Shown here in pieces: positions 1 to 64,000 of a stretch of 64,000 nt of DNA. The stretch covers positions 89,582 through 153,581 of the forward strand of contig CAVYCR010000005.1 in NCBI GenBank assembly GCA_963767115.1, given 5' to 3'. The stretch is from Candidatus Kaiserbacteria bacterium. Its GTDB lineage: Bacteria; Patescibacteriota; Minisyncoccia; Phycocordibacterales; UBA2100. How positions within the stretch are numbered: position 1 is the first letter of the stretch; each line of letters begins with the position of its first letter. The notes below the pieces were generated by a model that was not told the DNA's origin, did no database searches, and was given only the letters and a program-made list of their open reading frames with translations. The position numbers and the translations under genes are program-made.

Positions 1-408
1 TTCATACGTAAAGACGATTTTCAGGCCGTCGATTTTGAGCTCGCACACGTAACTCGGCTGCTTGAGCAAGGTTTCGCCTTGCTCAGATGATCGGAGGAAG
101 CGCTTCACGCGCGCGTCAAAATCACGCAGATCCTCCGGCGTGAAGGCGTCGTTGAAGGACCATTGCGGCACTTGGTGGCGAATCTTCTGGAACTGCGGCA
201 AGGGCTTCCCGCCCACGCGCTGCGAGGGTGAATCGCTCGCAATGAGCTCGGGGTAGCTGCTCTCGAGCTCGGAGAGTTCGCGCATCAGGGAGTCGCGCGC
301 TTCTTCGGTGATCTCCTCGCGATCGTACACGTGGAAAAGCCGGCGGTAGCGGTTGATCGCGCCTTTGAGACCCTCATATCGTTCACGCTCCTTTTGCGGT
401 ACAGCCAT
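1..408 (-). CDS. ligA: NAD-dependent DNA ligase LigA, N-terminal part (gene continues past window start)
   Basis: Hand translation from ATG at 408: MAVPQKERERYEGLKGAINRYRRLFHVYDREEITEEARDSLMRELSELESSYPELIASDSPSQRVGG...SYVCELKIDGLKIVFTYE. Contains the KxDG adenylation motif. Absent from the ORF track because no stop falls in the window. Confidence 0.9.
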   Translation of the reverse strand, partial: MAVPQKERERYEGLKGAINRYRRLFHVYDREEITEEARDSLMRELSELESSYPELIASDSPSQRVGGKPLPQFQKIRHQVPQWSFNDAFTPEDLRDFDARVKRFLRSSEQGETLLKQPSYVCELKIDGLKIVFTYE

Positions 409-441
409 ACAGCCATTATACCGCAACGGCTATTTCGAGTC

Positions 442-975
442 TTAGTAAGAAAGCTTGACGGAACGTTCGAGCGCCATCGTACTCGAATCAATGGCACTGC
501 ACGAGACGTTGTAACCATTGGAAACGACCGAGGTACCTACCGAGCCGTTCGAGCTCGTCTTCGAGACGGTCACCTGCGTGCAATAGTTGTTGGGATTGCC
601 GTCGTAATCGAACTGGAATGTCTCACTGTAGGGATATTGCGCGGGACTTGTGAGGGTATAGGTGGTCGAGATCGTGAGCGGCTTTGTATCGCAGGTCGGC
701 GGGAAGCTGATCGTAGGATCGGAGCAGCTTGAAGGAGTCGTTGTCGCGAAGTATTGGCAGCGCAAATCCCAATAGAGCGCGCATTCGGCGCCGGTGTCGG
801 CGGCATAGAATGCGAACTGCGATTCTCGCGCGCTTGACGAGAGGATGATCTGCTTTTGTGCAATATCAAAAATCGCCGCACCGAGTGCGATAGCTATCGA
901 GGCGATGATCGCGGCAAGAAGGAGCGTGAACCCTCGCTTGTAGATACTGTCATGAATGATTGAACGGTAGCGCAT
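442..975 (-). CDS. type IV pilin-like minor pilin/pseudopilin (KRGFTLLL N-terminal helix, no Glu5)
   Basis: The N-terminus MRYRSIIHDSIYKRGFTLLLAAIIASIAIALG is a pilin-type hydrophobic helix. It is the last gene of the pilin cluster. Confidence 0.6.
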   Translation of the reverse strand: MRYRSIIHDSIYKRGFTLLLAAIIASIAIALGAAIFDIAQKQIILSSSARESQFAFYAADTGAECALYWDLRCQYFATTTPSSCSDPTISFPPTCDTKPLTISTTYTLTSPAQYPYSETFQFDYDGNPNNYCTQVTVSKTSSNGSVGTSVVSNGYNVSCSAIDSSTMALERSVKLSY

Positions 976-988
976 ATGGTAGTGATGA

Positions 989-1666
989 TTAGTCGAGGGG
1001 AAGCCAATTATACAGGTTCTCCGAGATCGAGAAGGTGCGGCTCGCGAAACTCCCCGTCTGCCAGATGATAGTGACGGTGATATGAATCTCCTGCGGGATT
1101 CCGGTACTGCTACTTGTCACCACAGTCGCGTTCGCGTATCGCTGGAAATTGGTGTTCGTCCACCCGCTCGCGTTTGAATATCCAAAAAGTTGGCCGTCCG
1201 TCTGCAGTGTATCCTCTGCGACCGAACACGTAGAGCCACTTGCACCGCAAGCGGTCAATGTCGGGGTCGTCTTATGCGCATCAATGATGAAAGCTTGACC
1301 GATCGGAATGCAGGTGAAGATGCCGTTGGGAGTCAGCGATGGATCGGAGCATGCATCCGGGCTCGTAAGCGATCCTTCGTCGAGCGCGAGCACGTTGCCG
1401 TCGCGGACACTTCGTACTGCCTCGAGACCTTCTTGCGCGAGGTTCTCAGCGGTGATCTCATCGCGCGCATAGTAGGCGCTCTCCAAGCTCTGCACGGTGA
1501 GCGCCATCGGCGCCACGATCGAAACCGTAAGTAGTGTGATCGCTACCATCGTCTCGATAAGGGTGAACCCCGCTTGTAGCTTGTAGCTTGTAGCTTGTAG
1601 TCCTGAACGATTCGGAATTGAATTTCCTACAAGCTGATCTCTACAAGCTATAAGCTTCTTCATCAT
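989..1666 (-). CDS. type IV minor pilin with 33-aa leader (..SYKLQAG|FTLIETMVAITLL)
   Basis: GFTLIE prepilin cleavage/methylation motif. The ATG overlaps the upstream stop (ATGA at 1663-1666). Confidence 0.75.
   Translation of the reverse strand: MMKKLIACRDQLVGNSIPNRSGLQATSYKLQAGFTLIETMVAITLLTVSIVAPMALTVQSLESAYYARDEITAENLAQEGLEAVRSVRDGNVLALDEGSLTSPDACSDPSLTPNGIFTCIPIGQAFIIDAHKTTPTLTACGASGSTCSVAEDTLQTDGQLFGYSNASGWTNTNFQRYANATVVTSSSTGIPQEIHITVTIIWQTGSFASRTFSISENLYNWLPLD
1571..1657 (-). repeat. palindromic leader module copy 1: (cttgtag)x4 at 1573-1600, spacer, then complementary ctacaag units at 1627-1654
   Basis: The inverted repeat was read directly. It lies inside the leader-coding part of CDS 989-1666. 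Confidence 0.85.
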
Positions 1667-2280
1667 AGATCGAGGACGCGCTGCACCGCATTGGCTTCGA
1701 GATGGAAGGTGTTGGCCTGCGCCGTGCCGCTCGTGCCTTGGATGATAATGATCACGCGCGGCTGGATCGGCTGACACGTCGGGCCTTGCGAGCCGTAGTC
1801 ACAGCCGGATTTTGTCCCGACAACATAAAACGTAAGGTCGTTGATCGTCACCTCCGGGCTCGTGATCGCAAGCCAATTGTTGCCTCCGTCGGTCGACTCG
1901 CATATCGAATTTGCAGGACAACCACCGGAGCCAAAGCCTTCAGGCCCGAGCGCAAAAGACCACCGTTGTCCTTCTGTGCTGCAGCCGGGCGTGTCAGTAT
2001 TACAAGTAAAGGTGAATGCAGTGCCACCCGCCTGACAATCATCTGTGCCGTCGCCGATATACGCACCGACACCGCAATGAAACTGCGTGCCCATGCGGGC
2101 GTTACGCACCAAGTCGTCGAGCGCAATATTGAGATTGTTCATAGAATTCTGGATCGCTTGCGCCTTGCGGTCAGCCGCGACGAGCGAGAGAAGCGCCGCT
2201 ATACAGATGACCGAGACGATTGCGAAGAGCCCGACCGAGACGATCATTTCGACGAGCGTGAAGCCCCTTTGCGACGACAT
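1663..2280 (-). CDS. type IV pilin-like protein (MSSQRG|FTLVEMIVSVGLF)
   Basis: Prepilin motif GFTLVEM at an internal Met of ORF 1663-2346. The remainder is Cys-rich and secreted-like. Confidence 0.75.
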   Translation of the reverse strand: MSSQRGFTLVEMIVSVGLFAIVSVICIAALLSLVAADRKAQAIQNSMNNLNIALDDLVRNARMGTQFHCGVGAYIGDGTDDCQAGGTAFTFTCNTDTPGCSTEGQRWSFALGPEGFGSGGCPANSICESTDGGNNWLAITSPEVTINDLTFYVVGTKSGCDYGSQGPTCQPIQPRVIIIIQGTSGTAQANTFHLEANAVQRVLDL

Positions 2281-2317
2281 GCGGCGCCTTTCCTGATGCG
2301 ATGAATCAATCTGCATA

Positions 2318-2992
2318 TTATGTTTGGCTGACACTGATCTCGCCACTCGTCGAGATGATGATGTTCATCGTTTTGTGGCTGGAATTTGATTCGATGACAA
2401 TGCGCGCCGATTGCGCACCACCCGTGCAGTTCTCGTTGCCGTTTGTACCGAGCGCACATTGCGCATTGATCCAAGCGTTGGGTTCGGGGCGGACGAATAT
2501 AATGCTCAGCGTCGGAACCGGCGTCCACCCGCTGTTGGTGAGGATATCGACCTCAGATATGGTGAAACCGCTCGCGATCGTGGAGACCGAAACTTGCTCA
2601 GTACTCTCATAGGAACCGTCGCTGTTGGTGTCGGAGAAGAGTGTGTAGTTGTTGTTATTGTTATTATTATTGTTCGTCGAGAAAAAGATGCCGTATCCCA
2701 CGTTGAAGCCCGACGCGGAATTGCGCTCCACGGAAATGCCGTATACTTGCGCCTCGCGGATAGAGAGGCCGATGTCGTAGGCGAGGTTCGCGAGCTCGAT
2801 CTGGCCGCCGTTGAAGCTGTTGCTGTTGGCGAAGATCGCAGCCGCGATAAAGACGATGATGCCGCATACGACGAGAAGCTCGATGAGGGTGAAGGCAGCT
2901 TGTTGCTTGTAGCTTTTAGCTTGTAGCCGTAAGCGATTCAGAATTGAATTTCCTACAAGCTGATCTCTACAAGCTACAAGCTTTTTTTTCAT
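2318..2992 (-). CDS. type IV minor pilin with 33-aa leader (..SYKQQAA|FTLIELLVV), contains an Asn9 run
   Basis: Internal Met (MKKKLVACRDQLVGNS..) of ORF 2318-3424. There is an ATGA overlap with the pilD stop and an FTLIE motif. Confidence 0.75.
   Translation of the reverse strand: MKKKLVACRDQLVGNSILNRLRLQAKSYKQQAAFTLIELLVVCGIIVFIAAAIFANSNSFNGGQIELANLAYDIGLSIREAQVYGISVERNSASGFNVGYGIFFSTNNNNNNNNNYTLFSDTNSDGSYESTEQVSVSTIASGFTISEVDILTNSGWTPVPTLSIIFVRPEPNAWINAQCALGTNGNENCTGGAQSARIVIESNSSHKTMNIIISTSGEISVSQT
2897..2983 (-). repeat. palindromic leader module copy 2 (degenerate heptamers at 2899-2926, complementary ctacaag units at 2953-2980)
   Basis: Same architecture and a near-identical spacer (gattc.gaattgaatttcc) as copy 1. 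Confidence 0.85.
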
Positions 2993-3789
2993 AATGGAAG
3001 TGCGATGCCGTACATAGTCGTAAGCCACACGATGCAGGTACCTAGAATGAGAAACGGGCCGAACGGCACCTCGCTTCTCATTGTAAATCCACGAGCAAAT
3101 GATCCAAAGCGAGTTATCCCAAGAGAGTACATGATGCGCGGCAGCGCCAAGAGTATGCATACGCTCACGAGAGCTCCGATGATAAAAGAAAGCATGAGCG
3201 CGTAGAGTCCGGGACCGATCCCCAAGAGCCATCCCATGCCGAGGGCAAATTTCGCGTCGCCGAGGCCCATCCACGTCCCGCGCGATACTACCCAGAGGGC
3301 GAAGATCGGGAGCGCGCACGCAGGGCCGGAGAGGAGGAGCAAGACCAAGTCTTGATTTGCGCCGACATGCAAGATGCCCATGAAAGAGACGACGAGTGCG
3401 AGAAATGCGAATGCATACGCCCATTCGTCGGGGATGATGGTGTGCCGCAGGTCATATGCGGCAATTAAGACCAGAAGAGCCGCTATGATGAGGCTCAACA
3501 AGAGGATCGGTACAGCAAGCCCCGCTCCTGAGAGAAGTGCGAAAAGTACGCCGGTCGTAAGCTCGACGAGCGGATACTGAATCGATATCCGGCTCTTGCA
3601 ATAGCGGCAACGACCGAGAAGTATGATCCATGACAAGACCGGCACAAGGTCGTACCAAGCGAGTGGATGCTTGCAGCTCAAGCAGCCCGAGAAGCCGCCG
3701 AGCGAGCGTACTGAGCGACGCAAGATCACGACATTGAGAAAGCTCCCGACTATAAGTCCGTAAATACCACCAACCAAGGTCTCGATCAT
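2989..3789 (-). CDS. pilD: prepilin peptidase / N-methyltransferase (A24 family)
   Basis: Polytopic membrane protein with a CxxC..CxxC N-terminal region (GCLSCKHPL..RCRYCKSRI) and GDAKF-type aspartyl motifs. Confidence 0.9.
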   Translation of the reverse strand: MIETLVGGIYGLIVGSFLNVVILRRSVRSLGGFSGCLSCKHPLAWYDLVPVLSWIILLGRCRYCKSRISIQYPLVELTTGVLFALLSGAGLAVPILLLSLIIAALLVLIAAYDLRHTIIPDEWAYAFAFLALVVSFMGILHVGANQDLVLLLLSGPACALPIFALWVVSRGTWMGLGDAKFALGMGWLLGIGPGLYALMLSFIIGALVSVCILLALPRIMYSLGITRFGSFARGFTMRSEVPFGPFLILGTCIVWLTTMYGIALPL

Positions 3790-3822
3790 GGTGCAAGTAT
3801 AGCCTGCTTTTTGTGCATCGGA

Positions 3823-4446
3823 TCAGGAATGCACGTCGTAGCAATCTTGGCCGCTATTACCAGTATTTGTGTTGGGGCAGGGATTTGTCAGACTTCCACT
3901 AAAATCCTGAAGTGCACCATTGCCACAGTTTGATTGAGACAGGCCCGAAGGCTCTGTGTTCGGCGTGACGCCCGCTTCTGAGTTCAGCGCGCTATTTGTG
4001 TTGTTTTCCAAGGTCGCCCCGAGATGATATCCGGAGGGGTTGAGAGGGTTTGAGGTGGTACAAAGCGGGCTGTAGTAATAACAACTTGTCTCGTTACCGG
4101 CAACACAGGTGCCGGCTGAAGTCGGATCCGTCGGGATGACCGATATGTACCCGTTGCTTACAAGGTTGTTAGCCGATAGCTTGATCGGGTAATAGTTGTT
4201 GGAGTCGTAGTAGAGTTCGAGCGCAAGCTGTATTTCCTTGAGGTCTGAGATGCGTTTGGCGTCACGCGCTTGGACCTTTGCACTGTTCAAGGAAACAAGA
4301 ATGATGGAGGCGAGAATGCCGATGATGGCGATCACCACCAAGAGTTCTACGAGAGTGAATCCCCCACTTCGTCGAGAACTTCGCGGAGCACACTTCTGGC
4401 TCCTCAAGGTGCTGTTGCGACGAATCTCTTTTGAGATCATCTGCAT
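3823..4446 (-). CDS. type IV pilin
   Basis: GGFTLVELLVVIAIIGILASI class III signal/N-methylation motif after a basic leader. Confidence 0.8.
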   Translation of the reverse strand: MQMISKEIRRNSTLRSQKCAPRSSRRSGGFTLVELLVVIAIIGILASIILVSLNSAKVQARDAKRISDLKEIQLALELYYDSNNYYPIKLSANNLVSNGYISVIPTDPTSAGTCVAGNETSCYYYSPLCTTSNPLNPSGYHLGATLENNTNSALNSEAGVTPNTEPSGLSQSNCGNGALQDFSGSLTNPCPNTNTGNSGQDCYDVHS

Positions 4447-4520
4447 AATTAGGGTTATTTTTTACGATTGTGCGCTTATAGCTTCTTCTGTCTTGTTTGC
4501 GCCCCCCCTCACCACGCAGA

Positions 4521-5039
4521 CTATGTACAGACGGTCACGCTTGCGGCGAGGTTCGTAGTCTCTTGCTTAGCATTACCATTGCTGTCTACGCACCACATTA
4601 TCGGTGTGCCGTTTTTAGACGCGGAGAGCGGGGCTTCTGTCGCCCAGTTGGAGGCGGAAGCATGGCAGGTCACGGTGTTCCAAGCACCAGCGGTTGCAAG
4701 TGTCGTATTGAGCGTTCCTGCACTTGCAAGCTGGCTGTTTGACTGGCTTTGAGCGCCGGCAAGGATCGTGCCTGCACCTGCGGGTGTCGCCGAGCCGAGT
4801 GCTGCGCAGCCGCCCGAGTAACTATTGGCATTGTTGGAAGCAAAGAGTTCCATCTGGGAACGGACACTGTCGAGGTCGCTCTTGACGCCTGCATCAACTC
4901 CCTTGCTGCGCGCTGTCGCAAGCGAGGCGAGAATGATGGCGGCCAAGATGCCGATGATGGCGATCACCACGAGAAGCTCGATGAGGGTGAAGCCTTTCGA
5001 CTTTCTCAATGCAAGACCGCGATTAAGTGATTTCTTCAT
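4521..5039 (-). CDS. type IV pilin (major-pilin-like), tandem paralog 1
   Basis: MKKSLNRGLALRKSKGFTLIELLVVIAIIGILAAI, with a C-terminal Cys pair. The start was taken at the internal Met at 5039. Confidence 0.85.
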   Translation of the reverse strand: MKKSLNRGLALRKSKGFTLIELLVVIAIIGILAAIILASLATARSKGVDAGVKSDLDSVRSQMELFASNNANSYSGGCAALGSATPAGAGTILAGAQSQSNSQLASAGTLNTTLATAGAWNTVTCHASASNWATEAPLSASKNGTPIMWCVDSNGNAKQETTNLAASVTVCT

Positions 5040-5243
5040 AACGTTATTTTGCTTCTTATGAAATAGTAATAAATTCAATAATGTAATTGTATACTGTCGC
5101 TTTATAATTGTGATGATTGTTGCGAGTCAGGTGTGGATAAACTGAGAAGTCTTTTACAGATGACGTTGCCAACGATGATACTAAAAACAAAAAGACTCCC
5201 GAAGGAGTCTTTTTGTTTTGATGCTTTCATGCATCGTGCAAAC

Positions 5244-5744
5244 TTATGTACAGATAGTGACGCTCGCGGCGAGGTTTGTGCTCTCTGCCTTAGCATCGCC
5301 GTTGCTGTCTACGCACCACATAGAAGGCGTGCCGTTTTTGGATGCGGAGAGCGGAGTCTCTGCGGCCCATGCTGATCCACTGTCGTGACAAGTTACGTTG
5401 TTCCAAGCGCCTGCGGTTGCCGCTGTCGTATTGAGCGTTCCTGCACTTGCAAGCTGGCTGTTGGCCTGAGTCTGAGCTCCGGCAAGGATAGTGCCTGCGC
5501 CTGCGGGTGTGGCGGAGCCGAGTGCTGCGCAACCGCCCGTATAACTATTAGCATTGCTCGACGCATAGAGCTCCATCTGAGAACGAACGCTATCCATATC
5601 GCTCTTGACGCCTGCATCAACTCCCTTGCTGCGCGCTGTCGCAAGCGAGGCGAGAATGATGGCGGCCAAGATGCCGATGATGGCGATCACCACGAGAAGC
5701 TCGATGAGGGTGAAACCTCGATTACGATTAAATGATTTCTTCAT
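5244..5744 (-). CDS. type IV pilin (major-pilin-like), tandem paralog 2
   Basis: MKKSFNRNRGFTLIELLVVIAIIGILAAI. Very similar to 4521-5039 along its full length. Confidence 0.85.
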   Translation of the reverse strand: MKKSFNRNRGFTLIELLVVIAIIGILAAIILASLATARSKGVDAGVKSDMDSVRSQMELYASSNANSYTGGCAALGSATPAGAGTILAGAQTQANSQLASAGTLNTTAATAGAWNNVTCHDSGSAWAAETPLSASKNGTPSMWCVDSNGDAKAESTNLAASVTICT

Positions 5745-5856
5745 ACCATTATATTTTTACTTTTTATAAACCATTAATAAATTCTATACGGCAATTGTAT
5801 AACGGTGCTTCATAATTTCTTATGACTGTTGCACACGGTTGTGGATAACGGAACTC

Positions 5857-5937
5857 AGCTTCTAGCTGCTAGTGGCTAGCTTCTAGTAAAAAGAAAGTGA
5901 CGTATAGATTTTAGCTAGAAGCTAGCCCCTAGAAGCT
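5857..5937 (-). repeat. palindromic element just downstream of the pilC stop (arms agcttctag/ctagaagct and gctagcttctag/ctagaagctagc)
   Basis: Read directly. The unit differs by 1 nt from the leader-module unit (gcttCtag vs gcttGtag). Confidence 0.8.
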
Positions 5938-5946
5938 TCTTCTGCA

Positions 5947-7166
5947 TTAGAACGTCCCGGCGATCTGGTAGATCGGCAAGAGGACTGCCGCGAGCAAGAC
6001 GCCGACGCCGACGGCGAGAAAGACGATCATCACCGGCTCGATGAGACCGACAAGTGTATCGATCGCGTTGTCGACCTCGCGCCGATAGAAGCGGGAAATG
6101 GTCTCAAGGATGACGCCCATGTTGCCCGTCTCCTCGCCTATCTTTACCATCGCGACGATGATCCCGGGCATCTCCGGATGTTTGCGCAGTGCCTCGCTGA
6201 GCGGCATGCCGCCCTTCACGTCGACACCCGCGTCAGCGAGCACCTGCATGTAGATCGGGTCGCCCACGACGGCGCCCGTGATCTCTATCGCACGCAGGAT
6301 CTGAATACCGCTCTTGAGCATTGTGGAAAGGTTGTCGGCGATGCGCGAGAGGAAAATCTTCTTGTAGATGCCGCCGATGATCGGCATCTGCAGGCGCGCA
6401 CGCGAAAGTACCTGGCGGCCGCTTTCTGTCTGTGAATATCGATAGAGGAAGAAAGCGCCGACGAAGGTCATAATAATGATCAAGAGGATGTATTGGCGCA
6501 CAAACTCCGACGTACCGATCACGATCTGCGTGGTGATGGGCGGCTTCTGTCCGGCCGTGGTGATCATGCTGGCAAGGTTCGGGATGACGATCGTCATCAT
6601 GAGTGTCATGACCACGACGAACGTGAATATAATGAACGCCGGATAGATCAGAGCATTGCGAGCTTTCTGGATGATTTCGTAGTTACGGTCGAGGTACGAG
6701 GCAAGGTAGGTGAATGTCTCGTCGAGCTTGCCGCTCTCTTCGCCGGCGCGCACCATGTTGACATAAAAGTCCGAAAACATTTCCGGATGGTGCGACATAG
6801 CCACCGAGATCGAGGAGCCGGACTGGATCTCGTTGCCTACGTCGTTGAGCTTCTCGGCGACTAAGGGCGTGCGTGCTTCCTCGGCAAGCAAGCGAAATGC
6901 GCGCAATGCCGAGACCTGTGCCTCAAAGAGCGTCGTCATCTGACGCGAGATCATCACGATATCTTCGTTGGTGACGCGGTCGAAAAAGAGATGCGGCCCG
7001 AAAGGACGCCGCTTGCACCCTTCTTCTCTCCCACCGGCTCGATCTTGGAGATCACCAAGCCGCGATGCTGCAGCGCCGAGATCGCGAGGTCGACGTTGAC
7101 CGCGTCGATAGTGCCTTCACGCTCATGCGCTTCGCTGTCGAGTGCTGTGTAGGAAAAGACGGCCAT
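5947..7166 (-). pseudogene. pilC: type IV pilus platform protein PilC/GspF, split by one frameshift
   Basis: ORFs 6954-7166 and 5947-6957 are the N- and C-parts of one GspF-family protein. The frames rejoin if the A5 run at 6983-6987 is A6 (..GRISFFDRVTNEDIVMISRQ..). Confidence 0.85.
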
Positions 7167-7184
7167 AGATCAGTGCTCAGGAAA

Positions 7185-8249
7185 TCAGATGAGTTTGTTG
7201 AGCGTGGTCGGGTTGAGCGAATACTGATAGGCAGTCTCCGCTGTGATCTCGCCACGCGCCACGAGGTCTGCAAGAGAGTGGTTGAAGTCGATCATGCCTT
7301 CGGTCGAGCTCGTCTCGATCACCACGTCGATCTCTTTGGTGCGGCTCTCGCGAATGAGGTTCCCCACTGCGTTGTTGTTGATCAAGAGCTCACAAGCCGG
7401 GATCAGCCCGCCGGAGATACGCGGCAACAAACGCTGGCTGAAAATACCCGCAAGCGAGGACGACGAGCTGGATGCGGATCTGGTCTTGTTGGCCGGCCGG
7501 AAAGGCATCGATGATACGGTCGATGGTCTGCGAAGCATTGTTGGTATGGAGTGTAGAGAAGACCAAGTGGCCGGTCTCGGCGGCGGTAACGGCAGCCGAC
7601 ATCGTCTCGTGGCCCGCGCATTTCGCCTACAAGTATCACGTCGATGTCTTCGCGGAAAGCGGCGTTGAGCGCCGACTCGAAGCTCTTGGTGTCGATACCG
7701 ACTTCGCGCTGGTCGATGAGGGATTGTTTGTGTCTCAAAAAGGTATTCGATAGGGTCTTCGATCGTGACGATGTGCTCCATGCGCTCAGTGTTGATCGCT
7801 TCGATAAGCGATGCGAGCGTCGTGGTCTTCCCCTGGCCTACCGGTCCCACGACGAGGAAAAAGCCTTGCGCGCGTCGCGCGAAGCTGATGAGTGTCTCAG
7901 GCAAGCCGAGCTCTGCGATCGTGCGAATCTTCTTCGGAATCACGCGCAGCGCGATAGCGATCGTGCCGCGCTGATAGAAAGCGTTGCCGCGGAATCGTGA
8001 GCCCTCTTCGCCTTCATAGGCGAAGTCGATCTCCTGGTCGACCTTGAATTTTTCCATCCGCTCCTTGGAAATGAGCGCGCGCAAAAAGCCTTCAAGATCC
8101 TCGGGGGTCAAGACTGGCTCCTTGAGCATCGGCATAAGGTTGCTACTGACACGGATGGTCGGGTGAATGCCTGCCGAGAAATGCAAATCGGAAGCACCCT
8201 CATGCACGAGCACGTTGATATATTTTTTGAGAATCTGAGGATAGTCCAT
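7185..8249 (-). pseudogene. pilT: twitching-motility ATPase PilT, three internal +1 frameshifts
   Basis: Walker A GPVGQGKTTT is in the main frame. The conserved blocks KQSLIDQREVG..VGEMRG and [17 protein letters not shown] lie in the other two frames (ORFs 7403-7738 and 7390-7602). Confidence 0.85.
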
Positions 8250-8263
8250 AGATCAAGTATGCC

Positions 8264-8674
8264 TTATGCTTTGGAGTTTTTCCCGATTTCTTCAGCGATG
8301 ATGTTGACAACTTCTGAGGGAATCTTGCTTGCCTTCACGACGAATGCTCTCGCGCCCAAGCTATGCGCGCGAGCGCGTTCACTATCTTCCATCTGGTTGG
8401 TGAGCGCGATGAGAGCTGCATGCGGCACGAGCTTCTCATCGCGTATTGCCTCGAGAAGCGCAAAGCCGTCACGCTCGGGCATGATGAGATCGAAGACAAC
8501 TGCATCGGCCTCGAATCCCCCGCGGAGCATTTCGATTGCCTCATTGACCGAGAGGCATCCATGCGCAGTGAAACCCTCCTTCGCGAATTTCATCGCATAC
8601 ATGTCAAGAAGAAATTTGTCATCGTCGACCAAGAGCACGTTGCCTCTGTTTTTCGGATGTATTGAATCAGGCAT
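8264..8674 (-). CDS. single-domain response regulator (CheY-like receiver)
   Basis: [26 protein letters not shown] pattern. The ORF is intact. Confidence 0.85.
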
Positions 8675-8677
8675 AGG

Positions 8678-10408
<1,731 letters not shown>

Positions 10409-10417
10409 GTCGAATCA

Positions 10418-10768
10418 TTATTTGGACTTGAAAAGCGTTGGACTCACCGGGGTCAGCTGCGTAGCGGGGACGGATGCGCCTGCAAGCGGTGCAAACGGGT
10501 CGGGCCTGCCGACGGGTTCCGGTACTATAGCGGTCGTCAAATCCTGAAGTGAAGCGAAGGCCGGATCGGAGAAAATACTACTATTGAGTGAGACGGCTTG
10601 CAGCGAAACGAGCGTCGCCACGATCTGTGCCCCCGGTCCTGAGAGTGCCGAGTCAGTAGTAGTCGTTGTGATGTCTGACTGCGAGCTACTGCCAGAACCT
10701 AAGACATACCAAGCGACTCCGATGAGCACTATGACGCCGCCGATGATGAGTCCTTTGTGGTTGAACAT
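10418..10768 (-). CDS. small single-pass membrane protein, T4P-operon associated
   Basis: N-terminal TM helix. Located between the pilO-like gene and pilB. Confidence 0.5.
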   Translation of the reverse strand: MFNHKGLIIGGVIVLIGVAWYVLGSGSSSQSDITTTTTDSALSGPGAQIVATLVSLQAVSLNSSIFSDPAFASLQDLTTAIVPEPVGRPDPFAPLAGASVPATQLTPVSPTLFKSK

Positions 10769-10771
10769 ATA

Positions 10772-11401
10772 TTATGAAGAAGTGGAGCTTGCCGTCCCCA
10801 GAGGAATTGCGGAGACAGACGGCTTGAGCCAGTACGTCTGGAGTGCGACCGTGAAGCTATACACAGGCGTGCCGCCTACGCCGCCATTCGCTTGTGTGTC
10901 ATCGGTCACTTTGATCGATTGGATGTCGACGATAGCGAGGCTCGATTGGAGAACACTCAAGAACTGTTCGAAAGCCGCGTACGTGCCATGCACCGTGAAG
11001 TTCATGACCAGCGTATTATAGTCGACGTTCACCGTACCTACGACACCCGTAGCGCTCGTATTTTGGACAGCGCTCGCTTCATTGGAATTGACGTCGACGT
11101 TCTCGAGGGACATATTGTCTTTGGAGGCGAGCGTGTCAAAGTCAAGAATGAGCGCGATATCGTTGACCTGATCCGGCAACATCGTCTGCAAACGCGCCAG
11201 ATCGCTTGGATTGAAAGCGTTGAATTTGGCCAAAAGCTGCTTCATAACGCTTTCGAGTTGTGCTGCTTTGTCGAGTGCCGCATTATATTGAGCGATCTGG
11301 GCTTGGTTACCCTGAATAACCGTGTACGTCGGATCGGTGTAGAGATAGAAAATCGCTCCTGCGACCATGATCATGAATACTGAGAGGATAGTTCGTGTCA
11401 T
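10772..11401 (-). CDS. PilO-like pilus assembly protein
   Basis: N-terminal TM helix plus a coiled coil. Called from its position after the PilN-like gene. No motif-level proof. Confidence 0.5.
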   Translation of the reverse strand: MTRTILSVFMIMVAGAIFYLYTDPTYTVIQGNQAQIAQYNAALDKAAQLESVMKQLLAKFNAFNPSDLARLQTMLPDQVNDIALILDFDTLASKDNMSLENVDVNSNEASAVQNTSATGVVGTVNVDYNTLVMNFTVHGTYAAFEQFLSVLQSSLAIVDIQSIKVTDDTQANGGVGGTPVYSFTVALQTYWLKPSVSAIPLGTASSTSS

Positions 11402-11408
11402 ATGGTCA

Positions 11409-12158
11409 TCAATGGCCTGATTGAGTTGATTGAGTCGACTGGACTACAGAAGAAGGCGCAATAGCGGCCGGCGCTGTGCCGACGCTTGTTGTCGCAGTCG
11501 GTGGCACGCTGCTCTGCGAGGTCTGAGTAGGCTGTCCGTTCGCGCTATCTTGCGCGCCAGCTTGACCATTCTGCACGTATTGCTCATAACTCAGCGCGCT
11601 CGGGTTCACGTCGGCAGTGAGATTGAAGTGCACGCCGTCGATCTGCGGGTCGACATCGGAGAAAATCGGATTTTCAAGAACGCCGCTTTGGCCGAAGAGT
11701 TGGGCCTGCTCCGCGATCGAGTTGACACTCTGGGCGACGCCGGTCATTTTGATCGATACATGCTGGTTGTCGGGCGCTTCGTAGTCGAGCGTCGTGAATG
11801 ATATGGTCTGCAAGGTCGATTGATTGAGAGCCGCGAGAAATGCGCTTGGCGCCAAGTGTGAAGAAAGCAGCCCTTGGGCGGTCTGCATTCGATTATCAAG
11901 CTGTGTCAATTGTTGCACGAGCGTGGGATCAAACTGCTGCTGCGCGTTTTGGATCGATTTGAGTTTGCCGGCAACCTGAGTCTGGAGGTATTGGTTGTAT
12001 ATGAACGCTCCTGCAGCAAGCGCGATCGATGCCACCAAAAGTATGGTGGCAATCAGCGAGACGAGCTCGCTTAAGCCGCCGCTCTCGTAGCGTCGTATCG
12101 GCTTGGAGTTCGACGTCGCGTCTTGCGGTATGAAAGAATTAGGTACGCCTGCCTCCAT
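11409..12158 (-). CDS. PilN-like pilus assembly protein
   Basis: Bitopic protein directly downstream of pilM. The call is positional. Confidence 0.5.
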   Translation of the reverse strand: MEAGVPNSFIPQDATSNSKPIRRYESGGLSELVSLIATILLVASIALAAGAFIYNQYLQTQVAGKLKSIQNAQQQFDPTLVQQLTQLDNRMQTAQGLLSSHLAPSAFLAALNQSTLQTISFTTLDYEAPDNQHVSIKMTGVAQSVNSIAEQAQLFGQSGVLENPIFSDVDPQIDGVHFNLTADVNPSALSYEQYVQNGQAGAQDSANGQPTQTSQSSVPPTATTSVGTAPAAIAPSSVVQSTQSTQSGH

Positions 12159-12185
12159 AATATTATCTTTCGGCGTTCAGTTTGT

Positions 12186-13340
12186 TCATAAATGTTTGAG
12201 CTTACGCAAGGCGAGTCCTACCGAAACGGCAAAGCCGGGACCGATTTCCCGCAGGACGCTTTCCAAGAATGCCGGGGCTTCGGTATGCGCAAAAGGATTC
12301 GCCAACTCGACTTCGGCGTTCAGTGATGTTCGGGCCACTTCGATGATCCCCGGCAAGGATGCGCCGCCTCCCGTAAGGAGGACGCGCGACACATTCTTGT
12401 TGTATCGCTGACCGTAGGTTAATAGTACCCGATTTACTTCGCTAAACACACGAGAGAGTGTTGATAACAATGCCGCTTTGATCTGTTCGTTCTCGTCATG
12501 CGAGTACGTGCTCGTCTCGATGAGGCCTCGTTCGCGTTTGATGCGTTCTGATTTTTCAAATTCCCAGTTCATTGTACGCGCCAAAGTCTCCGTCATCTGC
12601 ACGCCGCCCGCCGTCACGATATGCGTGAGACGCACGACTCCCCGTTCGACCACGTACACCTTGGAGGTCGAGGCACCGAGGTCGACCATCACAACCGGCG
12701 CGATACCATGGTCAAGCGAGGCGCGTATCGCGCTAAAAATCTCGATTTCATAGAAATCGACCTTCAGCCCGGCTGTCGCGCTCAGGTTCTGATACGAGCG
12801 GAGAATCTCGTTTTGGATCGCGACGAGGAGCACCTCTTCGCCTTTGGCGCGCTTGGCCTCCACGTCTTTGTCTTGGATCTTGTCGAAAGCGCTGTCACCT
12901 GCTTCTTGTTGCGGCAGGACGAACCAGTCGAGCGCGACGTCAGAGACCGGAACCGGAATGTATTTGCGCGCTTCGATCGGCACGATGCGCTTGAGGGATT
13001 CGGCGTCGACCTTGGGCAGCTCGATCACCGTGACGAGGCTCGATGAAAAAGGAATGGAGAGCCCTGCTGTCTTTGAGGTCGTGTTGGCTTCCTTCATGAG
13101 ATCGACGAGCGCTTCGGCGAGCTTCTCGCTCTGGAGCTTCACAGACTTGCCGATGGGCTGCGTGCCGTACGGCCCGAGCGCGATCTCGCCGTAAGTCTCG
13201 AGGACTGCGGTCGCGCGCGAAGCGCGCAGCTGCACGAGCTTGATCGACGAAGAGCCGATGTCGATCCCGATCACGCTCGCATCAGGGCGAGCACCGAGCG
13301 AAGATGTCAGTCCTGCAAAAACTTTCGAGAACGACGCCAT
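12186..13340 (-). CDS. pilM: type IV pilus assembly protein PilM (actin-like ATPase fold)
   Basis: VIGIDIGSSSIKLVQL.. and ..VMVDLGASTSKVYVV.. phosphate-binding motifs. Confidence 0.85.
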   Translation of the reverse strand: MASFSKVFAGLTSSLGARPDASVIGIDIGSSSIKLVQLRASRATAVLETYGEIALGPYGTQPIGKSVKLQSEKLAEALVDLMKEANTTSKTAGLSIPFSSSLVTVIELPKVDAESLKRIVPIEARKYIPVPVSDVALDWFVLPQQEAGDSAFDKIQDKDVEAKRAKGEEVLLVAIQNEILRSYQNLSATAGLKVDFYEIEIFSAIRASLDHGIAPVVMVDLGASTSKVYVVERGVVRLTHIVTAGGVQMTETLARTMNWEFEKSERIKRERGLIETSTYSHDENEQIKAALLSTLSRVFSEVNRVLLTYGQRYNKNVSRVLLTGGGASLPGIIEVARTSLNAEVELANPFAHTEAPAFLESVLREIGPGFAVSVGLALRKLKHL

Positions 13341-13530
13341 TTAAAAAGTATATCACGCGCAGCATGAGCGAACTGGTTCTGTAACGAATTGGAGACAATC
13401 TGATTGTCTACACATGATGCATTCTTATACTTCAAGAGCTGATGTTAGCAACAAAAAAAGAAAATCCCCGGGCCCAAGTGACAAAGTGTCACGGATTCCG
13501 AGGATTCCGTCCGCCAGCGGCGGACAAAGT

Positions 13531-14004
13531 TCAAAGCGACTGCTTGGCGAGAGAGAGGACCTGAGGGAAGGCACGCCGCCTGCGGTCGCCGCGCTGCCAC
13601 GTGATGACACGCCACTCGCCGCTGTAGACATCGTCCCAGTGTACCGTCACGAGGCAGGAACTCGTGTAGAACAAGTTGGCGTAGCCGTTGCTTAGCAACG
13701 TCCCCTTCTTGCCGCCGGGCTGTTGCCCAATCAGCTGCGCGATGACCGCGCACATAGCACTCTCATCGAAGAGATTTCCCGACAAAGCGGCCTCGATCTT
13801 TTTGTCGGTCGCGTCTTTGGCGAGATCGGCGATGCCGAGGCTGAAGGTGGTACCCGCTTGCATCGGCTTCGCCCTGACTACGACGAGCTTGCGCATATCG
13901 CACCACACATAGAGCCCATCTCCGGTGAGATAGAAGTCCTCGGGATAGTGGTCCTCTATCGTCGTGATCGAGACGGGATCGCGGGATATTAAGATCTGAT
14001 TCAT
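13531..14004 (-). CDS. DGR variable-protein paralog (remote or orphan target)
   Basis: Paralog of 46758-47417 (..GDGLYVW..GTTF..CAV[IV]A..SNGYANLFYTSSC..). The start is at ATG 14004, preceded by GGAGG. Confidence 0.75.
   Translation of the reverse strand: MNQILISRDPVSITTIEDHYPEDFYLTGDGLYVWCDMRKLVVVRAKPMQAGTTFSLGIADLAKDATDKKIEAALSGNLFDESAMCAVIAQLIGQQPGGKKGTLLSNGYANLFYTSSCLVTVHWDDVYSGEWRVITWQRGDRRRRAFPQVLSLAKQSL
13548..13663 (-). other. VR-like C-terminal region of the remote DGR-target paralog
   Basis: Collinear with the TR. Variable residues fall at TR AAC codons, but several non-A differences and a 3-nt insertion are also present. Confidence 0.6.
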
Positions 14005-14140
14005 AACCCACCTCCTCAAAGAGCCGGTTCGAAAACGGGACTATTTCCGCTTTCTTAGGAGCTGATAATATTATACATCAAATAAATATAAAGTAAATAT
14101 ACAAAAAGAGGTACTTATCCCCACACGCCACGTTGCCCCT

Positions 14141-14689
14141 ATGAATAGGAATAGGGGTATAATTTGGCGCATGTTCAAGGTATGGCTCTTGATTCGAGCC
14201 TTAGACTTCCAGCAACAGCATGAAACAGATTCGGAGGAAGCTGAAATGGCTTCTGCTCTCCTAGGTATTGGTAAGAGAAAATATGTCGAGACTGCGAACT
14301 TTGCGGGGGCATGTACCAAACTTAATCTTTACTTCTTTTTACTGCCAAAATGGGTTCGTAATCTCATAAGAAAACAGCCGCCTATCGTATACGCAGGAAC
14401 GACTCCCATTCGATCAGGACTCTCAAATATCTACTTTCTTATTGACGATGCGGAGGATAAAGATTTTATCTCATATGCTCACAAGGAAGAAAACGATAAT
14501 GAGAAGGATAAGACTTTAGTTCGTGTAACTCCTAAGGGCAGACGGTTCATGACGTATCCTGGATATATTGAGGAATTGCTTTCTCGGTATCCTAGGGCAT
14601 GGGCTTTCGTTTTCTTGCCGTTGCTCATTGGTATATTCGGTTCTCCTTACTTGAAAGAATTTTGGGTACATCTGGTAGAATGGTTGTGA
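14141..14689 (+). CDS. hypothetical protein (IS passenger, low GC)
   Basis: ORF track only. The start is uncertain. Confidence 0.35.
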   Translation: MNRNRGIIWRMFKVWLLIRALDFQQQHETDSEEAEMASALLGIGKRKYVETANFAGACTKLNLYFFLLPKWVRNLIRKQPPIVYAGTTPIRSGLSNIYFLIDDAEDKDFISYAHKEENDNEKDKTLVRVTPKGRRFMTYPGYIEELLSRYPRAWAFVFLPLLIGIFGSPYLKEFWVHLVEWL

Positions 14690-14877
14690 TGTGGAACAAA
14701 ATAAAGCAGAACTGGCGCGAGCTAGCGGGCTGGTTGATGATTGCGGTTTTTGTGTTCTTTTCCGACACCGCTATTGGAATGACCGTGAGTTCTACAGATA
14801 AGCTTGACGCTATAAGATTCTTTTTTCTCGCGCTAACGATATTAGTATTAGCATGGCTATGGTTGAACAGAAAATGA
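14680..14877 (+). CDS. small membrane protein (IS passenger)
   Basis: ATG at 14680 overlaps the upstream stop. Two predicted TM helices. Confidence 0.35.
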   Translation: MVVMWNKIKQNWRELAGWLMIAVFVFFSDTAIGMTVSSTDKLDAIRFFFLALTILVLAWLWLNRK

Positions 14878-14921
14878 CAATATGTCCGAGCGCGATAACT
14901 TCCTAAAACTCCTCGGTAAAG

Positions 14922-15738
14922 CTATCTCGCCGCCCGCGCGACCATTGTTTGGAAGCACGAAACCGAAGAAAGGCGCTGGTTATAGCGGAAAGCGAACTCG
15001 TCCACGTAAGCCTGCAAATGCTTCGCGGAAACGAAATGGTAAGTCCCGCGTATAGAGCGTTTCAACTGCCCCCAGAACCCCTCGATTGTGTTGGTGTGTA
15101 CGTTGCCGCGAACGTACTCCTTGATACCGTGGCGAACTTTCCAGTGGTCATAGCCGAGCTTCGGAAGCTTGGCATACACGCGGAACTCATCGGATACGAT
15201 ATTCGCGTCCTTGCCGATGTTGGCTTTGATAGTGCCTAAGAGGATATGCGTCTGCCGATCTGAAATGGTCATGGCGCGAACACGACCCTTGCGCTCGACC
15301 ATGCCCATAAGCGCGGTCTTGTTCTTGAACTTGGTCTGGTTGTTTCCTTTCTTTCCAAAGTACGTTTCGTCTACTTCGACAATGCCCGAAAGAAAGTCGC
15401 CGTCTTGTGTCATGAGCGTTCGGATTTGATGCCCGATGCGCCACGCGCACTTGTACGTCATGCCGAAATGCCGTTGCAACTCTTTAGGCTGAAACGCCGT
15501 TCTTGGAGATAGAGAAAAGGAAAATGGCTTCCAGCCATACAGTGAGAGGGGTTTTCGACTTCTCGAAGATAGTGCCAGCGAGAGGGGCAATCTGCTCGCC
15601 TTTGGGGTTGGAATACGCCTTGCGTCCCGCTATGCGGTAGAACTGTTTGGCGTTCGGGTGTTTCGCCCGAAAGATGTAGTCCAAGCAAATGTCGTCATTT
15701 GCGAACTCCTTACGAAACTCTGCAATGGTGTATTTCAT
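14922..15738 (-). pseudogene. IS1595-family (ISXO2-like DDE) transposase, one frameshift
   Basis: ORF 15484-15738 (N-terminal part) and ORF 14922-15590 (DDE part, ..VEVDETYFG..HTNTIEGFW..) join as ..SKNGVSA|KELQRHFG.. if one nt near 15483-15486 is removed. Confidence 0.8.
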
Positions 15739-15910
15739 AGTCTTGATAATTACTCTCTAATAGCCCAAGTGTATATCCTATGGGCTACGTGTCAAGTGGG
15801 GATAAGTACCCAAAAAGACAATATTCTAAGCCATTAATTGTACCTAGGGTTAAATCCTCCTTGGGTTTTGCAGCTTATATGAAAGCTGAAACCTGACAGC
15901 CGAAAGCTTT

Positions 15911-16246
15911 TTAACTTTCTATCCGGTCGATCTTAGCGGCGACGATGAAGTCGTTTTCGGAGAGGCCGCCGATGGAGTGGGTCCAGGTGTGGATCTTGAG
16001 AGAACCCCATGCCACATGGAGGTCAGGCTGATGGCCTTCTGCCTCTGCTACCTCGGCAACTTTCGTCGTGAAGGCAAAAGCGTCCTTGAAATCCTTGAAG
16101 GTATAGGCCTTGGAGATGCTTTTAGCGTCTTCGGCGAGCGTCCAACCGTTCAATTGCTTCATCAAAATCTCCGCTTCCGTCCGCGAAAACGGTATTACGC
16201 CACCTTCGCAAGGGATGCATACCTTCTGAGTGAGATCGTTTTCCAT
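15911..16246 (-). CDS. phhB: pterin-4-alpha-carbinolamine dehydratase (PCD/DCoH)
   Basis: ..GW..Y.F.DF..A..F...VA..AE...HHPD-like (GHQPDLHVAWGSLKIHTWTH) family pattern. Confidence 0.8.
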   Translation of the reverse strand: MENDLTQKVCIPCEGGVIPFSRTEAEILMKQLNGWTLAEDAKSISKAYTFKDFKDAFAFTTKVAEVAEAEGHQPDLHVAWGSLKIHTWTHSIGGLSENDFIVAAKIDRIES

Positions 16247-16262
16247 GCGCGAAGTGTAGCAT

Positions 16263-16354
16263 GCCGGACACCCGAAAGGCACTCACGGCTTCTGAGCAAT
16301 GTCTGAGCGGAGCGAGTTGCGGAAGAAGCCGTGAGTGCCTTTCGGGTGTCCGGC
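16263..16354. repeat. perfect 30-bp inverted repeat with a 32-nt loop
   Basis: gccggacacccgaaaggcactcacggcttc (16263-16292) is the exact reverse complement of 16325-16354. Confidence 0.95.
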
Positions 16355-16376
16355 CCCGGCCATGTACAATAGATAG

Positions 16377-17060
16377 ATGGCCTGGGGTCGGCTCGTACGT
16401 GAAGCACGCGAATTCTTTCGCGAGTTTTTTGTTGCGGCGCTCGATGCTATCGTGCCTCCCGCTCCTGCCTCGGCGCGCACGCAGGAGCGCCGACTCTCTG
16501 ACATCCCCCTCACTCCTGCCGTCCACGAGCTCCTCGACGCGAGTATCACGACGCTTACCGATTACCAGGTGCCCGAGGTACGCGACCTCATACGAAGCCT
16601 CAAGTACGACGGCAACGCGCACGCCGCGCATCTGTGCGCCGCGCTCCTTACTGACTATCTGCGCGAGGAGATCTCCTCGATACGACTTTTCTCCACCGCA
16701 CCCGTCATCATCATTCCCCTGCCCTTGCACAAGACCCGACAAAAAGAACGCGGATTCAACCAGATCGCGATCGTACTCGAGCGTATGCCGGAGCCCTTCA
16801 AAGACGGCACGCGCGCGAGACTGGCTCCTGAGGCACTGCAGCGCACGCGCGATACGCCGCATCAGACCAAGCTCTCGCGCCGTGAACGCATACGCAACAC
16901 GAAGAACGCTTTCGCCGTACCGGACCCTTCTGCAATACACAAAGCACACGTCTTCCTCATTGATGACGTCACCACTACGGGCGCCACTCTTGCCGCCGCC
17001 GGCAAAGCACTACACAAAGCAGGCGCCAAGGTGAATCTCATAGCACTGGCACGCGCATAA
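16377..17060 (+). CDS. comF: ComF-family phosphoribosyltransferase
   Basis: ..RGFNQ..L.R.R.T..Q..L....R..N...AF.. and the PRTase motif VFLIDDVTTTGATL. Confidence 0.8.
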   Translation: MAWGRLVREAREFFREFFVAALDAIVPPAPASARTQERRLSDIPLTPAVHELLDASITTLTDYQVPEVRDLIRSLKYDGNAHAAHLCAALLTDYLREEISSIRLFSTAPVIIIPLPLHKTRQKERGFNQIAIVLERMPEPFKDGTRARLAPEALQRTRDTPHQTKLSRRERIRNTKNAFAVPDPSAIHKAHVFLIDDVTTTGATLAAAGKALHKAGAKVNLIALARA

Positions 17061-17247
17061 AGCGGCGGGCACCTGCAACAGGAAATACTGGTTTTTGAGA
17101 CCCCGCAGGCGGCGGCCGAGGACCAGAGGAATTTTCCAACTGGAAAATTCCTGCATCTCCAAAATCTGTGTGCGCCTGCTGCGAAGTGCACTCTAAAAGC
17201 AAAAACCGCTCTAATGCGGCTTTTTGCTTCCTTACCTACTGTAATTA

Positions 17248-17511
17248 TTAGGAAAGGTGCTTGGAGACGAGCTTCGTCATCTCAAACATCGAGACCTGCG
17301 CCTTGCCGCCGAAGACCTTCTTGAGGTTTTCATCAGCGTTGATCATGCGCTTGTTCTTCTCGTCCTGCAGACCCTCCTTCTTGATGTAGACCCAAAGCTT
17401 CTTCACCACTTCCGAGCGGGGCATCGGACCCTTGCCCACCACCTCGGCGAGATCATCGCTGATCTGCATTGGTTTCATAAAAGCGGAATTCGTTTTTGTT
17501 GCCATAATCAC
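17248..17511 (-). CDS. SWIB/MDM2 domain protein
   Basis: ..MPRSEVVKKLWVYIKKEGLQD..NKRMINADENLKKVFG.. is the canonical SWIB pattern. Confidence 0.85.
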   Translation of the reverse strand: MIMATKTNSAFMKPMQISDDLAEVVGKGPMPRSEVVKKLWVYIKKEGLQDEKNKRMINADENLKKVFGGKAQVSMFEMTKLVSKHLS

Positions 17512-17676
17512 TTTTTATGTTATTAATCAGTTCCCTTACCGCCATTATACCCATTTCCAGGGCGAAAAGCCCGTGGGGTGGGATAACTCAGTTTTGGACG
17601 TCAATTGCGCACATGGCTCGTTTTGCTATGGTGTGGGCGGCTAGAACTTTGAGGCAGCCCTCATAAGGAGGAGAAA

Positions 17677-18393
17677 ATGACTGGGATCATTCTTGCGTGG
17701 GATAAGAAAGGGAGAAATCCTAATATCGACAGACCACTACTGAGGTCGCTTGCACCTTATGTAGACTGCATAAAAATCGGACCCGTATCGATATACGCGC
17801 CTGAGAGGATGGAGACCGCATTGGAAATCGCGCGAGATGCACTTTATTTTGGCTTTCAGGTATTTTGGGATCTGAAATTGCATGACATCGGGAATACCGA
17901 CCTAGAGGCTCTCGAGGATGTAGCAAACCTTCCAGGTATATCAATGCTGACAATCCATGCTGCTTCAAGTAGAAAGTGCTTGCAAGACGTCGCTAGTTTC
18001 TGCGCACAACGCAAGATTCTTGCACTAGCAGTGACACTCACCGATATTGAGCCTGATGACTGCAAGACACTTCATGGAGATTTGCCGCCTGAAACGGTCT
18101 TACGGCATGCAAATTATGCGTTTCAAAATGGTATTCGAGGAGTTGTCTGTTCACCGCAAGAGCTTGTACTTCTACGACCACTTGGTGATATGAAAAAAGT
18201 CACCCCTGGTGTCAGACCCGTTTGGGCATTGGCGAATGATCAGAAACGTATTGGTACTCCAGCACAAGCGGCGCGCGATGGCGCGGATTATATCGTCGTC
18301 GGCGGGCCAATCCTTAATCCGCCGGCTGGAATGACTCCCGCCGAGGCAGCACATGATATTCGTGCTGAAATGGAGGCGGCTCTTGCTGCATAG
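17677..18393 (+). CDS. pyrF: orotidine 5'-phosphate decarboxylase
   Basis: DLKLHDIGNT active-site motif and a C-terminal ..DYIVVGGPI.. motif. Confidence 0.85.
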   Translation: MTGIILAWDKKGRNPNIDRPLLRSLAPYVDCIKIGPVSIYAPERMETALEIARDALYFGFQVFWDLKLHDIGNTDLEALEDVANLPGISMLTIHAASSRKCLQDVASFCAQRKILALAVTLTDIEPDDCKTLHGDLPPETVLRHANYAFQNGIRGVVCSPQELVLLRPLGDMKKVTPGVRPVWALANDQKRIGTPAQAARDGADYIVVGGPILNPPAGMTPAEAAHDIRAEMEAALAA

Positions 18394-18399
18394 CGTAAT

Positions 18400-18432
18400 G
18401 CGGCGCGACCAGAGGTCGCGCCGCTCTTTTTA
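18400..18432 (+). terminator. rho-independent terminator after pyrF
   Basis: 11-bp GC stem gcggcgcgacc/ggtcgcgccgc, 3-nt loop, then a T-run. Confidence 0.75.
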
Positions 18433-18544
18433 TTGAAACAAACTCGGTGGTGCCGGGTATTACTTATCGAGAGCGGAAGGCGCACTATTCCCTCTCAACC
18501 ATGGTTCCCTTATCAGCGCACCAATTACTTATAGAAATACACGT

Positions 18545-19258
18545 ATGAACAAAAACAAATTAGCCATTCCGCTCGTCGTCGCAGCCTTGCTCACGGGGAT
18601 CGGCACGAGCGCGATCACGCTCGCAAGCGCGGCTTCGACCGACACTTCGACGGTTTCAACGACGACCACTACACAGCCGCAGCGCACACCGCCCGCAGCA
18701 ATGGGCAAGGTCACGGCGATCTCAGGCAATACCATTACTATCACTGATCAGAGGCCGGGCGACACGACGACTGGCACGACCTACACGGTCGATGCAAGCA
18801 GCGCGACGGTCACCAAGGATCGCGATACTGCTTCGACCGTCTCGGCGATAGCAGTCGGCGATATGATCGCTGTGGACGGCACGGTCTCTGGCGACAACGT
18901 CACTGCTACGGCAATTCATGACGGCTTGGGCGGAGGTCCCGGCGGCCCTGGAGGATTCGGCGGCGGACGTGGCCCCGGCGGCGTCATGGGCACGGTCTCA
19001 GCCATCAACGGCAACACGCTCACAGTGACCGGCAAAGACGGTGGCACTTACACAGTAGACGCTTCAAGCGCAACTATCCGTGAAAGTGGCACCACCTCGA
19101 CACTCTCGAGCGTCAAAGTCGGCGACACCGTAATGATCGGCGGCTCGATCACAACGGCTTCGATGACAGCTACTCAAATCGATGACGGTGTCCCTACAGT
19201 TCCGTCAGATGCCTCAGCATCAGGCTCGACGACCACAAGCACCAATAAAACTAGCTGA
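18545..19258 (+). CDS. secreted repeat protein (DUF5666-like beta repeats, Gly-rich linker)
   Basis: Signal peptide, then two repeats GxV(T/S)AI(S/N)GNT(I/L)T(I/V)T..YTVDASSAT..VGD. Confidence 0.6.
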   Translation: MNKNKLAIPLVVAALLTGIGTSAITLASAASTDTSTVSTTTTTQPQRTPPAAMGKVTAISGNTITITDQRPGDTTTGTTYTVDASSATVTKDRDTASTVSAIAVGDMIAVDGTVSGDNVTATAIHDGLGGGPGGPGGFGGGRGPGGVMGTVSAINGNTLTVTGKDGGTYTVDASSATIRESGTTSTLSSVKVGDTVMIGGSITTASMTATQIDDGVPTVPSDASASGSTTTSTNKTS

Positions 19259-19417
19259 ATATCCCCTTCATGCCAGAAGTCCACTCAAGGGACCCGTGGG
19301 GAGCACCCTGCTACCGAATCGCAATCTTTCATGCCAAACAGCTCCCTCAGGCCGCGACTGGGGGTTCTGAAAACGCCGCTGGGCAGCGCAAACACATGAA
19401 ACAAATTCATCTTAGGC

Positions 19418-20014
19418 GTGTATTATCCTGTCGTGGACACTTCAACGACACAAGTAAGGACAGATGCAACCGATGAAGAGATCGCGACGCGAGTACAAGG
19501 GGGCGAGGCCGAGCTCTTTGGCGTCTTGATGCGCCGCTACGAGGCGAAGCTCTCGCGCTACGGCACGAAGTTCCTCTCAAGCCCCGACAACATCGAGGAC
19601 ATCGTGCAGGACGTCTTCGTGAAGGCGTATCACAACATCCAGAGCTTCGACACAGGCCGCCGCTTCTCGCCGTGGATCTATCGCATCGCGCACAACGCCT
19701 ATGTAAACGCCCTGCGCTCCAAGAGCCGGCTGCCGATCACGCTGCCCGACTTCGACACCTTCGTCTCGCACACCGTCTATGAGGACCCGGCGGAGCTCGA
19801 ACGCGAGCGCGTGGATATCAAGCAGATGATCGACGCGAGCCTTGAAAAGATCCCGGCAAAGTACAAAGAAATTCTTCTCTTGCGATACTATGAAGAAATG
19901 GACTACAAGGAGATCGCCGATGTGCTCGAAGTGCCGATGGGCACCGTGAGCGTACGCATCAAAAGGGCGAAGAATGCCCTGAAGGAGGCCGCCGCACAAT
20001 CCCCTATGCAATAA
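19418..20014 (+). CDS. ECF-type RNA polymerase sigma-70 factor
   Basis: Region 2 (DIVQDVFVKAY..F..WIYRIAHN) and region 4 (LLRYYEEMDYKEIADVLEVPMGTVSVRIKRA). The start codon is uncertain. Confidence 0.85.
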   Translation: MYYPVVDTSTTQVRTDATDEEIATRVQGGEAELFGVLMRRYEAKLSRYGTKFLSSPDNIEDIVQDVFVKAYHNIQSFDTGRRFSPWIYRIAHNAYVNALRSKSRLPITLPDFDTFVSHTVYEDPAELERERVDIKQMIDASLEKIPAKYKEILLLRYYEEMDYKEIADVLEVPMGTVSVRIKRAKNALKEAAAQSPMQ

Positions 20015-20769
20015 TGAATATGGAAAATCAAGACAAACAAACCGACATCAGCGAGCGCGTGCTCGGCAAGATCCGTGAAGGCACGGTCTCGATGCGGCCG
20101 CGCGGCTACTTCGTGCTGCAGAGTGTAGCGCTTGCGCTCGTCGCATTCATCGTACTCGTCGCCTCCGTCTCGATAGGCAGCTTCATTCTCTTTAGCATAC
20201 GCGCCTCAAACACCGCGCCGCTCCTCGACTTCGGGCCGCCGGGCTATATCATATTCCTGCAGCTTTTCCCGTGGCCACTTCTCATACTCGACATCCTTTG
20301 TGTGGCACTTCTCGAATGGATGCTTCGCAAGTTCCGCTTCGGCTACAAGAGTCCGTTCTTGTATCTCCTCTTCTGTATCATTGTTATCTCGCTTGCCTTC
20401 GCGCTCACGGTCGATCAGAGCCGCGCGAGCGATCAATTCCTGCGCGGCGCGCACGACCACGGCGTCCCCGGTATCGGCAATCTCTACCAGGATGGGCGGC
20501 GCCCGCCGCCGCCGGGAAGCGGCGCATGCCCGTGCACGATCATAGCAATCGGCACGAGCAGCGTGAGCGCGGTAGAAAACCAGCCCGACGGCACGCAGCA
20601 AGACGTGATCGTGATGCTGCCGCCCCAGATCGCGACGAGCTCGCTCGTAGTCGGCGGCCACTATTTCATCCTCGGCCATTTCCAAGACAACATTCTCTAC
20701 GCCTCCGACGTGCGCGCTTTTCAGCCCGACAGCGATGACGCTCCGCCTCCCGTAGAGCCGCATCAATAA
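20014..20769 (+). CDS. membrane protein, candidate anti-sigma partner
   Basis: Its start overlaps the sigma-factor stop. Multiple TM helices. The call is positional only. Confidence 0.4.
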   Translation: MNMENQDKQTDISERVLGKIREGTVSMRPRGYFVLQSVALALVAFIVLVASVSIGSFILFSIRASNTAPLLDFGPPGYIIFLQLFPWPLLILDILCVALLEWMLRKFRFGYKSPFLYLLFCIIVISLAFALTVDQSRASDQFLRGAHDHGVPGIGNLYQDGRRPPPPGSGACPCTIIAIGTSSVSAVENQPDGTQQDVIVMLPPQIATSSLVVGGHYFILGHFQDNILYASDVRAFQPDSDDAPPPVEPHQ

Positions 20770-20825
20770 TTGCCTTTCACAGGCAGGTTTTTGTATAGGC
20801 GGCAAAAGCTTGTACACTACGCTCC

Positions 20826-22292
20826 ATGTGGACAGCGCTATCTTCGATCAACTGGGAGCGGTGGCGCGACGGCGCATCGTGCCTCATGCTCTGCGCGATC
20901 ATTGCCTCGACGGGTCAGTATGATTTTGCGCGAGTGTCGAGCTACCTTGTGCCGCAGCCAGCGCCACAGGAGGAACACTTGCAGCAGGTCGTCGCCACTT
21001 CCCTCGTTCCCGTCGTCGAAGCGGCGACACTTTCGACCAGCACTCCGGAGCGCGTGATCGATACGCTCACGCCCGAGGAAGCCGTGCCGAGTACCGGCAA
21101 GTTCATCATTGCCGACCTCGTGCATATGGAGCTCTATCTCTATCAAGACGGCGCGGCGACGGCTACCTATCCAATCCTCACCAAAGGCAGGCCCGGCACG
21201 CCATACGAAACGCCGAGCGGATTCTATACGATACTGACGAAGGAAGTGAATCATTTCAACAAGGCAGAAGGGGTAAACATGCCATATAGTATGGAATTCT
21301 ACGGCAACTACTTCATCCATGGCTGGCCGACGTACGCCGACGGCACGCCGGTTGCCTCTACCTATTCCGGCGGCTGCATCCGGCTCAGCACCGCGGATGC
21401 GCAGCAAGTATATGCGTTTGCGACAGTCGGGACGGGAGTCTATGTGTACGACACCGGCGCGGCCACCTCCGCGCCCGCGCTCATGCTTGCCAACGCTCCC
21501 GTGCCCGCGATCTCCGCCCCCGCGTATCTCGTCGCCGACCTCGACAACGGCGACGTGTATGCGGAAGAAGACGGGCAGACACAGCGACCGATCGCTTCAC
21601 TCACCAAGCTCATGACCGCGCTCGTCGCCAACGAAACCATCATGTTTACCGACGACGTAACCGTACCGCGCGGCGACCTGAGTGATGTCGCCGTCGCGAC
21701 CGATACACAGCCTGAGACATTCGTCGTGGGCGACCTCTTGTACCCTCTCTTGATGGAATCCAACAACAACATCGCGAATATCCTCGCAAGCTACTACAGC
21801 ACCGGCGCCTTCGTGAGCTGGATGAACTCACAGGCGCACGCGCTCGACATGGGCTCGACCACTTTCGCCGACCCGAGCGGCGTCTCGCCGCAAGACACCT
21901 CGACGCCCGAAGACCTCTATCGCCTCGCTGTCTACCTCGCCAACAAAAAGTCCTTCGTATGGAAAATCACCGCGACGCCCGAGAAGTCGATCACGGCGAC
22001 CGACGGCTCCTCCTACACCTTCGAGAATTACAACCTCTTCTCAGGCTTGAGCTCCTTCGTCGGCGGCAAAGTCGGCAAGACCGGGCAAGCAGGCGAGACG
22101 ATGATATCTATCTTCAACGTGCCCGTCGGGAGCGGAGAGCGCCGCGTCGCTATCATCGTGCTTGATTCGCAAGATTACAAGAGCGATACGCAATCACTTC
22201 TAGACTGGTTCACCCAATCGGCCGACGCGTCCGCGAGCACCGCCTGCGCCTCGTGCATGCTGCCGCAAGAGTATCGAACGATTCAGCTGTAA
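20826..22292 (+). CDS. L,D-transpeptidase (YkuD) fused to a D-alanyl-D-alanine carboxypeptidase (S11)
   Basis: YkuD motif FIHGW..SGGCIRL, followed by an S11 SxxK motif (IASLTKLMTA) and a C-terminal PBP5-like region. Confidence 0.8.
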   Translation: MWTALSSINWERWRDGASCLMLCAIIASTGQYDFARVSSYLVPQPAPQEEHLQQVVATSLVPVVEAATLSTSTPERVIDTLTPEEAVPSTGKFIIADLVHMELYLYQDGAATATYPILTKGRPGTPYETPSGFYTILTKEVNHFNKAEGVNMPYSMEFYGNYFIHGWPTYADGTPVASTYSGGCIRLSTADAQQVYAFATVGTGVYVYDTGAATSAPALMLANAPVPAISAPAYLVADLDNGDVYAEEDGQTQRPIASLTKLMTALVANETIMFTDDVTVPRGDLSDVAVATDTQPETFVVGDLLYPLLMESNNNIANILASYYSTGAFVSWMNSQAHALDMGSTTFADPSGVSPQDTSTPEDLYRLAVYLANKKSFVWKITATPEKSITATDGSSYTFENYNLFSGLSSFVGGKVGKTGQAGETMISIFNVPVGSGERRVAIIVLDSQDYKSDTQSLLDWFTQSADASASTACASCMLPQEYRTIQL

Positions 22293-22380
22293 CATTTTGT
22301 TCGATTAAAGACTGATCTGAGACGTCTTTGGAAAAAGAAACGGCCGCCTGAAACGGCGACCGAAATAGGCCTGGAGTTGT

Positions 22381-22800
22381 CTACGGCAAATACGGTGCCT
22401 CGAAAGCGAATGACGCTACTTCAGGCAATACTTTTGCATCCCTTTCAAGTTTTCTTTGAAGTTCGCGGAGAGCGTAGCCGATTTCCCAGCCAACCTTCTT
22501 TGTGATCTCTTCCGCTAAATTACTGGGGCTATTAACTTCAAAGAGTGCGTCTCTTTCGATCTTCCCGCCCACGGTATTGAAGATCACCCTGCACACAACC
22601 TGTAGCGTCGGACTGGCGTCACTATATTTCCGGAAAGCGACAGTGATGACTTCAAAGTAAATCCCCTGACATGCGACCTTTCGGATGACTTCGGCACAAC
22701 CTTTTGCGATTTGGCTAACATACTCCACATCGACCATCGCTCCTATACTGTCCCCCCTATCATCGATAGTCGGATGGAGATTGATGCTTATCTTTGCCAT
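22381..22800 (-). CDS. hypothetical protein
   Basis: ORF with GGAGG 8 nt upstream of the ATG at 22800. Confidence 0.5.
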   Translation of the reverse strand: MAKISINLHPTIDDRGDSIGAMVDVEYVSQIAKGCAEVIRKVACQGIYFEVITVAFRKYSDASPTLQVVCRVIFNTVGGKIERDALFEVNSPSNLAEEITKKVGWEIGYALRELQRKLERDAKVLPEVASFAFEAPYLP

Positions 22801-22913
22801 TTGAACCTCCTGATGATGCACAAGCACCTTTCATGGCTGCACCACACACGGAACAACCGTCCGGATTGTGGCACATTTCGTTTTATTAGAAAAGCGGATC
22901 CGACTATTTGAAA

Positions 22914-23480
22914 TTATAGGATCCAAGGAATCAGCATCTTGGTACGCGCTTTGTATGCAGGATAGGCCGCCGGGAAGGTGGCCGTCATGATCTTTTCTTC
23001 CTGCAACGACGCGTAGAGAAAATACACAAGCGCGCAGGCTGCGACCAGAAACCACCACACGCCGAGCACCCAGCCCGAGCCGAGCATCGCGAGTAAGATC
23101 CCTGTGTAGATAGGGTTGCGTATATATGCGTACGGCCCCGTCGTCACGAGTTCGGGATTTTCTTTATGCGACATCGGCATGCCCCAATTGCGACCGAGAT
23201 AGAAACGTGCCCAGAAAGCGATTGCAATGCCGGCGACAATGAGCAGGAGTCCGACGACATCAAGTGTCATACTGTATGATGGCCCCCAGTACATCTGCGA
23301 GTACGACGTGGGATCGCTCTGTACAAAGAAGAAAACAATGACGACTACGACGATGCGGAAGACCCACGACGAATAATTACGCTGCGTCGTGCGCTTCGCG
23401 CCGAAGGCCGAAACGATCCATACGACGACGGCCAAGAGCCATAAGGCGCCTGCAATCTCGGCTGTGACTTGGGGATTCAT
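22914..23480 (-). CDS. isoprenylcysteine carboxyl / phospholipid methyltransferase family membrane protein
   Basis: ..LVTTGPYAYIRNPIYTGILL.. signature plus TM helices. Confidence 0.75.
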   Translation of the reverse strand: MNPQVTAEIAGALWLLAVVVWIVSAFGAKRTTQRNYSSWVFRIVVVVIVFFFVQSDPTSYSQMYWGPSYSMTLDVVGLLLIVAGIAIAFWARFYLGRNWGMPMSHKENPELVTTGPYAYIRNPIYTGILLAMLGSGWVLGVWWFLVAACALVYFLYASLQEEKIMTATFPAAYPAYKARTKMLIPWIL

Positions 23481-23623
23481 ACAGGTACGATTACGCAAAG
23501 TCTATGATATTTCTATGAATGTTCAGCATATCACAACGAGCTTATCCACGAGATCCCAACCATAAAGATGAAGGACGTGCAATAATACAGGCATTAAAAG
23601 GGTAGGAACTTATTATTGTATTT

Positions 23624-24717
23624 ATGCACACAGCACTTCATACCAACGCACTCGTCGCTGCCGCTGATGCCGCAGGGGTCGGCATCGTCGTTTTTATCAT
23701 ATTCTCGGTGGTCATCATTGTGCTCGCGGTCCTGATGCTCATACTTGCCGGGCAATGGCGGATGTTTGAGAAGGCTGGCATGCCGGGCTGGGCTACGATC
23801 GTGCCTTTTTATGGCGTCACGAAGATGCTCCAGATGGTCAACTACCCACTCTGGTGGATCGTCCTCATGCTCATCCCGGGAGTCAACATGGTGCTCGCGG
23901 TCATGCTCGCCTACCGCTTGGCACGCGTCTTCGGCCACGGAGCGTGGTTTACGGTCGGCATGATTTTCCTTCCCTTTATCTTCTACCCGATCCTCGGCTT
24001 CGGAACGAGCCGTTACGACAACCGCTTCCCGCCGGCACGCGCGCTGACCCCCGTCGTGCAATGGTCGCTTGCGGCGCTTGTCTTGTGGATGGTGATGTTT
24101 TCTTCTGTGGAAATAGCATCTATCATCTCGTCAGCAGGTGCTTCGAGCCCGCAACAGCTCCAGCAAGTCGGCGACGACCTCGGCTATGTCACCGACGGCA
24201 ACTACGTCTATTACAACGACCAGCTCATGCCGAATGCTGACGCGTCATCCTTCACCGCCGACGGAGAATACGGCATTGATGATTATGCCGTTTACTCAGG
24301 CGCCGACGCGCTCCCGGGCGTCGACCCGCAAGACTTCACAGTCTTGCAAGATGGCTTCTATGCGACGACCGGCACGAATGTGTACTATGATGGCAGCTTG
24401 GTAGCCAGTGCTGACTCCACGAGTTTCGATGTCCTCGGCAACGGATACGCCAAAGACGCGCGTGCCGCATATTACGACGGCAGCGCCATCCCAGAGTCAC
24501 AGCCTGATTCGTTCCAAGTATTGGATACTGATTATGCCAAGACGCGGGTGCGGTCTACTACGACGGCCTCGCGGTCACGGGAGCGGATTCAGCGACATTC
24601 ACTGTATTACCGTCGACGACCGCACAAGAGGATGACACAGACGCTACTGCACCCACGTACGATGCCAAAGACAAGAACCACTTCTACTCAGCTGGCCAGA
24701 TTACGACAGGTAGATAA
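23624..24717 (+). pseudogene. membrane protein (DUF5684-like N-terminus) with DKNYY-type C-terminal repeats, one frameshift
   Basis: The N-terminus ..WRMFEKAGMPGWATIVPFY.. The repeats YAKDARAAYYDG.. continue in another frame after 24539-24540 (..YAK(D)AGAVYYDGLAVTGADSATF..DKNHFYSAGQ..), with a stop at 24715-24717. Confidence 0.7.
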
Positions 24718-24718
24718 A

Positions 24719-25162
24719 TTAGGACTCGTTCTTCCAGTTGAATATGCGGTGACCGCCTTTTTTATTGCGCACGATGATACAGCTCGAGACCGGCATCGAG
24801 ATGCCATCGTGTAGAAGAAGTACGTTGTCGCGGACATGATAGGGCTCTGCGCTCGACCGTGAGAGTGCTTCACGCGCTGCACTAGAGTCGCGCAGAAGCG
24901 GATAGAGCTCCGGCAAGCTTTTGCCGAGTACATACTCGCGCACGAAAGGAGCCGGCACTTCATCGCCGAAGAAGATTTCTTCCACACGCCCCTGAGCGTC
25001 ACTGTCGACGATACTAAAACCGTTCATATCAAAGCGCTCGTAGAGAGCGACGACGCCGCAGCAACGGCATTTGATCTCGACCGAGCACAGGGCGAGCGTA
25101 CCTTTGAAGAGGAGTTTGCCACAGGTGCAACGATATTCTTGCAGAGGCAGATGTGAATTCAT
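24719..25162 (-). CDS. hypothetical protein with N-terminal Com-like zinc ribbon
   Basis: CTCG..x..CRCCG motif. Confidence 0.45.
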   Translation of the reverse strand: MNSHLPLQEYRCTCGKLLFKGTLALCSVEIKCRCCGVVALYERFDMNGFSIVDSDAQGRVEEIFFGDEVPAPFVREYVLGKSLPELYPLLRDSSAAREALSRSSAEPYHVRDNVLLLHDGISMPVSSCIIVRNKKGGHRIFNWKNES

Positions 25163-25235
25163 AGTTTTAGGTGTATCAGATACGCCATCTATGTATGTAT
25201 TCTGAGCGTCTTACTCTCTACTATCGATGATGGTT

Positions 25236-25970
25236 TCAATCATGTTCGATCGGGATGCTCGCAAACGAATCCCGCGTAACGATGACGTGGTCGATGAGCT
25301 CGATCCCGAGCAGGCTTCCCGCCTGCGCGATCTGCCGCGTGACGGCGCGGTCGGGAGCGCTCGGCTCGGCGACGCCCGAAGGATGGTTGTGCACCAAGAC
25401 GACGCCTGCGGCGGCGTACGCGAGTGCCGGCCTGAAGACTTCGCGCGGATGCAACATGTTGGAATCGACGGTGCCTATGGAGATCGTCTCGTCGTGGATG
25501 AGCTGGTAGTGCGTGTTGAGATAGAGTCCGCGCAAATGCTCCTTGGAGAGGTTGCGCATGTCGGAGACGTATTCGAAGACGTCGCGTGCGGTGCGGATGA
25601 CCGGCGCGCCGTCGCGACTCCCCTTGAAGAAGCGTCTGCCGAGCTCGCCGCAGGCGACGATCTGCGCAGCTTTGCTAAGTGGGATCTCGAGATCCTCCGC
25701 CATACGCGAAGCGTCGGTCGAAGAGAGCACGTTGCGCTCGCCGTATTCGCGCAGGATACGGTGCGTCATCGCGAGCACGTCCTCGCTTTTGGTGCCGGTC
25801 ATGAGGATCACGGCAAGGAGCTCATGTATCGAGAGCGCGCCGGGTCCGTCCTTGATCAGTTTCTCGCGCGGGCGTTCCTCGTCGGGTAGGTCGCGGACAC
25901 GCAAATAGTAACGCTTACCGCCCCCGTCGAGCATGATGTCGTGATTGGTAAGCGCGTATACCCCTTCCAT
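25236..25970 (-). CDS. radC: RadC-family JAB/MPN domain protein
   Basis: ..RPREKL...G...LS..ELLAV.. and the JAMM motif HNHPSG..PS..D. Confidence 0.85.
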   Translation of the reverse strand: MEGVYALTNHDIMLDGGGKRYYLRVRDLPDEERPREKLIKDGPGALSIHELLAVILMTGTKSEDVLAMTHRILREYGERNVLSSTDASRMAEDLEIPLSKAAQIVACGELGRRFFKGSRDGAPVIRTARDVFEYVSDMRNLSKEHLRGLYLNTHYQLIHDETISIGTVDSNMLHPREVFRPALAYAAAGVVLVHNHPSGVAEPSAPDRAVTRQIAQAGSLLGIELIDHVIVTRDSFASIPIEHD

Positions 25971-26047
25971 CCCACTAGTATACCTGATCCGTGCCGAGGA
26001 GCCACGGGCTTTGCACAACCCCGGAAGCCGGATCTTCTCGCGAGATC

Positions 26048-26470
26048 TTAGCGAGCAGTACGCGCAACTGCCTTCTTTTTGCTGGTTGCGGTTTTCTTGG
26101 TGGCTTTTCCTTTGCTGTTGAGCCCCACCGCCTCCTTGATGATTTGTTTGAATGCCGCTTCGTCGAGTTTGTCGCCTTCTTCGATCGTTATCGCGCGGAA
26201 ATGGTTGAAGAGTTTCTTGGGATCTTTGATCTCATTGCCTTTGGCAAAGGTGAATCGCAAATGACTCTTGTACGTCTCGCCGGTGCAGATCATGCCGTCG
26301 TGCGACCACACTGGTACTCCGGCAGGATTGCTCGGCTTGCGCCATTTGACCTCTTCGACGACTTTCGGGTCGGCGGCTTTGATAAGCGCGCGAATGCGCG
26401 ACATCGTCTTCACTCGCCAATCGGATGCGGATGATGTTGGTGGCTTCTTTGGTGCCGCGGTCTTTTTCAT
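26048..26470 (-). CDS. DUF1801-like protein with Lys-rich tail
   Basis: ..EEVKWRKPSNPAGVPVWSHDGMIC.. pattern. Confidence 0.55.
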   Translation of the reverse strand: MKKTAAPKKPPTSSASDWRVKTMSRIRALIKAADPKVVEEVKWRKPSNPAGVPVWSHDGMICTGETYKSHLRFTFAKGNEIKDPKKLFNHFRAITIEEGDKLDEAAFKQIIKEAVGLNSKGKATKKTATSKKKAVARTAR

Positions 26471-26493
26471 ATATCACTATCTTATTCCTTTAT

Positions 26494-27129
26494 TTAAGCA
26501 CGGAAAAGTGTCAGCATCTCCGGCAACCTTTTCTCTTGGAAAACGAAGATGATCTCGGTATGGGTCGTGATGGTCTCGGCGAGCACAATCCTCTTTTGTG
26601 CGATGCGGCGCAAGAGCGAGAATGTTATATTGGGCATGCTGTAGTATTTCGGATCCAGCGAAAGACCAATAGAGGCGAGACCTTGCTCTATCATGCGTGG
26701 CTCATCCTTGAAATGCTTCAGGACCGCATCTTTGATCCGGTCGGAACAGATTACGGTGATCTCGCTCGTACTCAGGGTCATCGTAAGAAAATCATCATTC
26801 GAGGTTTTAACTTTTTCATAGAGCGAAGAGAGTTTCGCCAGAAGCTGCGGCGTCTTGTCAAAGACGATCTCCGAGAGCGGCGACTTTGTCGTGACGTTGT
26901 TGATTCTGACTTCTTGAATAAGTGGATCAGGCTTCTTGATTTCCCTTTTGGCGCGCGAGAGCGCGACTACGATCGCCGGCGTCCCTACATCTTTCTTCGT
27001 TGCTCTCTCCACTACTTTCTTGATTTGCTTAGCATAGGAAGACAGGTTCATATAGCCGCGAGAGAGCGCAAAGAGTGCTTCCTCGTCGGCATAGAGCGTA
27101 TCGCGCACGGCATCCTGAATCTTTATCAT
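26494..27129 (-). CDS. hypothetical protein
   Basis: ORF track. No motif recognised with confidence. Confidence 0.45.
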   Translation of the reverse strand: MIKIQDAVRDTLYADEEALFALSRGYMNLSSYAKQIKKVVERATKKDVGTPAIVVALSRAKREIKKPDPLIQEVRINNVTTKSPLSEIVFDKTPQLLAKLSSLYEKVKTSNDDFLTMTLSTSEITVICSDRIKDAVLKHFKDEPRMIEQGLASIGLSLDPKYYSMPNITFSLLRRIAQKRIVLAETITTHTEIIFVFQEKRLPEMLTLFRA

Positions 27130-27223
27130 AGAGTAAAAATATCATATATAACAAAAAGATACAAATACGATATATTTGTAATAATACTTGCTTCGATAAG
27201 CCGGTCCTCTCTATACTTACCCC

Positions 27224-27943
27224 ATGCCAACAAAACTCTTATACCTAGAACAGATGTATCAATACACCTGCGATGCTCGAGTCGTAGATAGTATCAACGA
27301 GGAAGGTCGATCGATCCTTATTCTCGATCAAACTATTTTCTATCCGCAAGGTGGTGGCCAACCATACGATACGGGCACCATTTCAAATACAGATAAGAAA
27401 TTCTTCGTCGAAGAAGTGCGGTTCGTCGACGGAATAGTGAAACATATCGGGAGATTCGAGAGCGAGAAAGTCACTGCCGGCGAGACAATAACCTGCGCTC
27501 TCGACATCGAGCGGAGACAATTACATACACGACTTCACTCCGGCGGACATATCGTCGATATGGGTCTGAAGAGACTCGGCGTTACGTGGAAGCCGGGCAA
27601 AGGGTACCACTTCCCCAACGGACCTTATGTCGAATATTCGGGCTCGCTCGAAGGAATCGATGTTGAGAAACTCAAAGCGGATTTGGAAGCTGCGTGCAAT
27701 GCGATCATCCAAGAAAATACGCCCACGCATGTTTTATTTATGCCCAAAGAAGAAATGGCATCAGTCTGCGCATTTGTCCCTGATTATATCCCTGCTAACA
27801 AACCCGCCCGAGTGGTCATGTATGGTGATTTTGGTATACCCTGCGGCGGCACACATGTGAGCAACCTCAAAGAAATTGGTACCATCGTCATTCGCAAGAT
27901 CAAACAGGAAAAAGAAAATATTCGTGTCTCGTATTCCATTTAA
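27224..27943 (+). CDS. alaX: alanyl-tRNA editing protein AlaX (tRNA_SAD domain)
   Basis: Zinc motifs HTRLHSGGH and CGGTHV. Confidence 0.8.
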   Translation: MPTKLLYLEQMYQYTCDARVVDSINEEGRSILILDQTIFYPQGGGQPYDTGTISNTDKKFFVEEVRFVDGIVKHIGRFESEKVTAGETITCALDIERRQLHTRLHSGGHIVDMGLKRLGVTWKPGKGYHFPNGPYVEYSGSLEGIDVEKLKADLEAACNAIIQENTPTHVLFMPKEEMASVCAFVPDYIPANKPARVVMYGDFGIPCGGTHVSNLKEIGTIVIRKIKQEKENIRVSYSI

Positions 27944-27971
27944 TTACAAAAACCTGACACTGCTCTAACTG

Positions 27972-28349
27972 TTACGATATGTAGGCGATGATCGCGACTG
28001 CGATGCCGATGAGTAGCGAGTAGATGATGATGCGCCAGGCCTTTGCCCTGTCTTGCGCGCGATACTGCGCCTGCGCCACCGTGTCGGTCTTCCCCACCTC
28101 GCTCGTCATATTAAAGACTCCGCGCATGCCGAAGTTGACACAGAAATGCAAGAGGCCCTGCAAGAAGCCCATCGCGCCGAATGCCGCTGGCAGGAAGATC
28201 GCAAGCCGCAGCACCGGGGAAGCGCCGGTATATAGGAAGAGTGCTTCGAGCCCGATCACGAGCACCAGGCCGATCCATCCCGCCGCATTGCGCGCACGCG
28301 CCTCGGCGTCGCTTGGGTTGCACACACCGGGAGTGTAGGTGCGTTCCAT
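27972..28349 (-). CDS. small membrane protein
   Basis: 3-4 TM helices. The start (28349, 28415 or 28493) is uncertain. Confidence 0.45.
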   Translation of the reverse strand: MERTYTPGVCNPSDAEARARNAAGWIGLVLVIGLEALFLYTGASPVLRLAIFLPAAFGAMGFLQGLLHFCVNFGMRGVFNMTSEVGKTDTVAQAQYRAQDRAKAWRIIIYSLLIGIAVAIIAYIS

Positions 28350-28457
28350 GCCGGTATTGTAGCATTCACTGTCGTGTACGCCAGATGAAGGTACATCGGA
28401 AAGGCTTTTGATCATACTATAGTCTCCGCGGGACAATCGAGTCCTTTCCGCAAACCA

Positions 28458-29162
28458 ATGGAGACGTCCATGTGCGGCACCGAACTGTGTCAAGCGTGCA
28501 ATAATCCCGCTGTAGCTGCTTGGATGAGCGGCTCACGGCATTCTCAGCCGCCCTTTGGAGACCTAGACCAGCTTCGCGTCGCTCATGCGAAACGGGGGGA
28601 GGCATTTTGGATTCACCTGGAGCATTGCGATCCTGCGGTGGTAGGCTGGCCGGAATTCGCATACTTCTTCGCCGGCGACGAGACGTCTCAGTTTCACGGG
28701 GTTCATTTGATGGAGTGGGAAGCTTTCGGGAAGTTGGCCGCAGATCCAAACCTTCTGCGACTGCCAGCCATTCTTGCGCCGGAGGCGCACGTGCTTGGCG
28801 TCATACGACGCACTCTCAGGCACCTGCGTTCCCGGATGACATCGTACGTCCTTGAGCATTCTAGGGTCCCGAAGCTCTGGTCGCTTCATAGTGCAATCCG
28901 AAGCGTAATGGATCCGACCGCGGCATGCCGATACGCAGAACTCGTCGACGAAGTCGCTCGTGTGGGACGGCTCCCCACACGTACGAAACGGCAGATGAAA
29001 GCGTCTAAGGATCGCAAACGGATCCTACGACGCCGGATCATCGAGTTTGCCCGCGTGACCCTCCAAGGTGAATCACTCCGCGAGATCGCTCAGGCGCTCC
29101 TGTTACAGCTCAGGCAGCAGATGCAGGAGATGCAGGCCGAAGAGCTTCGCAAAGCCGCATGA
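28458..29162 (+). CDS. hypothetical protein
   Basis: The ORF is followed by a terminator at 29188-29216. Confidence 0.4.
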   Translation: METSMCGTELCQACNNPAVAAWMSGSRHSQPPFGDLDQLRVAHAKRGEAFWIHLEHCDPAVVGWPEFAYFFAGDETSQFHGVHLMEWEAFGKLAADPNLLRLPAILAPEAHVLGVIRRTLRHLRSRMTSYVLEHSRVPKLWSLHSAIRSVMDPTAACRYAELVDEVARVGRLPTRTKRQMKASKDRKRILRRRIIEFARVTLQGESLREIAQALLLQLRQQMQEMQAEELRKAA

Positions 29163-29187
29163 TGCCAGCCTGATCATGCACACCACT

Positions 29188-29216
29188 CCCGCGGTCTTCG
29201 CGGGGGTGATTTTTTC
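29188..29216 (+). terminator. rho-independent terminator
   Basis: cccgcg-gtctt-cgcggg stem-loop, then gtgattttttc. Confidence 0.6.
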
Positions 29217-29293
29217 GACAAAATAGAAACTAGTACCTGAACTGAGAGAAACAGTTTCTCTCATAGTAGCTTCTTTGAATGTATACTTCCTCC

Positions 29294-29776
29294 ATGCAAA
29301 GATACGTCGCACTCCTGCGCGGGATAGGACCCGGCAACCCCAGCATGACGAGTACCTCGCTCAAAGGCTTCTTCGAATCGCTCGGCTACCGGAGAGTGAT
29401 GCCGGTGATCTCAAGCGGCAACGTCGTCTTCGACACGAGCGAGAAAGATGCAGCGAAGCTTGAAGCAGTGATCGAGAAGGCGCTTCCTGAGAAGCTCGGC
29501 TTCTCGCGCATCGCGATCGTGCGAAGCAAGGCCGAGCTCGAGAAGCTCGTGAAGAAAAACCCATTCAAGGGTGTCGTCGATGACAAGAAGCATTATCTCG
29601 TCATCACCTTCTTCAAGGAAGGAAAGAAGGGTGTGCGCGAGATCGCAACGGTAATCGATACCGACGATTCGCGGACGCCGGATTTTATGCGCGAAGTCGA
29701 GAAGAAGTACGGCAAAGACATCACGACGCGCACCTGGAAGACCGTGTACCGGATCCTCAAGAAAATGGACTCATAA
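29294..29776 (+). CDS. DUF1697 family protein
   Basis: MQRYVALLRGIGPGN..M..L...FE.LG...V...I.SGNVVF. Confidence 0.75.
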   Translation: MQRYVALLRGIGPGNPSMTSTSLKGFFESLGYRRVMPVISSGNVVFDTSEKDAAKLEAVIEKALPEKLGFSRIAIVRSKAELEKLVKKNPFKGVVDDKKHYLVITFFKEGKKGVREIATVIDTDDSRTPDFMREVEKKYGKDITTRTWKTVYRILKKMDS

Positions 29777-29799
29777 CCAAAAACGTATAGAATATTCGT

Positions 29800-30174
29800 A
29801 TGAAAAAAGTCACCGGCATTGGGGGAATATTCTTCAAATGCGACGACCCGCAGGTGATGAAAGAATGGTATGACAAGCATCTCGGCATAAGCGACGCCGG
29901 GTATGGCGCGATGTTTGAGTGGCGAGAGAAAGATAGTGAGAAAGAAGGCTACACACTCTGGAGCCCGTTCGCTTCTGATACCAAATACTTCGAGCCTTCT
30001 CAGAAGAGCTACATGATCAACTATCGAGTGGAAAACATCGAGACGCTCGTCGAAGAGCTCGAGGCCGCGGGCGTACAGATACTCGACGACATCACCGATT
30101 CCGAATACGGCAAATTCGTGCATATCCTCGATCCTGAAGGCAACAAAGTGGAGCTCTTTCAACCTCCGATGTAA
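29800..30174 (+). CDS. VOC/glyoxalase family protein
   Basis: ..GIGGIFFK.DDP......Y...LG.. and ..F.DPEGNKVEL.. Confidence 0.8.
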   Translation: MKKVTGIGGIFFKCDDPQVMKEWYDKHLGISDAGYGAMFEWREKDSEKEGYTLWSPFASDTKYFEPSQKSYMINYRVENIETLVEELEAAGVQILDDITDSEYGKFVHILDPEGNKVELFQPPM

Positions 30175-30187
30175 GAAGCTATACAGT

Positions 30188-30982
30188 CTATACAGTCTTT
30201 TTATCTGAACGCGTCGCGGTAAGGTACCCGACCAGACAGATAATAATGATCAGGAGTACCAAGCTGACCGGTCCTGTACCCCACCCGAGACCGCCGCGCG
30301 CAGTAGAGACGCCCATCCAGTCTGCAAAAGAAGCGCCAAGCGGGCGTGTAAGGATATAGGCGAGCCAGAAAGCGAGCACGGCGTTGGTCGACTGATGCTT
30401 GTGCTCGGCGGCCAAGATACTCCGCACGAGGTAGTGGGCGATCGTCACCAGTGCGATGAGTACCGCAAACATGACGCCCGAGGTGAAATACCCGAGCCCG
30501 AGCGTCGTTGCCGTCATATCGCCGGCCGCCGTGCCGAGTGCAAAGGTCGCCATGACCGTGAGCCAATAAAAGACCTCGCGCCTCAGAGTATAGATGCTGT
30601 GTATCGAGAGCGTCTTTTCATACTTGTACCAGAGCGCGAAGATCACGACGAGTACTAGGAGGAAGAAGCTCGTCGAGAGCAGGTACGGCACGCCCAAGAC
30701 GACGTGCACCAAGTCGGCTGCCATCGTGCCGAAGACGGCTATCATGAGCGCGGCGGACCAATAGACAAAAGGTATGTATCGCTTGACCCTGAACTGCATT
30801 ATGAGCGCGACAACGAAGCCTGCAGCGCCAAGCGCCACTCCCACAGCCGGATCAAAATGAGTGACGAGAAAGTCGGAGGTCGTCTCCCCCATGCCGGTCG
30901 TGAGCACTTTGACGATCCAAAACAAAACGCTTATTTCCGGCACCTTTGCCGCCGCATGAGATACGTATTTTTTCTGTAGCAT
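30188..30982 (-). CDS. polytopic membrane protein (DUF347-like repeats)
   Basis: ..FWIVKVLTTGMGETTSDFL.. repeated motif. The start is at the internal Met at 30982. Confidence 0.55.
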   Translation of the reverse strand: MLQKKYVSHAAAKVPEISVLFWIVKVLTTGMGETTSDFLVTHFDPAVGVALGAAGFVVALIMQFRVKRYIPFVYWSAALMIAVFGTMAADLVHVVLGVPYLLSTSFFLLVLVVIFALWYKYEKTLSIHSIYTLRREVFYWLTVMATFALGTAAGDMTATTLGLGYFTSGVMFAVLIALVTIAHYLVRSILAAEHKHQSTNAVLAFWLAYILTRPLGASFADWMGVSTARGGLGWGTGPVSLVLLIIIICLVGYLTATRSDKKTV

Positions 30983-31159
30983 ATGAGCTGTTTCAACCCC
31001 CGACGGTCTAATGTAAATGTAGTATGACCCAGAGCCACGTCGCGAAAAGGCTGAGCGCAATAAGGACACTCACCACTTGTTGCCAGCGCGGCTCCTTGAT
31101 GTGCGTCTTGAAATCTTTTTTGTCTTTGTCGTCGGTCATCTTTTTGACGTTATTTTTCT

Positions 31160-31498
31160 CTATTTTTGAATGGGCCGGATCGTAACTGCCGTCCCGTAGG
31201 CCGCAACCTCGTTCATAGAATTGCCGATGTCGCCCGTATCGAAGCGCATCGTCAAGACGGCGTTTGCACCTTTCTCCGCTGCAGCCTTCTTCATACGCTC
31301 GATCGCTTCGATGCGACTGTCACTCACGAGCTTGGTGAAGGCATCGATCTCGCCGCCAATGATCGATTGGAGCCCCGCGCCAATAGTGCTGAAGAGGTTG
31401 CGGCTCCTCACGAGCACGCCGAAAACCTCGCCATAGACCTGCACGACCTCATAGCCTGGTACATCGTTGGTAGTCACCACCAAAATAGAATCATTCAT
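31160..31498 (-). CDS. YbjQ/UPF0145 family protein
   Basis: ..VTTN.VPGYEV....G.V.G..VRSRN......AGL....GGEI...T.L....R..A..RM...A...GANAV...RFD. Confidence 0.85.
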   Translation of the reverse strand: MNDSILVVTTNDVPGYEVVQVYGEVFGVLVRSRNLFSTIGAGLQSIIGGEIDAFTKLVSDSRIEAIERMKKAAAEKGANAVLTMRFDTGDIGNSMNEVAAYGTAVTIRPIQK

Positions 31499-31530
31499 AG
31501 TATGTATTTATAGTATGCCATACTTTCTGC

Positions 31531-32109
31531 ATGGACGTCTTCTCTACTACAGAACCGGTAGATCCGCGCCTGGAGACTCTCGGGACGATACTGCTGACGC
31601 TTGCCGCTTGGTATTACGGCTACCAGCTCCTCTTCACGTATCAGCCGTACATCCCGCTTGATTATATAAACCTCGTGACGCACGAGACGGGCGGGGTCTT
31701 CTTTATCTTTGTCAGTCAGTTCTATTTCATGATCGGCCAAAACATCTACCAAAGCCTCGTCCCGCTCACATTCCTCGTCTACTTTTATTGGTATAAGCAG
31801 CCGCTCGGCACCGGCTTCTGCCTCTTCTGGCTCGGCGACAGCATCTTGCAGACGGGGCTCTACATGCAAGACGCCGTAGCAATGGCATTGCCGATCGTGA
31901 CGATCTGGGGAGACGGCACCGGCAACGACCATGATTGGAACTACGTCTTTTCTCAAGCCGGCCTTTTGCCGTACGCGCAGACGATAGGCGGATTCGTCTG
32001 GTACATCGGCGCGCTGTGCATCGTTGCGAGTATCGCGTACCTCTGCTATTTGAGTATCAAACGGTTCTATCCGAATTTCAGGATTCCTTTGAGGACGCAA
32101 CTGGGGTAA
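31531..32109 (+). CDS. membrane protein, hypothetical
   Basis: ORF with 5-6 TM helices. Confidence 0.5.
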   Translation: MDVFSTTEPVDPRLETLGTILLTLAAWYYGYQLLFTYQPYIPLDYINLVTHETGGVFFIFVSQFYFMIGQNIYQSLVPLTFLVYFYWYKQPLGTGFCLFWLGDSILQTGLYMQDAVAMALPIVTIWGDGTGNDHDWNYVFSQAGLLPYAQTIGGFVWYIGALCIVASIAYLCYLSIKRFYPNFRIPLRTQLG

Positions 32110-32115
32110 ACAAAA

Positions 32116-32646
32116 TTAGCGCTGTGCCCATTCTTTCGCGCGTATTTTAATCGCGGCTATCACGTCCTTCTTTCCACTATCGTAGTCGGCATAATTGTCA
32201 TGATGCTCGGAGTAGAGTTTGCGCTTGGTAGCAATATAAAGATTGCGATCTTCTTCGTTTTGCTGCAGAAAATCTCTAAAGTCTTTGTATTCAGCGATTT
32301 TCGGATTCCCTTCTTGGAGCGTGTGGACACTTACGAGCCGCACCCCTTCGATAGAATCCTGAGTCATATATTCGTCATCTTCTGCGACATATCCGCGGCC
32401 TTTGGGAATAAATCCTTCCTGTATAAAAAGATGATGCTTATCTTTGACCGCATCAAGATCCTTGACCACCGCAAGCACGTCGATCTGCGGCTTCGCCACC
32501 ATGCCAATGATCGAAGTGCTCCCGATATGATCAATCTCTACGAGATTGTCGCCGAAGATCGGCTTCAACTTCTCCGCCGCTTCCAAGAAACGCTCTTTCC
32601 ATGCCGGATCGTATTCGAGTAATTCGTACGTGCGATGCGGTTTCAT
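32116..32646 (-). CDS. GrpB family protein
   Basis: ..VEIDHIGSTSI.GM.AKP.IDVL..V. Confidence 0.8.
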   Translation of the reverse strand: MKPHRTYELLEYDPAWKERFLEAAEKLKPIFGDNLVEIDHIGSTSIIGMVAKPQIDVLAVVKDLDAVKDKHHLFIQEGFIPKGRGYVAEDDEYMTQDSIEGVRLVSVHTLQEGNPKIAEYKDFRDFLQQNEEDRNLYIATKRKLYSEHHDNYADYDSGKKDVIAAIKIRAKEWAQR

Positions 32647-33482
32647 ACGCCTCTGCTACGTCCTCTTCTGTCAAGCGCTTTTTTCTCCTTTTTTCTTCTC
32701 GGTTCGATAACTTTCAAATCTTCTTCAGGCCGAATTAGTTCCGGCTTGATACCGCGAGACAGGAGTGTCTGCCGAGTAGCCCGGCTACTTTTGACCACCT
32801 CTGCATTCATTGCATCTTTGCCGCGAATGTTTTTCTCCTTGATATTGTGGTCGGTCATCGCAAGCGCAAAGTCTTTTGCTCGCAGTTCCACATGACTGTC
32901 GAAATCAGCGAGCGATCTGCCGGTAGGAATTTTGCGCATCTTTTTCAAGTGCGCCGCACCGATCCCGCCATACAGTGCTTCGATGTGCTTATTCTTGAAC
33001 GTCGCAAATTCGACATGCAATGTAATTCCTCTTTGATATACCGTCGACTCGATCTTGCGCTCCGTTTCTCGTAACTTTTGTCGCGCTTCGAGCCGGCGTG
33101 TTTCCTTCTCTCGCTTTTCTAATAACTCTTGTTTGCGTGTTTGGTTTGCAAAGTACGTCTGAGCAAGCGCGACTTGCGGCTTGCGCGGGTCGGCATTCTG
33201 AGCGATCAAATAGCAGGCATAACGCGTGAGAAAGTAGTCTTCTTTCGGGCGGCCGCCGGTACTTTTTACTGGCGCCGGTAAAAAGTGTATTTCCACAGGA
33301 CTACCGCTGATTTTGCATGCCTCTTTTGCCCTTTCGATGGCCTGAACAAACTGCTGCCATTTTACGTAACCAAGCAGAGGCATAAGATCCCGAGCCAGCC
33401 AAAACTCGACAGGATTTTCGTCCTGTGTCGTCCTCTTGACGGATTCGAGATTGTTTTGGATTTGAATCAGCACAGTGTCCAT
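32643..33482 (-). CDS. DNA-damage-inducible protein D (DinD)-like
   Basis: ..EFWLARDLMPLLGY..W..F...I.RAK.AC...G....HF.. ATGA overlap with the GrpB-family gene. Confidence 0.7.
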   Translation of the reverse strand: MDTVLIQIQNNLESVKRTTQDENPVEFWLARDLMPLLGYVKWQQFVQAIERAKEACKISGSPVEIHFLPAPVKSTGGRPKEDYFLTRYACYLIAQNADPRKPQVALAQTYFANQTRKQELLEKREKETRRLEARQKLRETERKIESTVYQRGITLHVEFATFKNKHIEALYGGIGAAHLKKMRKIPTGRSLADFDSHVELRAKDFALAMTDHNIKEKNIRGKDAMNAEVVKSSRATRQTLLSRGIKPELIRPEEDLKVIEPRRKKEKKALDRRGRSRGV

Positions 33483-33521
33483 AATGCCGAGATTATACCC
33501 TACTCTGGATTTACAGAGTGG

Positions 33522-33827
33522 CTATGCAGATTTCACTTTCTTTTTGGCGAGCACGCCGCGCACCGAAGGGCTGACCGCTTTGTCGGTGCGATGGATGCAC
33601 CCCACCCAGCAACACGGTCGGCGCATGCCGTCGATGAGCTCCGAGACCACTCTCTTCACATGGTCTTTGCGCGTGTCTTCCCTTTTGACCGAGATAGTCC
33701 AACAAATCCATTCGTTGCGTGCGATCGCCGAGATGTCTTCCCACGCGGCAAGCGCCTTGGGGCTTCCCGCGAGCGCCTTCTTGAGGTCCTCTGGCAATGT
33801 GTGTACCGTCCCGGAAGATACTTTCAT
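33522..33827 (-). CDS. YdeI/OmpD-associated family protein
   Basis: ..P.DL..AL...P.A...W...S...R.E.I.WI...K..ETR..R. Confidence 0.6.
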   Translation of the reverse strand: MKVSSGTVHTLPEDLKKALAGSPKALAAWEDISAIARNEWICWTISVKREDTRKDHVKRVVSELIDGMRRPCCWVGCIHRTDKAVSPSVRGVLAKKKVKSA

Positions 33828-33922
33828 ACGTCAATGGTAATGGAAATATGACGTACGTCCAGCCGGAGACATACCGCAAGGCAACACCCTGCGGAAGGGT
33901 AAAGAAGTGGCTGTCTTGAAGC

Positions 33923-34327
33923 ATGTGTGATATATATGGCTTGGGAAGAACCATCTTGGAGGAAAAGATGTTCTACGTCATCGCACTGGCCGTTATTTTC
34001 GTAGTAGGTATATTTATCGGTTTTATCCGATGCATAAAGAAGTACACATTTCGAATTTTCACCGAAATGCCGGTTATGCAGTGGATTCCATACCACGAAA
34101 TATCGTTTCGCTACTTCGATAATGCTGACTTTTGGACTAGGCTGATCCTAGATGCCCTATACAGGCGCAACTTTATTGAATGTAGGATTATGGAGGGGTT
34201 TGAATGTGCATTCGATATCACTAATCGAACGTTCACTTCTTCGGATATCGAGGTATGTGAGTTCAGGCTTCGCTTCAGGCCACGCAAGAAAAAGTATACG
34301 TTCAATATTGTGCCTCTAGGAGCGTAG
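33923..34327 (+). CDS. hypothetical protein (low GC)
   Basis: ORF track. A terminator-like hairpin lies at about 34383-34410. Confidence 0.4.
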   Translation: MCDIYGLGRTILEEKMFYVIALAVIFVVGIFIGFIRCIKKYTFRIFTEMPVMQWIPYHEISFRYFDNADFWTRLILDALYRRNFIECRIMEGFECAFDITNRTFTSSDIEVCEFRLRFRPRKKKYTFNIVPLGA

Positions 34328-34438
34328 GAACAAGAACCTCAAATGGCTCTTAACACGCTAAAGAACTAATCTTGCTACTGATGCCGGCCCTTGTGCCGGT
34401 ATTTTCTTATTCATTGGGGAAAAAATAGCTGCCCCTCC

Positions 34439-35347
34439 CTAATGATCCTCGGCTCGCAAGCCAAGCTCGAGAACGACAACAGGGGTGTGAATGTGAAGCG
34501 CGGGCTTCGGACGCGCTGCGAGATGGGACTGCGCCCCGGCGTCGCGCCAGTAGGCTACAGCAACGAGAAACATGCGGATCGGAAATGTCATGCGGTAGTA
34601 GATACCGTGCGAGCGCCCGTTATCAAGCAGATGTTCGAGAAGGTCGCGAACGAGAAGTACAGCGGCCGAAGGCTTCATCAATGGCTGAAGTTCGATATCA
34701 ACTTCAAGAGTCGTGGCAATAAGAATATGACGCTCAGCAGCGTCTACGTAGTTCTACAGAACCCCTTCTACTACGGTGTATTCGAGTACCCGGAGAAGAG
34801 CGGCAACTGGTATCAGGGCAAGCACGAACCGTTGATATCCAAGGAATTATTCGAAAAGGTACAGGCGCAGCTCAAGCGAGACAACATACAGCGCGAATCG
34901 CACGAATTCGCCTTCACCAAGCTCATGACCTGCGGCAAGTGCGGATCATGCATCAGTGCTGAGGAAAAATACAAACAGCGAAAAGATGGCACGACCGCCC
35001 GCTACGTCTACTACGGATGCGGACGCACTCGCGACAAACAGTGCAAAGGCAATACGTATCTACGAGAGGAGGAACTCGTAGAGCAATTGCTCAAGATCAT
35101 CGATCAGATCGATATCAACCAGATCAACGTGCAAATGAAATTCGAAGACGAATTGAAACGGCACAATAAATTCCAGCGTACGGTACTTGGACTCTCAGAC
35201 CCGAGTGCAACGCATGAGGAGATCAATATCCGGACCTATGCAAAATACATTCTCAAGGAGGGCACGAATGAGGAGAAGCGCGAGTTGATGGGATGCTTCA
35301 AGTCGAAGTTGAAGATCATGAAAGGGGTTGTGACGATAGAAATCTGA
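34439..35347 (+). pseudogene. 5'-truncated large serine recombinase (lacks the catalytic resolvase domain)
   Basis: Collinear with residues from about 143 to the end of the recombinase at 51974-53305, with an offset of 17961 bp. The 3' ~560 nt are near-identical. Homology starts abruptly at ..LMILGSQAKLENDN. Confidence 0.8.
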
Positions 35348-35368
35348 TCCGGTATTATTGCGGAGTCT

Positions 35369-36751
35369 CTATTTCTTATTTAAGTGCTGAACCACTTTAG
35401 AAACAGCTGCGACTTTCTTCTTTAAGCGACGCCCCCGTTTCAGGATAGAGATTTGCTTTGGTATTGCAGGAGCATCGAGAACCGACGCAGTACGCTTGGC
35501 ATAGGCTAGGAAGTTATTTTTTGGAACGCCGAATTTCTGATGAAGTAGTCGCTTCGGTGGTCCAGAACGGCCTTTCGCAAATGCCCCGATCACTGCCCTC
35601 CGCGTCAGCTGATTCATGCGCCGGTCGAACCGTGCGATAGACCCATGTCGCAAGCTCAAGTTTGTCCCATCGGAAACGATCCCGAGGTATTGGATCTGCG
35701 CGGCAATACCAGTGATCGGATCGAGTGATTGCACAACACCATTGTTCACGACACATATGCGACGCACCGTCTTCTGTTCCTTGATTTGAAGTCGAAGTTT
35801 CTTAATCTCTCCCATGACTCTTTCTTCGATCTGCGAAGAGTATTCCGGCGGACAGACGATTAGGATATCATCGGAATAACGTCGATAGAGGCCACCAACT
35901 TCACTGACGACCTTGGCGATTTCTGTATCAAAGTCCAGCATGTAGACATTTGCGAGCGTGCAGCTCAATGCTGCTCCTTGCGGTATACCCTTCGTTTCGC
36001 TTCGCACCTCCTGTAGGTGCCTATCGATTATCTTCGATTTGAATTCGTGCGGAAGAACGATGCGGGACTGCCCGCGCTGCTTCGCATGCACCACCAAATC
36101 GCGCATCCGGCCCTGGCGAACAAACCTATATTTTGTGACTGATCTGAATACCGCCGTATGATCCGCAGGGAGGTTCTCTGCACCGAGAATCTGCGCCCAC
36201 TTCTGTCGTAGCAAGTCATGATCAATCTCCTCATAAAACTTTGATACGTCGAGTGCAATGACTGCGCAGGGAGCGTGATCCCGCATGAATGTAAATGCGT
36301 CTTGCGCGAAGTGAGCCGTACTCATCGCGGTGAACCCGTCGACTGTCTTGATCGCCCGATATGCGATGACGTTGGTCCCTATGCCCCTAATAGCAAGTTC
36401 TGATTCGTATGCATCAGAAATAAGGTTTGCATACCACGAATAAACAAGAGCATCTCCATGAGACGCATAGTCGATAGGTCGTCTCTTGATCTCTCGTTCG
36501 CGATGCCGACTTCCTTTGACGCGGTTTTTCGGATGCCTGAATCGATTCTCTTTGGCATCAATTCGTATGAATGGATAAAACGAGTGCCTCGCTACATTTT
36601 CAGGCTGAAGCATTTCGAGCGTTCTATTTCGGTCGAGCGTCGATATACGACTATCAAAATGAAGGTATTGACGCTTTGCTCGTCGGTCGGGTCGGCGTTT
36701 GAGTTTGTCAGCTTCTTTCTCGAACCATTGTTCCCATTTTGCAGTATTCAT
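35369..36751 (-). CDS. stand-alone reverse transcriptase, Abi/UG (defence-associated) type, not retron, group II or DGR
   Basis: RT motifs RRPIDYASHGDALVYSWY, ALDVSKFYEEIDH, GIPQGAALS, YRRYSDDILIV and YLG. No maturase, endonuclease or retron VTG features were seen. Confidence 0.8.
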   Translation of the reverse strand: MNTAKWEQWFEKEADKLKRRPDRRAKRQYLHFDSRISTLDRNRTLEMLQPENVARHSFYPFIRIDAKENRFRHPKNRVKGSRHREREIKRRPIDYASHGDALVYSWYANLISDAYESELAIRGIGTNVIAYRAIKTVDGFTAMSTAHFAQDAFTFMRDHAPCAVIALDVSKFYEEIDHDLLRQKWAQILGAENLPADHTAVFRSVTKYRFVRQGRMRDLVVHAKQRGQSRIVLPHEFKSKIIDRHLQEVRSETKGIPQGAALSCTLANVYMLDFDTEIAKVVSEVGGLYRRYSDDILIVCPPEYSSQIEERVMGEIKKLRLQIKEQKTVRRICVVNNGVVQSLDPITGIAAQIQYLGIVSDGTNLSLRHGSIARFDRRMNQLTRRAVIGAFAKGRSGPPKRLLHQKFGVPKNNFLAYAKRTASVLDAPAIPKQISILKRGRRLKKKVAAVSKVVQHLNKK

Positions 36752-37219
36752 AATTCAAGTACACCCGACACCCCCTGGGCTCCTGGTGCCTCAAGGCTAG
36801 CGCCTTTGGTCAGGGGTGTGGGCAGCGATTCGCGAGGACGTTCGAGACGTCGTTTACCATCTGTGACGGCCAGGAAAATAAAACGTGTACATTATAATTC
36901 ATGCAATGAACATGACCGAACGATTCATACACCTTGCGATGCATGCCGTGGCTGCGTTCCTGCTGATGACATCGAGCGATAATCCTCGCGGATTGACTCC
37001 TATCAACTTCATGCCCCGTGAACACTAACGAACACGGGGGCTCGCGAATCGGGCACTAAGGCCACATTTGATATTACGCTTCCTAGTTACGAGGTCAATA
37101 TTGAAAACCCACTCGAACACAAGCGTAACGGCAGATGATCTGAAACATCACCCTACAAGAACATGAAATGCGGTTCTTTCGAATCCTTTGCCCTCTCTAG
37201 ACTTATCGAAAAAGTGACG

Positions 37220-37301
37220 CATAACCGGCGCTCAAAATAAGGCTCGGCATAGCACCGATAACAAGTACTGACTGCGGGGTGTTTGGTACGAGGTTGGAAC
37301 T
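37220..37301 (-). repeat. att-like scar: copy of the tRNA-Ser 3' flank plus a degenerate tRNA 3'-like motif
   Basis: cataaccggcgctcaaaataaggctcggcatagcaccgataacaagtact compared with 54692-54746, about 85-90% identical by eye. It is followed by gtgtttggtacgaggttggaact. Confidence 0.65.
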
Positions 37302-37304
37302 AGT

Positions 37305-37835
37305 TTAGGTTAAAAAACCCTTATTTCTACCGTCATCAACAATTTTATCCAACTCTTTTAAGTATTCTTCACATATAGAGAATATGTCTTCGTCACCCTG
37401 CCAGTCACTAAAAGTATATTTACTTGAAATAATCCCGTTATCGATAGCACTTTGGAATGGTTGAAATTTGCCGATCGACTGCCCTTTTATATTTCCATCC
37501 TTATCTTTGTGTACCATTGATACAGAATCGCTAATATGTATAGTTTCTGATAGCATCAATGAAATATCGCGTTTAAACTCAAGAGGTTCAGTGTGAATAT
37601 TGAAATCTCTTTTGTCTTTCAAAAAATCTACTACCTTGTTGTTTGTCACTTGGTTGTCATACCATCTTTTGCCATCATCTTTAGACTCAGCTTCTTTTAA
37701 AGCATATTGTAAAACCGATCGAGAAGATGATAAAAAAGCACTTAGATTAAATTTAAAACCTTCTCTATTTTCTTTCTCTTTTACCATCTGAGAGTAAAAG
37801 TATTTTGCTTCAAGAAGCTTATCTATTTCATTCAT
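37305..37835 (-). CDS. hypothetical protein (low GC cassette gene 1)
   Basis: ORF track. AT-rich codon usage unlike the flanks. No domain recognised. Confidence 0.6.
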   Translation of the reverse strand: MNEIDKLLEAKYFYSQMVKEKENREGFKFNLSAFLSSSRSVLQYALKEAESKDDGKRWYDNQVTNNKVVDFLKDKRDFNIHTEPLEFKRDISLMLSETIHISDSVSMVHKDKDGNIKGQSIGKFQPFQSAIDNGIISSKYTFSDWQGDEDIFSICEEYLKELDKIVDDGRNKGFLT

Positions 37836-37848
37836 GCTCTTTACGGAC

Positions 37849-37873
37849 GTGTATTTGGTACGAGGTTGAAACT
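37849..37873 (-). repeat. second copy of the 23-25 nt tRNA-3'-like motif
   Basis: gtgtatttggtacgaggttgaaact compared with 37279-37301 gtgtttggtacgaggttggaact. Confidence 0.6.
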
Positions 37874-37904
37874 CTCTTAGGATAGAAGAACTTAATTTAG
37901 TTGC

Positions 37905-39131
37905 CTATTCTCGCGCCTTATATATTTCGAGGAAAAGCTGCGATAGTTCATTGATACCCGAGGTCTGGATACCTTGCCCCTTAAAAGAAACTGGACATCC
38001 TCTTCCTCTGGAAGGAAGTCGATCAAGCTCTTGATCTTGAGCTTCTTTAATTTCACCCGTTGAGAGTGCTTGCTTTATTTTCTGCATCTCATCAAGAATA
38101 TGAGGATTAAGAATAAGCTTGCCTTGTGCATCTTTTTGTACAAGTTCGGAAAGATATTTTCCCATCAAAGAGAAAGGGCCGATATAGCCTGGTGGAGCAA
38201 GATATCCGAGCTGATTTGGCAATTCAGCCTTTATTAAATCCTCGATAAACTTTTCTGAATCATCGTAGCCATCTTTTTTCTCTGACGAGAGTTGAGCGAC
38301 AGCTTGACCCAAAGTAACTATACCTTCTTGTAATGCCTTTAGCGCAGCCATACTCATATCATTGAGTAGGCGGAGGTCCTCTTCTCCGCGAGCAGTTTTT
38401 GCAAAAATATCTTTATGTGCTTCAACTAGCTGCGCAGATTTTTCTTCTAGAACGGAGGTGCTCTTGAGCATAATTTCGACTGTTTCGTAAATCTTCTTTG
38501 CTACAGTTGGTCCATATTCGCCAACAGGAATAACAACGAATGGCGGGAGCATTTTACTATTTTCTTTTGACCACGACTTGCCAAACAAAATCTGTGGGGC
38601 ATTTTTTACTTTAAATTTTTTATCCCATATTTCCTGCTCGTTGTTGAGATGCCCGGCATTATGCTCGGCAAATGCTGCGACCTGAGCGAAAAGTGGACTT
38701 ACGGATTCTGAATTAAAGCCCTTTTTCATTTCTTCAATAATTACTTCGATATGATTCTCAAAATGTATTTCACTCATCGGAGAATCTTTACGATTGGTTC
38801 GTCTTAAAAATTCCTTATATCCAATCCCTCCAATCTCTTGATTTCTTAGTAATGACGGTAATTCATTCATCCCAAAACCTAAGAAGTCCATACAGCTTGT
38901 CAAAGAGGAATAATTTGGACTCATTTCCGGTTTATATTCTTCAAGTTCCAGAAATTCGGGATTTGGTTTTGAAACTCCATTCTCGCGCACGGAGGAAACA
39001 TAGTCGCCAATGAATGGCGTAAGAACATTTCGCAAAACTCGCAAATGTTCTACCGCCTCTTTCTTATCAGGAGCCTTCTCGTCATTTTTAGGATGATCGA
39101 CTTCTCTTGCCGACAGTTTTTCTAGTCCCAT
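37905..39131 (-). CDS. hypothetical protein (low GC cassette gene 2)
   Basis: ORF track, 408 aa. No domain recognised. Confidence 0.6.
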   Translation of the reverse strand: MGLEKLSAREVDHPKNDEKAPDKKEAVEHLRVLRNVLTPFIGDYVSSVRENGVSKPNPEFLELEEYKPEMSPNYSSLTSCMDFLGFGMNELPSLLRNQEIGGIGYKEFLRRTNRKDSPMSEIHFENHIEVIIEEMKKGFNSESVSPLFAQVAAFAEHNAGHLNNEQEIWDKKFKVKNAPQILFGKSWSKENSKMLPPFVVIPVGEYGPTVAKKIYETVEIMLKSTSVLEEKSAQLVEAHKDIFAKTARGEEDLRLLNDMSMAALKALQEGIVTLGQAVAQLSSEKKDGYDDSEKFIEDLIKAELPNQLGYLAPPGYIGPFSLMGKYLSELVQKDAQGKLILNPHILDEMQKIKQALSTGEIKEAQDQELDRLPSRGRGCPVSFKGQGIQTSGINELSQLFLEIYKARE

Positions 39132-39260
39132 GTTCCTGATTGTATCAGATATCCCTTATCACTGGGATACCTCTTTACACTTGATATTCAACAGTGCTTA
39201 ATATGTCCTAATGTCTCTCAAAACCCACTACGGGGGCAGTCGTCTAACAGCTACAGACAA

Positions 39261-39317
39261 GGGCTCGACATAGGTCCGATACAAAATACTACGGGCGGGC
39301 ATCCGACGTTTCGAACT
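39261..39317 (-). repeat. pseudo-tRNA-Ser 3' fragment plus flank copy (att scar)
   Basis: The minus strand reads GTTCGAA-N11-CCGCCCGTAGTA. It has the same length and ends as the tRNA T-loop-to-3'-end plus flank (GTTCGAATCCCTGCCTCTCCGCCCGTAGTA). Confidence 0.7.
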
Positions 39318-39785
39318 TTCTACATCAGGCCCCACAAGGGTATTTTGACGATAAATCCTGATCAAAACCGAGGTGTCAGCATAGGGATGCGCAATCAGCG
39401 AAATCCCCACAAATCCCTTTTTTGACGACTTTGCATAGTGATCGTGATCGGCAAAAAAGCGAGCTTTATAGGGAAAAACGATCAAATTCAGAGACCAGAC
39501 TCATTTTCAAGATAGGGATTTCGTCTGTTGCGGTGTGGTCGTTTATTTCGGCCTCTGTTGGGTGTACAATAAATCCACCATTGACCACTAACAGACCCCG
39601 TTAGGGGTCTTTGGCATTTATAGCCGGTTCGATTTGGCACCGCCCGCCATCGGCGATATGGGTTAATTAACTAATGAGTGCTAGAACAGCACGCGATCCG
39701 GAAACACGACCGACAGCTGCGCCATGATCCCTGACCAGTTGCACACAGTAAAACTTCTGCTCGATGTGATATCCGTGCCAAGATA

Positions 39786-42700
39786 TCAATTTGACAGATG
39801 AGTTCCGCACAGATCGATTTCTTTCATGACATCTATAGTACCTTTGAGCGAGACAACCATCTTCTCGTAGTTCTCGAATTCAGCGGTGGTTAGCTTCTGC
39901 CCCTTACGATCCTTGAGATATTTTTGTGCGGGTTGGTATCCGCCGATATAAAACTCCCACACATCTTTTGGCACACCGTCCCAATACTGCGAGGCATTGA
40001 TATAGACGCGACCGTCTGAATAACTTATCTTGTCGACAATGTCCGACGATGCAATAGGAAATGTCGTGATCGGTGTCTCGACGAGAGGGTCAGTCAACAG
40101 ATGCATCCCTCGCAACTTCCTGCCGAGCGGCACGAGCCGCCAAAACTTTTCTTTATCTTTCGGATAGGGCACGCGCGGAAAATCACTCTTCAAGAACTCG
40201 GCATACGTTGCTCGATATGACGGAGAGTGCAGCATTGCATATACATAATCAAAAATGTCTTCCGGCCTCGTCGGACCCACAGTAAGTTCTATTTTCAGAA
40301 CAATCATTGGATCGAGATTCGGCTTCTTCTCGCCCTTTTTGTAGAGATACAGAGGGGATATATAATTTGTCTCTTTAATCGATACCCGGCGGGCGTCGGA
40401 AATCTTATCGGTCAAAAATATGTCAGCAAAATCGCGAGACCCCTCAATATGCTTATTTGATACAAGTCCGACATTATCACCATCTAGGAAATCATGCATT
40501 ACACTTCTTCGTGAACGCTCAATAAAATCATCGCTGTAGTAAATATATTTTTGATCAAACGGTCGATACGATATTGGTACGATATTGTGCGCATCAAATG
40601 TATGCTTCTGTGCGTTCACTATTTTCCATTTCTGATTTTCACCGAGCGCATATTTGCGTACCGCTTCGTTTGGAGAAATCATAAGAAAATCTTCTATCCG
40701 CTTGGCGAGTACGTCTTTAGATTGATCGATTACGAATGCATCGCGCGAGGTAACGATGCCGACCGTGTTTATTGGGAATAATTCTGCAACAGAAAATCCC
40801 TGCAAATAATCGCTCTTGCCCTCACCTTCCACCTTCCAAGTATCAGCGTTCTCCGGAAGTTCGTTCCAAACAATCGTATCAACCGTTCCCATCGTGAGTG
40901 CTTCGAATTTCTCTGAGCGCAAACCAAACAGATCAGCTTTGAAAATCGTTGCGAGCGGCTTCCTTTTTTTCTTGTCGCCGAGCCGTTTCTTGATGCCAAA
41001 AAATATCGAGACACCCGTCTTGATGTCGAAGACATTTTCGTCTTTTCCGCCGTCCTGTGTCGTCTCTTTCTTGTTGCTGTTGCCGTGCAAGTCGAGCACA
41101 TAGATCGCATCGAAGGTGTCGCGCAAGTGCCAACGCATCCCGCGGAATGTTGGGTTGTCGATGTAGCCGTGCGAGGTGATCATGCCAACAATTCCCTCGC
41201 CATTTTTCTCGATCATTGTTTCGGCGAAGCGGATGAACTTTACATAATCATCGTTGATCCATTTGCTGTTTTTCTCTTTCAACTTTTCTTTGCCACCCGG
41301 TTCGACCTTGTATGCATCGTTAGCCGTATAGTGAGGATTCATAGATTCGCCTGAGTACGGCGGATTGCCCATCACGACCATGATCGGATACTCGCGTTTG
41401 ACACGCGAGGCAAGGCGGCTTTCCTCGGCAATACTCTCAACCGCACCGAAGAGACTATGGATGAGCGGGATGTCGTGCGCTTCGTCAAGCGTGTTGGTGA
41501 GATAGACGCCGAGCCGATGCTTGAGATCGTTGAGGCCGGTGTGCTTCAGTGTCATGGCAATCTTGAGATGCGCAATCGTATAGCTCGCCATCATGAGTTC
41601 AAATCCATGCAGGCGCGGTAAGAGATCATCTTCTACATATGCGCCCCAACGACCCTGCGCGCCCTTCTGCGATTCGTGGATGTGCGTGATCGTTTCGTTG
41701 AGGAATGTCCCTGTACCCGTCGCCACGTCGAGAAGTTGTACGCGATGTGTGTCGATATCAACTCGCTTCTCTTTCCCTTTATCGAGCACCGTCGTCGAAC
41801 GCTCGATACGAGAGTTGTCAGCGATACCCTTGCTGATGCCAAACTCCCGTTTCAAGAGGTCGTCGATGCCGCGGATGATGAATCGCACCACCGGAAGCGG
41901 TGTATAGAAGACACCCATTTCCATCTTCTTCTGCGGATCATATTCACGCAGGAAATCTTCGTAGAAATGTATAACGGGGTCGGGCAGGTCGGCATTCACA
42001 TCTTTGTTCTTGAAATATTCCTCCATGAGCGCCTTCACATCGGCGTGCGTGAAGACTGTGCACAGTTCGTCGACAATGACGCTCAGACGTCGCGGGAAAG
42101 ATGTACCGGCAATATGATCGAAGAAACTTTGTAGAAACGGGTTGGTTTTGGGGATGAGACTTCGTGCTTCTTGGCGGTTGAATGTGTCGGCTGTCGGATC
42201 GTTGTAACGCGCGGCGAAGAGACCATACACGATTGTCTGCGCATACATGTCGGCGAAGTCGGTGGTCGTGAAAGTCGTGATGAGATTTTCCCGAATGAAA
42301 CGCATCATGCGTTCGAGCTCATCCTTTTCTTGGCTCGTGCTTTCAAGGAACGCGATCACGTTGTCACGTATGCGCTGCGCCTTGCCGCCCATGATGCGCG
42401 CGAGGTGTGCGCCGCTTTTGATCGGCTCTTTCTGCGACTCGACGAAGTCGTGCATGGTGCGCGCAAGCCGCTCGCCCTGGCCCGGGTGCGGGATGAACGT
42501 GCCACGCTTCACATCGACGGTTGCGAGGCGCAAATGTTCGTCGTATGGCTCGCCATTGCGATAAAATCTAAATTCGCAGTAGTCACTGATGATGAGGTTG
42601 GTGTAGCCGAAGTACCGGCTCGCCTGCGAGGACTTCTCGATCTTGTTGAGGTCTTCACCGACTTTCTTCACTTCAATATACAAAAGAGGAACATCGTCTT

Positions 42701-42914
42701 TCAGCACGATGAAATCGGGCTTGTTGCCGCTCTGTGCTTTGGGATCGTGTTGAATGTGAAAGTGCCCGCTCGCAGGAAAGACGGAGCTGAGATAATTCTG
42801 AAACGCGGTTCGGTATGACATCTCCGAGCTGCTCACGTCATGAAAATAGCTTTCGACCGACGAGAGATAGGTATTGACATTGGGACCATTGTTAATTGTT
42901 CGTTCTGAGGTCAT
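39786..42914 (-). CDS. type IIG/IIL (MmeI/Eco57I-like) restriction-modification enzyme: PD-ExK nuclease plus gamma N6-adenine methyltransferase plus TRD
   Basis: N-terminal KPDFIV..x..IEVKK, AdoMet motif LDVATGTGTF and catalytic VMGNPPYSGE. 1042 aa. Confidence 0.85.
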   Translation of the reverse strand: MTSERTINNGPNVNTYLSSVESYFHDVSSSEMSYRTAFQNYLSSVFPASGHFHIQHDPKAQSGNKPDFIVLKDDVPLLYIEVKKVGEDLNKIEKSSQASRYFGYTNLIISDYCEFRFYRNGEPYDEHLRLATVDVKRGTFIPHPGQGERLARTMHDFVESQKEPIKSGAHLARIMGGKAQRIRDNVIAFLESTSQEKDELERMMRFIRENLITTFTTTDFADMYAQTIVYGLFAARYNDPTADTFNRQEARSLIPKTNPFLQSFFDHIAGTSFPRRLSVIVDELCTVFTHADVKALMEEYFKNKDVNADLPDPVIHFYEDFLREYDPQKKMEMGVFYTPLPVVRFIIRGIDDLLKREFGISKGIADNSRIERSTTVLDKGKEKRVDIDTHRVQLLDVATGTGTFLNETITHIHESQKGAQGRWGAYVEDDLLPRLHGFELMMASYTIAHLKIAMTLKHTGLNDLKHRLGVYLTNTLDEAHDIPLIHSLFGAVESIAEESRLASRVKREYPIMVVMGNPPYSGESMNPHYTANDAYKVEPGGKEKLKEKNSKWINDDYVKFIRFAETMIEKNGEGIVGMITSHGYIDNPTFRGMRWHLRDTFDAIYVLDLHGNSNKKETTQDGGKDENVFDIKTGVSIFFGIKKRLGDKKKRKPLATIFKADLFGLRSEKFEALTMGTVDTIVWNELPENADTWKVEGEGKSDYLQGFSVAELFPINTVGIVTSRDAFVIDQSKDVLAKRIEDFLMISPNEAVRKYALGENQKWKIVNAQKHTFDAHNIVPISYRPFDQKYIYYSDDFIERSRRSVMHDFLDGDNVGLVSNKHIEGSRDFADIFLTDKISDARRVSIKETNYISPLYLYKKGEKKPNLDPMIVLKIELTVGPTRPEDIFDYVYAMLHSPSYRATYAEFLKSDFPRVPYPKDKEKFWRLVPLGRKLRGMHLLTDPLVETPITTFPIASSDIVDKISYSDGRVYINASQYWDGVPKDVWEFYIGGYQPAQKYLKDRKGQKLTTAEFENYEKMVVSLKGTIDVMKEIDLCGTHLSN

Positions 42915-43084
42915 GATGGATGCTTCTTACAGGGCTCAATTGTAGCATTTTTTAGCTTATTATGAAGAGGTTACTTACCAACTCCGAGAGATATCCGAAT
43001 ACTCGGGCCTCTTTCGGGTATATAAGCAATACAGCACAAAATCATCAATTGAAAAAGGGCTAAATGGGCGTACATTAAGGATAT

Positions 43085-44881
43085 ATGGGAGCACAAAAGA
43101 TGACCAAGAAAACAGGTGCGGCAACGCCCTCGCTGATCAAAGAGCAGCTGCTTCCCGAATTCGCTTTCGTCGGATACTGCAACAGCGATGACGCGAACAA
43201 ATACACGTCGAGAGCTAAGACCATCGATATCCAGTTCGTACGCGCCGCGCGAGATGAGGGTCTGCTCATACCCCTTTATTCGGCAGAAGGGCCCGTACGC
43301 AAGCCGGATGGGAGCGTCAATAACGAGATCGTCGATTACTATAGCCCGCTTCAATTTTTCATAGTCACTCAGCTGCGCAAGAATATCGTTCTGAATGGCA
43401 GATTGTGGGACCCTGAGACTGTCGAGTGGTACCCAGAGAAGCCGATGGAGGAACGACCGCGATTTATTTCATGGGGAGGAGGATTTTCATTCTCACCAAG
43501 GGATGTCGGCGATCCGGCACGCAAAAAAAGTGACGACGTCCTGTTCAACGCGTATTTATTCACGGCGACATTCGATGCCCTTCTCCGCTTTATCCATGCA
43601 ACACCATTGAAAGACAAGTACAAAATGCCGATGGACGAAAGTGATATGTTCGAGAGTGTTGCGACATTCAATCATGATCTGACGGCAGTCGTTTCGATTC
43701 CTGATGAATTAAAGCAGTATCGGCTCGATGCGAAGAAACTTAATTTCCTGAGGGCACATATCGCTCAGGCTGCGGCAGTTATTGACCCCCTCGAACTCTG
43801 GTATTACTACATCGACCGGCACCCGAATTCAAAGAAGAGCTTCCTCAAGGGCGACGCGCGAGTCGCGCAAAAGCTCTACAAAATCTACAATCTCATTACC
43901 GACGTCTGGCAACGAGTGACAGACGAGGAATCCAAACCACTTCTCGAACTCGTCGCAGGAGAAATCGGCAGTGGATATCTCACTCCACGAACGGAGTATT
44001 TGCATGGCATGGATGTTCAGGCAATGCGGCATAGTATCAATGGCTTTACTGTATGGAGTCGTATTCGAGGTAACGGTAAATATGTAACGGCGCAAATCCG
44101 TGAAGCGCTCGCCAAGGCTGTGACCGATTTAGACGACTTCGAAAAGCGATATGGCGATCGCAATTACGGCGGCAACTATCGTATACGAGAAGATCACGGG
44201 GTACGGTACGATCAGCTCGACAATGTCTCAAAGGCACGTTTTGACCAATGGCGTCTGCAACGTCACGATGCGGAAGAATGGGAGACAATCGAAGACGTTA
44301 TCGACTATCGCATCCATGAGATACAACGTGCATTGTCGACGGCGTACCATGCTGTCGGTTCACAACTACGTAACATCACCGCTGAGGCATGGGATATGCC
44401 GAAGCATTTCAATCATACATTTTGGATGCAACACCCCGTAATGTCTCAGGAAGAGCGAATGAAAGTGTTCCAAAAGGAGTCAAAGCGACTTACCGCTCAT
44501 GCGCGCGCCTGTCAGGAAAAAGAGCGCGAATTCTGGGGAGCTGTCTCATCAACGCGACTCGCGTTTTGTAAGATCTGCCGCAAACGGCCGATCCAGCTAC
44601 ACGCCGACACACGCAGTTTTGACTCACAGCCATCGATTTGCGATACGTGCGTGAAGGAAAAGAAGACGTATCCCGATACTACAAAAGGCGCGGAGTGGCT
44701 ATGTGATTCCTGTGGTCACGTCATTTACAAATTCGTTCATGGAAATACGTTAAGCGCACGCACACAGACCGGCACAGCAGTCGTGATTGAATTGAAATAT
44801 GGGAACCTCTTAGTCGAAGCGACGTGTCCAAAATGTAAAAATACCTTTGAGAAATCAATCGAATTCGGGTGGCTACCATGA
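43085..44881 (+). CDS. hypothetical 598-aa protein with C-terminal zinc ribbons
   Basis: CKICRK..CDTC and CDSCGH..CPKC pairs. Divergent from the R-M gene. Confidence 0.6.
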   Translation: MGAQKMTKKTGAATPSLIKEQLLPEFAFVGYCNSDDANKYTSRAKTIDIQFVRAARDEGLLIPLYSAEGPVRKPDGSVNNEIVDYYSPLQFFIVTQLRKNIVLNGRLWDPETVEWYPEKPMEERPRFISWGGGFSFSPRDVGDPARKKSDDVLFNAYLFTATFDALLRFIHATPLKDKYKMPMDESDMFESVATFNHDLTAVVSIPDELKQYRLDAKKLNFLRAHIAQAAAVIDPLELWYYYIDRHPNSKKSFLKGDARVAQKLYKIYNLITDVWQRVTDEESKPLLELVAGEIGSGYLTPRTEYLHGMDVQAMRHSINGFTVWSRIRGNGKYVTAQIREALAKAVTDLDDFEKRYGDRNYGGNYRIREDHGVRYDQLDNVSKARFDQWRLQRHDAEEWETIEDVIDYRIHEIQRALSTAYHAVGSQLRNITAEAWDMPKHFNHTFWMQHPVMSQEERMKVFQKESKRLTAHARACQEKEREFWGAVSSTRLAFCKICRKRPIQLHADTRSFDSQPSICDTCVKEKKTYPDTTKGAEWLCDSCGHVIYKFVHGNTLSARTQTGTAVVIELKYGNLLVEATCPKCKNTFEKSIEFGWLP

Positions 44882-44948
44882 TGCTCCTTGAAGGATGAGC
44901 TGCGGGATTATTCGGGTATTTCGAACCTCGATTTTATAAATCTATACT

Positions 44949-45989
44949 TTATATCCCAGCTTCTTCCCTTAATCCTCTCGCATTGCCGTGGCCCAATAAT
45001 CCCCGATAAGATTGACGGACCACTTCGTTTTCCTGTTCTCCCAATTTCCGAAACATTCGGCGTTTTGTGGCAGTCCGAAGTACGCGATGGTCAGGAAAAT
45101 GCACCCACCCGAGGAAATCGACGCCCGAGGCGAGCGAACTGATAAACAGCTTGTTGGGATGAAGCGAGAGTTTGAGGCGCAATTCGAGAAACGAGGCAAT
45201 CTGCGGGACGAGCGTTTCAAGTTTTTCTTTGTCGTCTGAAAGAATCACGAAATCGTCTGCATAACGAATGTAGCAGTTCGCTTTTACCTTGTGCTTCACG
45301 AATTGATCGAACTCGTTCATGTATACGTTGACGAGCAGTTGCGATGTGAGATTGCCGAGCGGAAGACCCTTTCCTTTTTCAGTTGTGTGGAAGCTTCCTA
45401 CAATTTCTGCAACAAGATTGACGATACGTTCGTCTGGAATATATCGTGCAACTATTTCAAACATTATGGCTTGGTCGATCGAAGCGAAGAACTTTCGTAT
45501 GTCGCATTTTAAAACCCAGCACGTTTGCGTTTGATTCTTTGAAACTATCCATGCCATCGCGCGAAACCGATTCATCGCGCGATGCGTTCCCTTGTCTTTC
45601 CGACACGAATACGAGTCGGCAATAAACGTGCGATTGAAAAACGGAAAGAGCTTCCGATACAGTGCGTGATGTAGAAGCCGATCACACACGCTTGCCTTAT
45701 GTATGTCGCGCGGCTTCGGCTCGGCAATCTTGAAGGCGTGGTATTCGCTATGCCTATATACGCCGTTAGCGAGGTCTCGATGGAGCGCAAGAATGTTATC
45801 CATCAGCCGGTATTGGAATTCCTGCACGTCTTTCTTCTTTCTTTTGCCGCGTAGGAATTCCTTCCATGCGGCGAGCAAGTTTTCGACAGAAATGATATCG
45901 TCATAGTTATGACCGAAGTGGATGCCTTTAACGTACCCCCCCCCCGCACGAATCTTGCCTGTTATTGAGCATGGAGTATCAGTGTACAA
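44949..45989 (-). CDS. diversity-generating retroelement reverse transcriptase
   Basis: DGR hallmark LGNLTSQLLVNVYMN (I/LGxxxSQ) and YIRYADDFVIL. Adjacent TR, VR and Avd. Confidence 0.9.
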   Translation of the reverse strand: MYTDTPCSITGKIRAGGGYVKGIHFGHNYDDIISVENLLAAWKEFLRGKRKKKDVQEFQYRLMDNILALHRDLANGVYRHSEYHAFKIAEPKPRDIHKASVCDRLLHHALYRKLFPFFNRTFIADSYSCRKDKGTHRAMNRFRAMAWIVSKNQTQTCWVLKCDIRKFFASIDQAIMFEIVARYIPDERIVNLVAEIVGSFHTTEKGKGLPLGNLTSQLLVNVYMNEFDQFVKHKVKANCYIRYADDFVILSDDKEKLETLVPQIASFLELRLKLSLHPNKLFISSLASGVDFLGWVHFPDHRVLRTATKRRMFRKLGEQENEVVRQSYRGLLGHGNARGLREEAGI

Positions 45990-46302
45990 GCAGTGGCATG
46001 AATACCGAGAGGACTTTCCAAAATCATCCCGCTATACACTCGGCGACAGGATAGACCTTCTTTTTGTTCATATTCTTGAACTACTATTTACCGCAAGTTA
46101 CCAAAGCAAGGAAGCGAAGCTGCCGACACTCGAGATGGCGGTACGAAAAATTGACGTATTGAAATTCCTGTTACGCGTCGCATGGGAGCTTCGGGCACTC
46201 GACACGAAAAAGTACGCGGTGCTATCGGAAAAATTAGATGAATTTGGTCGAATGGTCGGCGGTTGGAAGAAAGGACTGGGAACCAAAACTCCCGCCAGAT
46301 AG
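45922..46302 (+). CDS. avd: Avd-like accessory variability determinant (four-helix-bundle, 23S rRNA IVS protein family)
   Basis: ..FPKSSRYTLGDRI......ILE....A.......K...L......ID.LK.LLR.A.EL......KY..L...LDE.GRM.GGW.K pattern. 126 aa. Confidence 0.75.
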   Translation: MPLTYPPPARILPVIEHGVSVYKQWHEYREDFPKSSRYTLGDRIDLLFVHILELLFTASYQSKEAKLPTLEMAVRKIDVLKFLLRVAWELRALDTKKYAVLSEKLDEFGRMVGGWKKGLGTKTPAR

Positions 46303-46328
46303 TAGAGGCGGGAGAAACTCGGTAGTTT

Positions 46329-46443
46329 CGGGAGAGAGAACCCGATTGCCGGCGTTCCACCTGTTGTCGTCGCGGTTCCACGTGTTCACGTTCCACTTCG
46401 AGTTGTCGGCGTTCCAGTTCACGTTCACGACACAGGAACTCTC
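46329..46443 (-). other. DGR template repeat (TR)
   Basis: About 113 nt collinear with the VR. It encodes the AAC-rich SSCVVNVNWNADNSKWNVNTWNRDDNRWNAGNRVLSP. It differs from the VR only at its adenines. Confidence 0.9.
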
Positions 46444-46757
46444 GTATCCGAAGCCGTCTGTGCCACCACCCATCGAATACTCTACGGGCTGTATCTGATT
46501 CGGGGCATCGAAGCCCGCTGACCTCGGATACCAACTGACCAATGTTTTTGTGGAGACCGGCTACGCACACTTCCTTAAGCCGTGGCCGAAAGAATTCTAA
46601 CGAAGCCGTTTCCGAAATCTCCGCGCTCAAGCCTTAACCGGAGCGCCACCAGAAATTTCATATGTAGTATATCAAAAAGAAAATCCCCGGGCCCAGTGAC
46701 AAAGTGTCAAAGGGTCCGAGGATTCAGCTCGCCAAGGGCGAGCAAAGGTGCAGAGGG

Positions 46758-47417
46758 TCAGTTGGCGGGAGAGAGAACCCGAACGCCGGCGCTCCACCCG
46801 AGGCCGCCGCGGTCCCACGTGTTCACGCCCCACTTCGAGCTGACGGCGCGCCAGAACACGAACACGACACAGGAACTCGTGTAGAACAGGTTGGCGTAGC
46901 CGTTGTTCAGCAAATCGCCTTCCTTGCCCTCGGGCTGTTTGGAGATCATCTCGGCGACGACGGCGCACAGCGCGCCCTCGTCCCAAAGGTGATTCTTGGG
47001 CAAACCGTTTTCGATTTCCTTGTCCGTCAAGTCCGCGCCGAGTTCATCGACATTGACCTTGAAGGTAGTGCCGGTGTTGATCGGCTTCGCCAACTTGACC
47101 ACGCGAGTCTGGAAGTCGTCCCAGACGTAGAGTCCGTCGCGCGTCTTGAAGAAGGCGTCGGGGTTGCGATGGTCGGAGTCGGTAATCGTGATGGAAAGCT
47201 GCGGACGGCGGATGAGTGCCATCATGCTCTTAATTACATCTTCGATAGCGGTTTCGAGCCGTCCCGCGAGGATTTCGGTCTTGTCCTTGATCCCCGCGAG
47301 CACCACCTTGGGATCGCCGAATTTCGCGGCGACTTTCGGCAATGCGACCGCGAGCGCACTGGTAACGTTCGAGTTGAGTTCGGCCATCTGGCCGGGACTG
47401 AAGGCTGTTCCACTCAT
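46758..47417 (-). CDS. DGR variable (target) protein
   Basis: The C-terminal 38 aa are encoded by the VR. It is a paralog of 13531-14004. Confidence 0.85.
   Translation of the reverse strand: MSGTAFSPGQMAELNSNVTSALAVALPKVAAKFGDPKVVLAGIKDKTEILAGRLETAIEDVIKSMMALIRRPQLSITITDSDHRNPDAFFKTRDGLYVWDDFQTRVVKLAKPINTGTTFKVNVDELGADLTDKEIENGLPKNHLWDEGALCAVVAEMISKQPEGKEGDLLNNGYANLFYTSSCVVFVFWRAVSSKWGVNTWDRGGLGWSAGVRVLSPAN
46766..46880 (-). other. DGR variable repeat (VR)
   Basis: Offset +437 from the TR. There are 19 substitutions, all at TR A positions (plus-strand T), and 0 at the roughly 85 non-A positions. Confidence 0.9.
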
Positions 47418-47593
47418 GGTGGCTGTTCCTTACAAGTGCTGCTGGTTCCTCGGCGATTCCAAGGTTTGCCTCAGCGGAAAATGCCCTCAATGTAAGGCGC
47501 TTTCAGCTGTGGCAAAGACCCTTTTTCAAAGAACAGAGACTGGTATTATAATACAAATAGAAACGATACGCAAGTACCCGCGTATTGGCGAAC

Positions 47594-47623
47594 TTGCATC
47601 ATAAATGTCCTGTGATGTATAAT
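47594..47623 (+). promoter_or_regulatory. candidate sigma-70 promoter (TTGCAT-18 nt-TATAAT)
   Basis: TTGCAT at 47594-47599 and TATAAT at 47618-47623. Confidence 0.4.
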
Positions 47624-47678
47624 TCAGGGACAATTCAATAGCTACCTACGCGGTAGCCGCGGTGGTCGAGAGAAAGGA

Positions 47679-47723
47679 CCGCCAACGACCTGAGCTTTTT
47701 TGCTCGGTTGTTGGCGGTTTTTT
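47679..47723 (+). terminator. terminator/attenuator hairpin with T6 tail upstream of the ParB-methylase gene
   Basis: ccgccaacgacctgagc / gctcggttgttggcgg stem followed by tttttt. Confidence 0.5.
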
Positions 47724-47775
47724 GCTGCCTTCAGCCCCACAAAGCTCAGGTCATTAGAAATGTAATGACCAATGC

Positions 47776-49065
47776 ATGAAAAAAGTAACAAAAACGAATC
47801 TCACATGGAAAACGGAAAAGCGCATCATCAGCCAGCTCATCGGCCACCCGAAGAACCCGCGCAAGATGAGCGAATCGCAGATGCGGAATCTTCAAGAAAG
47901 CCTCAAACGGTTCAATCTCGTCGAGATACCTGTAGTGGATACCGATAACACGATATTGGCTGGACACCAGCGGTTGAAAGCGATGCAGCTTGCCGGACGC
48001 GGCGAGGAAGAGATCGACGTGCGCGTACCCAATCGAAACCTCACCGAAACAGAGCGCGAGGAGTATCTACTGCGCAGCAACCAAAACACGGGAAGCTGGG
48101 ATGAGGAATTACTCAAAGCGATGGACATGGACATGCTTCTCGACGTCGGTTTCGGCGACGACGAGCTGCAAACCATCTTCGATGATATCGATGTCATCGA
48201 GGACGATTTCGACGTCGAAAAAGCGCTCAAGGAGACAAAGGTTGCTCGGGTAAAACCAGGCGAACTGTGGCAGCTCGGCAGCCACCGTCTCCTCGTGGGT
48301 GATTCAACCGATGCCGAACAGGTCAAAAAACTGATGGGTACCGACCGAGCGGATGTCGTGTACTGTGACAGCCCGTACAACATCGGACTCGATTACTCGA
48401 AAGGAATCAGTACCGGCGGCAAATACGAAGGTACCTACACAAGCGCGAAAGATTCCAAGAAAGACGTGGCCTTCGGCGCATTTCTCGATGCGAGCATGAA
48501 AGCCGCGCTCTCCGTGGCCAAGCCAAACGCACACCTATTATATTGGTGCGACGAGAAGTATATCTGGCTCCTGCAATCGCTGTATCGAGAAAATGGCATC
48601 GACAACAAACGCGTCTGCCTGTGGATCAAGAACAACTTCAACATGACTCCGCAGGTCGCATTCAACAAGGCATACGAGCCGTGCGTGTATGGAGTTATCG
48701 GCAAGCCATATCTCAACAGTGAACTGCGCAATACCAACGAGCTTCTGAACAAAGAGATCGGATCAGGTAATCAGGTGCACGAGGAAATCCTCGACATATT
48801 CAATCTCTGGCTGGCACGTAGGGATAACGCGCAATCATATCAGCACCCGACTCAAAAGCCGGTCGCGCTCAACGAGAAGCCACTGAAGCGTTGCAGTGCT
48901 CCGGGACACATCGTGCTCAGCGGCTTTGCCGGTAGTGGAAGCGATCTCATCGCATGCGAACAGCTCAATCGCAAGTGGCGGGGTGTCGAGATCGATCCGA
49001 TCTTCGCCACCGTCTGCATCGACCGGTGGGAGTCCTTTACCAACCAACGCGCGACACTCATATGA
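47776..49065 (+). CDS. ParB-like nuclease domain fused to an N4/N6 DNA methyltransferase
   Basis: ParBc motif ..HPKNPRKM...L..SL..F.L...PVV......ILAGHQRL, then DSPYN, HPTQKP and FAGSGS methylase motifs. Confidence 0.85.
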   Translation: MKKVTKTNLTWKTEKRIISQLIGHPKNPRKMSESQMRNLQESLKRFNLVEIPVVDTDNTILAGHQRLKAMQLAGRGEEEIDVRVPNRNLTETEREEYLLRSNQNTGSWDEELLKAMDMDMLLDVGFGDDELQTIFDDIDVIEDDFDVEKALKETKVARVKPGELWQLGSHRLLVGDSTDAEQVKKLMGTDRADVVYCDSPYNIGLDYSKGISTGGKYEGTYTSAKDSKKDVAFGAFLDASMKAALSVAKPNAHLLYWCDEKYIWLLQSLYRENGIDNKRVCLWIKNNFNMTPQVAFNKAYEPCVYGVIGKPYLNSELRNTNELLNKEIGSGNQVHEEILDIFNLWLARRDNAQSYQHPTQKPVALNEKPLKRCSAPGHIVLSGFAGSGSDLIACEQLNRKWRGVEIDPIFATVCIDRWESFTNQRATLI

Positions 49066-49811
49066 GCGTCGAGCAAGGAGATATCTTCTCCGTCGGTGAG
49101 CACATCATCGCGTGCGGCGATTCGCTCGATGCGACATTCGTGAGTAAGGTCATTGGAGACAAAAAGATCAGATGCATTCTCGTTGATCCCCCGTACGCCG
49201 TCTCCTACGTCGAGGGCAAGCGAGATTTCAACAAGCTGGGCGTGAATACGGACAAAGCGATCATCGGCGATCAGCTGCAATCCGACGAGGAATACGCTCG
49301 CTTCACGGGAGCGTGGCTCGAGGCGGTAAAGCCGCACCTAGAGCCGTACAATGCCTGCTACATCTTCAACAGCGATCTTATGTACCCTGCGCTGCGCCAA
49401 GGCATGAAGGATGCCGGGTTCTATTACTCCCAAGGTCTGATATGGATCAAGAATACGGTTGTCCTCGGCAGGAAAGATTATCTCCCCATGCACGAGCTCA
49501 TCGCGTACGGCTGGTGCGGCAAACACAAGATGGAACGCAGCAAAGCAAAAAGCATACTCTTCCACCCAAAACCAGCTGCATCGAAACTTCATCCCACACA
49601 GAAACCCATCGGACTCCTGCGTAAATTGATACCGAATTCGACGCGCCTGAGAGACTACGTGTATGACCCCTTCTTAGGCAGCGGGAGTACCGCTGTCGCC
49701 TGCGAGCACCTCGGCCGAAGGTGTGTCGGGATAGAAATTGATCCTGCGTACGCGGGAATTGCAATAGCGCGTATGGAGAAGCTCACCGGACTTGTCGCGC
49801 GAAAACTATGA
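49062..49811 (+). CDS. N4/N6 DNA methyltransferase (beta class)
   Basis: VDPPYA, HPTQKP and DPFLGSGST motifs. ATGA overlap with the upstream gene. Confidence 0.85.
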   Translation: MSVEQGDIFSVGEHIIACGDSLDATFVSKVIGDKKIRCILVDPPYAVSYVEGKRDFNKLGVNTDKAIIGDQLQSDEEYARFTGAWLEAVKPHLEPYNACYIFNSDLMYPALRQGMKDAGFYYSQGLIWIKNTVVLGRKDYLPMHELIAYGWCGKHKMERSKAKSILFHPKPAASKLHPTQKPIGLLRKLIPNSTRLRDYVYDPFLGSGSTAVACEHLGRRCVGIEIDPAYAGIAIARMEKLTGLVARKL

Positions 49812-50191
49812 GCGACGCCGTACCACCACAAAACAGAGGACGTGGCGCGTACAAGGCACGTGAATTCGAGACGTATCTCAAATGGAGAGCGCTGCCGCCA
49901 AGCTACCGCGACATGCCGCGCCAGTCGCTCGAAAAGATGGGGTTTGATGAGAGCATGCAAGACCTGCTTGAGATCAAATCGCAAAAGGCATTTGCAGAGC
50001 GATACAGCGTTGATGAAAGCACGCTCACTGAATGGAACGTGAGGATCGACCGCGACGGACTGCTTGATGATACACGCGCATGGATGCGTTCGATGACCCC
50101 GCTCGTATTCGGATCATTACTCAAAAAGATTGTTAAAAATCCGCACTCAAGCGATGTACGGCTGTGGCTTGAGTACGGAGAAGGCATATAA
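49808..50191 (+). CDS. hypothetical protein (possibly HTH / small-terminase-like)
   Basis: ATGA overlap with the upstream gene. The similarity judgement is weak. Confidence 0.4.
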   Translation: MSDAVPPQNRGRGAYKAREFETYLKWRALPPSYRDMPRQSLEKMGFDESMQDLLEIKSQKAFAERYSVDESTLTEWNVRIDRDGLLDDTRAWMRSMTPLVFGSLLKKIVKNPHSSDVRLWLEYGEGI

Positions 50192-50203
50192 CCGCACATC
50201 AAT

Positions 50204-50413
50204 ATGGAACACGAATTACTCACCAAATCACTGACTCCCGCGGAAGTGACAATACTGCTTTCACAGGCCATGCACGACCTCAAGAATCGAAAGATTACCC
50301 TGCGGCAAGCGCTTGCTCTTTCCCGCGTGGCGACCGCATTGGTAAAAAGCATTGAGACGGCTGAACTCAAGGCACGCATCGAGCTTCTCGAGCAGACGCT
50401 CAAGAAACGATAA
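50204..50413 (+). CDS. small hypothetical coiled-coil protein
   Basis: ORF track. Confidence 0.4.
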   Translation: MEHELLTKSLTPAEVTILLSQAMHDLKNRKITLRQALALSRVATALVKSIETAELKARIELLEQTLKKR

Positions 50414-50417
50414 CATT

Positions 50418-51890
50418 ATGAAAGACCTCACCAAATTACTGAGTACCAACGCCTTGCGCCCGAAGCAGCGCATTCTGCTCTTAGTGCAAAACGATTGCGC
50501 GAAAGATACTGGCGGCGCTGACATCCTCACGCCCGCAGACAAGCACGCGATCAGCGAAGGATGGAGACCTGCCAATAATTACGAAGCGCAGGAATACAAC
50601 AAGTACAACAGTGGCTGGAATACGGCGCTACACGCGCGACTCGACGCGCAGACGACGTATCTCAATGCTGAGATTTCGCTGTATCGGTCACTCGCAATCA
50701 TGGGATACCTCGCCCATATCCGCACTGGCTCGAAAGAAAAGATACTCCATATTGACGAGAATGAGGCGCTTGAGTACCTGCTGCAACAGAGCGGTCTTCC
50801 ATATGACCGTACGGTCTATACGATGGCGTTCCAAAATCTCAGCGAATCAGAACGACAAGATATCCTTGCACTGTATCCCGATGCGGAAACCGAGACTGAA
50901 TACCTGACGCAAGAGGAATTGCTCGCGAACGCATTCGACAATTCTGCATCACTGAGTACCGAAGCGAAGCAGAAACTTGTGACGGCAATCGTCGACGATC
51001 TGCACAACAGGTATGCTGACGCGTTTGAAAAAGCGGGTCTCGAAAGTCACCAATGGTACTTTCAAGGGTACTTCGCAAGCATGCCGCACATGGCGATACT
51101 GGAAAAATGGGCGCAGTACGCAGGGATTTCTGCTGTCGATGATGACGCGCTGATACAAGAATTCCACACATCCACCAAGACCCGCCACGAAGATATACGG
51201 GCAGTACTTCGCCGCACGGTGCTGCGATGGCTTGATGAGGGGCTTTTTGTAGATGAATACGAACCCCTCTGTATGAGTTCGCATAAGAACACTTGCAACG
51301 ATGCAACAACGAAACATCCTCACAAGGAAGTTTTCAGTGCATGGATGCGAGCAAAGAATGACGCGACTGAAGCGATGCAAAAACTCATCACAGCAGGCCA
51401 CCTTACGCTTGAAGACAGACCTCATTCAATATGGGGAATGTCGGAGATTGTACGGACACTCACCGGCGAGAGTATTTACTACTGCCCGAGCGATCTTCCG
51501 TTCGTGAACGAGTACAAGGCGCAGATCGATGCACTGCGTCCGACCGGCGCATTCCTCGTCTTCCTGCACCGACAGAGCTTCTTGCGAGAATACGCGGCGC
51601 TCCTCGCATTCCAGGACATGTTCACGCGACTATCGCGTATCTATGAAGTAGACGTGGGGCGACGCATCAATACATATATCGATGATCTCGAAAACAGCGT
51701 CAGACTGCTCAATAGTCAGGTCCGGATCGCGGTGGAGAACAACATAGACGCGCTACGTGAGAATCATACGTTCATACTCGACATGACGGATACGGTAGAG
51801 ATTTCACTCTGTGATATAGAGCCGAGTACCGGAGAAACCGAGACGCACTACCAGACCGAATTTGCTCGCCTTTTCGAGGCTGAATGGTGA
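50418..51890 (+). CDS. hypothetical 490-aa protein
   Basis: ORF with an internal ATG at 50418 (MKDLTKLL..). Confidence 0.55.
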   Translation: MKDLTKLLSTNALRPKQRILLLVQNDCAKDTGGADILTPADKHAISEGWRPANNYEAQEYNKYNSGWNTALHARLDAQTTYLNAEISLYRSLAIMGYLAHIRTGSKEKILHIDENEALEYLLQQSGLPYDRTVYTMAFQNLSESERQDILALYPDAETETEYLTQEELLANAFDNSASLSTEAKQKLVTAIVDDLHNRYADAFEKAGLESHQWYFQGYFASMPHMAILEKWAQYAGISAVDDDALIQEFHTSTKTRHEDIRAVLRRTVLRWLDEGLFVDEYEPLCMSSHKNTCNDATTKHPHKEVFSAWMRAKNDATEAMQKLITAGHLTLEDRPHSIWGMSEIVRTLTGESIYYCPSDLPFVNEYKAQIDALRPTGAFLVFLHRQSFLREYAALLAFQDMFTRLSRIYEVDVGRRINTYIDDLENSVRLLNSQVRIAVENNIDALRENHTFILDMTDTVEISLCDIEPSTGETETHYQTEFARLFEAEW

Positions 51891-51973
51891 AATAGTTACC
51901 TCCTTGTATTCAATAGACTTGTGGCGAGGGTTGCGGCATTGCTTGTGATGTAGCAGCTAAATACCACAAGCAT

Positions 51974-53305
51974 ATGGATCAAATCATCGAGCGACCATTC
52001 CCCGGAGGACAGATCGGGAGACCGGAACTGAAGATCGTTCCGCTCAAGTTTTGCCTCTACGCTCGCAAGAGCACCGAGAGCGAAGAACGGCAAGTGCTCT
52101 CCATCGACTCGCAGATCAAGGAGATGCTCCAGCTGGCTGAGCGCGAAGGATTGGAGATTGTCGCGATGAAGCGCGAGAGCCACTCAGCCAAAGAAGCAGG
52201 ACAGCGTCCCGTCTTCAACGAGATTGTCGAAGAAATGAAAACGGGAAAGTTCAACGCGATTCTCACGTGGGCACCGGATCGCATCTCACGCAACGCTGGC
52301 GACCTTGGGAAAGTCATCGACCTCATGGACGCCGGAGTGCTGATGGAGATCCGCACGTATAGTCAGTCGTTCCGTAATAACCCGAACGAGAAGTTTCTCC
52401 TGATGATTCTGGGGAGTCAGGCAAAACTCGAGAACGACAATCGCGGCGTAAACGTAAAGCGAGGACTTAGAACGCGCTGCGAGATGGGACTGCGGCCCGG
52501 AAGCACGTTGACCGGATATCTCAACGAACGGCGAATGGACCGGAAGTGCGAGGTCATCATCGATCCGGATCGCGGGCCGGTGATACGGAAGATGTTCGAG
52601 AAAGTCGGTTATGAAAAGTGGTCAGGGCCGCGATTGTATCATTGGCTCCGGTTCGAACTGAACTTTCAGACGCAAGGCAAGAAACCGCTCTCACTCGGCA
52701 ACATGTACCGCATTCTTTCCAACCCCTTCTACCATGGCATATTTGAGTATCCACGAAAGAGCGGCAACTGGTATCAGGGCAAGCACGAACCGTTGATATC
52801 CAAGGAATTATTCGAAAAGGTACAGGCGCAGCTCAAGCGAGACAACATACAGCGCGAATCGCATGAGTTCGCCTTCACGAAACTCATGACCTGCGGCAAG
52901 TGCGGATCGTGCATCAGTGCCGAGGAAAAGTACAAGCAGCGCAAGGATGGCACGACCGCACGATACGTCTACTACGGTTGTGGGCGTACGCGTGACAAAC
53001 AGTGCAAAGGCAATACGTATCTGCGAGAGGAGGAACTCGTAGAGCAACTGCTCAAGATCATCGACCAGATCGACATCAACCAGATCAACGTGCAAATGAA
53101 ATTCGAGGACGAATTGAAACGGCACAACAAATTCCAGCGCACGGTACTTGGTCTCTCAAATCCGAGCGCTACGCATGAGGAGATCAATATCAGAACATAT
53201 GCAAAATACATCCTGAAGGAAGGTACGAACGAGGAGAAACGCGAGCTGATGGGGTGCTTTAAGTCGAACTTCAAAGTCAACAATGGGGCTGTGACGATCG
53301 AGTAA
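51974..53305 (+). CDS. large serine recombinase (resolvase N-domain, recombinase domain, zinc ribbon)
   Basis: ..YARKSTESEERQVLSIDSQ.. catalytic Ser region, ..W.PDRISRN.., and a CGKCGS..YYGC zinc ribbon. Confidence 0.9.
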   Translation: MDQIIERPFPGGQIGRPELKIVPLKFCLYARKSTESEERQVLSIDSQIKEMLQLAEREGLEIVAMKRESHSAKEAGQRPVFNEIVEEMKTGKFNAILTWAPDRISRNAGDLGKVIDLMDAGVLMEIRTYSQSFRNNPNEKFLLMILGSQAKLENDNRGVNVKRGLRTRCEMGLRPGSTLTGYLNERRMDRKCEVIIDPDRGPVIRKMFEKVGYEKWSGPRLYHWLRFELNFQTQGKKPLSLGNMYRILSNPFYHGIFEYPRKSGNWYQGKHEPLISKELFEKVQAQLKRDNIQRESHEFAFTKLMTCGKCGSCISAEEKYKQRKDGTTARYVYYGCGRTRDKQCKGNTYLREEELVEQLLKIIDQIDINQINVQMKFEDELKRHNKFQRTVLGLSNPSATHEEINIRTYAKYILKEGTNEEKRELMGCFKSNFKVNNGAVTIE

Positions 53306-53310
53306 AAACT

Positions 53311-54588
53311 TTATAGAATCTCGACTGACTTTCTTGCTTTCCGAATTTCATCTTTGATTGCTTCGATACTGACTTTTGACTCAAAATAATCCAGCAGTTC
53401 CAACGCTTTCTCTTTTGGTTTTTGTTGAGATAATTCGGCCCTGACCCGCTCATTCGTCTTAAATAAACGTGATATTTGTCTAATCTGATCAATACCTAGT
53501 TGCTCAACGAAATCATGTAGGATTGAAAAACACGCTGATCGTCCCCAATAATTTCCACACCAAACGGCGAGTATCTCTTGGTACACTTCTTCAAACGCGA
53601 CCGAGGGTACGTGGGGGCCGAACTGCGCAAGAGTCGTTGCCGCAACATCTTCCTCTTTCCAACCGTACGCAGTATCTTTAGCTCCTGCCAATTTTTTGGC
53701 AGCGCGTCGATAAAGCTGTGCACGTGCTGCATCTGGTATATATCGCACTCCCTTTAATTGAACCAGAAGATTTAAAATGCGATTACGAGCATTTTTACTC
53801 TGGTTTTCATCCCCAAGTTCAGCGCCAAATTTAAGAGAGTGGTATTTCATACCAACCGTCTTTCTTTGTTCTTCGCCAGCCTTCTCCCAAACTTCAGGGA
53901 ACAAATTGACCGCATTAGTAATTCCCGGCTCTTTATCTGAACAGACCATATCCAACATAAAGCCGAAGCAAATTCTCACATCCTGTGCGCGCAAAGCTTT
54001 GATCTCATCCCTTAAGAGTGATACATCGGCATCAGAAAGTGTCGAGTTTTTGACCGGGTCGAAAAGCCCTGAAACTGAGTGACCTGGATCTGGTAACGGC
54101 GTCTCAAAAAGATTTTTCTGCAACAAAAGCGCGAGGGCAAAAACATCTTCTGGCTCAACCTTATTTTCTGTGTCGTGTGCTGCTGATGCATGATTGCGCA
54201 TCCAATTTATCATCTCTAGTGATTTTCCTGCCTTCTTATTTAACAATCCGAGATTTGTCGCCCCGAATATCAAAACTAGATCATCTACGCCCTCCCACCG
54301 TTCAGAAAGCGAGCTTCCGTCTTTATCATATTTCTTCCGTCCCGATTCTTCCTGAACAACAGAGATCCATAAATCAACGCCATATGCTTCAACGCGCCTT
54401 TTTAAATTTCCCACGGCGGCATTCCAAATTCCAAGCAAGGCATACTCCCCAAATCCGAGGCGGTAAAGTTCAGCAGCCTTCGTTAACAATCGACGCTCAT
54501 CCTCAATCAGTACCGGAAATGAGTCGAGATGACCAGAGTCAAGGATCTCGGGAAGTTTTGTTTTTGCAATCTTTAAATTACTCACCAT
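53311..54588 (-). CDS. hypothetical 425-aa protein in the island cargo slot
   Basis: ORF track. No confident domain. Confidence 0.6.
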   Translation of the reverse strand: MVSNLKIAKTKLPEILDSGHLDSFPVLIEDERRLLTKAAELYRLGFGEYALLGIWNAAVGNLKRRVEAYGVDLWISVVQEESGRKKYDKDGSSLSERWEGVDDLVLIFGATNLGLLNKKAGKSLEMINWMRNHASAAHDTENKVEPEDVFALALLLQKNLFETPLPDPGHSVSGLFDPVKNSTLSDADVSLLRDEIKALRAQDVRICFGFMLDMVCSDKEPGITNAVNLFPEVWEKAGEEQRKTVGMKYHSLKFGAELGDENQSKNARNRILNLLVQLKGVRYIPDAARAQLYRRAAKKLAGAKDTAYGWKEEDVAATTLAQFGPHVPSVAFEEVYQEILAVWCGNYWGRSACFSILHDFVEQLGIDQIRQISRLFKTNERVRAELSQQKPKEKALELLDYFESKVSIEAIKDEIRKARKSVEIL

Positions 54589-54691
54589 TAGGCCACATGA
54601 TAGACCTTTACTGAGAATTAGGGAATGTCGCAGTAATAAATCAGAAAGTTCGAATCCCTGAACGGTCTCTAGATTTTCCAGAGATTCGTTA

Positions 54692-54746
54692 CATAACTGG
54701 CGCTCAAAATAGGACTCTGCATAGCACCGATAAAAAGTACTACGGG
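54692..54746 (-). repeat. tRNA-Ser 3' flank (reference copy of the att-like repeat)
   Basis: See the copies at 37220-37301 and 39261-39317. Confidence 0.65.
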
Positions 54747-54834
54747 CGGAGAGGCAGGGATTCGAACCCTGGGAACCCTTTAGAGGTTCAACACATTAGC
54801 AGTGTGCTCCATTCGACCGCTCTGGCACCTCTCC
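54747..54834 (-). tRNA. tRNA-Ser (anticodon GCU), class II with long variable arm
   Basis: Hand-folded: acceptor GGAGAGG/CCTCTCC, anticodon stem GCACA/TGTGT with loop CTGCTAA, T-arm CAGGG-TTCGAAT-CCCTG. 88 nt. Confidence 0.9.
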
Positions 54835-54943
54835 GTGTCGTTGCATCGTACTCTATCATGGCGTTCTCTTCAATGCTTAATGATTACTTAATAGACCAGT
54901 GGTCAAAATGAAGAAAATACGGTATTGTTTAGAAATTCTAACT

Positions 54944-56569
54944 ATGTCTTACCTCAAACGACTGTGGCGACGATTCAGGGGCTTGCCGCTCTGGGGACAG
55001 ATCGGCTCGGGCATCGTGGTGCTGATTATTATCGTTGCCAGTGTGCACTATGCCACCCGTAGCTCTACGAGCGCCGCTACTGATACGACAGCCGGCATAT
55101 CGCACGTGCAGCTCGAATCAGTCGCGAGCCTCTCGTCTCCGAGCGGGCCGTTGCCTGTGGTCGGCAAGGTGACCTCCGAGAGCCAGGCGACGATCCTCGC
55201 GCAGACCTCCGGCGAGATCACCTCGCTCAACGTATCGATCGGAAGCCAGGTCGGTGCAGGGCAGATCATCGCGGAATTCTCCAACGCTTCGCAGCAGGCA
55301 GCGGTATTGCAAGCGCAGGGCCAGTACGCCGCCGCACAAGCCGCGCTCGCGACAGCGCAGGGATCGACCGCCGCCAACTCTTCACTCACTTCTTCGCAAG
55401 CCACCAACGCTGCTCAGACCGCCGGCACTTCAGCGATCGCTTCGCTGCAGAGCACCTACGCCGCACTTGATGACGCCGTACATAGCAAAGCTGATACACT
55501 CTTCACCAACCCGCGCTCGACCAGTGTCACCCCGACTTTCAATCTCATAATCCCCGACAACCAGCTCCAAGTGAATCTCGTCAACGAACGCATCGCTCTC
55601 ACGGCGACGCTTGCTGACGCCAGCACACAAGCGAGCTCAAGCTCGACTGCTCCTATAGACGCGCGCATCAGCGCACTTACAAGCGATGCGCAGGCCGTCG
55701 CGAGCTTCCTCAACGACATCGTACAGGCGACCAACGAAGCCGAAGTGACGCAGAGCACGAGTGCGAGTGTGATCACTGCCGACCAGGCATCGATGGGCGC
55801 TGCGCGCACTGAGGTCGTCTCTGCCATAGCGAGCCTCACGGCAGAGAAGAGCAGCTACGACGCCGCACAGACCTCATCGCAGACAGCAGCCAACTCAGCG
55901 GGCTCCGGCACGCAAAACTCGATCGCTGCCGCGCAGGCCCAAGTGCAGGAGGCGCTCGGCTCGCTTGATGCCGCCAAAGCTGCGCTCGAGAACACGATCG
56001 CGCGCTCCCCCATCAGCGGTGCAGTGGTGAGCCTGCCGGTGACGCAAGGCACATACGTCTCGGCATACTCGCAGGTCGCGCAAGTCTCCAACCCGAACGC
56101 GCTCGAGATCGATACCTATGTGACGCCTGACGATGCCAAGACGCTCGCGGTCGGGAGCAAAGCCACTATCGAAGGTGGTGCTTCCGGCGTGATCACCTCG
56201 ATCGCGCCCGCGATCGATCCCACCACCGACGAGATCGAGGTCAAGATAGGCATCACTGGCGGCGCGACGACGCTTACCGACGGCGATACAGTGACCGTCT
56301 CGCTTGCACGTTCGCAGACGGCAGTAGCGACTTCGCAGACCTCTGCCTCCAATGCGATCACGATCCCTATCACCGCAGCAAAGATCACGCCGCAAGGCCC
56401 TGTCGTCTTCACAGTGAGCTCGTCGACACTCGTGAGCAACCCGATCACCCTTGGCACGATCCTCGGCGACCAAGTGCAGGTGGTGAGCGGTCTCACGCCC
56501 GAGATGAACATCGTGCAGGACGCCCGCGGTCTGTCGAGCGGGCAACAAGTAATTGTCGATACACAATAA
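54944..56569 (+). CDS. RND efflux periplasmic adaptor (MFP/HlyD family)
   Basis: N-terminal TM anchor, Ala/Gln-rich coiled coil, C-terminal beta-barrel pattern. Located upstream of the RND pump gene. Confidence 0.7.
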   Translation: MSYLKRLWRRFRGLPLWGQIGSGIVVLIIIVASVHYATRSSTSAATDTTAGISHVQLESVASLSSPSGPLPVVGKVTSESQATILAQTSGEITSLNVSIGSQVGAGQIIAEFSNASQQAAVLQAQGQYAAAQAALATAQGSTAANSSLTSSQATNAAQTAGTSAIASLQSTYAALDDAVHSKADTLFTNPRSTSVTPTFNLIIPDNQLQVNLVNERIALTATLADASTQASSSSTAPIDARISALTSDAQAVASFLNDIVQATNEAEVTQSTSASVITADQASMGAARTEVVSAIASLTAEKSSYDAAQTSSQTAANSAGSGTQNSIAAAQAQVQEALGSLDAAKAALENTIARSPISGAVVSLPVTQGTYVSAYSQVAQVSNPNALEIDTYVTPDDAKTLAVGSKATIEGGASGVITSIAPAIDPTTDEIEVKIGITGGATTLTDGDTVTVSLARSQTAVATSQTSASNAITIPITAAKITPQGPVVFTVSSSTLVSNPITLGTILGDQVQVVSGLTPEMNIVQDARGLSSGQQVIVDTQ

Positions 56570-56584
56570 GTATGACAACGCGTT

Positions 56585-56670
56585 GCAAAATAAATAACGG
56601 GGGGAATAATTTTCCCGCTTCCGCCTGTCGTTCGGGTCGGGAAAATTATTCCCCCCGTTATTTATTTTGC
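56585..56670. repeat. 33-bp near-perfect inverted repeat (20-nt loop) between the MFP and RND genes
   Basis: gcaaaataaataacggggggaataattttcccg (56585-56617) is the reverse complement of 56638-56670. Confidence 0.95.
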
Positions 56671-56697
56671 GGCACACACCCGCAGAATTAAATCTTT

Positions 56698-59600
56698 ATG
56701 CTCTGGCTATGGAACTTCTTCCTCGAACGTAGGCAATTCAGCTACGTCCTCATCACTGCGCTTATCATCGCGGGTCTGTATTCGCTCGTAGAAATTCCTA
56801 AGGAGAATTACCCCGCCATCGTCATCCCCGACGGCATTGTCACTGCGACACTCCCCGGTGCTTCCGCCGAAGACATGGAGACACTCGTCACCGACAAGCT
56901 CGAAGACCAGATCTCCGGCCTCGCCAACATCGACACCGTCACCTCCAACTCAAGCGACGGACTCTCCGAGATCACCGTGCAGTTTGACGCAAACGCCGAC
57001 ATCAACCAATCGATCCAAGACCTCCGAGATGCGGCAGCCAAAGCGGTACCCAACCTTCCCTCGGACGCGACTACGCCGCAGGTCACCAAGGTCGACTTCA
57101 GCAACCAGCCGATCCTCGTGGTCTCTATCTCGAGCGACCTGCCGCAGACGGAGCTCTCGGACCTCGGGCAAGTGGTGCAGACCGATCTGCAAAACGTGCC
57201 CGGCGTCTCCGAGGTCGACGTGGCCGGCGTGCCGCCGCGCGAGGTCGACGTGATCGTCGATCAGCAGGCACTCCAGCAATATAGCTTGAGTCTCTCGAGC
57301 GTCATTCAGGCGATCTCCGCGAGTAACGCGGCAGCACCAGCGGGCGACATCTCGATGAACGGCGTGAATTACGATGTCAATTTCAAGGGAGGCATTACCG
57401 ACCCGTCGCAGATCGAAGACATCGCGGTGGGGTCTCACAACGGCGCAGTGATCTACCTGCGCGACATCGCGACGATCAGCGACGGGCTCGCGACACCCAC
57501 GACGTATTCGCGCCTCTCGATCGGCGGCAAGCCCAGCAACCAAGCAATCGCGCTCACGATCTACAAGCAATCCGGCGCGAGCATCCAAGGCACCGCAGGC
57601 GCAGTCGAGACAGAACTCAAGACCCTGCAGGTAACGACCTTGAGCGGCACCGACGTATTCATCTCGCCCTCGACCGACCAAGGCGCACAGGTCGGCAAGC
57701 AGCTCGGCGACCTCTCCAAGACCGGGCTTGAGACAGTGGCACTCGTGATCATCGCGCTTCTGCTTACGATCGGCTGGCGCGAATCCTTGGTCGCCGCGCT
57801 TGCAATCCCGCTCTCCTTCCTCATCGCATTCATCGGCCTCTACCTCACGGGCAACACGCTCAACTTCATCTCGCTCTTCGCGCTCATTCTAGCAGTCGGC
57901 ATCCTGGTCGACTCCGGCATCGTGGTCACCGAGGCGATACATGCGCGCATGCGCATCTATGGCGACAAGATGCAGGCCGCACACGCAGCGCTCCACGACT
58001 ATGCATGGCCCTTGATCGCCGGCACGATGGCGACCGTCGCGGTCTTTGCACCACTCTTTTTCATCTCGGGCATCGTTGGCAAGTTTATCGCCGGTATTCC
58101 CTACACGCTCATCTTCGTCTTGATGGCATCGATCTTCGTAGCGCTCGGCATCGTACCCTTGATCGCCGTTCTCTTCACCAAGAAAGATGCCAACCGCATG
58201 GAGAAGATCCAGGAAGAATATACCGATCGCATCACGCACTGGTATACGCGCAAGCTCCGCGCACTGCTCGAGAGCCGCCGCTCCCAAAACATTTTCATCT
58301 GGACGCTTGTCGTACTGCTTTTACTCTCGTTCACCCTCCCCTTCACCGGCTTGGTACAAGCGGTCTTTTTCCCGCAAGACGATCAGGACTACATCTATGT
58401 AAACATCGAGACGCCCGAGGGCACCGCGCTCGCGCAGACCGACCTCGCCGCGCGCGAGGTCGAGGAGGTGCTCTACAGCGATCCGTACATCGCTTCCTTC
58501 CAGACGACCGTCGGAGAAAGTTCTGCGCTCTCCGGCGCGGGCAGCTCCGGCAGCAACCAAGCCAACATCACCGTCAACCTTCCGACGAAGCGTTCGCTCA
58601 ACTCGACGCAGATCGCGGCCGACCTGCAGACCCGCCTTGCACCGATCACCGACGCGCAGGTGCAGGTCTTGCAGGCCAACAACGGACCGTCTTCGGGCGC
58701 GCCGATCCAGATACAATTCGAAGGCAACAGCCTCGACGACGACATCACCGCCGCCGACAAGGGAGAGCAGCTGCTTTCGACCGTTCCCAACGTTACCAAC
58801 ATCACCTCCACCACGCAAAACAACGGCACCGAGTTTGACCTGACTGTAGACCGCGCGAAGGCCGCGGCCTTCGGCCTCACCACCGCGCAGATCGCGCAGA
58901 CTCTCGGCGCTTCAGTGCAAGGCGCGAAGGCCACCACCATCACCGAGCCCAACCAAAACATCGACGTGATGGTGAAGCTCAACCTCAACCCGAACTACCA
59001 AGACCCGTCGCAGACCAACCAGACGACGATCGACAGCATCTTGAACCTCACCGTGCAAGGCGCGAACGGCCCGGTCTTGCTCGGCGAAGTGCTCGATGAA
59101 AACCTCGGGGTGGCCAACGCCGCGATCGCGCACAAGGACAAGAACCGCATCGAGACCGTCTCCGCATACCCCGACGATAAGACGACGACGAGCGCGGTCG
59201 TGGCACAGTTCCAGAAAGAGCTGCCGAAGCTCGGCCTCCCATCGGATGTCACCGTCTCCTACGGCGGCGAGACGCAGGACGTCAACCAATCCTTCGAGCA
59301 GATGTTCATAGCGCTCATCGCGGGCCTTGCGCTCATGTTTATGATCCTCATCATCGCCTTCAACTCGATCCGCTACACGCTCTACCTGCTCTCGATCGTG
59401 CCGCTCTCGCTCATCGGCGTCCTCGACGGCCTCGCCTTCACCGGGCAGCCCGTATCGTTCACCTCGCTCCTCGGCATCATCGCCCTCGGCGGTGTCATCA
59501 TCAACCACGCGATCATCCTCATGGACTCGATGATCCATCATCTGCGCGCGGAGCCCGATAAGCCGATCATCGACATCGTCGTCGAGAGCGCCGCCACGCG

Positions 59601-59784
59601 CCTGCGCCCGATCGTCCTCACGACCGTCACGACCGTGATCGGCATGATCCCGCTCGCCTTCTCCAACGCCTCGTGGGGCCCCTTCGCCTACGCGGTCATG
59701 TTCGGCCTCTCCTTCGCGATCTGCCTTACGCTCGTCCTCGTACCCGTGCTCTTCTTCCGCGCTCCGCACAAGAAAGAGGTTTGA
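56698..59784 (+). CDS. RND family efflux transporter permease (AcrB/AcrD/AcrF type)
   Basis: 1028 aa. Has a 12-TM duplicated architecture with two large periplasmic loops. Confidence 0.9.
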   Translation: MLWLWNFFLERRQFSYVLITALIIAGLYSLVEIPKENYPAIVIPDGIVTATLPGASAEDMETLVTDKLEDQISGLANIDTVTSNSSDGLSEITVQFDANADINQSIQDLRDAAAKAVPNLPSDATTPQVTKVDFSNQPILVVSISSDLPQTELSDLGQVVQTDLQNVPGVSEVDVAGVPPREVDVIVDQQALQQYSLSLSSVIQAISASNAAAPAGDISMNGVNYDVNFKGGITDPSQIEDIAVGSHNGAVIYLRDIATISDGLATPTTYSRLSIGGKPSNQAIALTIYKQSGASIQGTAGAVETELKTLQVTTLSGTDVFISPSTDQGAQVGKQLGDLSKTGLETVALVIIALLLTIGWRESLVAALAIPLSFLIAFIGLYLTGNTLNFISLFALILAVGILVDSGIVVTEAIHARMRIYGDKMQAAHAALHDYAWPLIAGTMATVAVFAPLFFISGIVGKFIAGIPYTLIFVLMASIFVALGIVPLIAVLFTKKDANRMEKIQEEYTDRITHWYTRKLRALLESRRSQNIFIWTLVVLLLLSFTLPFTGLVQAVFFPQDDQDYIYVNIETPEGTALAQTDLAAREVEEVLYSDPYIASFQTTVGESSALSGAGSSGSNQANITVNLPTKRSLNSTQIAADLQTRLAPITDAQVQVLQANNGPSSGAPIQIQFEGNSLDDDITAADKGEQLLSTVPNVTNITSTTQNNGTEFDLTVDRAKAAAFGLTTAQIAQTLGASVQGAKATTITEPNQNIDVMVKLNLNPNYQDPSQTNQTTIDSILNLTVQGANGPVLLGEVLDENLGVANAAIAHKDKNRIETVSAYPDDKTTTSAVVAQFQKELPKLGLPSDVTVSYGGETQDVNQSFEQMFIALIAGLALMFMILIIAFNSIRYTLYLLSIVPLSLIGVLDGLAFTGQPVSFTSLLGIIALGGVIINHAIILMDSMIHHLRAEPDKPIIDIVVESAATRLRPIVLTTVTTVIGMIPLAFSNASWGPFAYAVMFGLSFAICLTLVLVPVLFFRAPHKKEV

Positions 59785-59858
59785 CTACCGATGCGCACTC
59801 TGGTTAACTAAGGCTCGGAATCTGCACAGAAGCAGTTGCCTTACAGTGGAGAGCGCAC

Positions 59859-60509
59859 ATGACAGGGTCAATACTAGCGGCTACATCACACGCGACAGCC
59901 AAACGTCGAGGCCTCCTTGCCGATACAGCTGATCAAGCAAGCAGGGTCGCCGCTGCAAAAGAAGCAAATCGGCTGAGAGAGTTGCAGCTGAGGCAACTGA
60001 GACGCAACCAGATCAAAGAACGCGTGCGTCTCGCACTGAAGGGACTGGCTAGGCTGAGCCAATACGGCCTTTCTCAGGAGTTCCAGTCGCTCATTACGGC
60101 ACAAAAGAGACCTCTCAGGCTCTGGGGTGGTGTTGAGAGATCTTGTGCAGGCGGCGACATGAGCGACATCGTCTGGATGTATTTTAACTACATCGATTTG
60201 ACCGCAACGAGCATTGAGCTGCGAAATGATGTGGAAACGAGCGCTGACTTTGGATCAAATTTTCGTCCGCATCCGGCTGTTGAAAGGGATTATTTATCCT
60301 TTCCCTATGCGGACGGTAGATTCTATTTGCGAGCGAAGGCAATGATGCGGATCGCGAGACCCGAAGCATTTGATCTACAGGGAGCTCAGTGCCATGAAGA
60401 CATAGGAGACTGGAACGAACGGTATTCCGTTCATGTGCTCTTCGAGATTCTGGTTCGGTGCGCTGACGCAAGGAAGTTCGGCAGACTTGTGCGCACTGCG
60501 ATGCAATAA
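59859..60509 (+). CDS. hypothetical protein
   Basis: ORF track only. Confidence 0.35.
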   Translation: MTGSILAATSHATAKRRGLLADTADQASRVAAAKEANRLRELQLRQLRRNQIKERVRLALKGLARLSQYGLSQEFQSLITAQKRPLRLWGGVERSCAGGDMSDIVWMYFNYIDLTATSIELRNDVETSADFGSNFRPHPAVERDYLSFPYADGRFYLRAKAMMRIARPEAFDLQGAQCHEDIGDWNERYSVHVLFEILVRCADARKFGRLVRTAMQ

Positions 60510-60661
60510 TCCGGCATGAACACACATCAAGGCCGCCTCGTGCCCTCGAGACGGCCTTTTCATGTTTGTTGCGATAGCGAGATTCAACCATGCTGCGTAC
60601 GTGTTTATGCTGGCAGGTTCTTATGGATGGTTTTCTAGTATAGAAAAACAGACCGCCCCTT

Positions 60662-61267
60662 TTATGTAGGCGGTCTATTGGCTCTCATTTGTTCTCCAAG
60701 ATGAACGATGGTTTTCCCAAGAATACGTAATTCTTGATTCGGACGCAGGAATTTTTCCTCACTCAAGCGAACGATCCGCTCTCCTTGGAATATCTCAAGA
60801 CAGGCCTGGTATTCATTCGTACCCAGTACCGGAGTAAGCATGTCGGCGCTGCCGGTCAAGAAGTCCTGATACGTTTGTGGAGTGAGTAATTCAATACCCG
60901 CACAAGAGAACAGCATTGCCGTCGCAAAACCGTCGCACCAGTATTCGATTTCTCGGAAAGCTTTCACGCTCTGATTCTCATATGACGGGAAGAAAAAGCT
61001 GCCCGCATTCGCAAAGAGACAGTAATGCGCCAGCTCGTGATACATCAACATGTGCTGCAACAGCAGCCACGAGCTTTGAGAGACCTCGATAGACCATCCT
61101 TTGTCGCCACGGTTATATAGATATGCCCTGAACAACGGTATATCCGTCAGTAAGACTGGTATTCCGAGCTTTTCGCAGAGAATCCCGGCAGGAGTCTTGC
61201 GGTGGGTACTGTATAAATCGAAAAGCCAACACAGGCCCCTCATTCCCTCTTGAGAATTTGAGAACAT
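60662..61267 (-). CDS. putative HExxH metallopeptidase (ImmA/IrrE-like)
   Basis: MYHELAHY motif. Confidence 0.45.
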   Translation of the reverse strand: MFSNSQEGMRGLCWLFDLYSTHRKTPAGILCEKLGIPVLLTDIPLFRAYLYNRGDKGWSIEVSQSSWLLLQHMLMYHELAHYCLFANAGSFFFPSYENQSVKAFREIEYWCDGFATAMLFSCAGIELLTPQTYQDFLTGSADMLTPVLGTNEYQACLEIFQGERIVRLSEEKFLRPNQELRILGKTIVHLGEQMRANRPPT

Positions 61268-61412
61268 CCACTACTCCTTTGTTCACTTCCTCGGGCAAAG
61301 TAGCATTGAGCCTATGGAAAATCAATGCATAGGATCTTATGGACTATTCACTTGAATATAACTCTCATTAGAGGTAATAATATGATTAGGAAAACAAGGC
61401 AAGGAGATTTCG

Positions 61413-61913
61413 GTGATCGAAATTACCATAACAGGTGAGCCCACCGGCCGAAAAGCACTCATATACGAACACGTTGGCCGAAAGGGTCGCCGTGCATACG
61501 TGCCTACCTATGTTGCGCAAGTGCATCACAAGCCGTCGGGCCGGATTTTGATGTTTGCCGTTGTGCGGGATTCTTCAGCGCAAGTATTTGAGGGGTTGAG
61601 GCAGCGATATTCTGAAGACGGCGAATGCCCTCCATCTGCCATCGAACCATACCACGGGTTGATACGCGAAGATGGGCCTGTTGGCTTTCGGATACAGCTT
61701 TTCGAAGCAAAACATAACGACAAAGCCACGCTCATCGGGCAAGGCCGTATCAAGCGCAAACACATTCAAATCCATTTCGGAGCGGCCGCATCACATGGCT
61801 GCTTGATGGTTGCAGGTCGGCGGCGTCAGTATCCGAGACATTTCGCAAGGCCGATTCGCACAATGTTTGCGAGTACGCCAACTATTCGTGTCATCGTTCA
61901 AACACGACGATGA
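61413..61913 (+). CDS. hypothetical protein (possible DUF5675/YkuD-like, ..IHFGAAASHGCLMVAG..)
   Basis: Weak motif resemblance only. Confidence 0.4.
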   Translation: MIEITITGEPTGRKALIYEHVGRKGRRAYVPTYVAQVHHKPSGRILMFAVVRDSSAQVFEGLRQRYSEDGECPPSAIEPYHGLIREDGPVGFRIQLFEAKHNDKATLIGQGRIKRKHIQIHFGAAASHGCLMVAGRRRQYPRHFARPIRTMFASTPTIRVIVQTRR

Positions 61914-61968
61914 AATCACTATTCACGCGCCTTATTGGGCGCGTGTTTTTGTAGAGTATACTGTGCTC

Positions 61969-62370
61969 ATGTTCGGCATCGTAGTCGCCTACCTCATCAC
62001 GATACCAATCATGATCGGCTTCGACGCCACGTGGATCGGCTTCATTATGAAAGGCTTCTACCAGTCGCGCCTCGCGCCATTTCTCTCGGGAGAGATCAAC
62101 TGGTACGCGGCGATCATCCTCTATATCATCCTCGCCTTCGGCGTCTTCTACTTCGCGAGCTACCCGGCATTTCTCAAGCACTCGCTCATGAGCGCAGTAC
62201 TTAATGGTCTTTTGGTAGGCTTCGTGGTCTATGCCGTCTATGACCTGACCAATTTCGCGACCTTCGCGCACTACCGGAGCGACTTCGCCTTCGTTGACAT
62301 AGGCTGGGGCACCTTCCTCTCGGGCCTCGTCGCTGCGATCGGCTACGGGCTCCTGAGCGTGCTGGTCTAA
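61969..62370 (+). CDS. DUF2177 family membrane protein
   Basis: Four TM helices and a ..YDLTN.AT.. motif. Confidence 0.6.
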   Translation: MFGIVVAYLITIPIMIGFDATWIGFIMKGFYQSRLAPFLSGEINWYAAIILYIILAFGVFYFASYPAFLKHSLMSAVLNGLLVGFVVYAVYDLTNFATFAHYRSDFAFVDIGWGTFLSGLVAAIGYGLLSVLV

Positions 62371-62474
62371 TAGGTAGATCTTGAGCGAGATGTGTCTCAC
62401 AAAGGCGTTTCCTTTCCTATCCCCTGGTGCTAGAGCTGCTGTAGATCTTCCTACTTCTTCTTACGGAGGCTGTC

Positions 62475-62786
62475 ATGCATGACTGGATCTTCGCACTCTG
62501 CCTAATCACGCTCACATTTGCGGGTATAGGATCCTTTCTCTTAGACACCGAAAGAAAATGGCTGTGCTATTCGACTTGGATCACCACGGGGCTATGTATG
62601 CTGGCACTGGTAATTCTCGTTGCGATAGACGAGGCTAATACCGGCGAAGAAGTTGATTGCTTCGCCAAGCTTACACTGCACCTTCTTGTAGCTGCCATAC
62701 TGGTTTGTGGCATATGGTTCCCGATCAAATGGAGATTCTGTCCGGACGAAGAATTCGTCCCCTATAAAAGTAAGAAAAGGAACTAG
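62475..62786 (+). CDS. small membrane protein
   Basis: The ORF is followed by a terminator hairpin (agtcccgc/gcgggact + T-run) at about 62797-62830. Confidence 0.45.
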   Translation: MHDWIFALCLITLTFAGIGSFLLDTERKWLCYSTWITTGLCMLALVILVAIDEANTGEEVDCFAKLTLHLLVAAILVCGIWFPIKWRFCPDEEFVPYKSKKRN

Positions 62787-62897
62787 TCTGGCCCAAAAAC
62801 AAAGTCCCGCATCTCGCGGGACTTTTGAATATGCTGATTTGAATAAAAAATCCGGTGCGGATCGAACCGCACCGAATGTTGTACAAGATACTCGCGA

Positions 62898-63185
62898 CTA
62901 CCAGCGATTGCCATAACTCCAGTTTGATAAAGGCGTCACTTTTCCGTCGATCTCCTTCCTTCGTGCTACTGCCGTCTCCGTCTCGCGGATCTTCCGGAGC
63001 ATCAGCTGCCCCACATCGGTCCCTGACGCACGCGCTTCCGCAATCAACGATCTCCTCTTGTTTTGACGCCGAGCGCTTTTGCGTAGTAAGGTTTGACGCT
63101 GTGCTTCGGAAATCACGTGGGATTTCGCTCTGACTTTCCGCTTGCGTCTCGAGACCCGTTTCATACCCATGGTACCCTCCTTCAA
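62898..63185 (-). CDS. small highly basic protein
   Basis: ORF track. A terminator-like hairpin lies downstream at about 62849-62875. Confidence 0.35.
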   Translation of the reverse strand: MKEGTMGMKRVSRRKRKVRAKSHVISEAQRQTLLRKSARRQNKRRSLIAEARASGTDVGQLMLRKIRETETAVARRKEIDGKVTPLSNWSYGNRW

Positions 63186-63230
63186 AAACCTCCGAACGTG
63201 TGGCGTATTTATGGCATCATGTCGACCTTA

Positions 63231-63560
63231 TCACTCGATCTTTCGGTTATGCTGGCTTCGCTCTTCGCCGGCCATCTTATTGAGATGACTGACGAGTGCA
63301 GTGTAAGCTGCACTCCAGCTGTCTATGCCGAGATCTTGCGGCGGTACGATATAGTACCGCTCTACGATAGATCCAATTGCGGTCAGTAATTTCGTAGTAT
63401 GACCGCCTTTCTCCAATTCTTCCCGGGCGCCCTTAAATTGATTGCCGAGATCGCCGTCACAGACGATCGCGGAGGCATTGCTGACATGGCTGTTCTGTAG
63501 ATACTCAAGAATCTCGTTTACGGCCAAATTGTATGGCCCGTACTGGTTTCGTCTAGACAT
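63231..63560 (-). CDS. hypothetical protein
   Basis: ORF track only. Confidence 0.4.
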   Translation of the reverse strand: MSRRNQYGPYNLAVNEILEYLQNSHVSNASAIVCDGDLGNQFKGAREELEKGGHTTKLLTAIGSIVERYYIVPPQDLGIDSWSAAYTALVSHLNKMAGEERSQHNRKIE

Positions 63561-63618
63561 GCACGTTCTCCTGTCTGTGCGGTGACCGCCGGTGAATATA
63601 TCAACTGGAGATCGTATG

Positions 63619-64000
63619 TCAAAGAGTATCCTTTAGCACCAATGCCCGTTCCATGAGGTGATCACCGACGATTCCCCAGTCGAAATACTGCTTGTATTCG
63701 GCCGGATCGATGAGTTTTATCTCCGTAATGTCGCCATCGGGGTCAGCGACGAATGCTCCGTACGGCTCGACGATGCATACCGAACGCGTTTGGGTAATGG
63801 TTTTCTCGGACTCGGTAATATCTTGAAAGCCTATCAGGGCATGCTTGAGCACGTGCATATTTGATTCTTCTTTTATTTCTCTCACGACCGCTTCTTCAAC
63901 AGTCTCACCCGCCTCTACCCCGCCGCCCGGCGGAGTCCAAGACCCTTTGGACGGCGCATACACTACGACGAGTTTGCCCTCGCAAAAGCAGTACGCATGC
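63619..64000 (-). CDS. NUDIX hydrolase (5' end beyond the window)
   Basis: Nudix box GGGVEAGETVEEAVVREIKEESN. The reading frame stays open to position 64000. Confidence 0.8.
   Translation of the reverse strand, partial: HAYCFCEGKLVVVYAPSKGSWTPPGGGVEAGETVEEAVVREIKEESNMHVLKHALIGFQDITESEKTITQTRSVCIVEPYGAFVADPDGDITEIKLIDPAEYKQYFDWGIVGDHLMERALVLKDTL

Follow-up and report, generated by a model that had tools for sequence, protein, structure and literature searches.

In the opa genes of Neisseria, CTCTT repeats in the signal-peptide region drive phase variation. The GGGAATC heptanucleotide repeats of Xanthomonas, which are long SSRs in the sense of Mrazek 2007, are intergenic and mostly comprise four units per tract; each genome contains 70 to 75 cases of two convergent tracts able to form a stem-loop of unknown function (PMC4692102). 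Direct repeats of the heptamer TAACTGA, which provides stop codons in three frames, occur in marine Beggiatoaceae, cyanobacteria, and Bacteroidetes, where they are located a few nucleotides from start codons or overlap upstream stop codons; when oriented so as to be free of stops, they are sometimes translated at the ends of proteins (PMC4679880). REPs and the RPEs of Rickettsia are mainly intergenic palindromic repeats of convergent or unidirectional junctions, and a minority of them are inserted in frame, translated, and tolerated at permissive positions such as N-termini (PMC3733652, PMC10969869). REPs are single palindromes of 20 to 40 bp with a GTAG or CGTC tag, present in high copy number and often associated with a RAYT transposase, and RPEs are elements of about 100 to 150 bp with conserved family sequences (PMC3733652, PMC10969869). 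TIGR loci are tandem arrays of units with box C/D motifs, located beside a Nop-domain Tas gene (PMC12045711). A first-pass annotation of the palindromes described below had found them to be without described equivalent, a statement that does not hold in view of these precedents (PMC4692102, PMC4679880, PMC3733652, PMC10969869).

The window, i.e., the whole 64-kb stretch of DNA that was analyzed, carries on its minus strand the gene for the prepilin peptidase PilD (2989..3789; A24_N_bact, 2.8e-28; Peptidase_A24, 1.2e-9) and, next to it, a set of minor-pilin genes; PilD synteny is kept in relatives. The first minor prepilin gene after pilD (2318..2992; 224 aa; N_methyl at residues 29 to 54, E value of 5.3e-6) hosts module B. 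The second (1663..2316), whose leader is MQIDSSHQERRRMSSQRG or MSSQRG, has no module, and its stop codon overlaps the start of the PilV-like minor prepilin gene (989..1666; 225 aa; N_methyl at residues 29 to 51, E value of 1.7e-6; 121 homologues), which hosts module A. A fourth minor pilin-like gene (442..975), encoding DSIYKRG immediately before FTLLL, contains a single CTACAAGCG unit at 943-935, directly before the G-1 codon. This unit may be the remnant of a 3' arm; the orthologous fourth genes of two relatives (L007 and L013) contain full in-frame modules.

The coordinates confirm that both module-containing genes start at an ATG overlapping the upstream stop codon (ATGA), as had been proposed: ATG 1666-1664 overlaps TGA 1665-1663 of the preceding gene for module A, and ATG 2992-2990 overlaps the pilD TGA 2991-2989 for module B. 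The 33-residue leaders were likewise recovered in both genes, N_methyl beginning at residue 29. The leader of the module A gene is MMKKLIACRDQLVGNSIPNRSGLQATSYKLQAG, followed by FTLIE, in keeping with the cleavage site between G-1 and F+1 that had been assigned to both proteins. The leader of the module B gene ends with QAA before FTLIE, and the assignment fails there, Ala occupying position -1.

The palindrome of about 87 nt reported in both leaders is present, with 26-nt loops. Both modules are interrupted 30-bp hairpins, each arm of which consists of four tandem heptamers. In module A (1572..1657), the 5' arm (1657-1627) reads AAGCTTA TAGCTTG TAGAGAT CAGCTTG TAG, the loop extends from 1626 to 1601, and the 3' arm (1600-1572) is made of four CTACAAG units followed by a C. 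Module B (2897..2983; 5' arm, 2983-2953; loop, 2952-2927; 3' arm, 2926-2897) is a paralogous copy. The module was copied within the genome between pilin paralogues, A and B being 87% identical over 115 nt with diverged flanking sequences, and no flanking direct repeat (target-site duplication) was seen around either of them. Tandem Repeats Finder detected a period of 7 with 4.1 copies at 100% in module A and 4.4 copies at 83% in module B. The window contains 9 occurrences of the heptamer 15-mer versus 1.05 expected, and none of 100 shuffles reached 9. The description of four CTACAAG-type 3' heptamers was correct, but not that of exact complements of the 5' units: module B deviates (CTAAAAG and CAACAAG), and the third 5' unit of both modules is AGATCAG rather than a CTTGTAG-type unit. 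This asymmetry of the hairpin coincides exactly with the unit at which a TAG would otherwise lie in frame.

Folding of the mRNA strand gave -34.1 kcal/mol for module A (z of -4.7) and -37.5 kcal/mol for module B (z of -5.6), and none of 200 shuffles was as stable, so the hairpins hold up against shuffled controls. The complementary strand is slightly more stable (-39.9 and -42.1 kcal/mol, respectively), and G-U pairs were uninformative as a clue to the RNA strand. An intrinsic terminator was rejected on the basis of the 26-nt loops and of the lack of a T tract after modules A and B; none of modules A, B, and C (see below) was flagged by a scan for intrinsic-terminator and promoter consensus sequences. 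Searches across the whole 64-kb window gave no match in Rfam at the gathering threshold, and a search for a viral origin gave none in IMG/VR. A TIGR-Tas array was also rejected, since the modules are single hairpins 1.3 kb and about 3 kb apart in a pilus operon and do not form an array.

Modules A and B belong to a family of heptamer palindromes with the canonical architecture (NNNNTAG)n-loop-(CTANNNN)n, in which a TAG every 7 nt places stop codons in three frames on both strands. This stop codon carried by the heptamer phase had been overlooked in the first-pass annotation. The AGCTTGTAG…CTACAAG palindrome was found in at least 120 metagenome contigs. The search yielded 134 pattern matches, only 2 of which are followed by a prepilin motif, and 121 of the 122 elements classified for gene context are intergenic, with 47 tandem, 36 convergent, and 4 divergent junctions. 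The possibility that the module always sits in pilin leaders is thus dismissed, the family being mostly intergenic, and the same context supports the earlier suggestion of a REP-like palindrome under relaxed protein constraint. Outside the search anchor, TAG occupies the phased triplet in 105 of 128 cases and none of 546 off-phase positions. A period scan of about 1 Mb detected 10 palindromic tract pairs for period 7, 1 for period 8, and 0 for periods 5, 6, and 9. Translated (CTACAAG)n is otherwise found only in ORFs of 39 to 72 aa devoid of Pfam domains; the names carried by such spurious SYKLQAT-repeat ORFs include Pseudomonas syringae, Alcanivoracaceae, and Simiduia, indicating that the heptamer also occurs outside the CPR. 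In the literature, we found no published description of 7-nt-phased TAG palindromes at gene boundaries. A HutP-type (UAGNNNN)3 protein-binding site would fit the intergenic family in period and triplet, but CAG or other units are present in many of the leader modules, so that the resemblance is retained as a lead only.

The window contains three heptamer palindromes, all inside the pilus cluster. The third, module C (about 5857..5938, minus strand), is an intact intergenic palindrome of the CTAGAAG type in which the TAG/CTA phase is kept. It starts a few nucleotides past the pilC stop codon (TAA 5949-5947), upstream of the major-pilin promoter region, and folds with -38.1 kcal/mol (z of -3.3); read from the overlapping ATG, it is a mini-ORF of 10 codons ending at a TAG. 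Neither module C nor the CTACAAGCG unit of the fourth minor pilin had been reported in the first-pass annotation. Intact TAG palindromes directly follow pilC in the window and in two relatives (L022 and L065), and other intact copies were found after the major-pilin gene in L061 and before ligA in L042. Two intergenic palindromes of the window with the same overall geometry (16263-16354 and 56585-56670) lack the 7-nt period and were therefore not counted in the family. A DNA-uptake sequence was rejected, the heptamer not being overrepresented in the window outside modules A, B, and C. The pilT, pilB, and pilC genes of the window look frameshifted, which could reflect decay of this particular locus or indels in the assembly.

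We surveyed the pilin loci of 80 related genomes (Kaiserbacteria and Paceibacteria). Leaders of at least 25 aa are encoded by 61 of 237 minor-pilin genes, and 28 of these 61 display period 7, versus 9 of the 176 minor pilins with short leaders and 2 of the 121 major pilins, for which the median leader length is 10 aa. The upstream stop codon is located at most 20 nt away in 210 of 234 minor-pilin genes, overlapping in 104 of them. In contrast, an upstream stop could be identified for 115 of the 121 major-pilin genes, and the gap exceeds 20 nt in 95 of these 115. Among hairpin-positive pilin leaders of the 80 genomes, the period is 7 in all arms in which one is clear (16/16 and 15/15); the hairpins upstream of the major pilins are short, aperiodic terminators. 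Alignment of nine leader modules from six genomes revealed that stop codons have been edited according to frame. The phased triplets located in frame are TAG in 0 of 18 cases, being replaced by CAG, AAG, or CGG, versus 17 of 27 for those located out of frame. In L007, an in-frame TGA of the 3' arm has likewise been removed.

The frame is open through both modules. The final in-frame ATG, GTG, or TTG before the cleavage site is located 32 codons (A) and 33 codons (B) upstream, in agreement with the earlier statement that no such codon separates the hairpin from the cleavage site. In the relatives, the frame is open across all period-7 hairpins located no more than about 25 nt from a minor-pilin cleavage site and extends back to an ATG at the upstream stop. 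The missing downstream start and these open frames support the earlier proposal that the structure is translated and then removed: the 33-aa leader would be cleaved off by PilD, in one case after Ala-1. Alternatively, a noncanonical start within or after the palindrome would leave the module as an untranslated 5' UTR or intercistronic hairpin. An in-frame ATT (codon 17), a possible rare start, is indeed present in the loop of both copies, and L039 has a canonical start 5 codons upstream of the cleavage site. The source annotation also omitted the leader of the module A gene, calling a 186-aa product (P0001) from an internal Met; this truncated call accounts for the absence of any match in an exact-protein look-up of the full-length product. 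However, that Met lies past FTLIET, leaving a protein devoid of a prepilin cleavage site, and an in-frame ATG, GTG, or TTG past the hairpin is missing from many relatives, as it is from A and B. Open frames at every such hairpin are very unlikely to arise by chance in an element whose native form has stop codons in all frames. An untranslated hairpin is the reading to which we give least credence.

The unit of 7 nt is not a multiple of three, the repeats occupy a dispensable 5' coding region, and module A contains four perfect CTACAAG units. These features would suit a phase-variation switch, in which slipped-strand gain or loss of one unit shifts the frame and turns the minor pilin on or off, and one homologue does have a leader shorter by 21 nt, i.e., three units (P0050 versus P0027). 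Against such a switch, the nine modules of the six genomes align at exactly 4+4 units without any 7-nt indel, and the identical module was recovered from different samples in three independent assemblies. Slippage is suppressed by the substitutions that interrupt the repeats, and no out-of-frame variant was seen, the sole truncated call examined (P0014, in L207) having an intact short leader. We regard slipped-strand switching as very improbable.

The arms of the modules are conserved. Identity between genomes is 0.82 for the 3' arm and 0.70 for the 5' arm, versus 0.32 for the loop and 0.34 for fourfold sites, which are saturated. This conservation, the constancy of the 4+4 units across six genomes, and hairpin z-scores of -4.7 to -6.5 are expected from a dedicated cis-regulatory element of the pilus locus, as are the recurrence of the same three or four genes as hosts and the presence of intact palindromes of differing sequence at the same post-pilC position. 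The hairpin, or the heptamer-phased YAGC/GCTR cores, would then be selected for its own sake and could be bound by a protein that reads a motif repeated at 7-nt intervals, or be an RNase III or decay-barrier site; its role would lie in the stoichiometry of the tip minor pilins, the leader being merely where the element must sit. The clustering of the palindromes in the pilus locus (all three copies of the window and, in the loci of the 80 relatives, 14 of the 15 strict detections) would also be explained by a pilus-specific role. Covariation was, however, absent from the nine homologous modules, pairing amounting to 74.9% versus 75.3% when partners were shuffled among sequences. Of the 31 pairs, 13 depart only through unpaired cells, and one base pair is broken in all nine modules by an in-frame CAG. 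About three-quarters of the minor-pilin genes have no module, nor does the nearest relative, L207, and the identical heptamer palindrome is intergenic beside unrelated genes in 98% of the metagenome matches. Together with the empty Rfam search, these data speak against the dedicated RNA regulatory element considered in the first-pass annotation and render a cis-regulatory element specific to the pilus locus unlikely.

The explanation that we favor, with a probability of roughly 60%, is that modules A and B are intragenic, translated members of the heptamer-palindrome family that reside in a disposable leader, within an operon that lacks intergenic spacers. The normal place of the family is the junction between genes, where it provides stop codons in every frame of either strand. 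Neighboring genes of the minor-pilin operon in this Kaiserbacteria-like CPR bacterium overlap (ATGA) and offer no spacer, so that the palindrome, located immediately past the upstream stop, falls between the start codon and the cleavage site. Its persistence there may have two reasons. Units in which TAG would lie in frame have been changed to CAG or AAG, opening the frame at the cost of base pairs, and the approximately 29 additional residues would never reach the mature pilin because they are part of the class III leader cut off by PilD. As judged from the predicted folding, a hairpin of -34 to -37 kcal/mol starting 12 nt past the AUG should block independent initiation. Expression of these low-abundance pilins would then rely on translational coupling, with ribosomes supplied by the upstream gene, or would be lowered at the mRNA level; the element thus probably forces translational coupling or low output. 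Since conservation of the arms far exceeds that of neutral sites, the element is not simply a decaying passenger, and either selection or recurrent homogenization from other copies acts on the arm sequence.

More tentatively, TAG-phased heptamer palindromes may form a functional, cross-phylum class of gene-boundary elements combining an all-frame, both-strand translational stop with a hairpin, copies of which would have been domesticated in CPR prepilin leaders. Such a class would account for the arm conservation (0.82 versus 0.34), the fixed 4+4 units, and the post-pilC position, which a passive passenger would not. A factor might recognize the YAGC core every 7 nt, and the in-frame stops would have been edited out for the purpose of making synthesis of the tip minor pilins dependent on translation of the gene before them. 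We consider this extension possible but doubtful.

Hosting of the palindromes by the prepilin leader provides a natural example of a stop-laden intergenic repeat absorbed into a reading frame through single-step TAG-to-CAG edits at the in-frame units. Since the host segment is discarded by the cell, prepilin leaders may act as a sink or niche for such DNA. This would explain the odd leaders of 30 to 55 aa in CPR pilin sets and the truncation of these pilins by gene callers, as for the module A gene, which the source starts past the cleavage motif. More generally, 7-nt-phased TAG palindromes are widespread at gene boundaries, and the conservation of their arms needs a functional explanation. 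The episymbiotic way of life of CPR bacteria relies centrally on type IV pili, which makes the control of minor-pilin dosage in these bacteria worth testing.

Comparison with known systems places the modules among several kinds of elements. Their host proteins possess the hallmarks of class III prepilin signal peptides, i.e., Gly or Ala at -1, F(+1)TLIE(+5), and a hydrophobic N-terminal helix in both the A and B genes, and the dedicated prepilin peptidase of the A24 family is encoded by a gene adjoining the module genes. Type IVa leaders are usually about 5 to 10 aa in length, versus 33 aa for the two module genes and as many as about 55 aa in relatives, and the leader sequence is dictated by a DNA palindrome, unlike class III leaders driven by peptide function. 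As in Neisseria opa, the repeat unit is not divisible by three and lies in the N-terminal leader that is cleaved from a surface protein, but the repeats showed no copy-number polymorphism, are interrupted and few in number, and have an inverted counterpart. The Xanthomonas pairs share with the modules tandem 7-nt units in opposite orientation, mostly four in number and able to form a stem-loop. These repeats are G-rich, have been discussed as G-quadruplex formers, carry no phased stop, and have not been reported inside reading frames (PMC4692102), whereas the core here is TAG/CTA and A and B lie inside ORFs, the family at large being intergenic. TAACTGA repeats have in common with the heptamer palindromes a cross-phylum distribution and stops in three frames, but they are direct (one inverted set of 170), form no hairpins, are built from another unit, and have no link to cleavable leaders (PMC4679880). 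The preference of the metagenome palindromes for convergent and tandem over divergent junctions is REP/BIME-like. The GTAG of REPs is a tag outside the stem, whereas here it is inside every unit. Unlike REPs and RPEs, the modules have arms of tandem heptamers, a nonconserved loop, and a presumably removed leader peptide as host; three copies are present in the 64 kb of the window. The open frame without a downstream start, suggestive of translation, resembles RPEs and intragenic MITEs. These are conserved over the whole element, the center included, and have terminal inverted repeats with a target-site duplication, whereas here the loop identity is 0.32 and no flanking direct repeat was visible. 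Related kinds of elements were thus already known, and what is new is a heptamer palindrome with a TAG/CTA core that is probably translated in a cleavable leader.

In the window, every relevant gene of the type IV pilus cluster lies on the minus strand, and the gene order is the same in relatives: a pilT-like gene (7185..8249), pilC (5947..6957), two major pilin genes (5244..5744 and 4521..5039), a further pilin gene (3823..4446), the gene for prepilin peptidase PilD (2989..3789) and four minor pilin genes (2318..2992, 1663..2316, 989..1666 and 442..975), followed in reading order by ligA. Heptamer palindromes occupy the leaders of two minor prepilins, namely, the PilV-like product of 989..1666 (module A, 1657-1572, minus strand, whose 26-nt loop is flanked by arms of 31 nt on the 5' side and 29 nt on the 3' side) and that of 2318..2992 (module B, 2983-2897, minus strand). 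Both modules start about 9 nt past an ATG that overlaps the stop codon of the upstream gene (ATGA) and end two codons ahead of the cleavage site (G or A before FTLIE). They share 87% identity across 115 nt with dissimilar flanks, and Tandem Repeats Finder reported a period of 7 in both. These results confirm the observation of the first-pass annotation. The proposed folding also withstood comparison with shuffled controls, since the mRNA strands gave -34.1 kcal/mol (A, z -4.7) and -37.5 kcal/mol (B, z -5.6) and 0 of 200 shuffles folded as well. The Pfam N_methyl match begins at residue 29 (29-51 in A and 29-54 in B), indicating that ~28 residues precede the normal prepilin N-terminus. As originally noted, no in-frame ATG, GTG or TTG is present downstream of the hairpin in A or B. 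This absence of canonical start codons and a frame open in every case disfavor an untranslated hairpin followed by a downstream start, for which an in-frame ATT in the loop is a formal possibility. The public gene call for 989-1666 (P0001) starts at the Met after FTLIET and thereby loses the prepilin motif; because the same truncation affects homologues P0014, P0075, P0077 and P0089, PilV-like pilins are systematically mis-annotated.

The pilT, pilB and pilC genes of the window have a frameshifted appearance. The Pfam T2SSE match of the pilT-like open reading frame (ORF) is confined to residues 6-172, and ORFs 7403..7738 and 7390..7602, each in a different frame, carry on its conserved middle; the N-terminal half of the pilB-like ORF (8913-9530 region, minus strand) is junk, and pilC is split (6954..7166 and 5947..6957). 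These apparent frameshifts may reflect decay of the pilus locus or indel errors in the assembly. The frames of modules A and B are intact despite these neighbors, and the module pattern recurs in many other assemblies.

A perfect 5' arm, (GCTTGTA)4, would carry TAG every 7 nt, so that one unit in three would contain an in-frame stop. In both modules this unit is replaced by AGATCAG, and the three out-of-frame TAGs are retained. Judged from the sequence, the reading frame accounts for the hairpin's internal loop. In relatives, the edited unit reads CTTACAG (locus L005), the 3' arm unit CTGAAAG is changed to CTGACAG, CCGGCAG or CTGGCAG with removal of an in-frame TGA (L007), and many leaders contain xxxxCAG or xxxxTGG units. 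Alignment in register of nine homologous modules from six genomes revealed TAG in 0 of 18 cells at the two in-frame phase positions (CAG, 12; AAG, 5; CGG, 1) and in 17 of 27 at the three out-of-frame positions. All nine modules comprise exactly 4+4 units. Phase variation by gain or loss of units is disfavored, since the repeats contain interruptions and no difference in unit number was seen among six genomes or among three independent assemblies.

PilV-like homologues were found in Kaiserbacteria, Paceibacteria and other Parcubacteria, many with leaders of 30-47 residues that look like translated repeats (e.g., …LLQATSYKLQAG before FTLIE or …LSAVSYQLSV…). All prepilin motifs were scanned in 80 GTDB loci. 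Leaders of ≥25 residues were present in 61 of 237 minor-pilin genes, and a strong 7-nt period was detected in 28 of these 61; the corresponding counts were 9 of 176 for minor pilins with short leaders and 2 of 121 for major pilins. Hairpins next to minor-pilin cleavage sites had a period of 7 wherever the arm period was clear (16/16 and 15/15 arms), and those upstream of major pilins were ordinary short stems without a period. Palindromic tandem-tract pairs numbered 10 for period 7, one for period 8 and none for periods 5, 6 and 9. The heptamer varies by genome (AGCTTGT, AGCTTTC, CACAGCN, GGCAACA, ATATCGT and others). Two minor-pilin paralogues of a genome usually have one module in common, loop included (window, L007, L013, L022, L201 and L203), which suggests that the 5' ends of pilin genes have been copied or have undergone gene conversion. 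The fourth-gene leader bears a module in L007 and L013 and retains a single CTACAAGCG unit in the window. L207, the closest relative of the 989..1666 gene, has the same upstream gene end and a 21-residue leader without a palindrome. Unusual minor-pilin leaders of other types were seen in L023, L058, L065, L048 and L077: in L023 (4430-4640) the cleavage motif itself occurs in tandem copies (…SVSRGFTLSRTSVSRGFTLVRTSVSRG before FTLIE), and in several genomes a pseudo-motif, GFTRQNF, lies a few residues ahead of the true cleavage site. In L003 (5540-6006), a frame beginning with heptamer-type sequence (MMKKITVYSV…) is open for 156 codons from an ATG to a PilV-like cleavage site and looks like a larger insertion; this long leader may not be used, because an in-frame start also lies 6 codons ahead of the cleavage site.

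The window has one more palindrome of this architecture, its third, directly past the pilC stop (~5938-5857; -38.1 kcal/mol, z -3.3), with CTAGAAG units and the TAG/CTA phase intact; an ATG overlapping it opens an ORF of only 10 codons. In other CPR loci, intact elements also follow pilC (L022 and L065), come after the major pilin with one end at the start of pilD (L061), or adjoin the ligA start (L042). Scanning of metagenome contigs for AGCTTGTAG-N18-48-CTACAAGCTAMAAGC detected the pattern in at least 120 contigs of 33-66% G+C among the matches listed. Among these listed matches, 121 of 122 elements were intergenic, tightly between genes (36 convergent, 47 tandem and 4 divergent pairs), a prepilin motif followed 2 of 134, and any prepilin-like site occurred in only 9 of 120 contigs. 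Among the same matches, neighboring units beyond the search anchor carried in-phase TAG in 105 of 128 cases on the 5' side and in-phase CTA in 97 of 128 on the 3' side; off-phase TAG occurred in 0 of 546, and the remaining four unit positions were variable. These phase data define a canonical element, (NNNNTAG)n-loop-(CTANNNN)n, which on either strand, read inward, presents a stop in all three frames. Some intergenic members are much larger: arms in metagenome contigs L099, L100 and L166 reach at least 6-10 units (GCTTGTAG/GCTTGTGG), showing that arrays can lengthen where they are not coding. A search of 2.9 million viral contigs gave no match. Translated (CTACAAG)n was found elsewhere only in ORFs of 39-72 residues without domains, some of them gammaproteobacterial.

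Together, these results suggest, with a probability of roughly 0.6, that modules A and B are translated, stop-edited members of this intergenic family residing in a leader removed by PilD. Minor-pilin genes lie ≤20 nt from the upstream stop in 210 of 234 cases (104 overlapping), and major-pilin genes have a gap of >20 nt in 95 of 115 cases with an identifiable upstream stop, out of 121 genes in total. Owing to this packing, an element placed just after a stop codon lands in the next ORF of a minor-pilin gene. The class III leader, an N-terminus removed by the cell, would be a tolerated host site. Packing and a removable leader would together explain why only minor pilins host the modules, why the frame is always open and why stops have been edited.

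Evidence for selection on the hairpin itself is mixed. Across the nine aligned modules, pairing was seen in 74.9% of cells versus 12-42% with partners slid. Shuffling of 3' partners among sequences gave 75.3% pairing, with 360 of 500 shuffles at least as high. Changes on both sides affect only 4 pairs, as expected by chance, 13 pairs depart solely via unpaired cells, and one stem pair is disrupted in 9/9 sequences by an in-frame CAG. The covariance check proposed in the first-pass annotation was therefore negative. The palindrome-free leader of L207 likewise speaks against selection on structure. In six V-type genes, identity was 0.82 for the 3' arm, 0.70 for the 5' arm and 0.32 for the loop, versus 0.53 for amino acids and 0.34 for four-fold sites, which are saturated. 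The uniform 4+4 unit count of the nine modules is a further sign of some constraint. Since arms are conserved and shuffled pairing is equal, arm sequence is held rather than pairing as such, and this could be due to selection or recurrent homogenization. Arm conservation and clustering in pilus loci favor a dedicated regulatory RNA, a reading that we consider rather unlikely.

Inference from sequence, on which all functional statements here are based, makes an effect at initiation most likely for the stop-edited family members. A ~30-bp stem that begins 12 nt past the AUG, inside the 30S footprint, should block free initiation, and the module-bearing genes would then rely mainly on ribosomes that finish at the overlapping upstream stop, so that minor-pilin levels would stay low and follow those of the upstream cistron. 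A role at the mRNA level, as a processing or decay barrier, would fit the gene-end preference of the family equally well.

Other repeats were observed in the window. The two tandem major-pilin genes (4521-5078 and 5244-5777) are 81-88% identical, upstream regions included (repeat families D1, D5 and D18), and a short terminator-like hairpin lies between them (5184-5219). Each is preceded by a conserved motif, CCGTTATCCACA (~5853-5840 and 5143-5130, minus strand; also L022, L065 and L206), whose second window copy reads TTTATCCACAC. This motif, a candidate promoter or regulator-binding site of the major pilin, lies just 3' of the post-pilC palindrome in the window, L022 and L065. Two perfect palindromes similar in overall size to the pilin modules are intergenic and lack the 7-nt period: 16263-16354 (31-nt arms, 30-nt loop), between pterin dehydratase-like and comF-like genes, and 56585-56670 (33-nt arms, 20-nt loop), between efflux adaptor and AcrB-like genes. 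Dispersed direct-repeat pairs (13456-13767 and 46674-46982; 34438-34976 and 52399-52937) show 73-83% identity at distances of 18-33 kb. Rfam had no match anywhere in the window.

The heptamer-palindrome modules fall within known kinds of element and do not form a new category. Heptanucleotide repeats are the commonest long simple sequence repeat class in bacteria (Mrazek 2007, as cited in PMC4679880). Those of Xanthomonas mostly have four units and often form convergent pairs able to fold into stem-loops (PMC4692102), as do the modules. TAACTGA repeats likewise provide stops in all frames and adjoin start codons (PMC4679880). REPs resemble the family in favoring convergent and unidirectional junctions and in being intragenic at times (PMC3733652), and RPEs resemble it in being palindromes translated in frame (PMC10969869). 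Three features are new: the TAG-phased palindromic form, its systematic occurrence within prepilin leaders of a CPR clade, and the editing of stop codons according to frame.

Follow-up and report, generated by a model that had tools for sequence, protein, structure and literature searches.

The pil gene cluster and the deposited pilT gene

The window (the whole 64-kb stretch of DNA that was analysed) carries a type IV pilus cluster with the gene order pilM..pilB-RR-pilT-pilC. The arrangement pilB-RR-pilT-pilC is the usual one in metagenome-assembled genomes (MAGs) of Parcubacteria/Kaiserbacteria. The pilM/N/O-like flanking genes and the genes downstream are intact. The features that are discussed here are listed in Table 1.

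Table 1. Position of the features in the window. Frames of the out-of-frame segments are given relative to the deposited pilT ORF.
Feature	Position	Strand	Remarks
Inverted repeat	5864-5937		just downstream of pilC
pilC	5947-7166	-	1-nt deletion splits the gene into a 70-aa and a 335-aa ORF
Strain-divergent tract	6814-10152		site of every single-base indel (11) found against the Logan contigs, and of the 76 substitutions
pilT ORF as deposited	7185-8249	-	open over 1065 nt (354 codons)
Insertion site 3	7464	-	extra G, CAGCTC[G]TCGTCC (L001 alignment)
Out-of-frame segment 2	7465-7610	-	true frame +2; 48 aa, ends ...QQDQIRIQL; contains the His box (7543-7575)
Insertion site 2	7611-7615	-	one extra base in GGGCC, exact base ambiguous
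Out-of-frame segment 1	7616-7731	-	true frame +1; 39 aa, includes Walker B (7613-7642)
Insertion site 1	7730-7733	-	extra C at 7732; coding strand GAGA[C]ACAAA versus GAGAACAAA (L001 alignment)
Response-regulator gene (RR)	8264-8674	-	between pilB and pilT; intact, one synonymous difference
pilB	8678-10408	-	7 single-base indels; annotated fragments include one of 261 aa and one of 86 aa
Intergenic block	19237-19387		upstream of a sigma-70-family gene
Type ISP-like restriction-modification enzyme	39786-42914		1042 aa
Diversity-generating retroelement (DGR)	44949-47417		complete
DGR reverse-transcriptase ORF	44949-45989	-
DGR bAvd accessory gene	45922-46302	+
DGR template repeat	46329-46446
DGR variable repeat	46766-46883		3' end of ORF 46758-47417 (-)
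N6_N4 DNA methyltransferase genes	47776-49811		two adjacent genes
Site-specific recombinase	51974-53305

The initial annotation had described pilT as a long ORF with a nonsense middle of about 95 codons, the PilT blocks being located in the other two frames. Three-frame translation agrees with this. On the coding strand, the PilT reading path leads from frame 0 to frame 1, then to frame 2, and finally back to frame 0. Frame 0 is recognisable as PilT as far as ..IEDPIEYLFE, with frame 1 taking over thereafter. True PilT sequence is represented by the N-terminal 172 and the C-terminal 88 residues of the 354-aa product. From the first to the last insertion, 94 codons are out of frame, and their translation is nonsense. 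The Walker A P-loop is in frame (GPVGQGKT, residues 135-142, window positions 7824-7847). The same holds for the C-terminal PilT motif of the AIRNLIRE type (AVGNLIRE, residues 294-301). Walker B and the His box are encoded in frames +1 and +2, respectively, and neither shares the frame of Walker A, so that the Asp-box/Walker B and the His box are indeed missing from the annotated frame, as had been claimed.

When three bases are removed (about 7732, 7611-7615 and 7464), a 353-aa PilT results. It had been proposed that deletion of one nucleotide per site restores a canonical PilT, and that both translations be compared with PilT HMMs. The two versions differ strongly. Pfam T2SSE (PF00437) matches only residues 6-172 of the deposited protein (57 bits), but residues 6-277 of the corrected one (150 bits). 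Membership in NCBIfam TIGR01420 (PilT/PilU) is defined by the curated NCBI cutoff of 319.1 bits for the whole protein and by an end-to-end match. The deposited protein reaches 248.9 bits, distributed over two stretches, against 431.1 bits for the corrected one, whose single match spans profile positions 2-341 of 343. The deposited product is thus outside the family, while the locus encodes a member of it. The corrected protein matches the PilT/PilU family of Parcubacteria/Kaiserbacteria MAGs from end to end; the deposited one differs in that the remainder of the Asp box is out of frame, together with Walker B and the His box. What the locus encodes is an ordinary PilT, the ATPase that retracts type IVa pili, from a CPR bacterium that resembles Parcubacteria/Kaiserbacteria.

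The closest homologue of the corrected protein among 5.8 billion proteins is P0001, which is intact (353 aa) and 97% identical. Among the matches listed, the other 119 CPR PilT proteins have 73-79% identity. PilT is full-length in all 160 relatives that were retrieved in scans of genome and metagenome contigs. The initial annotation had also named what would speak against it, a homolog family that shares the middle segment as deposited. No such family was encountered: the 94-residue nonsense segment has no match in the 5.8 billion proteins. A near-identical second copy of the locus was not found in genome and metagenome contigs either, where relatives have at most 78% identity.

The expectation that the gene would be taken for intact by an ORF caller has proved correct: NCBI and ENA list a protein of 354 aa with exactly this sequence. 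The open frame across the scrambled segment is unremarkable, because the same three insertions would also leave the gene open in 19 of 151 relatives (~13%). The case resembles the Crick-Brenner rII triple frameshift, according to which three insertions of the same sign restore the reading frame: together, the three +1 insertions amount to one additional codon, after which the original frame is regained. It differs in that the 94 scrambled codons cover essential catalytic motifs, and no function is restored.

Single-base indels in pilT, pilB and pilC

The window was compared with five Logan contigs (L001, L002, L163, L164 and L165), which represent an independent assembly of the public run ERR11630394. 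A literature search for this run accession was without match. L001, the source contig of P0001, has 98.97% DNA identity to window positions 5685-9282, and L163 covers positions 14109-9273.

The pilT insertion sites were placed by base-by-base alignment to L001, where the gene is intact. The alignment bears out three +1 shifts in the same direction with a net effect of +3. Two of the positions proposed earlier (about 7609-7611 and about 7457-7464) were right within a few bases. The third, an A5 run at 7737-7741, was slightly off; the real site is 5 nt downstream, at 7732. The A5 run itself is intact, because the 'LFE' that precedes the break is conserved in relatives (P0001-P0010). Site 2 adjoins a GG/AA difference to the intact variant.

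The insertions that cancel each other had been regarded as a peculiarity of pilT. This view could not be upheld, since three adjacent genes share 11 single-base indels within one tract of 3.3 kb: seven are in pilB, three (all insertions) in pilT, and one (a deletion) in pilC. Those of pilB are +G at 9956, -C at ~9841, +G at 9773, +G at 9557, -C at ~9524, +G at 9318 and +G at 8945. They were located by tblastn frame junctions with the PilB proteins of relatives and by alignments to L163 and L001. Placement is ambiguous by 1-4 nt for the indels at 7611-7615, ~9524 and ~9841. With five insertions and two deletions, pilB also has a net shift of +3, and its last segment is back in frame. The deletion in pilC shortens a homopolymer from T6 to T5 (an A5 run at 6983-6987 on the + strand). 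The intact version of pilC, which codes for 406 aa, is present in L001.

The restoration of the pilT frame is a coincidence of an insertion-biased process, because a net shift of 0 mod 3 has a chance of 1/3 per gene; pilB also reaches +3, and pilC is not restored.

A tblastn search with the ORFs of 80 related loci gave frame junctions in no genes of the region 1-17 kb other than pilB, pilT and pilC. A codon-usage frame plot was noisy and gave a hint of the shifts in pilB; it was superseded by tblastn with the ORFs of relatives. Three ORF pairs elsewhere in the window (47776/48954, 26425/27224 and 61413/61810) had looked suspect but turned out to be separate genes. The pilB indel at 8945 had been considered as part of a compensated double shift ('CPDGYRGR'). 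This was rejected, as all outgroups read 'CPTGMRGR', and so does the intact variant.

The inverted repeat downstream of pilC has a length of 29 nt, is 86% complementary, has a 16-nt loop and is conserved in L001. It is probably a terminator hairpin.

A strain-divergent tract

About 29.7 kb of the window were compared with the Logan contigs, of which ~26 kb are outside the tract. All 11 indels are absent from L001 and L163. They are confined to the divergent tract, which is flanked on both sides by sequence that is 100% identical to the Logan contigs (10153-14109, 3957 bp; 5685-6813, 1129 bp). Elsewhere, L002 is 100% identical to positions 37232-43397, L165 shows two SNPs and no indels relative to positions 43368-52786, and L164 is a perfect match to positions 18763-24465 except for one replaced intergenic block of ~150 bp. 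Not a single one-base indel occurs in the ~26 kb compared outside the tract. Confinement of the indels to the tract has a P of about 9e-8 when calculated for the 14.6 kb compared first, and a smaller one for the full 29.7 kb.

Within the tract, the proximity of the indels to SNPs is marginal relative to random positions (P about 0.06-0.10). The idea that both alleles of a SNP had been retained at the insertions was discarded. It fits every insertion trivially, and tests of codon position and of SNP proximity were non-significant.

The deposited NCBI/ENA contig (157,086 bp) is the sole recorded source of the frameshift products. These are PilT with 354 aa, PilB fragments of 261 and 86 aa, and PilC fragments of 70 and 335 aa. 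Intact proteins that flank them on the same contig are also present in Logan. The tract variant of the window was not seen in intact form in any other assembly.

The intergenic block that differs in L164 is replaced there by an unrelated sequence of ~100 nt, the remaining 5.5 kb being identical. At the level of strains, a probable regulatory region has thus been replaced.

Constraint and indel spectrum

Synonymous substitutions outnumber non-synonymous ones in the tract by 44 to 30 (59% synonymous), and the amino acid changes are mostly conservative. As a rough estimate, ~1/4 synonymous substitutions are expected under neutrality. Judged from these codon changes, the substitutions represent real strain divergence under purifying selection.

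The out-of-frame segment of PilT, once corrected, is the best-conserved part of the protein, with 82% mean identity to 119 outgroups. There are seven residue differences between the PilT of the window and that of the intact variant. At six of these, the window has the majority outgroup residue, and the seventh is not polarisable. In PilB, the outgroup majority is matched more often by the window than by the intact variant. The corrected proteins are nearer to the family consensus than those of the intact variant. Protein-level decay is absent from the variant in the window.

It is the intact variant (L001/L163), and not the window, which bears derived residues at highly conserved positions of PilB and PilT. 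Among these are two tandem double substitutions, both from GGC to AAC (Gly to Asn), at PilT residue 212 and PilB residue 284. In the part covered by L001, 22 of the 32 differences have A/T in L001 and G/C in the window.

All 11 indels have a length of 1 nt, with eight insertions versus three deletions, and seven of the eight insertions are a G on the coding strand. Simple changes in homopolymer length account for at most two or three of the 11, namely the two clean deletions (C3 to C2 and T6 to T5) and perhaps the GGG at 7613-7615. In bacterial pseudogenes, deletions usually predominate, the indels vary in size, and homopolymers are prone to slippage. Neither the relaxed constraint (an excess of non-synonymous or derived changes) nor the deletion-biased indels of mixed size that characterise a decaying pseudogene were found here.

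Origin of the indels

We consider it likely that the indels are consensus errors, made where sequences of divergent strains were collapsed or merged in the assembly, or where their coverage was thin, so that the deposited pilT is wrong at three bases and the gene itself is normal and functional. We infer that the indels arose in the assembly and not in the cell. Their absence from independently assembled contigs of the same population (L001 and L163) is what is expected from an artefact. Co-existing strains would differ over the tract, and the indels would have been introduced during consensus building. Several causes are conceivable. Reads of divergent variants may have been collapsed or merged, a rare variant may have been covered by too few error-prone reads, or polishing may have failed locally. 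In the case of pilT, the three indels would all be insertions by chance, the frame would return, and a gene caller would see a 354-aa gene with a nonsense core.

It is documented that, in long-read assemblies which have been collapsed, nearby allelic variants lead to misaligned reads and to INDEL errors (PMC8445201), and frameshift inflation is a general problem of long-read assemblies (PMC9262707, PMC12007338). The case described here shares with such mixed-variant errors (PMC8445201) that indels are confined to where the variants differ, and that truncated or chimeric ORFs result. It is unlike the textbook long-read errors, which are homopolymer deletions, as mostly G insertions outside of homopolymers are seen here. 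Because the ~26 kb compared elsewhere are nearly error-free, a special local cause must be assumed if the indels are consensus errors. Single-base insertions are also not a usual product of de Bruijn assembly from short reads alone, which would count against such errors if the contig had been built in this way.

Alternatively, the indels may be part of the true genome sequence. The type IV pilus motor would then have been lost very recently, in a strain or a subpopulation, by frameshifts in pilB, pilT and pilC, and the pilT ORF would be a true pseudogene which is missed by gene callers. The cause could be selection against piliation (e.g., by a pilus-dependent phage) or the import of a defective allele by recombination; with its identical flanks, the tract does resemble a recombination import. 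The sequence was deposited in this form, on a contig which otherwise matches the independent assembly over ~26 kb and is hence generally accurate. Moreover, all three motor genes are affected, while the pilM/N/O-like genes beside them and the genes downstream are intact. We nevertheless consider a real loss unlikely. One frameshift per gene would be enough, and to accumulate eleven would need a long neutral time, which is at odds with the retained ancestral residues, the missing amino acid decay and the excess of synonymous changes. The indel spectrum (mostly insertions, all of 1 nt, mostly G and mostly non-homopolymer) and the absence of the products from any other assembly also argue against it.

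Eleven frameshifts without drift of the proteins would require an extraordinary local burst of insertion-specific mutation. It seems quite improbable to us that such a burst, made up mostly of +G insertions in a recombined tract, has only just deprived a Kaiserbacteria-like CPR strain of pilB, pilT and pilC. If true, there would be a CPR lineage that is naturally devoid of a pilus motor and, in addition, an unusual, localised and insertion-biased mutational process.

It is highly improbable that the whole contig is of low accuracy, as would be the case for unpolished long reads with random indels throughout. Several frameshifts in three neighbouring genes would fit such a contig, but a generally poor assembly is excluded because the flanks are identical to the Logan contigs, the ~26 kb compared outside the tract are free of single-base indels, and the remaining genes of the region 1-17 kb lack frame junctions, the suspect ORF pairs being separate genes.

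Practically negligible is a functional role of the frameshifts (programmed ribosomal frameshifting, transcriptional slippage or the use of the triple-frameshift variant protein): the ORF is open and the frame is restored, but the pilT insertion sites have no slippery motif in common and occur neither in the 99%-identical copy nor in the 160 relatives, in all of which the frame is uninterrupted, the product lacks Walker B and the His box in frame and is below the family cutoff, the open frame is within chance expectation, and pilB and pilC are simply broken.

Consequences for annotation

If the indels are consensus errors, as we favour, the case is of value mainly as a caution concerning data quality. 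In NCBI and ENA, a 'PilT' of 354 aa whose catalytic core is nonsense passes as intact next to the PilB and PilC fragments of the same contig, and it would also pass length checks such as the query-to-hit length ratio. Surveys of type IV pilus gene content in CPR would score pilT as present and functional, but pilB and pilC as fragmented. Host attachment of CPR is assumed to rely on type IV pili (PMC9894109, PMC12206443). If the indels were real, a member of this group would have lost its pilus motor naturally, which would be a rare event; the evidence leans against this.

Other elements in the window

The DGR has a reverse transcriptase, a bAvd accessory gene, and a template and a variable repeat (Table 1). 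In 20 of the 21 mismatches between the two repeats, the template has T on the + strand, corresponding to A on the - strand; this is the classic adenine-specific pattern. A link between the DGR and the pil tract was considered and dropped, as the differences in the pil genes are not adenine-specific.

The Type ISP-like restriction-modification enzyme has a match to Type_ISP_C and faint matches to N6_Mtase/Eco57I. The two N6_N4 DNA methyltransferase genes are next to the site-specific recombinase. The restriction-modification and methyltransferase genes have close homologues on other contigs, which suggests that they form a mobile defence island.

Follow-up and report, generated by a model that had tools for sequence, protein, structure and literature searches.

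The region from 34.4 to 54.8 kb of the window, by which we mean the whole 64,000-nt stretch of Candidatus Kaiserbacteria DNA that was analysed, is likely to be a tandem accretion array built at the 3' end of a tRNA-Ser(GCT) gene, with a truncated recombinase gene as its fossil integrase. This gene (the left copy, 34439-35347, plus strand) is a 5'-truncated large serine recombinase (LSR) gene that has kept the Recombinase and Zn-ribbon domains and lost the catalytic domain. The elements of such an array would be built around a highly conserved LSR family of the Patescibacteria.

The two recombinase copies and the mosaic left copy

The complete LSR gene of the window (the right copy, 51974-53305, plus strand, with the repeat part at 52400-53302) encodes a protein of 443 aa with the domain order Resolvase, Recombinase, Zn_ribbon_recom (PF00239 at residues 28-172, E=1.3e-19; PF07508, E=9.5e-14; PF13408, E=9.3e-07). 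Thousands of full-length proteins were 70-98% identical to it, and those with a named source came from Patescibacteria (Parcubacteria, Paceibacterota, Kaiserbacteria, Adlerbacteria, Saccharibacteria and others). Full-length close relatives had a pairwise dN/dS of about 0.01-0.02 (e.g., 23:0 and 50.5:5.5 synonymous to non-synonymous changes). In the open literature searched, no description of this LSR clade in Patescibacteria was found. The best NCBIfam match of the recombinase was CcrB, at 117 bits against a cut-off of 900, and the protein is therefore not a member of the Ccr family.

In the left copy the domain search detected Recombinase and Zn_ribbon_recom only (PF07508, E=6.5e-16; PF13408, E=1.7e-07). 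The resolvase-type catalytic domain PF00239 was absent, as the first-pass annotation of this DNA had stated, and the left copy thus cannot be an active LSR. The geometry described there was reproduced as well: a 5'-truncated LSR gene lies in direct orientation relative to the complete copy, and the two regions (34439-35341 and 52400-53302) are collinear with a spacing of 17,961 bp. Their alignment is also ungapped and in frame. The translation of 34439-35341 corresponded to residues 143-443 of the ORF at 51974-53305, and at the protein level the two copies gave a single ungapped alignment of 301 aa with 83.7% identity (E=1.7e-166). When the window was compared with itself by blastn, 34760-35337 matched 52721-53298 (89.8% over 579 nt, E=0) and 34457-34539 matched 52418-52500 (81.9%).

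Pairwise alignment of both copies showed that the divergence is not uniform. The first ~350 nt had been described as diverged, which was correct for 34541-34798 (58.5% DNA identity; 51% amino acid identity, 42 of 86 residues differing), but the divergence in this part is uneven, as 34439-34540 encodes an identical peptide (0 amino acid differences) at 77.5% DNA identity and with saturated synonymous sites. The description of the last ~560 nt as near-identical proved to be overstated. Codons 120-289 (34799-35305, 507 nt) were 91.7% identical at the DNA level, with 41 synonymous and 1 non-synonymous differences and a dS of 0.58, the last 12 codons had 72% DNA identity with 6 of 12 amino acids differing, and the longest perfect tract between the copies measured 107 nt (34796-34902 = 52757-52863).

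The origin of the middle part of the left copy was traced by a metagenome scan with the corresponding peptide, which retrieved a group of LSRs (L087-L103) referred to here as the A-clade. These LSRs are full-length, and where their loci extend far enough downstream, most of them contain a tRNA-Ser there. The left-copy segment 34439-34795 (plus strand) was 80-91% identical in amino acids to the A-clade proteins and 50-56% identical to the right copy, and the C-terminus of the A-clade proteins was only ~60% identical to that of the left copy. The right copy showed the reverse pattern, with a C-terminus close to that of the left copy and a distant middle part. Synonymous divergence was saturated before ~34796 and amounted to 0.4-0.6 past this point. 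The saturation step, the switch of clade and the 107-nt tract together demonstrate recombination between related integrase genes. The mosaic is therefore real and, as the first-pass annotation had claimed, requires recombination between related elements. By comparison of these sequences, the left copy is a chimera of two clades. Its breakpoint lies at about 34796, within the stretch that codes for the conserved SGNWYQGKHEP, although the exact position of the crossover is one that we infer.

The relatives of the 3' part were found on a metagenomic contig, L001, which was reached via a protein with 98% identity to the right copy. It carries one element, in which a 598-aa ORF, two methylases, a 127-aa ORF, an ORF of ~490 aa and the full recombinase are followed by an RT on the opposite strand, a box of ~50 bp and a tRNA-Ser(TGA). 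Positions 4139-9795 of L001 corresponded to window positions 47638-53298 at 92%, that is, to the right element up to the recombinase. Positions 9218-11724 corresponded to 34760-37269 at 89% in one block, which comprises the 3' part of the left copy, the RT and the box. The homology between the left copy and L001 ran 1.9 kb past the gene, through the DRT2-like RT and then the terminal att-like box. Since recombinase, RT, box and tRNA form the native end of the element in L001, the left copy and its neighbours represent such an end.

The first-pass annotation had regarded the left copy as a duplicate of the resident recombinase patched by conversion, and the comparison with L001 speaks against this view. 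Local duplication and gene conversion, by which the left copy would have been derived from or overwritten by the right copy and the pair would be an internal repeat of one element, is an unlikely explanation. It would account for the 107-nt tract at 34796-34902 (plus strand), which starts at the breakpoint of the chimera, is 100% identical to the right copy and differs from L001 at 9 sites; given 42 differences in 510 nt, a perfect run of this length has a chance probability of about 0.001. It would also fit the C-terminal 169 residues, in which the two copies differ at one position. However, outside the 107-nt tract the nearer relative of the left copy's 3' DNA was L001 (93.1%, versus 91.7% for the right copy). 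In the L001-like 3' segment (34868-35347, plus strand) two perfect tracts of more than 100 nt (34868-34974 and 35130-35230) are common to the left copy and L001 only, the right copy differing from both within them. Moreover, the 1.9 kb downstream with DRT2 and box 1 matches L001 and not the sequence downstream of the right copy, and the middle of the left copy comes from another clade.

The 107-nt tract is longer than expected by chance and is bordered by diverged sequence. A short exchange between the left copy and the resident right copy is plausible from these alignments, and the right copy would have contributed no more than a small patch, by conversion or crossover. In the base-by-base comparison L001 differed from both window copies at 9 sites within the tract, and an unsampled relative could be another carrier of it. 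It is reasonable to suppose that the chimera itself arose by recombination between recombinase genes in tandem, the process that had been predicted for the present pair. The L001-like 3' part and its continuation into DRT2 and box 1 indicate a separate and older element of a tandem array at the tRNA-Ser, of which the left copy represents the tail.

Boxes, cargo and units of the probable array

The one tRNA gene of the window is an intact tRNA-Ser(GCT) on the minus strand (54744-54835), separated by 1.4 kb from the stop codon of the recombinase gene. Its 3' end points towards the island, and the tRNA gene is presumed to be the integration target. It was found by ARAGORN; a scan of the 64-kb window at the Rfam gathering threshold gave no match and missed even this tRNA. 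A motif search of the window located exactly three boxes (37255, 39276 and 54727), all in direct orientation. Box 3 (54692-54741, plus strand), the element-side att arm, directly abuts the 3' end of the tRNA. Box 1 (37220-37269, plus strand), a fossil element-end (att arm), was 90% identical to box 3 and 96% identical to the box of L001, and a decayed tRNA-3'-like piece follows it at ~37270-37300. Box 2 (39262-39298) forms, together with a degenerate tRNA-Ser 3' fragment, a second fossil junction (39262-39322, plus strand). The degenerate sequence that follows the two inner boxes is tRNA-3'-like up to TTCGAAC. Both inner fragments are strongly degenerate, and that of box 2 has about 18 of 26 positions in common with the tRNA.

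Based on the three boxes and the degenerate tRNA-like fragments at the inner ones, the region reads as three units. Unit 1 (34439 to ~37300) contains the truncated recombinase, DRT2 and box 1, unit 2 (~37301 to ~39322) contains two unknown ORFs and box 2 and has no recombinase, and unit 3 (~39323 to 54741) contains a Type ISP restriction-modification (R-M) enzyme, a DGR, methylases, the recombinase, a 425-aa ORF and box 3, followed by the tRNA. The units are related and independently derived, as the left tail matches L001 at 89% and the middle of its recombinase comes from the other clade. At the level of the whole repeat, the junction at box 2 divides the 18-kb interval into two units. To the left of 34439, where the left edge of the island was sought, no further boxes or tRNA fragments were found, and the genes there had no homologues in related loci, with the exception of one Bro-N protein.

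The DRT2-like antiviral RT of unit 1 (35369-36751, minus strand, 460 aa) is intact and convergent with the left copy. It matched PADLOC Drt2 (E=2.3e-121) and the NCBIfam Drt2 model with 372.5 bits, slightly below the cut-off of 390, and was 88.7% identical in amino acids to its counterpart downstream of the full-length recombinase in L001 and the related locus L002, with a dN/dS of 0.11 against L001. The non-coding stretch of ~470 nt upstream of the RT (36752-37219) is conserved with L001 and is where the DRT2 non-coding RNA (template) would be expected. In the middle segment (37301-39261, minus strand), which lacks a recombinase, the ORFs at 37305-37835 and 37905-39131 had no family matches. 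The Type ISP R-M enzyme (39786-42914, minus strand) belongs to the cargo of the tRNA-proximal element. The DGR (44949-46878, minus strand) consists of an RT (44949-45989), a template repeat (46321-46441) and a variable repeat (46756-46878); 19 of the 19 mismatches between the repeats were at template-repeat adenines on the minus strand (thymines on the plus strand), and homologues of the DGR RT were present in 12 related loci. A stretch of 270 nt located 33 kb away (13455-13724) was 76% identical to the DGR target-gene region 46674-46939 and had no match to the template repeat; it could represent a paralogue of the target gene or an earlier target of the DGR.

Two N6/N4 DNA methylases are encoded with a 127-aa and a 512-aa ORF at 47776-51890 (plus strand). 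Of the 166 related loci fetched, 63-65 had homologues of the methylases, and wherever gene order was inspected (L001, L007 and L064) these lay upstream of the recombinase, which suggests that the methylases are a conserved backbone of the element; no partner nuclease was identified for them. The 425-aa ORF of unknown function (53311-54588, minus strand), between recombinase and box, fills the slot that is held by the DRT2 RT in L001 and in the left remnant, and the Kaiserbacteria contig L007 has yet another content in this slot. That the 425-aa ORF is a diverged RT was considered and rejected, as blastp showed no similarity. Unrelated to the island, the left end of the window contains tandem paralogous ORFs (4516-4995 versus 5238-5718 and 1553-1667 versus 2879-2993) with 85-87% DNA identity. 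Imperfect palindromes of ~90 nt, 83-85% self-complementary, are found at 16263-16354 and 56585-56670, the latter at the end of a HlyD-family gene and before an AcrB-family gene.

The association with tRNA-Ser was examined across the family in 88 loci with at least 5 kb of sequence downstream of the recombinase, counting a tRNA-Ser within 10 kb and on the opposite strand. It was present in 56 of the 88 loci (anticodons GCT in 23, TGA in 15, GGA in 12, CGA in 4, plus two unusual ones). Upstream of the recombinase, the count was 0 of 98 loci. In 55 of the 56 loci tRNA-Ser was the first downstream tRNA, and other loci had tRNA-Trp (9) or tRNA-Gln (6). The sequence TATCG was located 11-13 nt past the tRNA end for 44 of 69 such tRNA-Ser genes versus 7 of 82 other tRNAs. 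This linkage suggests that the LSR itself integrates at tRNA-Ser.

Orphan boxes and tRNA-like fragments recurred in many loci from independent assemblies. Locus L012 has orphan boxes at 12638, 14273 and 17100 and then an intact tRNA-Ser at 19410, and further orphan boxes with a tRNA-like fragment were observed in L008 (12570), L014 (13730) and L141 (13482 and 14469). The junction 'TACTGACTGCGG' is common to L008, L014 and box 1 of the window, so that some internal junctions may travel with composite elements.

An assembly artefact, in which strains were mis-joined at a shared identical k-mer tract and either the chimera breakpoint (34796) or the truncation (34439) was thereby created, is highly improbable. 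The breakpoint coincides with the start of the 107-nt tract, which is present twice and has a length comparable to assembler k-mers, and the related sequences derive from metagenome-assembled genomes. Past the shared tract, however, the left copy resembles neither the right copy nor a pure A-clade gene and instead continues coherently as a third, L001-like type as far as box 1, with the RT included, both flanks are unique within the contiguous 64-kb window, and arrays with orphan boxes occur in those independent assemblies too.

Growth of an accretion array at the tRNA-Ser would proceed as follows. At the tRNA side the order within an element would be recombinase, variable cargo slot, box of ~50 bp and tRNA 3' end. 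Newcomers would insert at the tRNA and displace older elements inward, and each insertion would leave a box and a short, decaying tRNA 3' fragment. The truncated recombinase, DRT2 and box 1 would then be the tail of the oldest visible element, with the left copy as its fossil integrase. At an earlier stage, homologous recombination in the SGNWYQGKHEP coding stretch may have fused two LSR lineages, joining the recombinase domain of one clade to an L001-like zinc-ribbon/coiled-coil, DRT2 gene and box. Later, a deletion or rearrangement at 34434-34439 would have removed the catalytic domain and everything upstream of it. We infer this order of events from the present arrangement of the array. Canonical LSRs recombine attP with attB and do not act on attP and a site that is already occupied; for elements to insert repeatedly beside a resident one, either the enzyme would therefore have to be permissive or an attB would have to be restored within the tRNA.

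State and fate of the truncated gene

The left copy begins within the alpha-E helix ('LMILGSQAKLEND'). As noted at first pass, its homology to the right copy starts abruptly and the truncation point adjoins a terminator; the start, at 34434-34439, was equally abrupt with respect to its own closest clade. The terminator-like hairpin and T-run (34380-34403, plus strand) belong to the preceding unrelated ORF (33923-34327) and end 36 nt before the truncation point. Between the hairpin and the ATG at 34442 no promoter-like site was found. With tblastn over the 64-kb window, an N-terminal recombinase fragment was not found elsewhere. An att site within the recombinase gene that was split by integration was rejected as a candidate, given that the window contains no N-terminal half and that the truncation points of other remnants differ.

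The frame of the left copy is open for 301 codons, from a conserved Met144 (ATG at 34442), and its score against the family HMM (552.6) is close to that of the right copy (556.7). In codons 120-289 the changes specific to the left lineage were 7 synonymous and 0 non-synonymous. The retained part of the left copy thus has no sign of decay, which implies either that the truncation is young relative to the observed divergences or that the fragment is still under selection. That the 41:1 ratio of synonymous to non-synonymous differences reflects particular selection acting on the left copy was considered and rejected, as full-length genes of the clade diverge with the same ratios; it is typical of this LSR family in view of the family dN/dS given above.

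Truncated relatives of the LSR were also found elsewhere. N-terminally truncated family members are P0124, P0131, P0140 (inside a 194-kb contig) and P0142, and N-terminal-only recombinase fragments were found in L004, L037 and L106. In L115, a 5'-truncated recombinase copy (2090-2926) lies 1.5 kb upstream of another recombinase gene. In L004, a stand-alone ORF of 183 aa (6406-6957) that comprises the catalytic domain only is located 3.4 kb downstream of a full recombinase.

It is very unlikely that the truncated ORF is functional and encodes a DNA-binding protein composed of recombinase domain, zinc ribbon and coiled coil, which would occupy box or att sites and, for instance, block excision or the entry of related elements. 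The open frame from Met144, the normal HMM score, the 7:0 lineage-specific changes and the recurrence of truncated relatives (the four proteins above and L115) are what such a role would predict. Against it stand the terminator 36 nt upstream and the lack of a promoter-like site. Furthermore, the truncation points vary among the remnants and N-terminal-only fragments occur too, as expected from random decay, and the clean substitution pattern fits equally well with a recent truncation in a family with a dN/dS of about 0.01. Similarly unlikely is an extended form of this proposal, in which the left copy is a retained att-site binder of two-clade origin that binds the conserved boxes and controls excision or superinfection within the array, and in which recombination between tandem integrases is a regular route for exchanging DNA-binding modules in this phylum-wide LSR family with specificity for tRNA-Ser.

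Most likely, the left copy is an inert remnant, because it has no catalytic serine domain, lies behind an upstream terminator and has no promoter-like site. That the remnant is inert and young, rather than maintained, is favoured by the terminator, the missing promoter-like site and the variable truncation points of the other remnants. It probably persists through its youth and its location beside a selected defence gene.

The first-pass annotation had also proposed that the repeat could mediate RecA-dependent deletion of the DNA in between. Such an event would have as its substrate a homology of about 0.55 kb (~91% identical, with a single perfect tract of 107 nt), in addition to the boxes (50 bp at 90%). 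Homology of this kind suffices for rare recombination events and is poor for frequent ones. As far as the sequence allows one to judge, homologous recombination between the copies could delete the 18 kb. The chromosome would then keep a decapitated chimeric recombinase beside the 425-aa ORF and the tRNA, and on the circle DRT2, the R-M system, the DGR and the methylases would be accompanied by a chimeric recombinase of full length. Exact-protein look-ups with both recombinase copies, the 425-aa ORF and the RT matched no contig.

Comparison with known systems

The left copy is an ordinary by-product of genomic-island growth, in bacteria that are little studied. Its context is more useful than the remnant itself, as it reveals a Patescibacteria-wide LSR clade with a fixed element-side motif and defence cargo. 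If the specificity of the LSR for tRNA-Ser is true, it would offer a defined integrase/target pair for bacteria with few genetic tools. The chimeric remnant also provides a concrete case of co-resident integrase genes exchanging DNA-binding modules.

Phage-type large serine integrases of the phiC31, Bxb1 and A118 class share with the right copy the Resolvase, Recombinase and Zn-ribbon domains and the position of the integrase gene near the element end. In contrast to these, the LSR of the window is short (443 aa), conserved across a phylum-level group and linked to tRNA-Ser, and it has no phage structural genes beside it, the cargo being R-M, methylases, DGR and DRT2.

The SCC/SCCmec composite islands of staphylococci, which use Ccr large serine recombinases and the rlmH site, resemble the array of the window in several respects. 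In both, LSR elements are arranged in tandem at one site and bordered by att-derived repeats, and there are units without a recombinase, decayed recombinase genes and reshuffling by homologous recombination between units. The array of the window differs in that its target is tRNA-Ser and not rlmH, and in having a single recombinase gene instead of a ccrA/ccrB pair.

In the tRNA-targeting arrays of Prochlorococcus (tycheposons and related elements), newcomers that integrate at a single tRNA displace older elements inward, partial tRNAs lie between units and fragmented integrases are left over (bioRxiv 10.1101/2020.12.28.424599). Of these elements, 910 of 937 use a tyrosine recombinase and the rest an LSR (bioRxiv 10.1101/2020.12.28.424599). 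The cargo of the Prochlorococcus arrays is rich in defence and adaptation genes, as is that of the window array. The latter is distinguished by a Patescibacteria-specific LSR clade and by an association with tRNA-Ser of any anticodon, and its fossil integrase is, in addition, an inter-clade chimera.

Follow-up and report, generated by a model that had tools for sequence, protein, structure and literature searches.

A DRT2 (UG2) reverse transcriptase locus with a covarying upstream ncRNA in a Candidatus Kaiserbacteria bacterium, most likely working by neo gene synthesis

What can a lone reverse transcriptase (RT) gene do when the region upstream of it is rich in hairpins and poor in open reading frames? 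The question is raised by a locus in a 64,000-nt stretch of a Candidatus Kaiserbacteria contig (hereafter, the window), for which the original prediction, made from the sequence, was a single-gene defence system: an RT of UG/DRT2 type working together with a structured ncRNA that lies upstream. The host belongs to the Patescibacteria (CPR) and has a small genome. DRT2 is among the most unusual defence mechanisms, as its gene exists only after reverse transcription: neo gene synthesis by a class 2 UG2 RT has been described for the Klebsiella pneumoniae system (KpnDRT2, PDB 9c0i/9c0j), whose ncRNA of about 280 nt carries a template bordered by the ACA-1 and ACA-2 motifs (PMC11100668, PMC12039810). 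The answer reached here is that the locus is very probably a DRT2 (UG2) anti-phage system, with neo gene synthesis as its most likely way of working.

The RT is assigned by its sequence to the DRT2/UG2 family, with a wide score margin over the next family. Among the PADLOC models, Drt2 PDLC03757 matched it with E = 2.3e-121 (404 bits), the second Drt2 score was 338 bits, and the runner-up family, UG17, reached 85 bits; the NCBIfam Drt2 model (NF041746) gave 372.5 bits, just below its equivalog cut-off of 390. The Klebsiella DRT2 RT (PDB 9c0i) aligned over the full length (E = 4.4e-67, 230 bits), with residues 26–439 of the RT placed onto Klebsiella residues 11–417 of 425. In Pfam, RVT_1 (E = 1.4e-13) was the sole domain of the protein. 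The active-site stretch reads GGLYRRYSDDILIV, and its Y292, S293, D294 and D295 are invariant across the homologues, which carry the annotation “antiviral reverse transcriptase Drt2”. The N-terminus is genuine: the homologues share M1, W9 and the KRQYLHFD block, which aligns to residues 11–18 of the Klebsiella enzyme. Some gene callers place the start at M47 (P0001). Within the family, the RT groups with those of Patescibacteria and other non-proteobacterial DRT2 members, apart from the block that contains all of the ACA-type loci. The gene stands in a single-gene arrangement; the flanking genes differ in every related locus, which bears out the earlier claim that no partner ORF exists, and no SLATT or other effector gene linked to the RT was found in the comparison of homologous loci.

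The module formed by the RT gene and its upstream region is carried as cargo by a serine-recombinase islet that lies at tRNA-Ser and has decayed (Table 1). The recombinase remnant beside the RT gene matched the Pfam Recombinase and Zn_ribbon_recom domains, while the catalytic Resolvase domain did not match, and its tblastn alignment with the full copies ran from residue 143 only. At the outer edge of the islet, positions 37220–37269 are 90% identical to positions 54692–54741, which adjoin tRNA-Ser (54744–54835), and at the related locus L081 the same flank follows directly after tRNA-Ser(tga). Synteny with L081 also backs the proposal that the RT occupies the same cargo slot as a 425-aa gene in the neighbouring element. 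Since the carrier islet has decayed and its recombinase is truncated, the module could be in the course of being lost. The module is located in a defence island, so that the description of the RT as an orphan holds for the RT itself and not for the module, which sits there as recombinase-islet cargo. The window additionally contains a genuine DGR at 44.9–47.4 kb, with its own RT.

Table 1 Features of the RT–ncRNA module and its surroundings, in positions of the window
Feature	Position	Strand	Remark
Large serine recombinase remnant, 3' two-thirds (residues 143–444)	34438..35347	+	Pfam, tblastn
RT gene (DRT2/UG2)	35369..36751	-	ORF, 460 aa, ATG start, YSDD active site
DRT2 ncRNA, about 313 nt	about 36752..37064	-	conserved in 9 loci
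H7 “tower”, long hairpin	36763..36823	-	12 pairs, 92.5% paired
Pseudoknot 3' strand CCAGGA	36781..36786	-	loop inside H7; pairs with 36870–36875
H8 hairpin inside H7	36793–36806	-	folds in 9/9 with covarying stems
H1 3' strand CTCGCGAATCG	36826..36836	-	pairs with 37041–37051
H6 hairpin, 3' scaffold	36837..36852	-	formed at the same place in 9/9, stem sequences differ
H5 hairpin CCGUC...GAUGG, 3' scaffold	36857..36869	-	97.8% paired; folds in 9/9
Pseudoknot 5' strand UCCUGG	36870..36875	-	pairs with 36781–36786
GUU-2, directly 3' of template	36882..36884	-	GT invariant; third base T 6/9, A 3/9
Template region, 123 nt (41 codons)	36885..37007	-	from GU(U/A) spacing and antisense open frame
-10 box TATAAT, predicted neo promoter	36893..36898	+	in the genome upstream of the -35
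Probable neo start codon ATG, codon 8	36906..36908	+	7 nt past the -10 box
-35 box TTGACT, predicted neo promoter	36993..36998	+	near the 3' end of the cDNA repeat
GUU-1, start of template	37005..37007	-	invariant GTT in 9/9 loci
H2 hairpin, directly 5' of template	37014..37039	-	folds in 9/9
H1 5' strand CGATTCGCGAG, long-range helix	37041..37051	-	pairs with 36826–36836
Sigma-70-type promoter of the ncRNA–RT transcript	37071..37098	-	TTGACC, 16-nt spacer, TAATAT; promoter scan
Att-like repeats from 3' end and flank of tRNA-Ser	37220..37326	.	outer islet edge

On the minus strand, the gap between the RT gene and the next ORF (37305..37835) amounts to 553 nt and holds two ORFs of at least 50 aa, one of 71 aa (minus strand, 36810..37025) and one of 174 aa (plus strand, 36458..36982). 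A small protein encoded by either of them was considered and ruled out by indels of 1, 2 and 4 nt in the homologues; because these indels are not multiples of three, neither ORF is a conserved coding frame, which agrees with the view that no convincing upstream ORF exists. The element that is conserved, in a comparison set of nine loci whose RTs are 48–90% identical, spans the distance from the promoter (37098–37071) to the RT ATG at every locus, and the TTGACC and GTATAAT boxes keep their positions in most of the nine. In a search with the ncRNA profile (nhmmer), E-values of 1e-70 to 1e-86 were obtained for the eight loci with a full upstream region, and 2e-48 for L082, where the upstream region is cut at the contig end. 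Conservation of the upstream region with the RT, on which the proposal of an RT–ncRNA module had been made to depend, was therefore found, together with covariation, in all nine related loci; along with the family models and the match to 9c0i, it supports the reading of the locus as a single-gene DRT2-type defence RT with a structured ncRNA upstream. The region originally taken as structured, 36752–37219, was too long: the conserved element extends from the promoter to the RT ATG, and positions 37099–37219, conserved only in the 90% relative L081, are the flank of the att site. The 5' end of the ncRNA is an estimate from the -10 box, and the 3' boundary given in Table 1 abuts the RT ATG. The element is single-copy within the window, beside the RT. 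Only the close clade was found with the ncRNA profile, with no convincing match among the 160 other DRT2 loci (169 in total), and a metagenome scan for further close relatives returned no new upstream regions above 41% identity.

The fold of this RNA is conserved through compensatory changes. For 60 proposed pairs in nine loci, 89.4% of the 538 cells were paired, against 37–47% with the partners slid, and 31 pairs were changed on both sides, against 6–14 in the slid controls; the observed pairing values were reached by none of 500 shuffles, a count that overstates independence, as the nine sequences are related. The MFE fold of the trimmed ncRNA (36752–37065) had z = -2.56 and displayed both of the hairpins noticed originally, and the single-sequence fold of the whole gap, with z = -1.59, was not significant alone. 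Each hairpin refolds in every sequence. The 7-bp stem described at 37014–37039 is present as H2, and the long imperfect hairpin described at about 36763–36822 as H7, both with compensatory changes in the eight other lineages. In H2 (pairs 43–68 of alignment A3), the two segments were 100% and 81% paired, with seven pairs changed on both sides; in H5, two pairs were so changed. The long-range helix H1, which encloses the handle (H2), the template, H5 and H6, has 11 pairs, eight of them changed on both sides, for example from CGCG/CGCG to TATG/CATA. H7 contains, in addition to H8, the loop bearing the 3' strand of a pseudoknot, for which 100% of the cells were paired at all nine loci and one compensatory change, at L086 (UCUUGG/CCAAGA), was seen. 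The helices covary in the nine loci. A covariance model of the 3' scaffold barely reaches beyond the clade, with one marginal match (L002, 28.6 bits).

Between H2 and the 3' scaffold lies a 123-nt region that we interpret as the template, its reverse complement, read on the plus strand, being the presumed cDNA repeat unit. This region, with its split promoter and its antisense frame free of stops, is the most informative part of the locus and had no place in the original prediction. It is bordered by GUU / GU(U/A) motifs spaced by 120 or 123 nt at all nine loci, where an ACA-1/ACA-2 pair at the template borders is absent. The homology between GUU-1 and GUU-2 amounts to 3–4 nt in six loci and to 2 nt (GU) in three, and GUU-1 was recovered as the junction homology by an independent finder. 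By analogy with ACA-1, GUU-1 would serve as template for the AAC at the 3' terminus of every cDNA repeat, and GUU-2, the analogue of ACA-2, would be the landing site for the template jump. Note that a scan of the 553-nt gap alone for 3-nt direct repeats combined with stop-free circular frames was uninformative, as it produced 242 candidates; the 123-nt unit was singled out by the comparative data, such a brute-force scan being insufficient.

The plus-strand reading of the repeat has two further properties at all nine loci, namely an open circular frame and a promoter split between the ends of the unit. Antisense frame 0 is stop-free around the circle in 9/9 loci, the other two antisense frames being closed; by chance, a shuffled unit has an open frame with a probability of 0.05–0.21, and the product over eight lineages is about 4e-8, calculated for sequences that are related. 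The indels between the repeat peptides are whole codons and the peptides are hydrophobic (GRAVY 0.57–0.99), and the codon-position signal is weak, the differences being 0.46 at the first, 0.41 at the second and 0.52 at the third position. A -35 box (TTGACx, TTGCCx or TGGACA) occupies one position at each of the nine loci, as does a -10 box in the form of TATAAT, TATGAT, TATCAT or TACAAT, and across the repeat junction, predicted to read ...GGATTGACTCCTATCAAC/GTGTACATTATAATTC... (the slash marking the junction), they are separated by exactly 17 nt at every locus. This pair was top-scoring in eight of the nine loci without use of the GUU alignment, so that the template length was recovered independently from promoter spacing. 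In the genomic arrangement of the template, a promoter scan revealed no plus-strand promoter; the -10 box lies upstream of the -35 there, and it would for this reason be inactive until repeats are joined. The Met at codon 8 is shared by six of the nine loci, the first ATG is placed differently from locus to locus, and no Shine-Dalgarno sequence or other ribosome-binding site precedes any in-frame ATG at the nine loci. Since the ATG follows the -10 box by 7 nt without a ribosome-binding site, the predicted neo mRNA would probably be leaderless, a plausible start in a window where few Shine-Dalgarno motifs occur and -10-like boxes often lie near ATGs.

The behaviour of the finder was controlled on DRT2 loci at large. 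The published layout (d = 120, ACA, 11 nt) was recovered with the same finder in Vibrio, Aeromonas and Ferrimonas loci, and ACA, or CAA in Pseudomonas, was recovered by the same method in proteobacterial loci. Split-promoter matches were obtained in 76 of 161 upstream regions, against 13–15 of 161 control regions, and for 59 of 74 DRT2 loci the repeat length derived from the best split promoter was a multiple of three. Junctions of the GUU type were heuristically assigned also at L009, L096, L098, L109, L132, L093, L118, L166, L021 and L151, which are neighbours of the nine-locus clade within DRT2.

On the model of the Klebsiella homologue, from which cDNA synthesis, the template jump, triggering by phage, and translation and toxicity of the peptide are carried over, the locus would most likely operate as follows. 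The constitutive sigma-70 promoter (37098–37071) would drive joint transcription of the ncRNA, about 313 nt long, and the RT mRNA, and the RNA would fold into a 5' hairpin, the closing helix H1, the handle H2, a loose 123-nt template (37007–36885) and a pseudoknotted 3' scaffold made of H5, H6 and the tower H7 with H8. The RT, bound to the scaffold, would copy from beside GUU-2 to GUU-1, where the 3'-terminal AAC of the cDNA could re-pair with GUU-2 and start the next round, giving a head-to-tail concatemer of 123-nt repeats. Upon phage infection, the concatemer would become double-stranded, and each junction would set TTGACT 17 bp upstream of TATAAT, creating a promoter that is not present in the genome. 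Transcription from it would yield an mRNA antisense to the ncRNA, starting at the ATG or within about a base of it, and the stop-free frame would be translated into a repeating 41-residue hydrophobic peptide, (MNMTERFIHLAMHAVAAFLLMTSSDNPRGLTPINVYIIIHA)n, which may arrest the infected cell.

Among the alternatives to this scheme, the closest to it supposes that tandem-repeat cDNA is indeed made and that the DNA, or its RNA, is the effector, with no Neo translated, as in a DRT10/UG17-like system. Such a reading could draw on in-frame ATGs devoid of a Shine-Dalgarno sequence, on a first ATG that stands at no fixed codon, on the weakness of the codon-position signal and on the alternative mechanisms that Tang et al. 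raised for DRT2 clades beyond the Klebsiella-like one. However, without translation it is hard to account for 3n repeats, frames free of stops and indels of whole codons at all nine loci. A promoter that is rebuilt at the junction implies transcription as a minimum, starts without a Shine-Dalgarno sequence or leader appear to be normal in this genome, and the RT has no linked SLATT or other effector gene; an untranslated effector is thus improbable. It is likewise unlikely that the module is an inactive relic, whose RT and ncRNA went out of use with the catalytic domain of the islet recombinase gone. Residues 1–142 are indeed missing from the recombinase copy beside the RT, and insertion followed by decay has recurred at this tRNA-Ser, as several att-like remnants show; nevertheless, mobility loss does not imply loss of cargo function, the RT frame is intact at 460 aa with all of the family-invariant residues, and in the ncRNA no helix has been lost, while the two promoters, the two GUU motifs and the open frame are all still there.

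We give practically no credence to an RT of the retron, group II intron or DGR class, for which the upstream structures would be an msr/msd, intron domains or a template repeat. All three classes pair an RT with an adjacent structured RNA, and the genuine DGR lies only 8 kb away in the same window. Nonetheless, the Drt2 scores of 372–404 bits contrast with 43–47 bits for the retron RT models (cut-offs of at least 235) and 60 bits for the group II intron model TIGR04416 (cut-off 300), and the DGR models also score far below Drt2. Moreover, neither a maturase nor an endonuclease domain was found in the RT with Pfam, a scan of 34–40 kb with Rfam 15 matched no family at E <= 1, group II intron and retron RNAs included, and no TR/VR repeat pair was found near the RT (35–37 kb). 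At the level of family scores, Rfam scan and repeat search, such an identity is refuted, as the original prediction had anticipated.

The preferred reading, neo gene synthesis by a DRT2 system, does not overturn current understanding, and its value is incremental. The design is that of a known mechanism with modest variant features: a GUU jump motif, a shifted junction, the lack of a ribosome-binding site, a CPR host and carriage as islet cargo. We consider it reasonably probable that neo synthesis extends beyond the Klebsiella-like clade and has been re-implemented here with a GUU/AAC jump, a 3-nt shift of the junction, a leaderless mRNA lacking a Shine-Dalgarno sequence and an H1 clamp. In that case, split promoters and 3n repeats, instead of ACA motifs, could guide annotation in the “challenging” three-quarters of the DRT2 tree, and CPR bacteria would possess a functional abortive-infection system of this type, carried as exchangeable cargo by an islet at tRNA-Ser. 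The locus and its eight relatives offer a clean sequence-level case for the same design in a distant branch, and a motif-independent search for neo genes, combining split promoter and 3n repeat, is suggested.

Compared with KpnDRT2, the locus is alike in most of its layout. Both have a lone RT gene without an extra domain, homologous over the full length, and a same-strand upstream ncRNA of about 300 nt under the promoter of the RT. The parts follow in the same order, a 5' hairpin, a template of about 120 nt and a 3' scaffold of hairpins and pseudoknot (133 nt here, 132 nt in KpnDRT2), with a short direct repeat at both template borders. Both also share the 3n repeat, the stop-free ORF antisense to the ncRNA and the hydrophobic repeat peptide, the published Neo peptide being hydrophobic as well (PMC12039810), together with -10 and -35 boxes whose order is reversed in the genome and which concatenation would bring to a spacing of 17 bp. 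H2 is the positional equivalent of the KpnDRT2 “5' handle”, and the helices here may be equated with the KpnDRT2 tower and buttress by position only. The covarying long-range helix H1 found no match among the described elements of KpnDRT2. With our own profile and covariance models, the scaffold could not be aligned in sequence to the DRT2 ncRNAs of proteobacteria; since the covariance model finds the clade and one marginal relative, the proposed homology to the Klebsiella ncRNA rests on layout, not on alignment.

The differences from KpnDRT2 concern details of the implementation. The host is a member of the Patescibacteria instead of Klebsiella, and the RT is longer by about 15 residues at its N-terminus. 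The predicted jump motif is GUU (AAC in the cDNA) and not ACA (TGT in the cDNA). The junction falls 9 nt after the -35 box and 8 nt before the -10 box, against 6 and 11 nt in KpnDRT2, and is thus situated 3 nt further along the promoter spacer. The probable neo start, an ATG, follows the -10 box at a distance of 7 nt and lacks a ribosome-binding site, whereas in KpnDRT2 the distance is about 13 nt and a GGAGG ribosome-binding site is present.

DRT10/UG17 is a class 2 RT with an ncRNA and a SLATT effector, carrying out telomerase-like synthesis of tandem-repeat DNA (PMC12632851). The locus resembles it in having a class 2 UG RT and an adjacent ncRNA template that would be copied repeatedly into tandem repeats. 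At the same time, the UG17 score is far under that of Drt2, there is no SLATT or partner gene here, and the repeat is 123 nt long and apparently coding, with a promoter rebuilt at the junction.

In its passages on DRT2 homologues, the work of Tang et al. (PMC11100668) reports Neo annotation mainly for one proteobacterial clade (539 of 2,116 homologues), predicts ncRNAs for the non-Kpn-like homologues, calls their Neo “more challenging” to annotate, and leaves open whether the remaining DRT2 homologues differ in mechanism; no Candidatus organism appears among the 295 rows listed from its Table S1, all of them “Neo identified”. Set against these homologues outside the Kpn-like clade, the nine-locus clade examined here is one in which a neo-type ORF and a split promoter can be cleanly annotated.

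The minus-strand open reading frame at 35369..36751 encodes, as originally predicted, a 460-aa reverse transcriptase (RT) with the catalytic loop YSDD, and RVT_1 is its sole Pfam domain. PADLOC Drt2 matched this protein with 404 and 338 bits, against 85 bits for the second-best family, RT_UG17, and NCBIfam Drt2 did so with 372.5 bits, narrowly missing the curated cut-off of 390; the NCBIfam group II intron and retron St85 RT models gave 60 and 47 bits, respectively. Among solved structures, that of the Klebsiella pneumoniae DRT2 RT (9c0i, among others) matched best, at E 4.4e-67; its positions 11-417 of 425 align with residues 26-439 of the window's RT. The homologues in databases were mainly unnamed metagenomic proteins, the few named ones being "antiviral reverse transcriptase Drt2" of Candidatus Paceibacterota, Nomurabacteria, Komeilibacteria and similar; PilM, a housekeeping gene product of the window, shares 70-74% identity with proteins of Paceibacterota, Parcubacteria and Kaiserbacteria, which places the host among the Patescibacteria (CPR).

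The next same-strand ORF upstream of the RT gene ends at 37305, leaving a 553-nt gap. In each locus of its closest relatives, one of them 90% identical and the others (seven lineages) 48-55%, the RT is preceded by 420-880 nt without genes. Alignment of these loci revealed a common element extending from a sigma-70 promoter through to the RT start codon; upstream of this promoter, the loci are unrelated in sequence, save for the 90% relative. The predicted 7-bp stem (37014-37039) and long imperfect hairpin (36763-36823) were both present, and both recur when the trimmed region is folded to minimum free energy (z=-2.56; one shuffle in 100 was equally stable), a result that, taken alone, is only suggestive. 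The structure proposed here combines the consensus fold with manual additions. In the MAFFT alignment, 89.4% of 538 cells were paired, against 37-47% with partners slid by 1-3 columns, both-side changes affected 31 of 60 pairs against 6-14, and the observed pairing values were matched by 0 of 500 shuffles, numbers that are not probabilities because the aligned sequences are related; the slid-partner control retains this kinship, yet falls far below the observed pairing. The pseudoknot is almost invariant, with a single compensatory change (UCUUGG/CCAAGA) in one of the nine loci, L086.

The published DRT2 template is ~120 nt long with a short direct repeat at its borders, the repeat length is divisible by three, a frame without stops lies antisense to the ncRNA, and the -10/-35 boxes make up a promoter only once repeats have been joined (PMC11100668; PMC12039810). 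Two motifs are invariant in our alignment, GTT at 37007-37005 and GT(T/A) at 36884-36882. They are 123 nt apart in the window, and every one of the nine loci has a distance of either 120 or 123 nt. When the reverse complement is circularised, only one antisense frame is free of stops, and it is the same frame in 9/9 loci; this frame is open in shuffled units with probability 0.05-0.21, the product over eight lineages being ~4e-8. In the genome, the two boxes of the antisense strand stand in the wrong order for a promoter, TATAAT (36893-36898) preceding TTGACT (36993-36998), and a promoter scan of the window locus found none on this strand. Joined repeats read TTGACT-CCTATCAAC/GTGTACAT-TATAAT (slash, junction), with a spacer of 17 nt, as in all nine loci. 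A finder using just two hexamer matrices gave this split pair the top score in eight of nine loci and implied the same repeat length, which is thus given by two independent features, border homology and promoter spacing. The window repeat encodes VYIIIHAMNMTERFIHLAMHAVAAFLLMTSSDNPRGLTPIN; the nine repeat peptides, which differ in length by whole-codon indels, share a conserved pattern and a hydrophobic character (GRAVY 0.57-0.99); the Klebsiella-type Neo peptide is likewise reported to be hydrophobic.

As a control, the same finder was run on proteobacterial DRT2 loci and returned d=120 with ACA homology 11 nt before -10 for Vibrio, Aeromonas and Ferrimonas, and d=132 with CAA for Pseudomonas, matching the published Table S1 entries. 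Candidates were obtained in 76 of 161 DRT2 upstream regions, control regions of two kinds giving 13-15, and when no frame condition was set, the repeat length implied by the best split promoter was a multiple of three in 59 of 74 loci. The upstream regions of many non-proteobacterial DRT2 RTs (loci L009, L021, L093, L096, L098, L109, L118, L132, L151 and L166) yielded heuristic matches with a split promoter, a 3n repeat of 120-150 nt and a GUU-type junction.

A small integrative islet carries the DRT2 module as cargo. In L081, the locus of the 90% relative, tRNA-Ser(tga) is followed by an att flank, the ncRNA, the RT and a convergent full-length 444-aa serine recombinase; the window cassette adjoins a recombinase copy without residues 1-142 (catalytic domain). 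This copy starts at residue 143, and unrelated sequence, including a 134-aa ORF (33923-34327), replaces the expected resolvase domain at 34013-34437. A full-length serine recombinase at 51974-53305 has 92% DNA identity to the DRT2-linked copy of L081, and comparison of window positions 51974-54835 with L081 1792-5136 upheld the suggestion that the RT and a 425-aa gene have a common cargo slot: the latter (53311-54588) occupies the equivalent position, between the recombinase 3' end and tRNA-Ser(gct). Its product had no Pfam, PADLOC or NCBIfam match and matched phrog_27609 (unknown function) with 348 bits. The recombinase/tRNA-Ser slot behaves like one whose cargo can be exchanged, which makes the 425-aa protein a candidate defence gene product. 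Att-like repeats bracket single unknown genes (176 aa, 37305-37835; 408 aa, 37905-39131) and larger blocks, and the arrangement looks like serial islet insertion and decay at one tRNA gene.

The whole 32-54 kb interval is a defence island with a type IIG restriction enzyme, methyltransferases (two ORFs, adjacent or overlapping), a PDC-S13/DinD-like gene and a DGR. The latter, a complete diversity-generating retroelement at 44949-47417 (-), has 118-nt copies whose mismatches all fall at adenines of the template copy. Just past tRNA-Ser, at 54899-59784, are genes for a HlyD-type membrane-fusion protein and a 1028-aa AcrB-family RND transporter, which are unexpected in Patescibacteria, a group generally considered to have no outer membrane.

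Features of the DRT2 locus and its surroundings (window positions)
Feature	Position	Strand	Remarks
ncRNA sigma-70 promoter	37098-37071	-	TTGACC, 16-nt spacer, TAATAT
5' hairpin		-	
H1 long-range helix	37051-37041 with 36836-26	-	strong covariation
H2 hairpin	37039-37014	-	
Central region of ncRNA		-	two weaker helices
Pseudoknot strand UCCUGG	36875-70	-	
H5 and H6 hairpins		-	
H7 "tower"	36823-36763	-	holds hairpin H8 and pseudoknot loop
Loop CCAGGA within H7	36786-81	-	complementary to UCCUGG
PDC-S13/DinD-like gene	32643-33482		292 bits
Type IIG restriction-modification gene	39786-42914		894 bits
Two N6/N4 methyltransferase ORFs	47776-49811		
DGR RT, 346 aa	44949-45989	-	
DGR template repeat	46329-46446	-	
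DGR variable repeat	46766-46883	-	3' end of ORF 46758-47417
att-like repeats	37220-37326, 37851-37898, 39260-39316, 54692-54767		derived from tRNA-Ser(gct) 3' end and flank
tRNA-Ser(gct)	54744-54835		

The original reading of the locus as a DRT2-type RT with an ncRNA was borne out by the Drt2 model scores, the conserved, covarying upstream RNA and the features of neo, the gene formed in Klebsiella DRT2 by head-to-tail cDNA repeats. Synthesis of a neo gene via rolling-circle reverse transcription is the best explanation of these data: the RT family, RNA structure, 3n repeat, open frame and split promoter are supported directly by the sequences, and the enzymology, phage triggering and toxicity would, by analogy, be those of the Klebsiella system.

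Several features differ from Klebsiella DRT2. Here the template is bordered by GUU (cDNA end AAC), there by ACA (TGT), and the junction lies 9 nt past -35 and 8 nt ahead of -10, against 6 and 11 nt in Klebsiella. The GGAGG preceding the Klebsiella start is missing, no such motif being found ahead of the neo start in the window repeat. The likeliest neo ATG (36906-36908; Met in 6/9 loci) is located 7 nt past -10, and with this spacing the neo mRNA would be leaderless or nearly so. An SD-like motif precedes only ~7 of 25 inspected window genes, and a TATAAT-like box stands 7-12 nt before the ATG of several (e.g., 32643-33482, 12186-13340, 37905-39131 and 31160-31498), which suggests that leaderless or very short-leader mRNAs are frequent in this Patescibacteria genome and makes an SD-less neo start less odd. 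Helix H1, clamping the template and part of the scaffold, could be matched to no described Klebsiella element, and the RNA models built here did not reach proteobacterial DRT2 ncRNAs. A neighbour-joining tree built from 158 DRT2 RTs (crude, with BLOSUM distances and without support values) puts all ACA/CAA loci in one block and the window's clade in another, where the junctions that could be detected are of GUU type and lie 4-9 nt before -10; the border motif seems to differ from clade to clade. The different border motif and the narrowly missed NCBIfam threshold point to a divergent DRT2 member rather than a Klebsiella-like DRT2. This kind of system is already known; extending it to a branch of the CPR that uses another jump motif answers, at the sequence level, a question left open by the original authors (PMC11100668).
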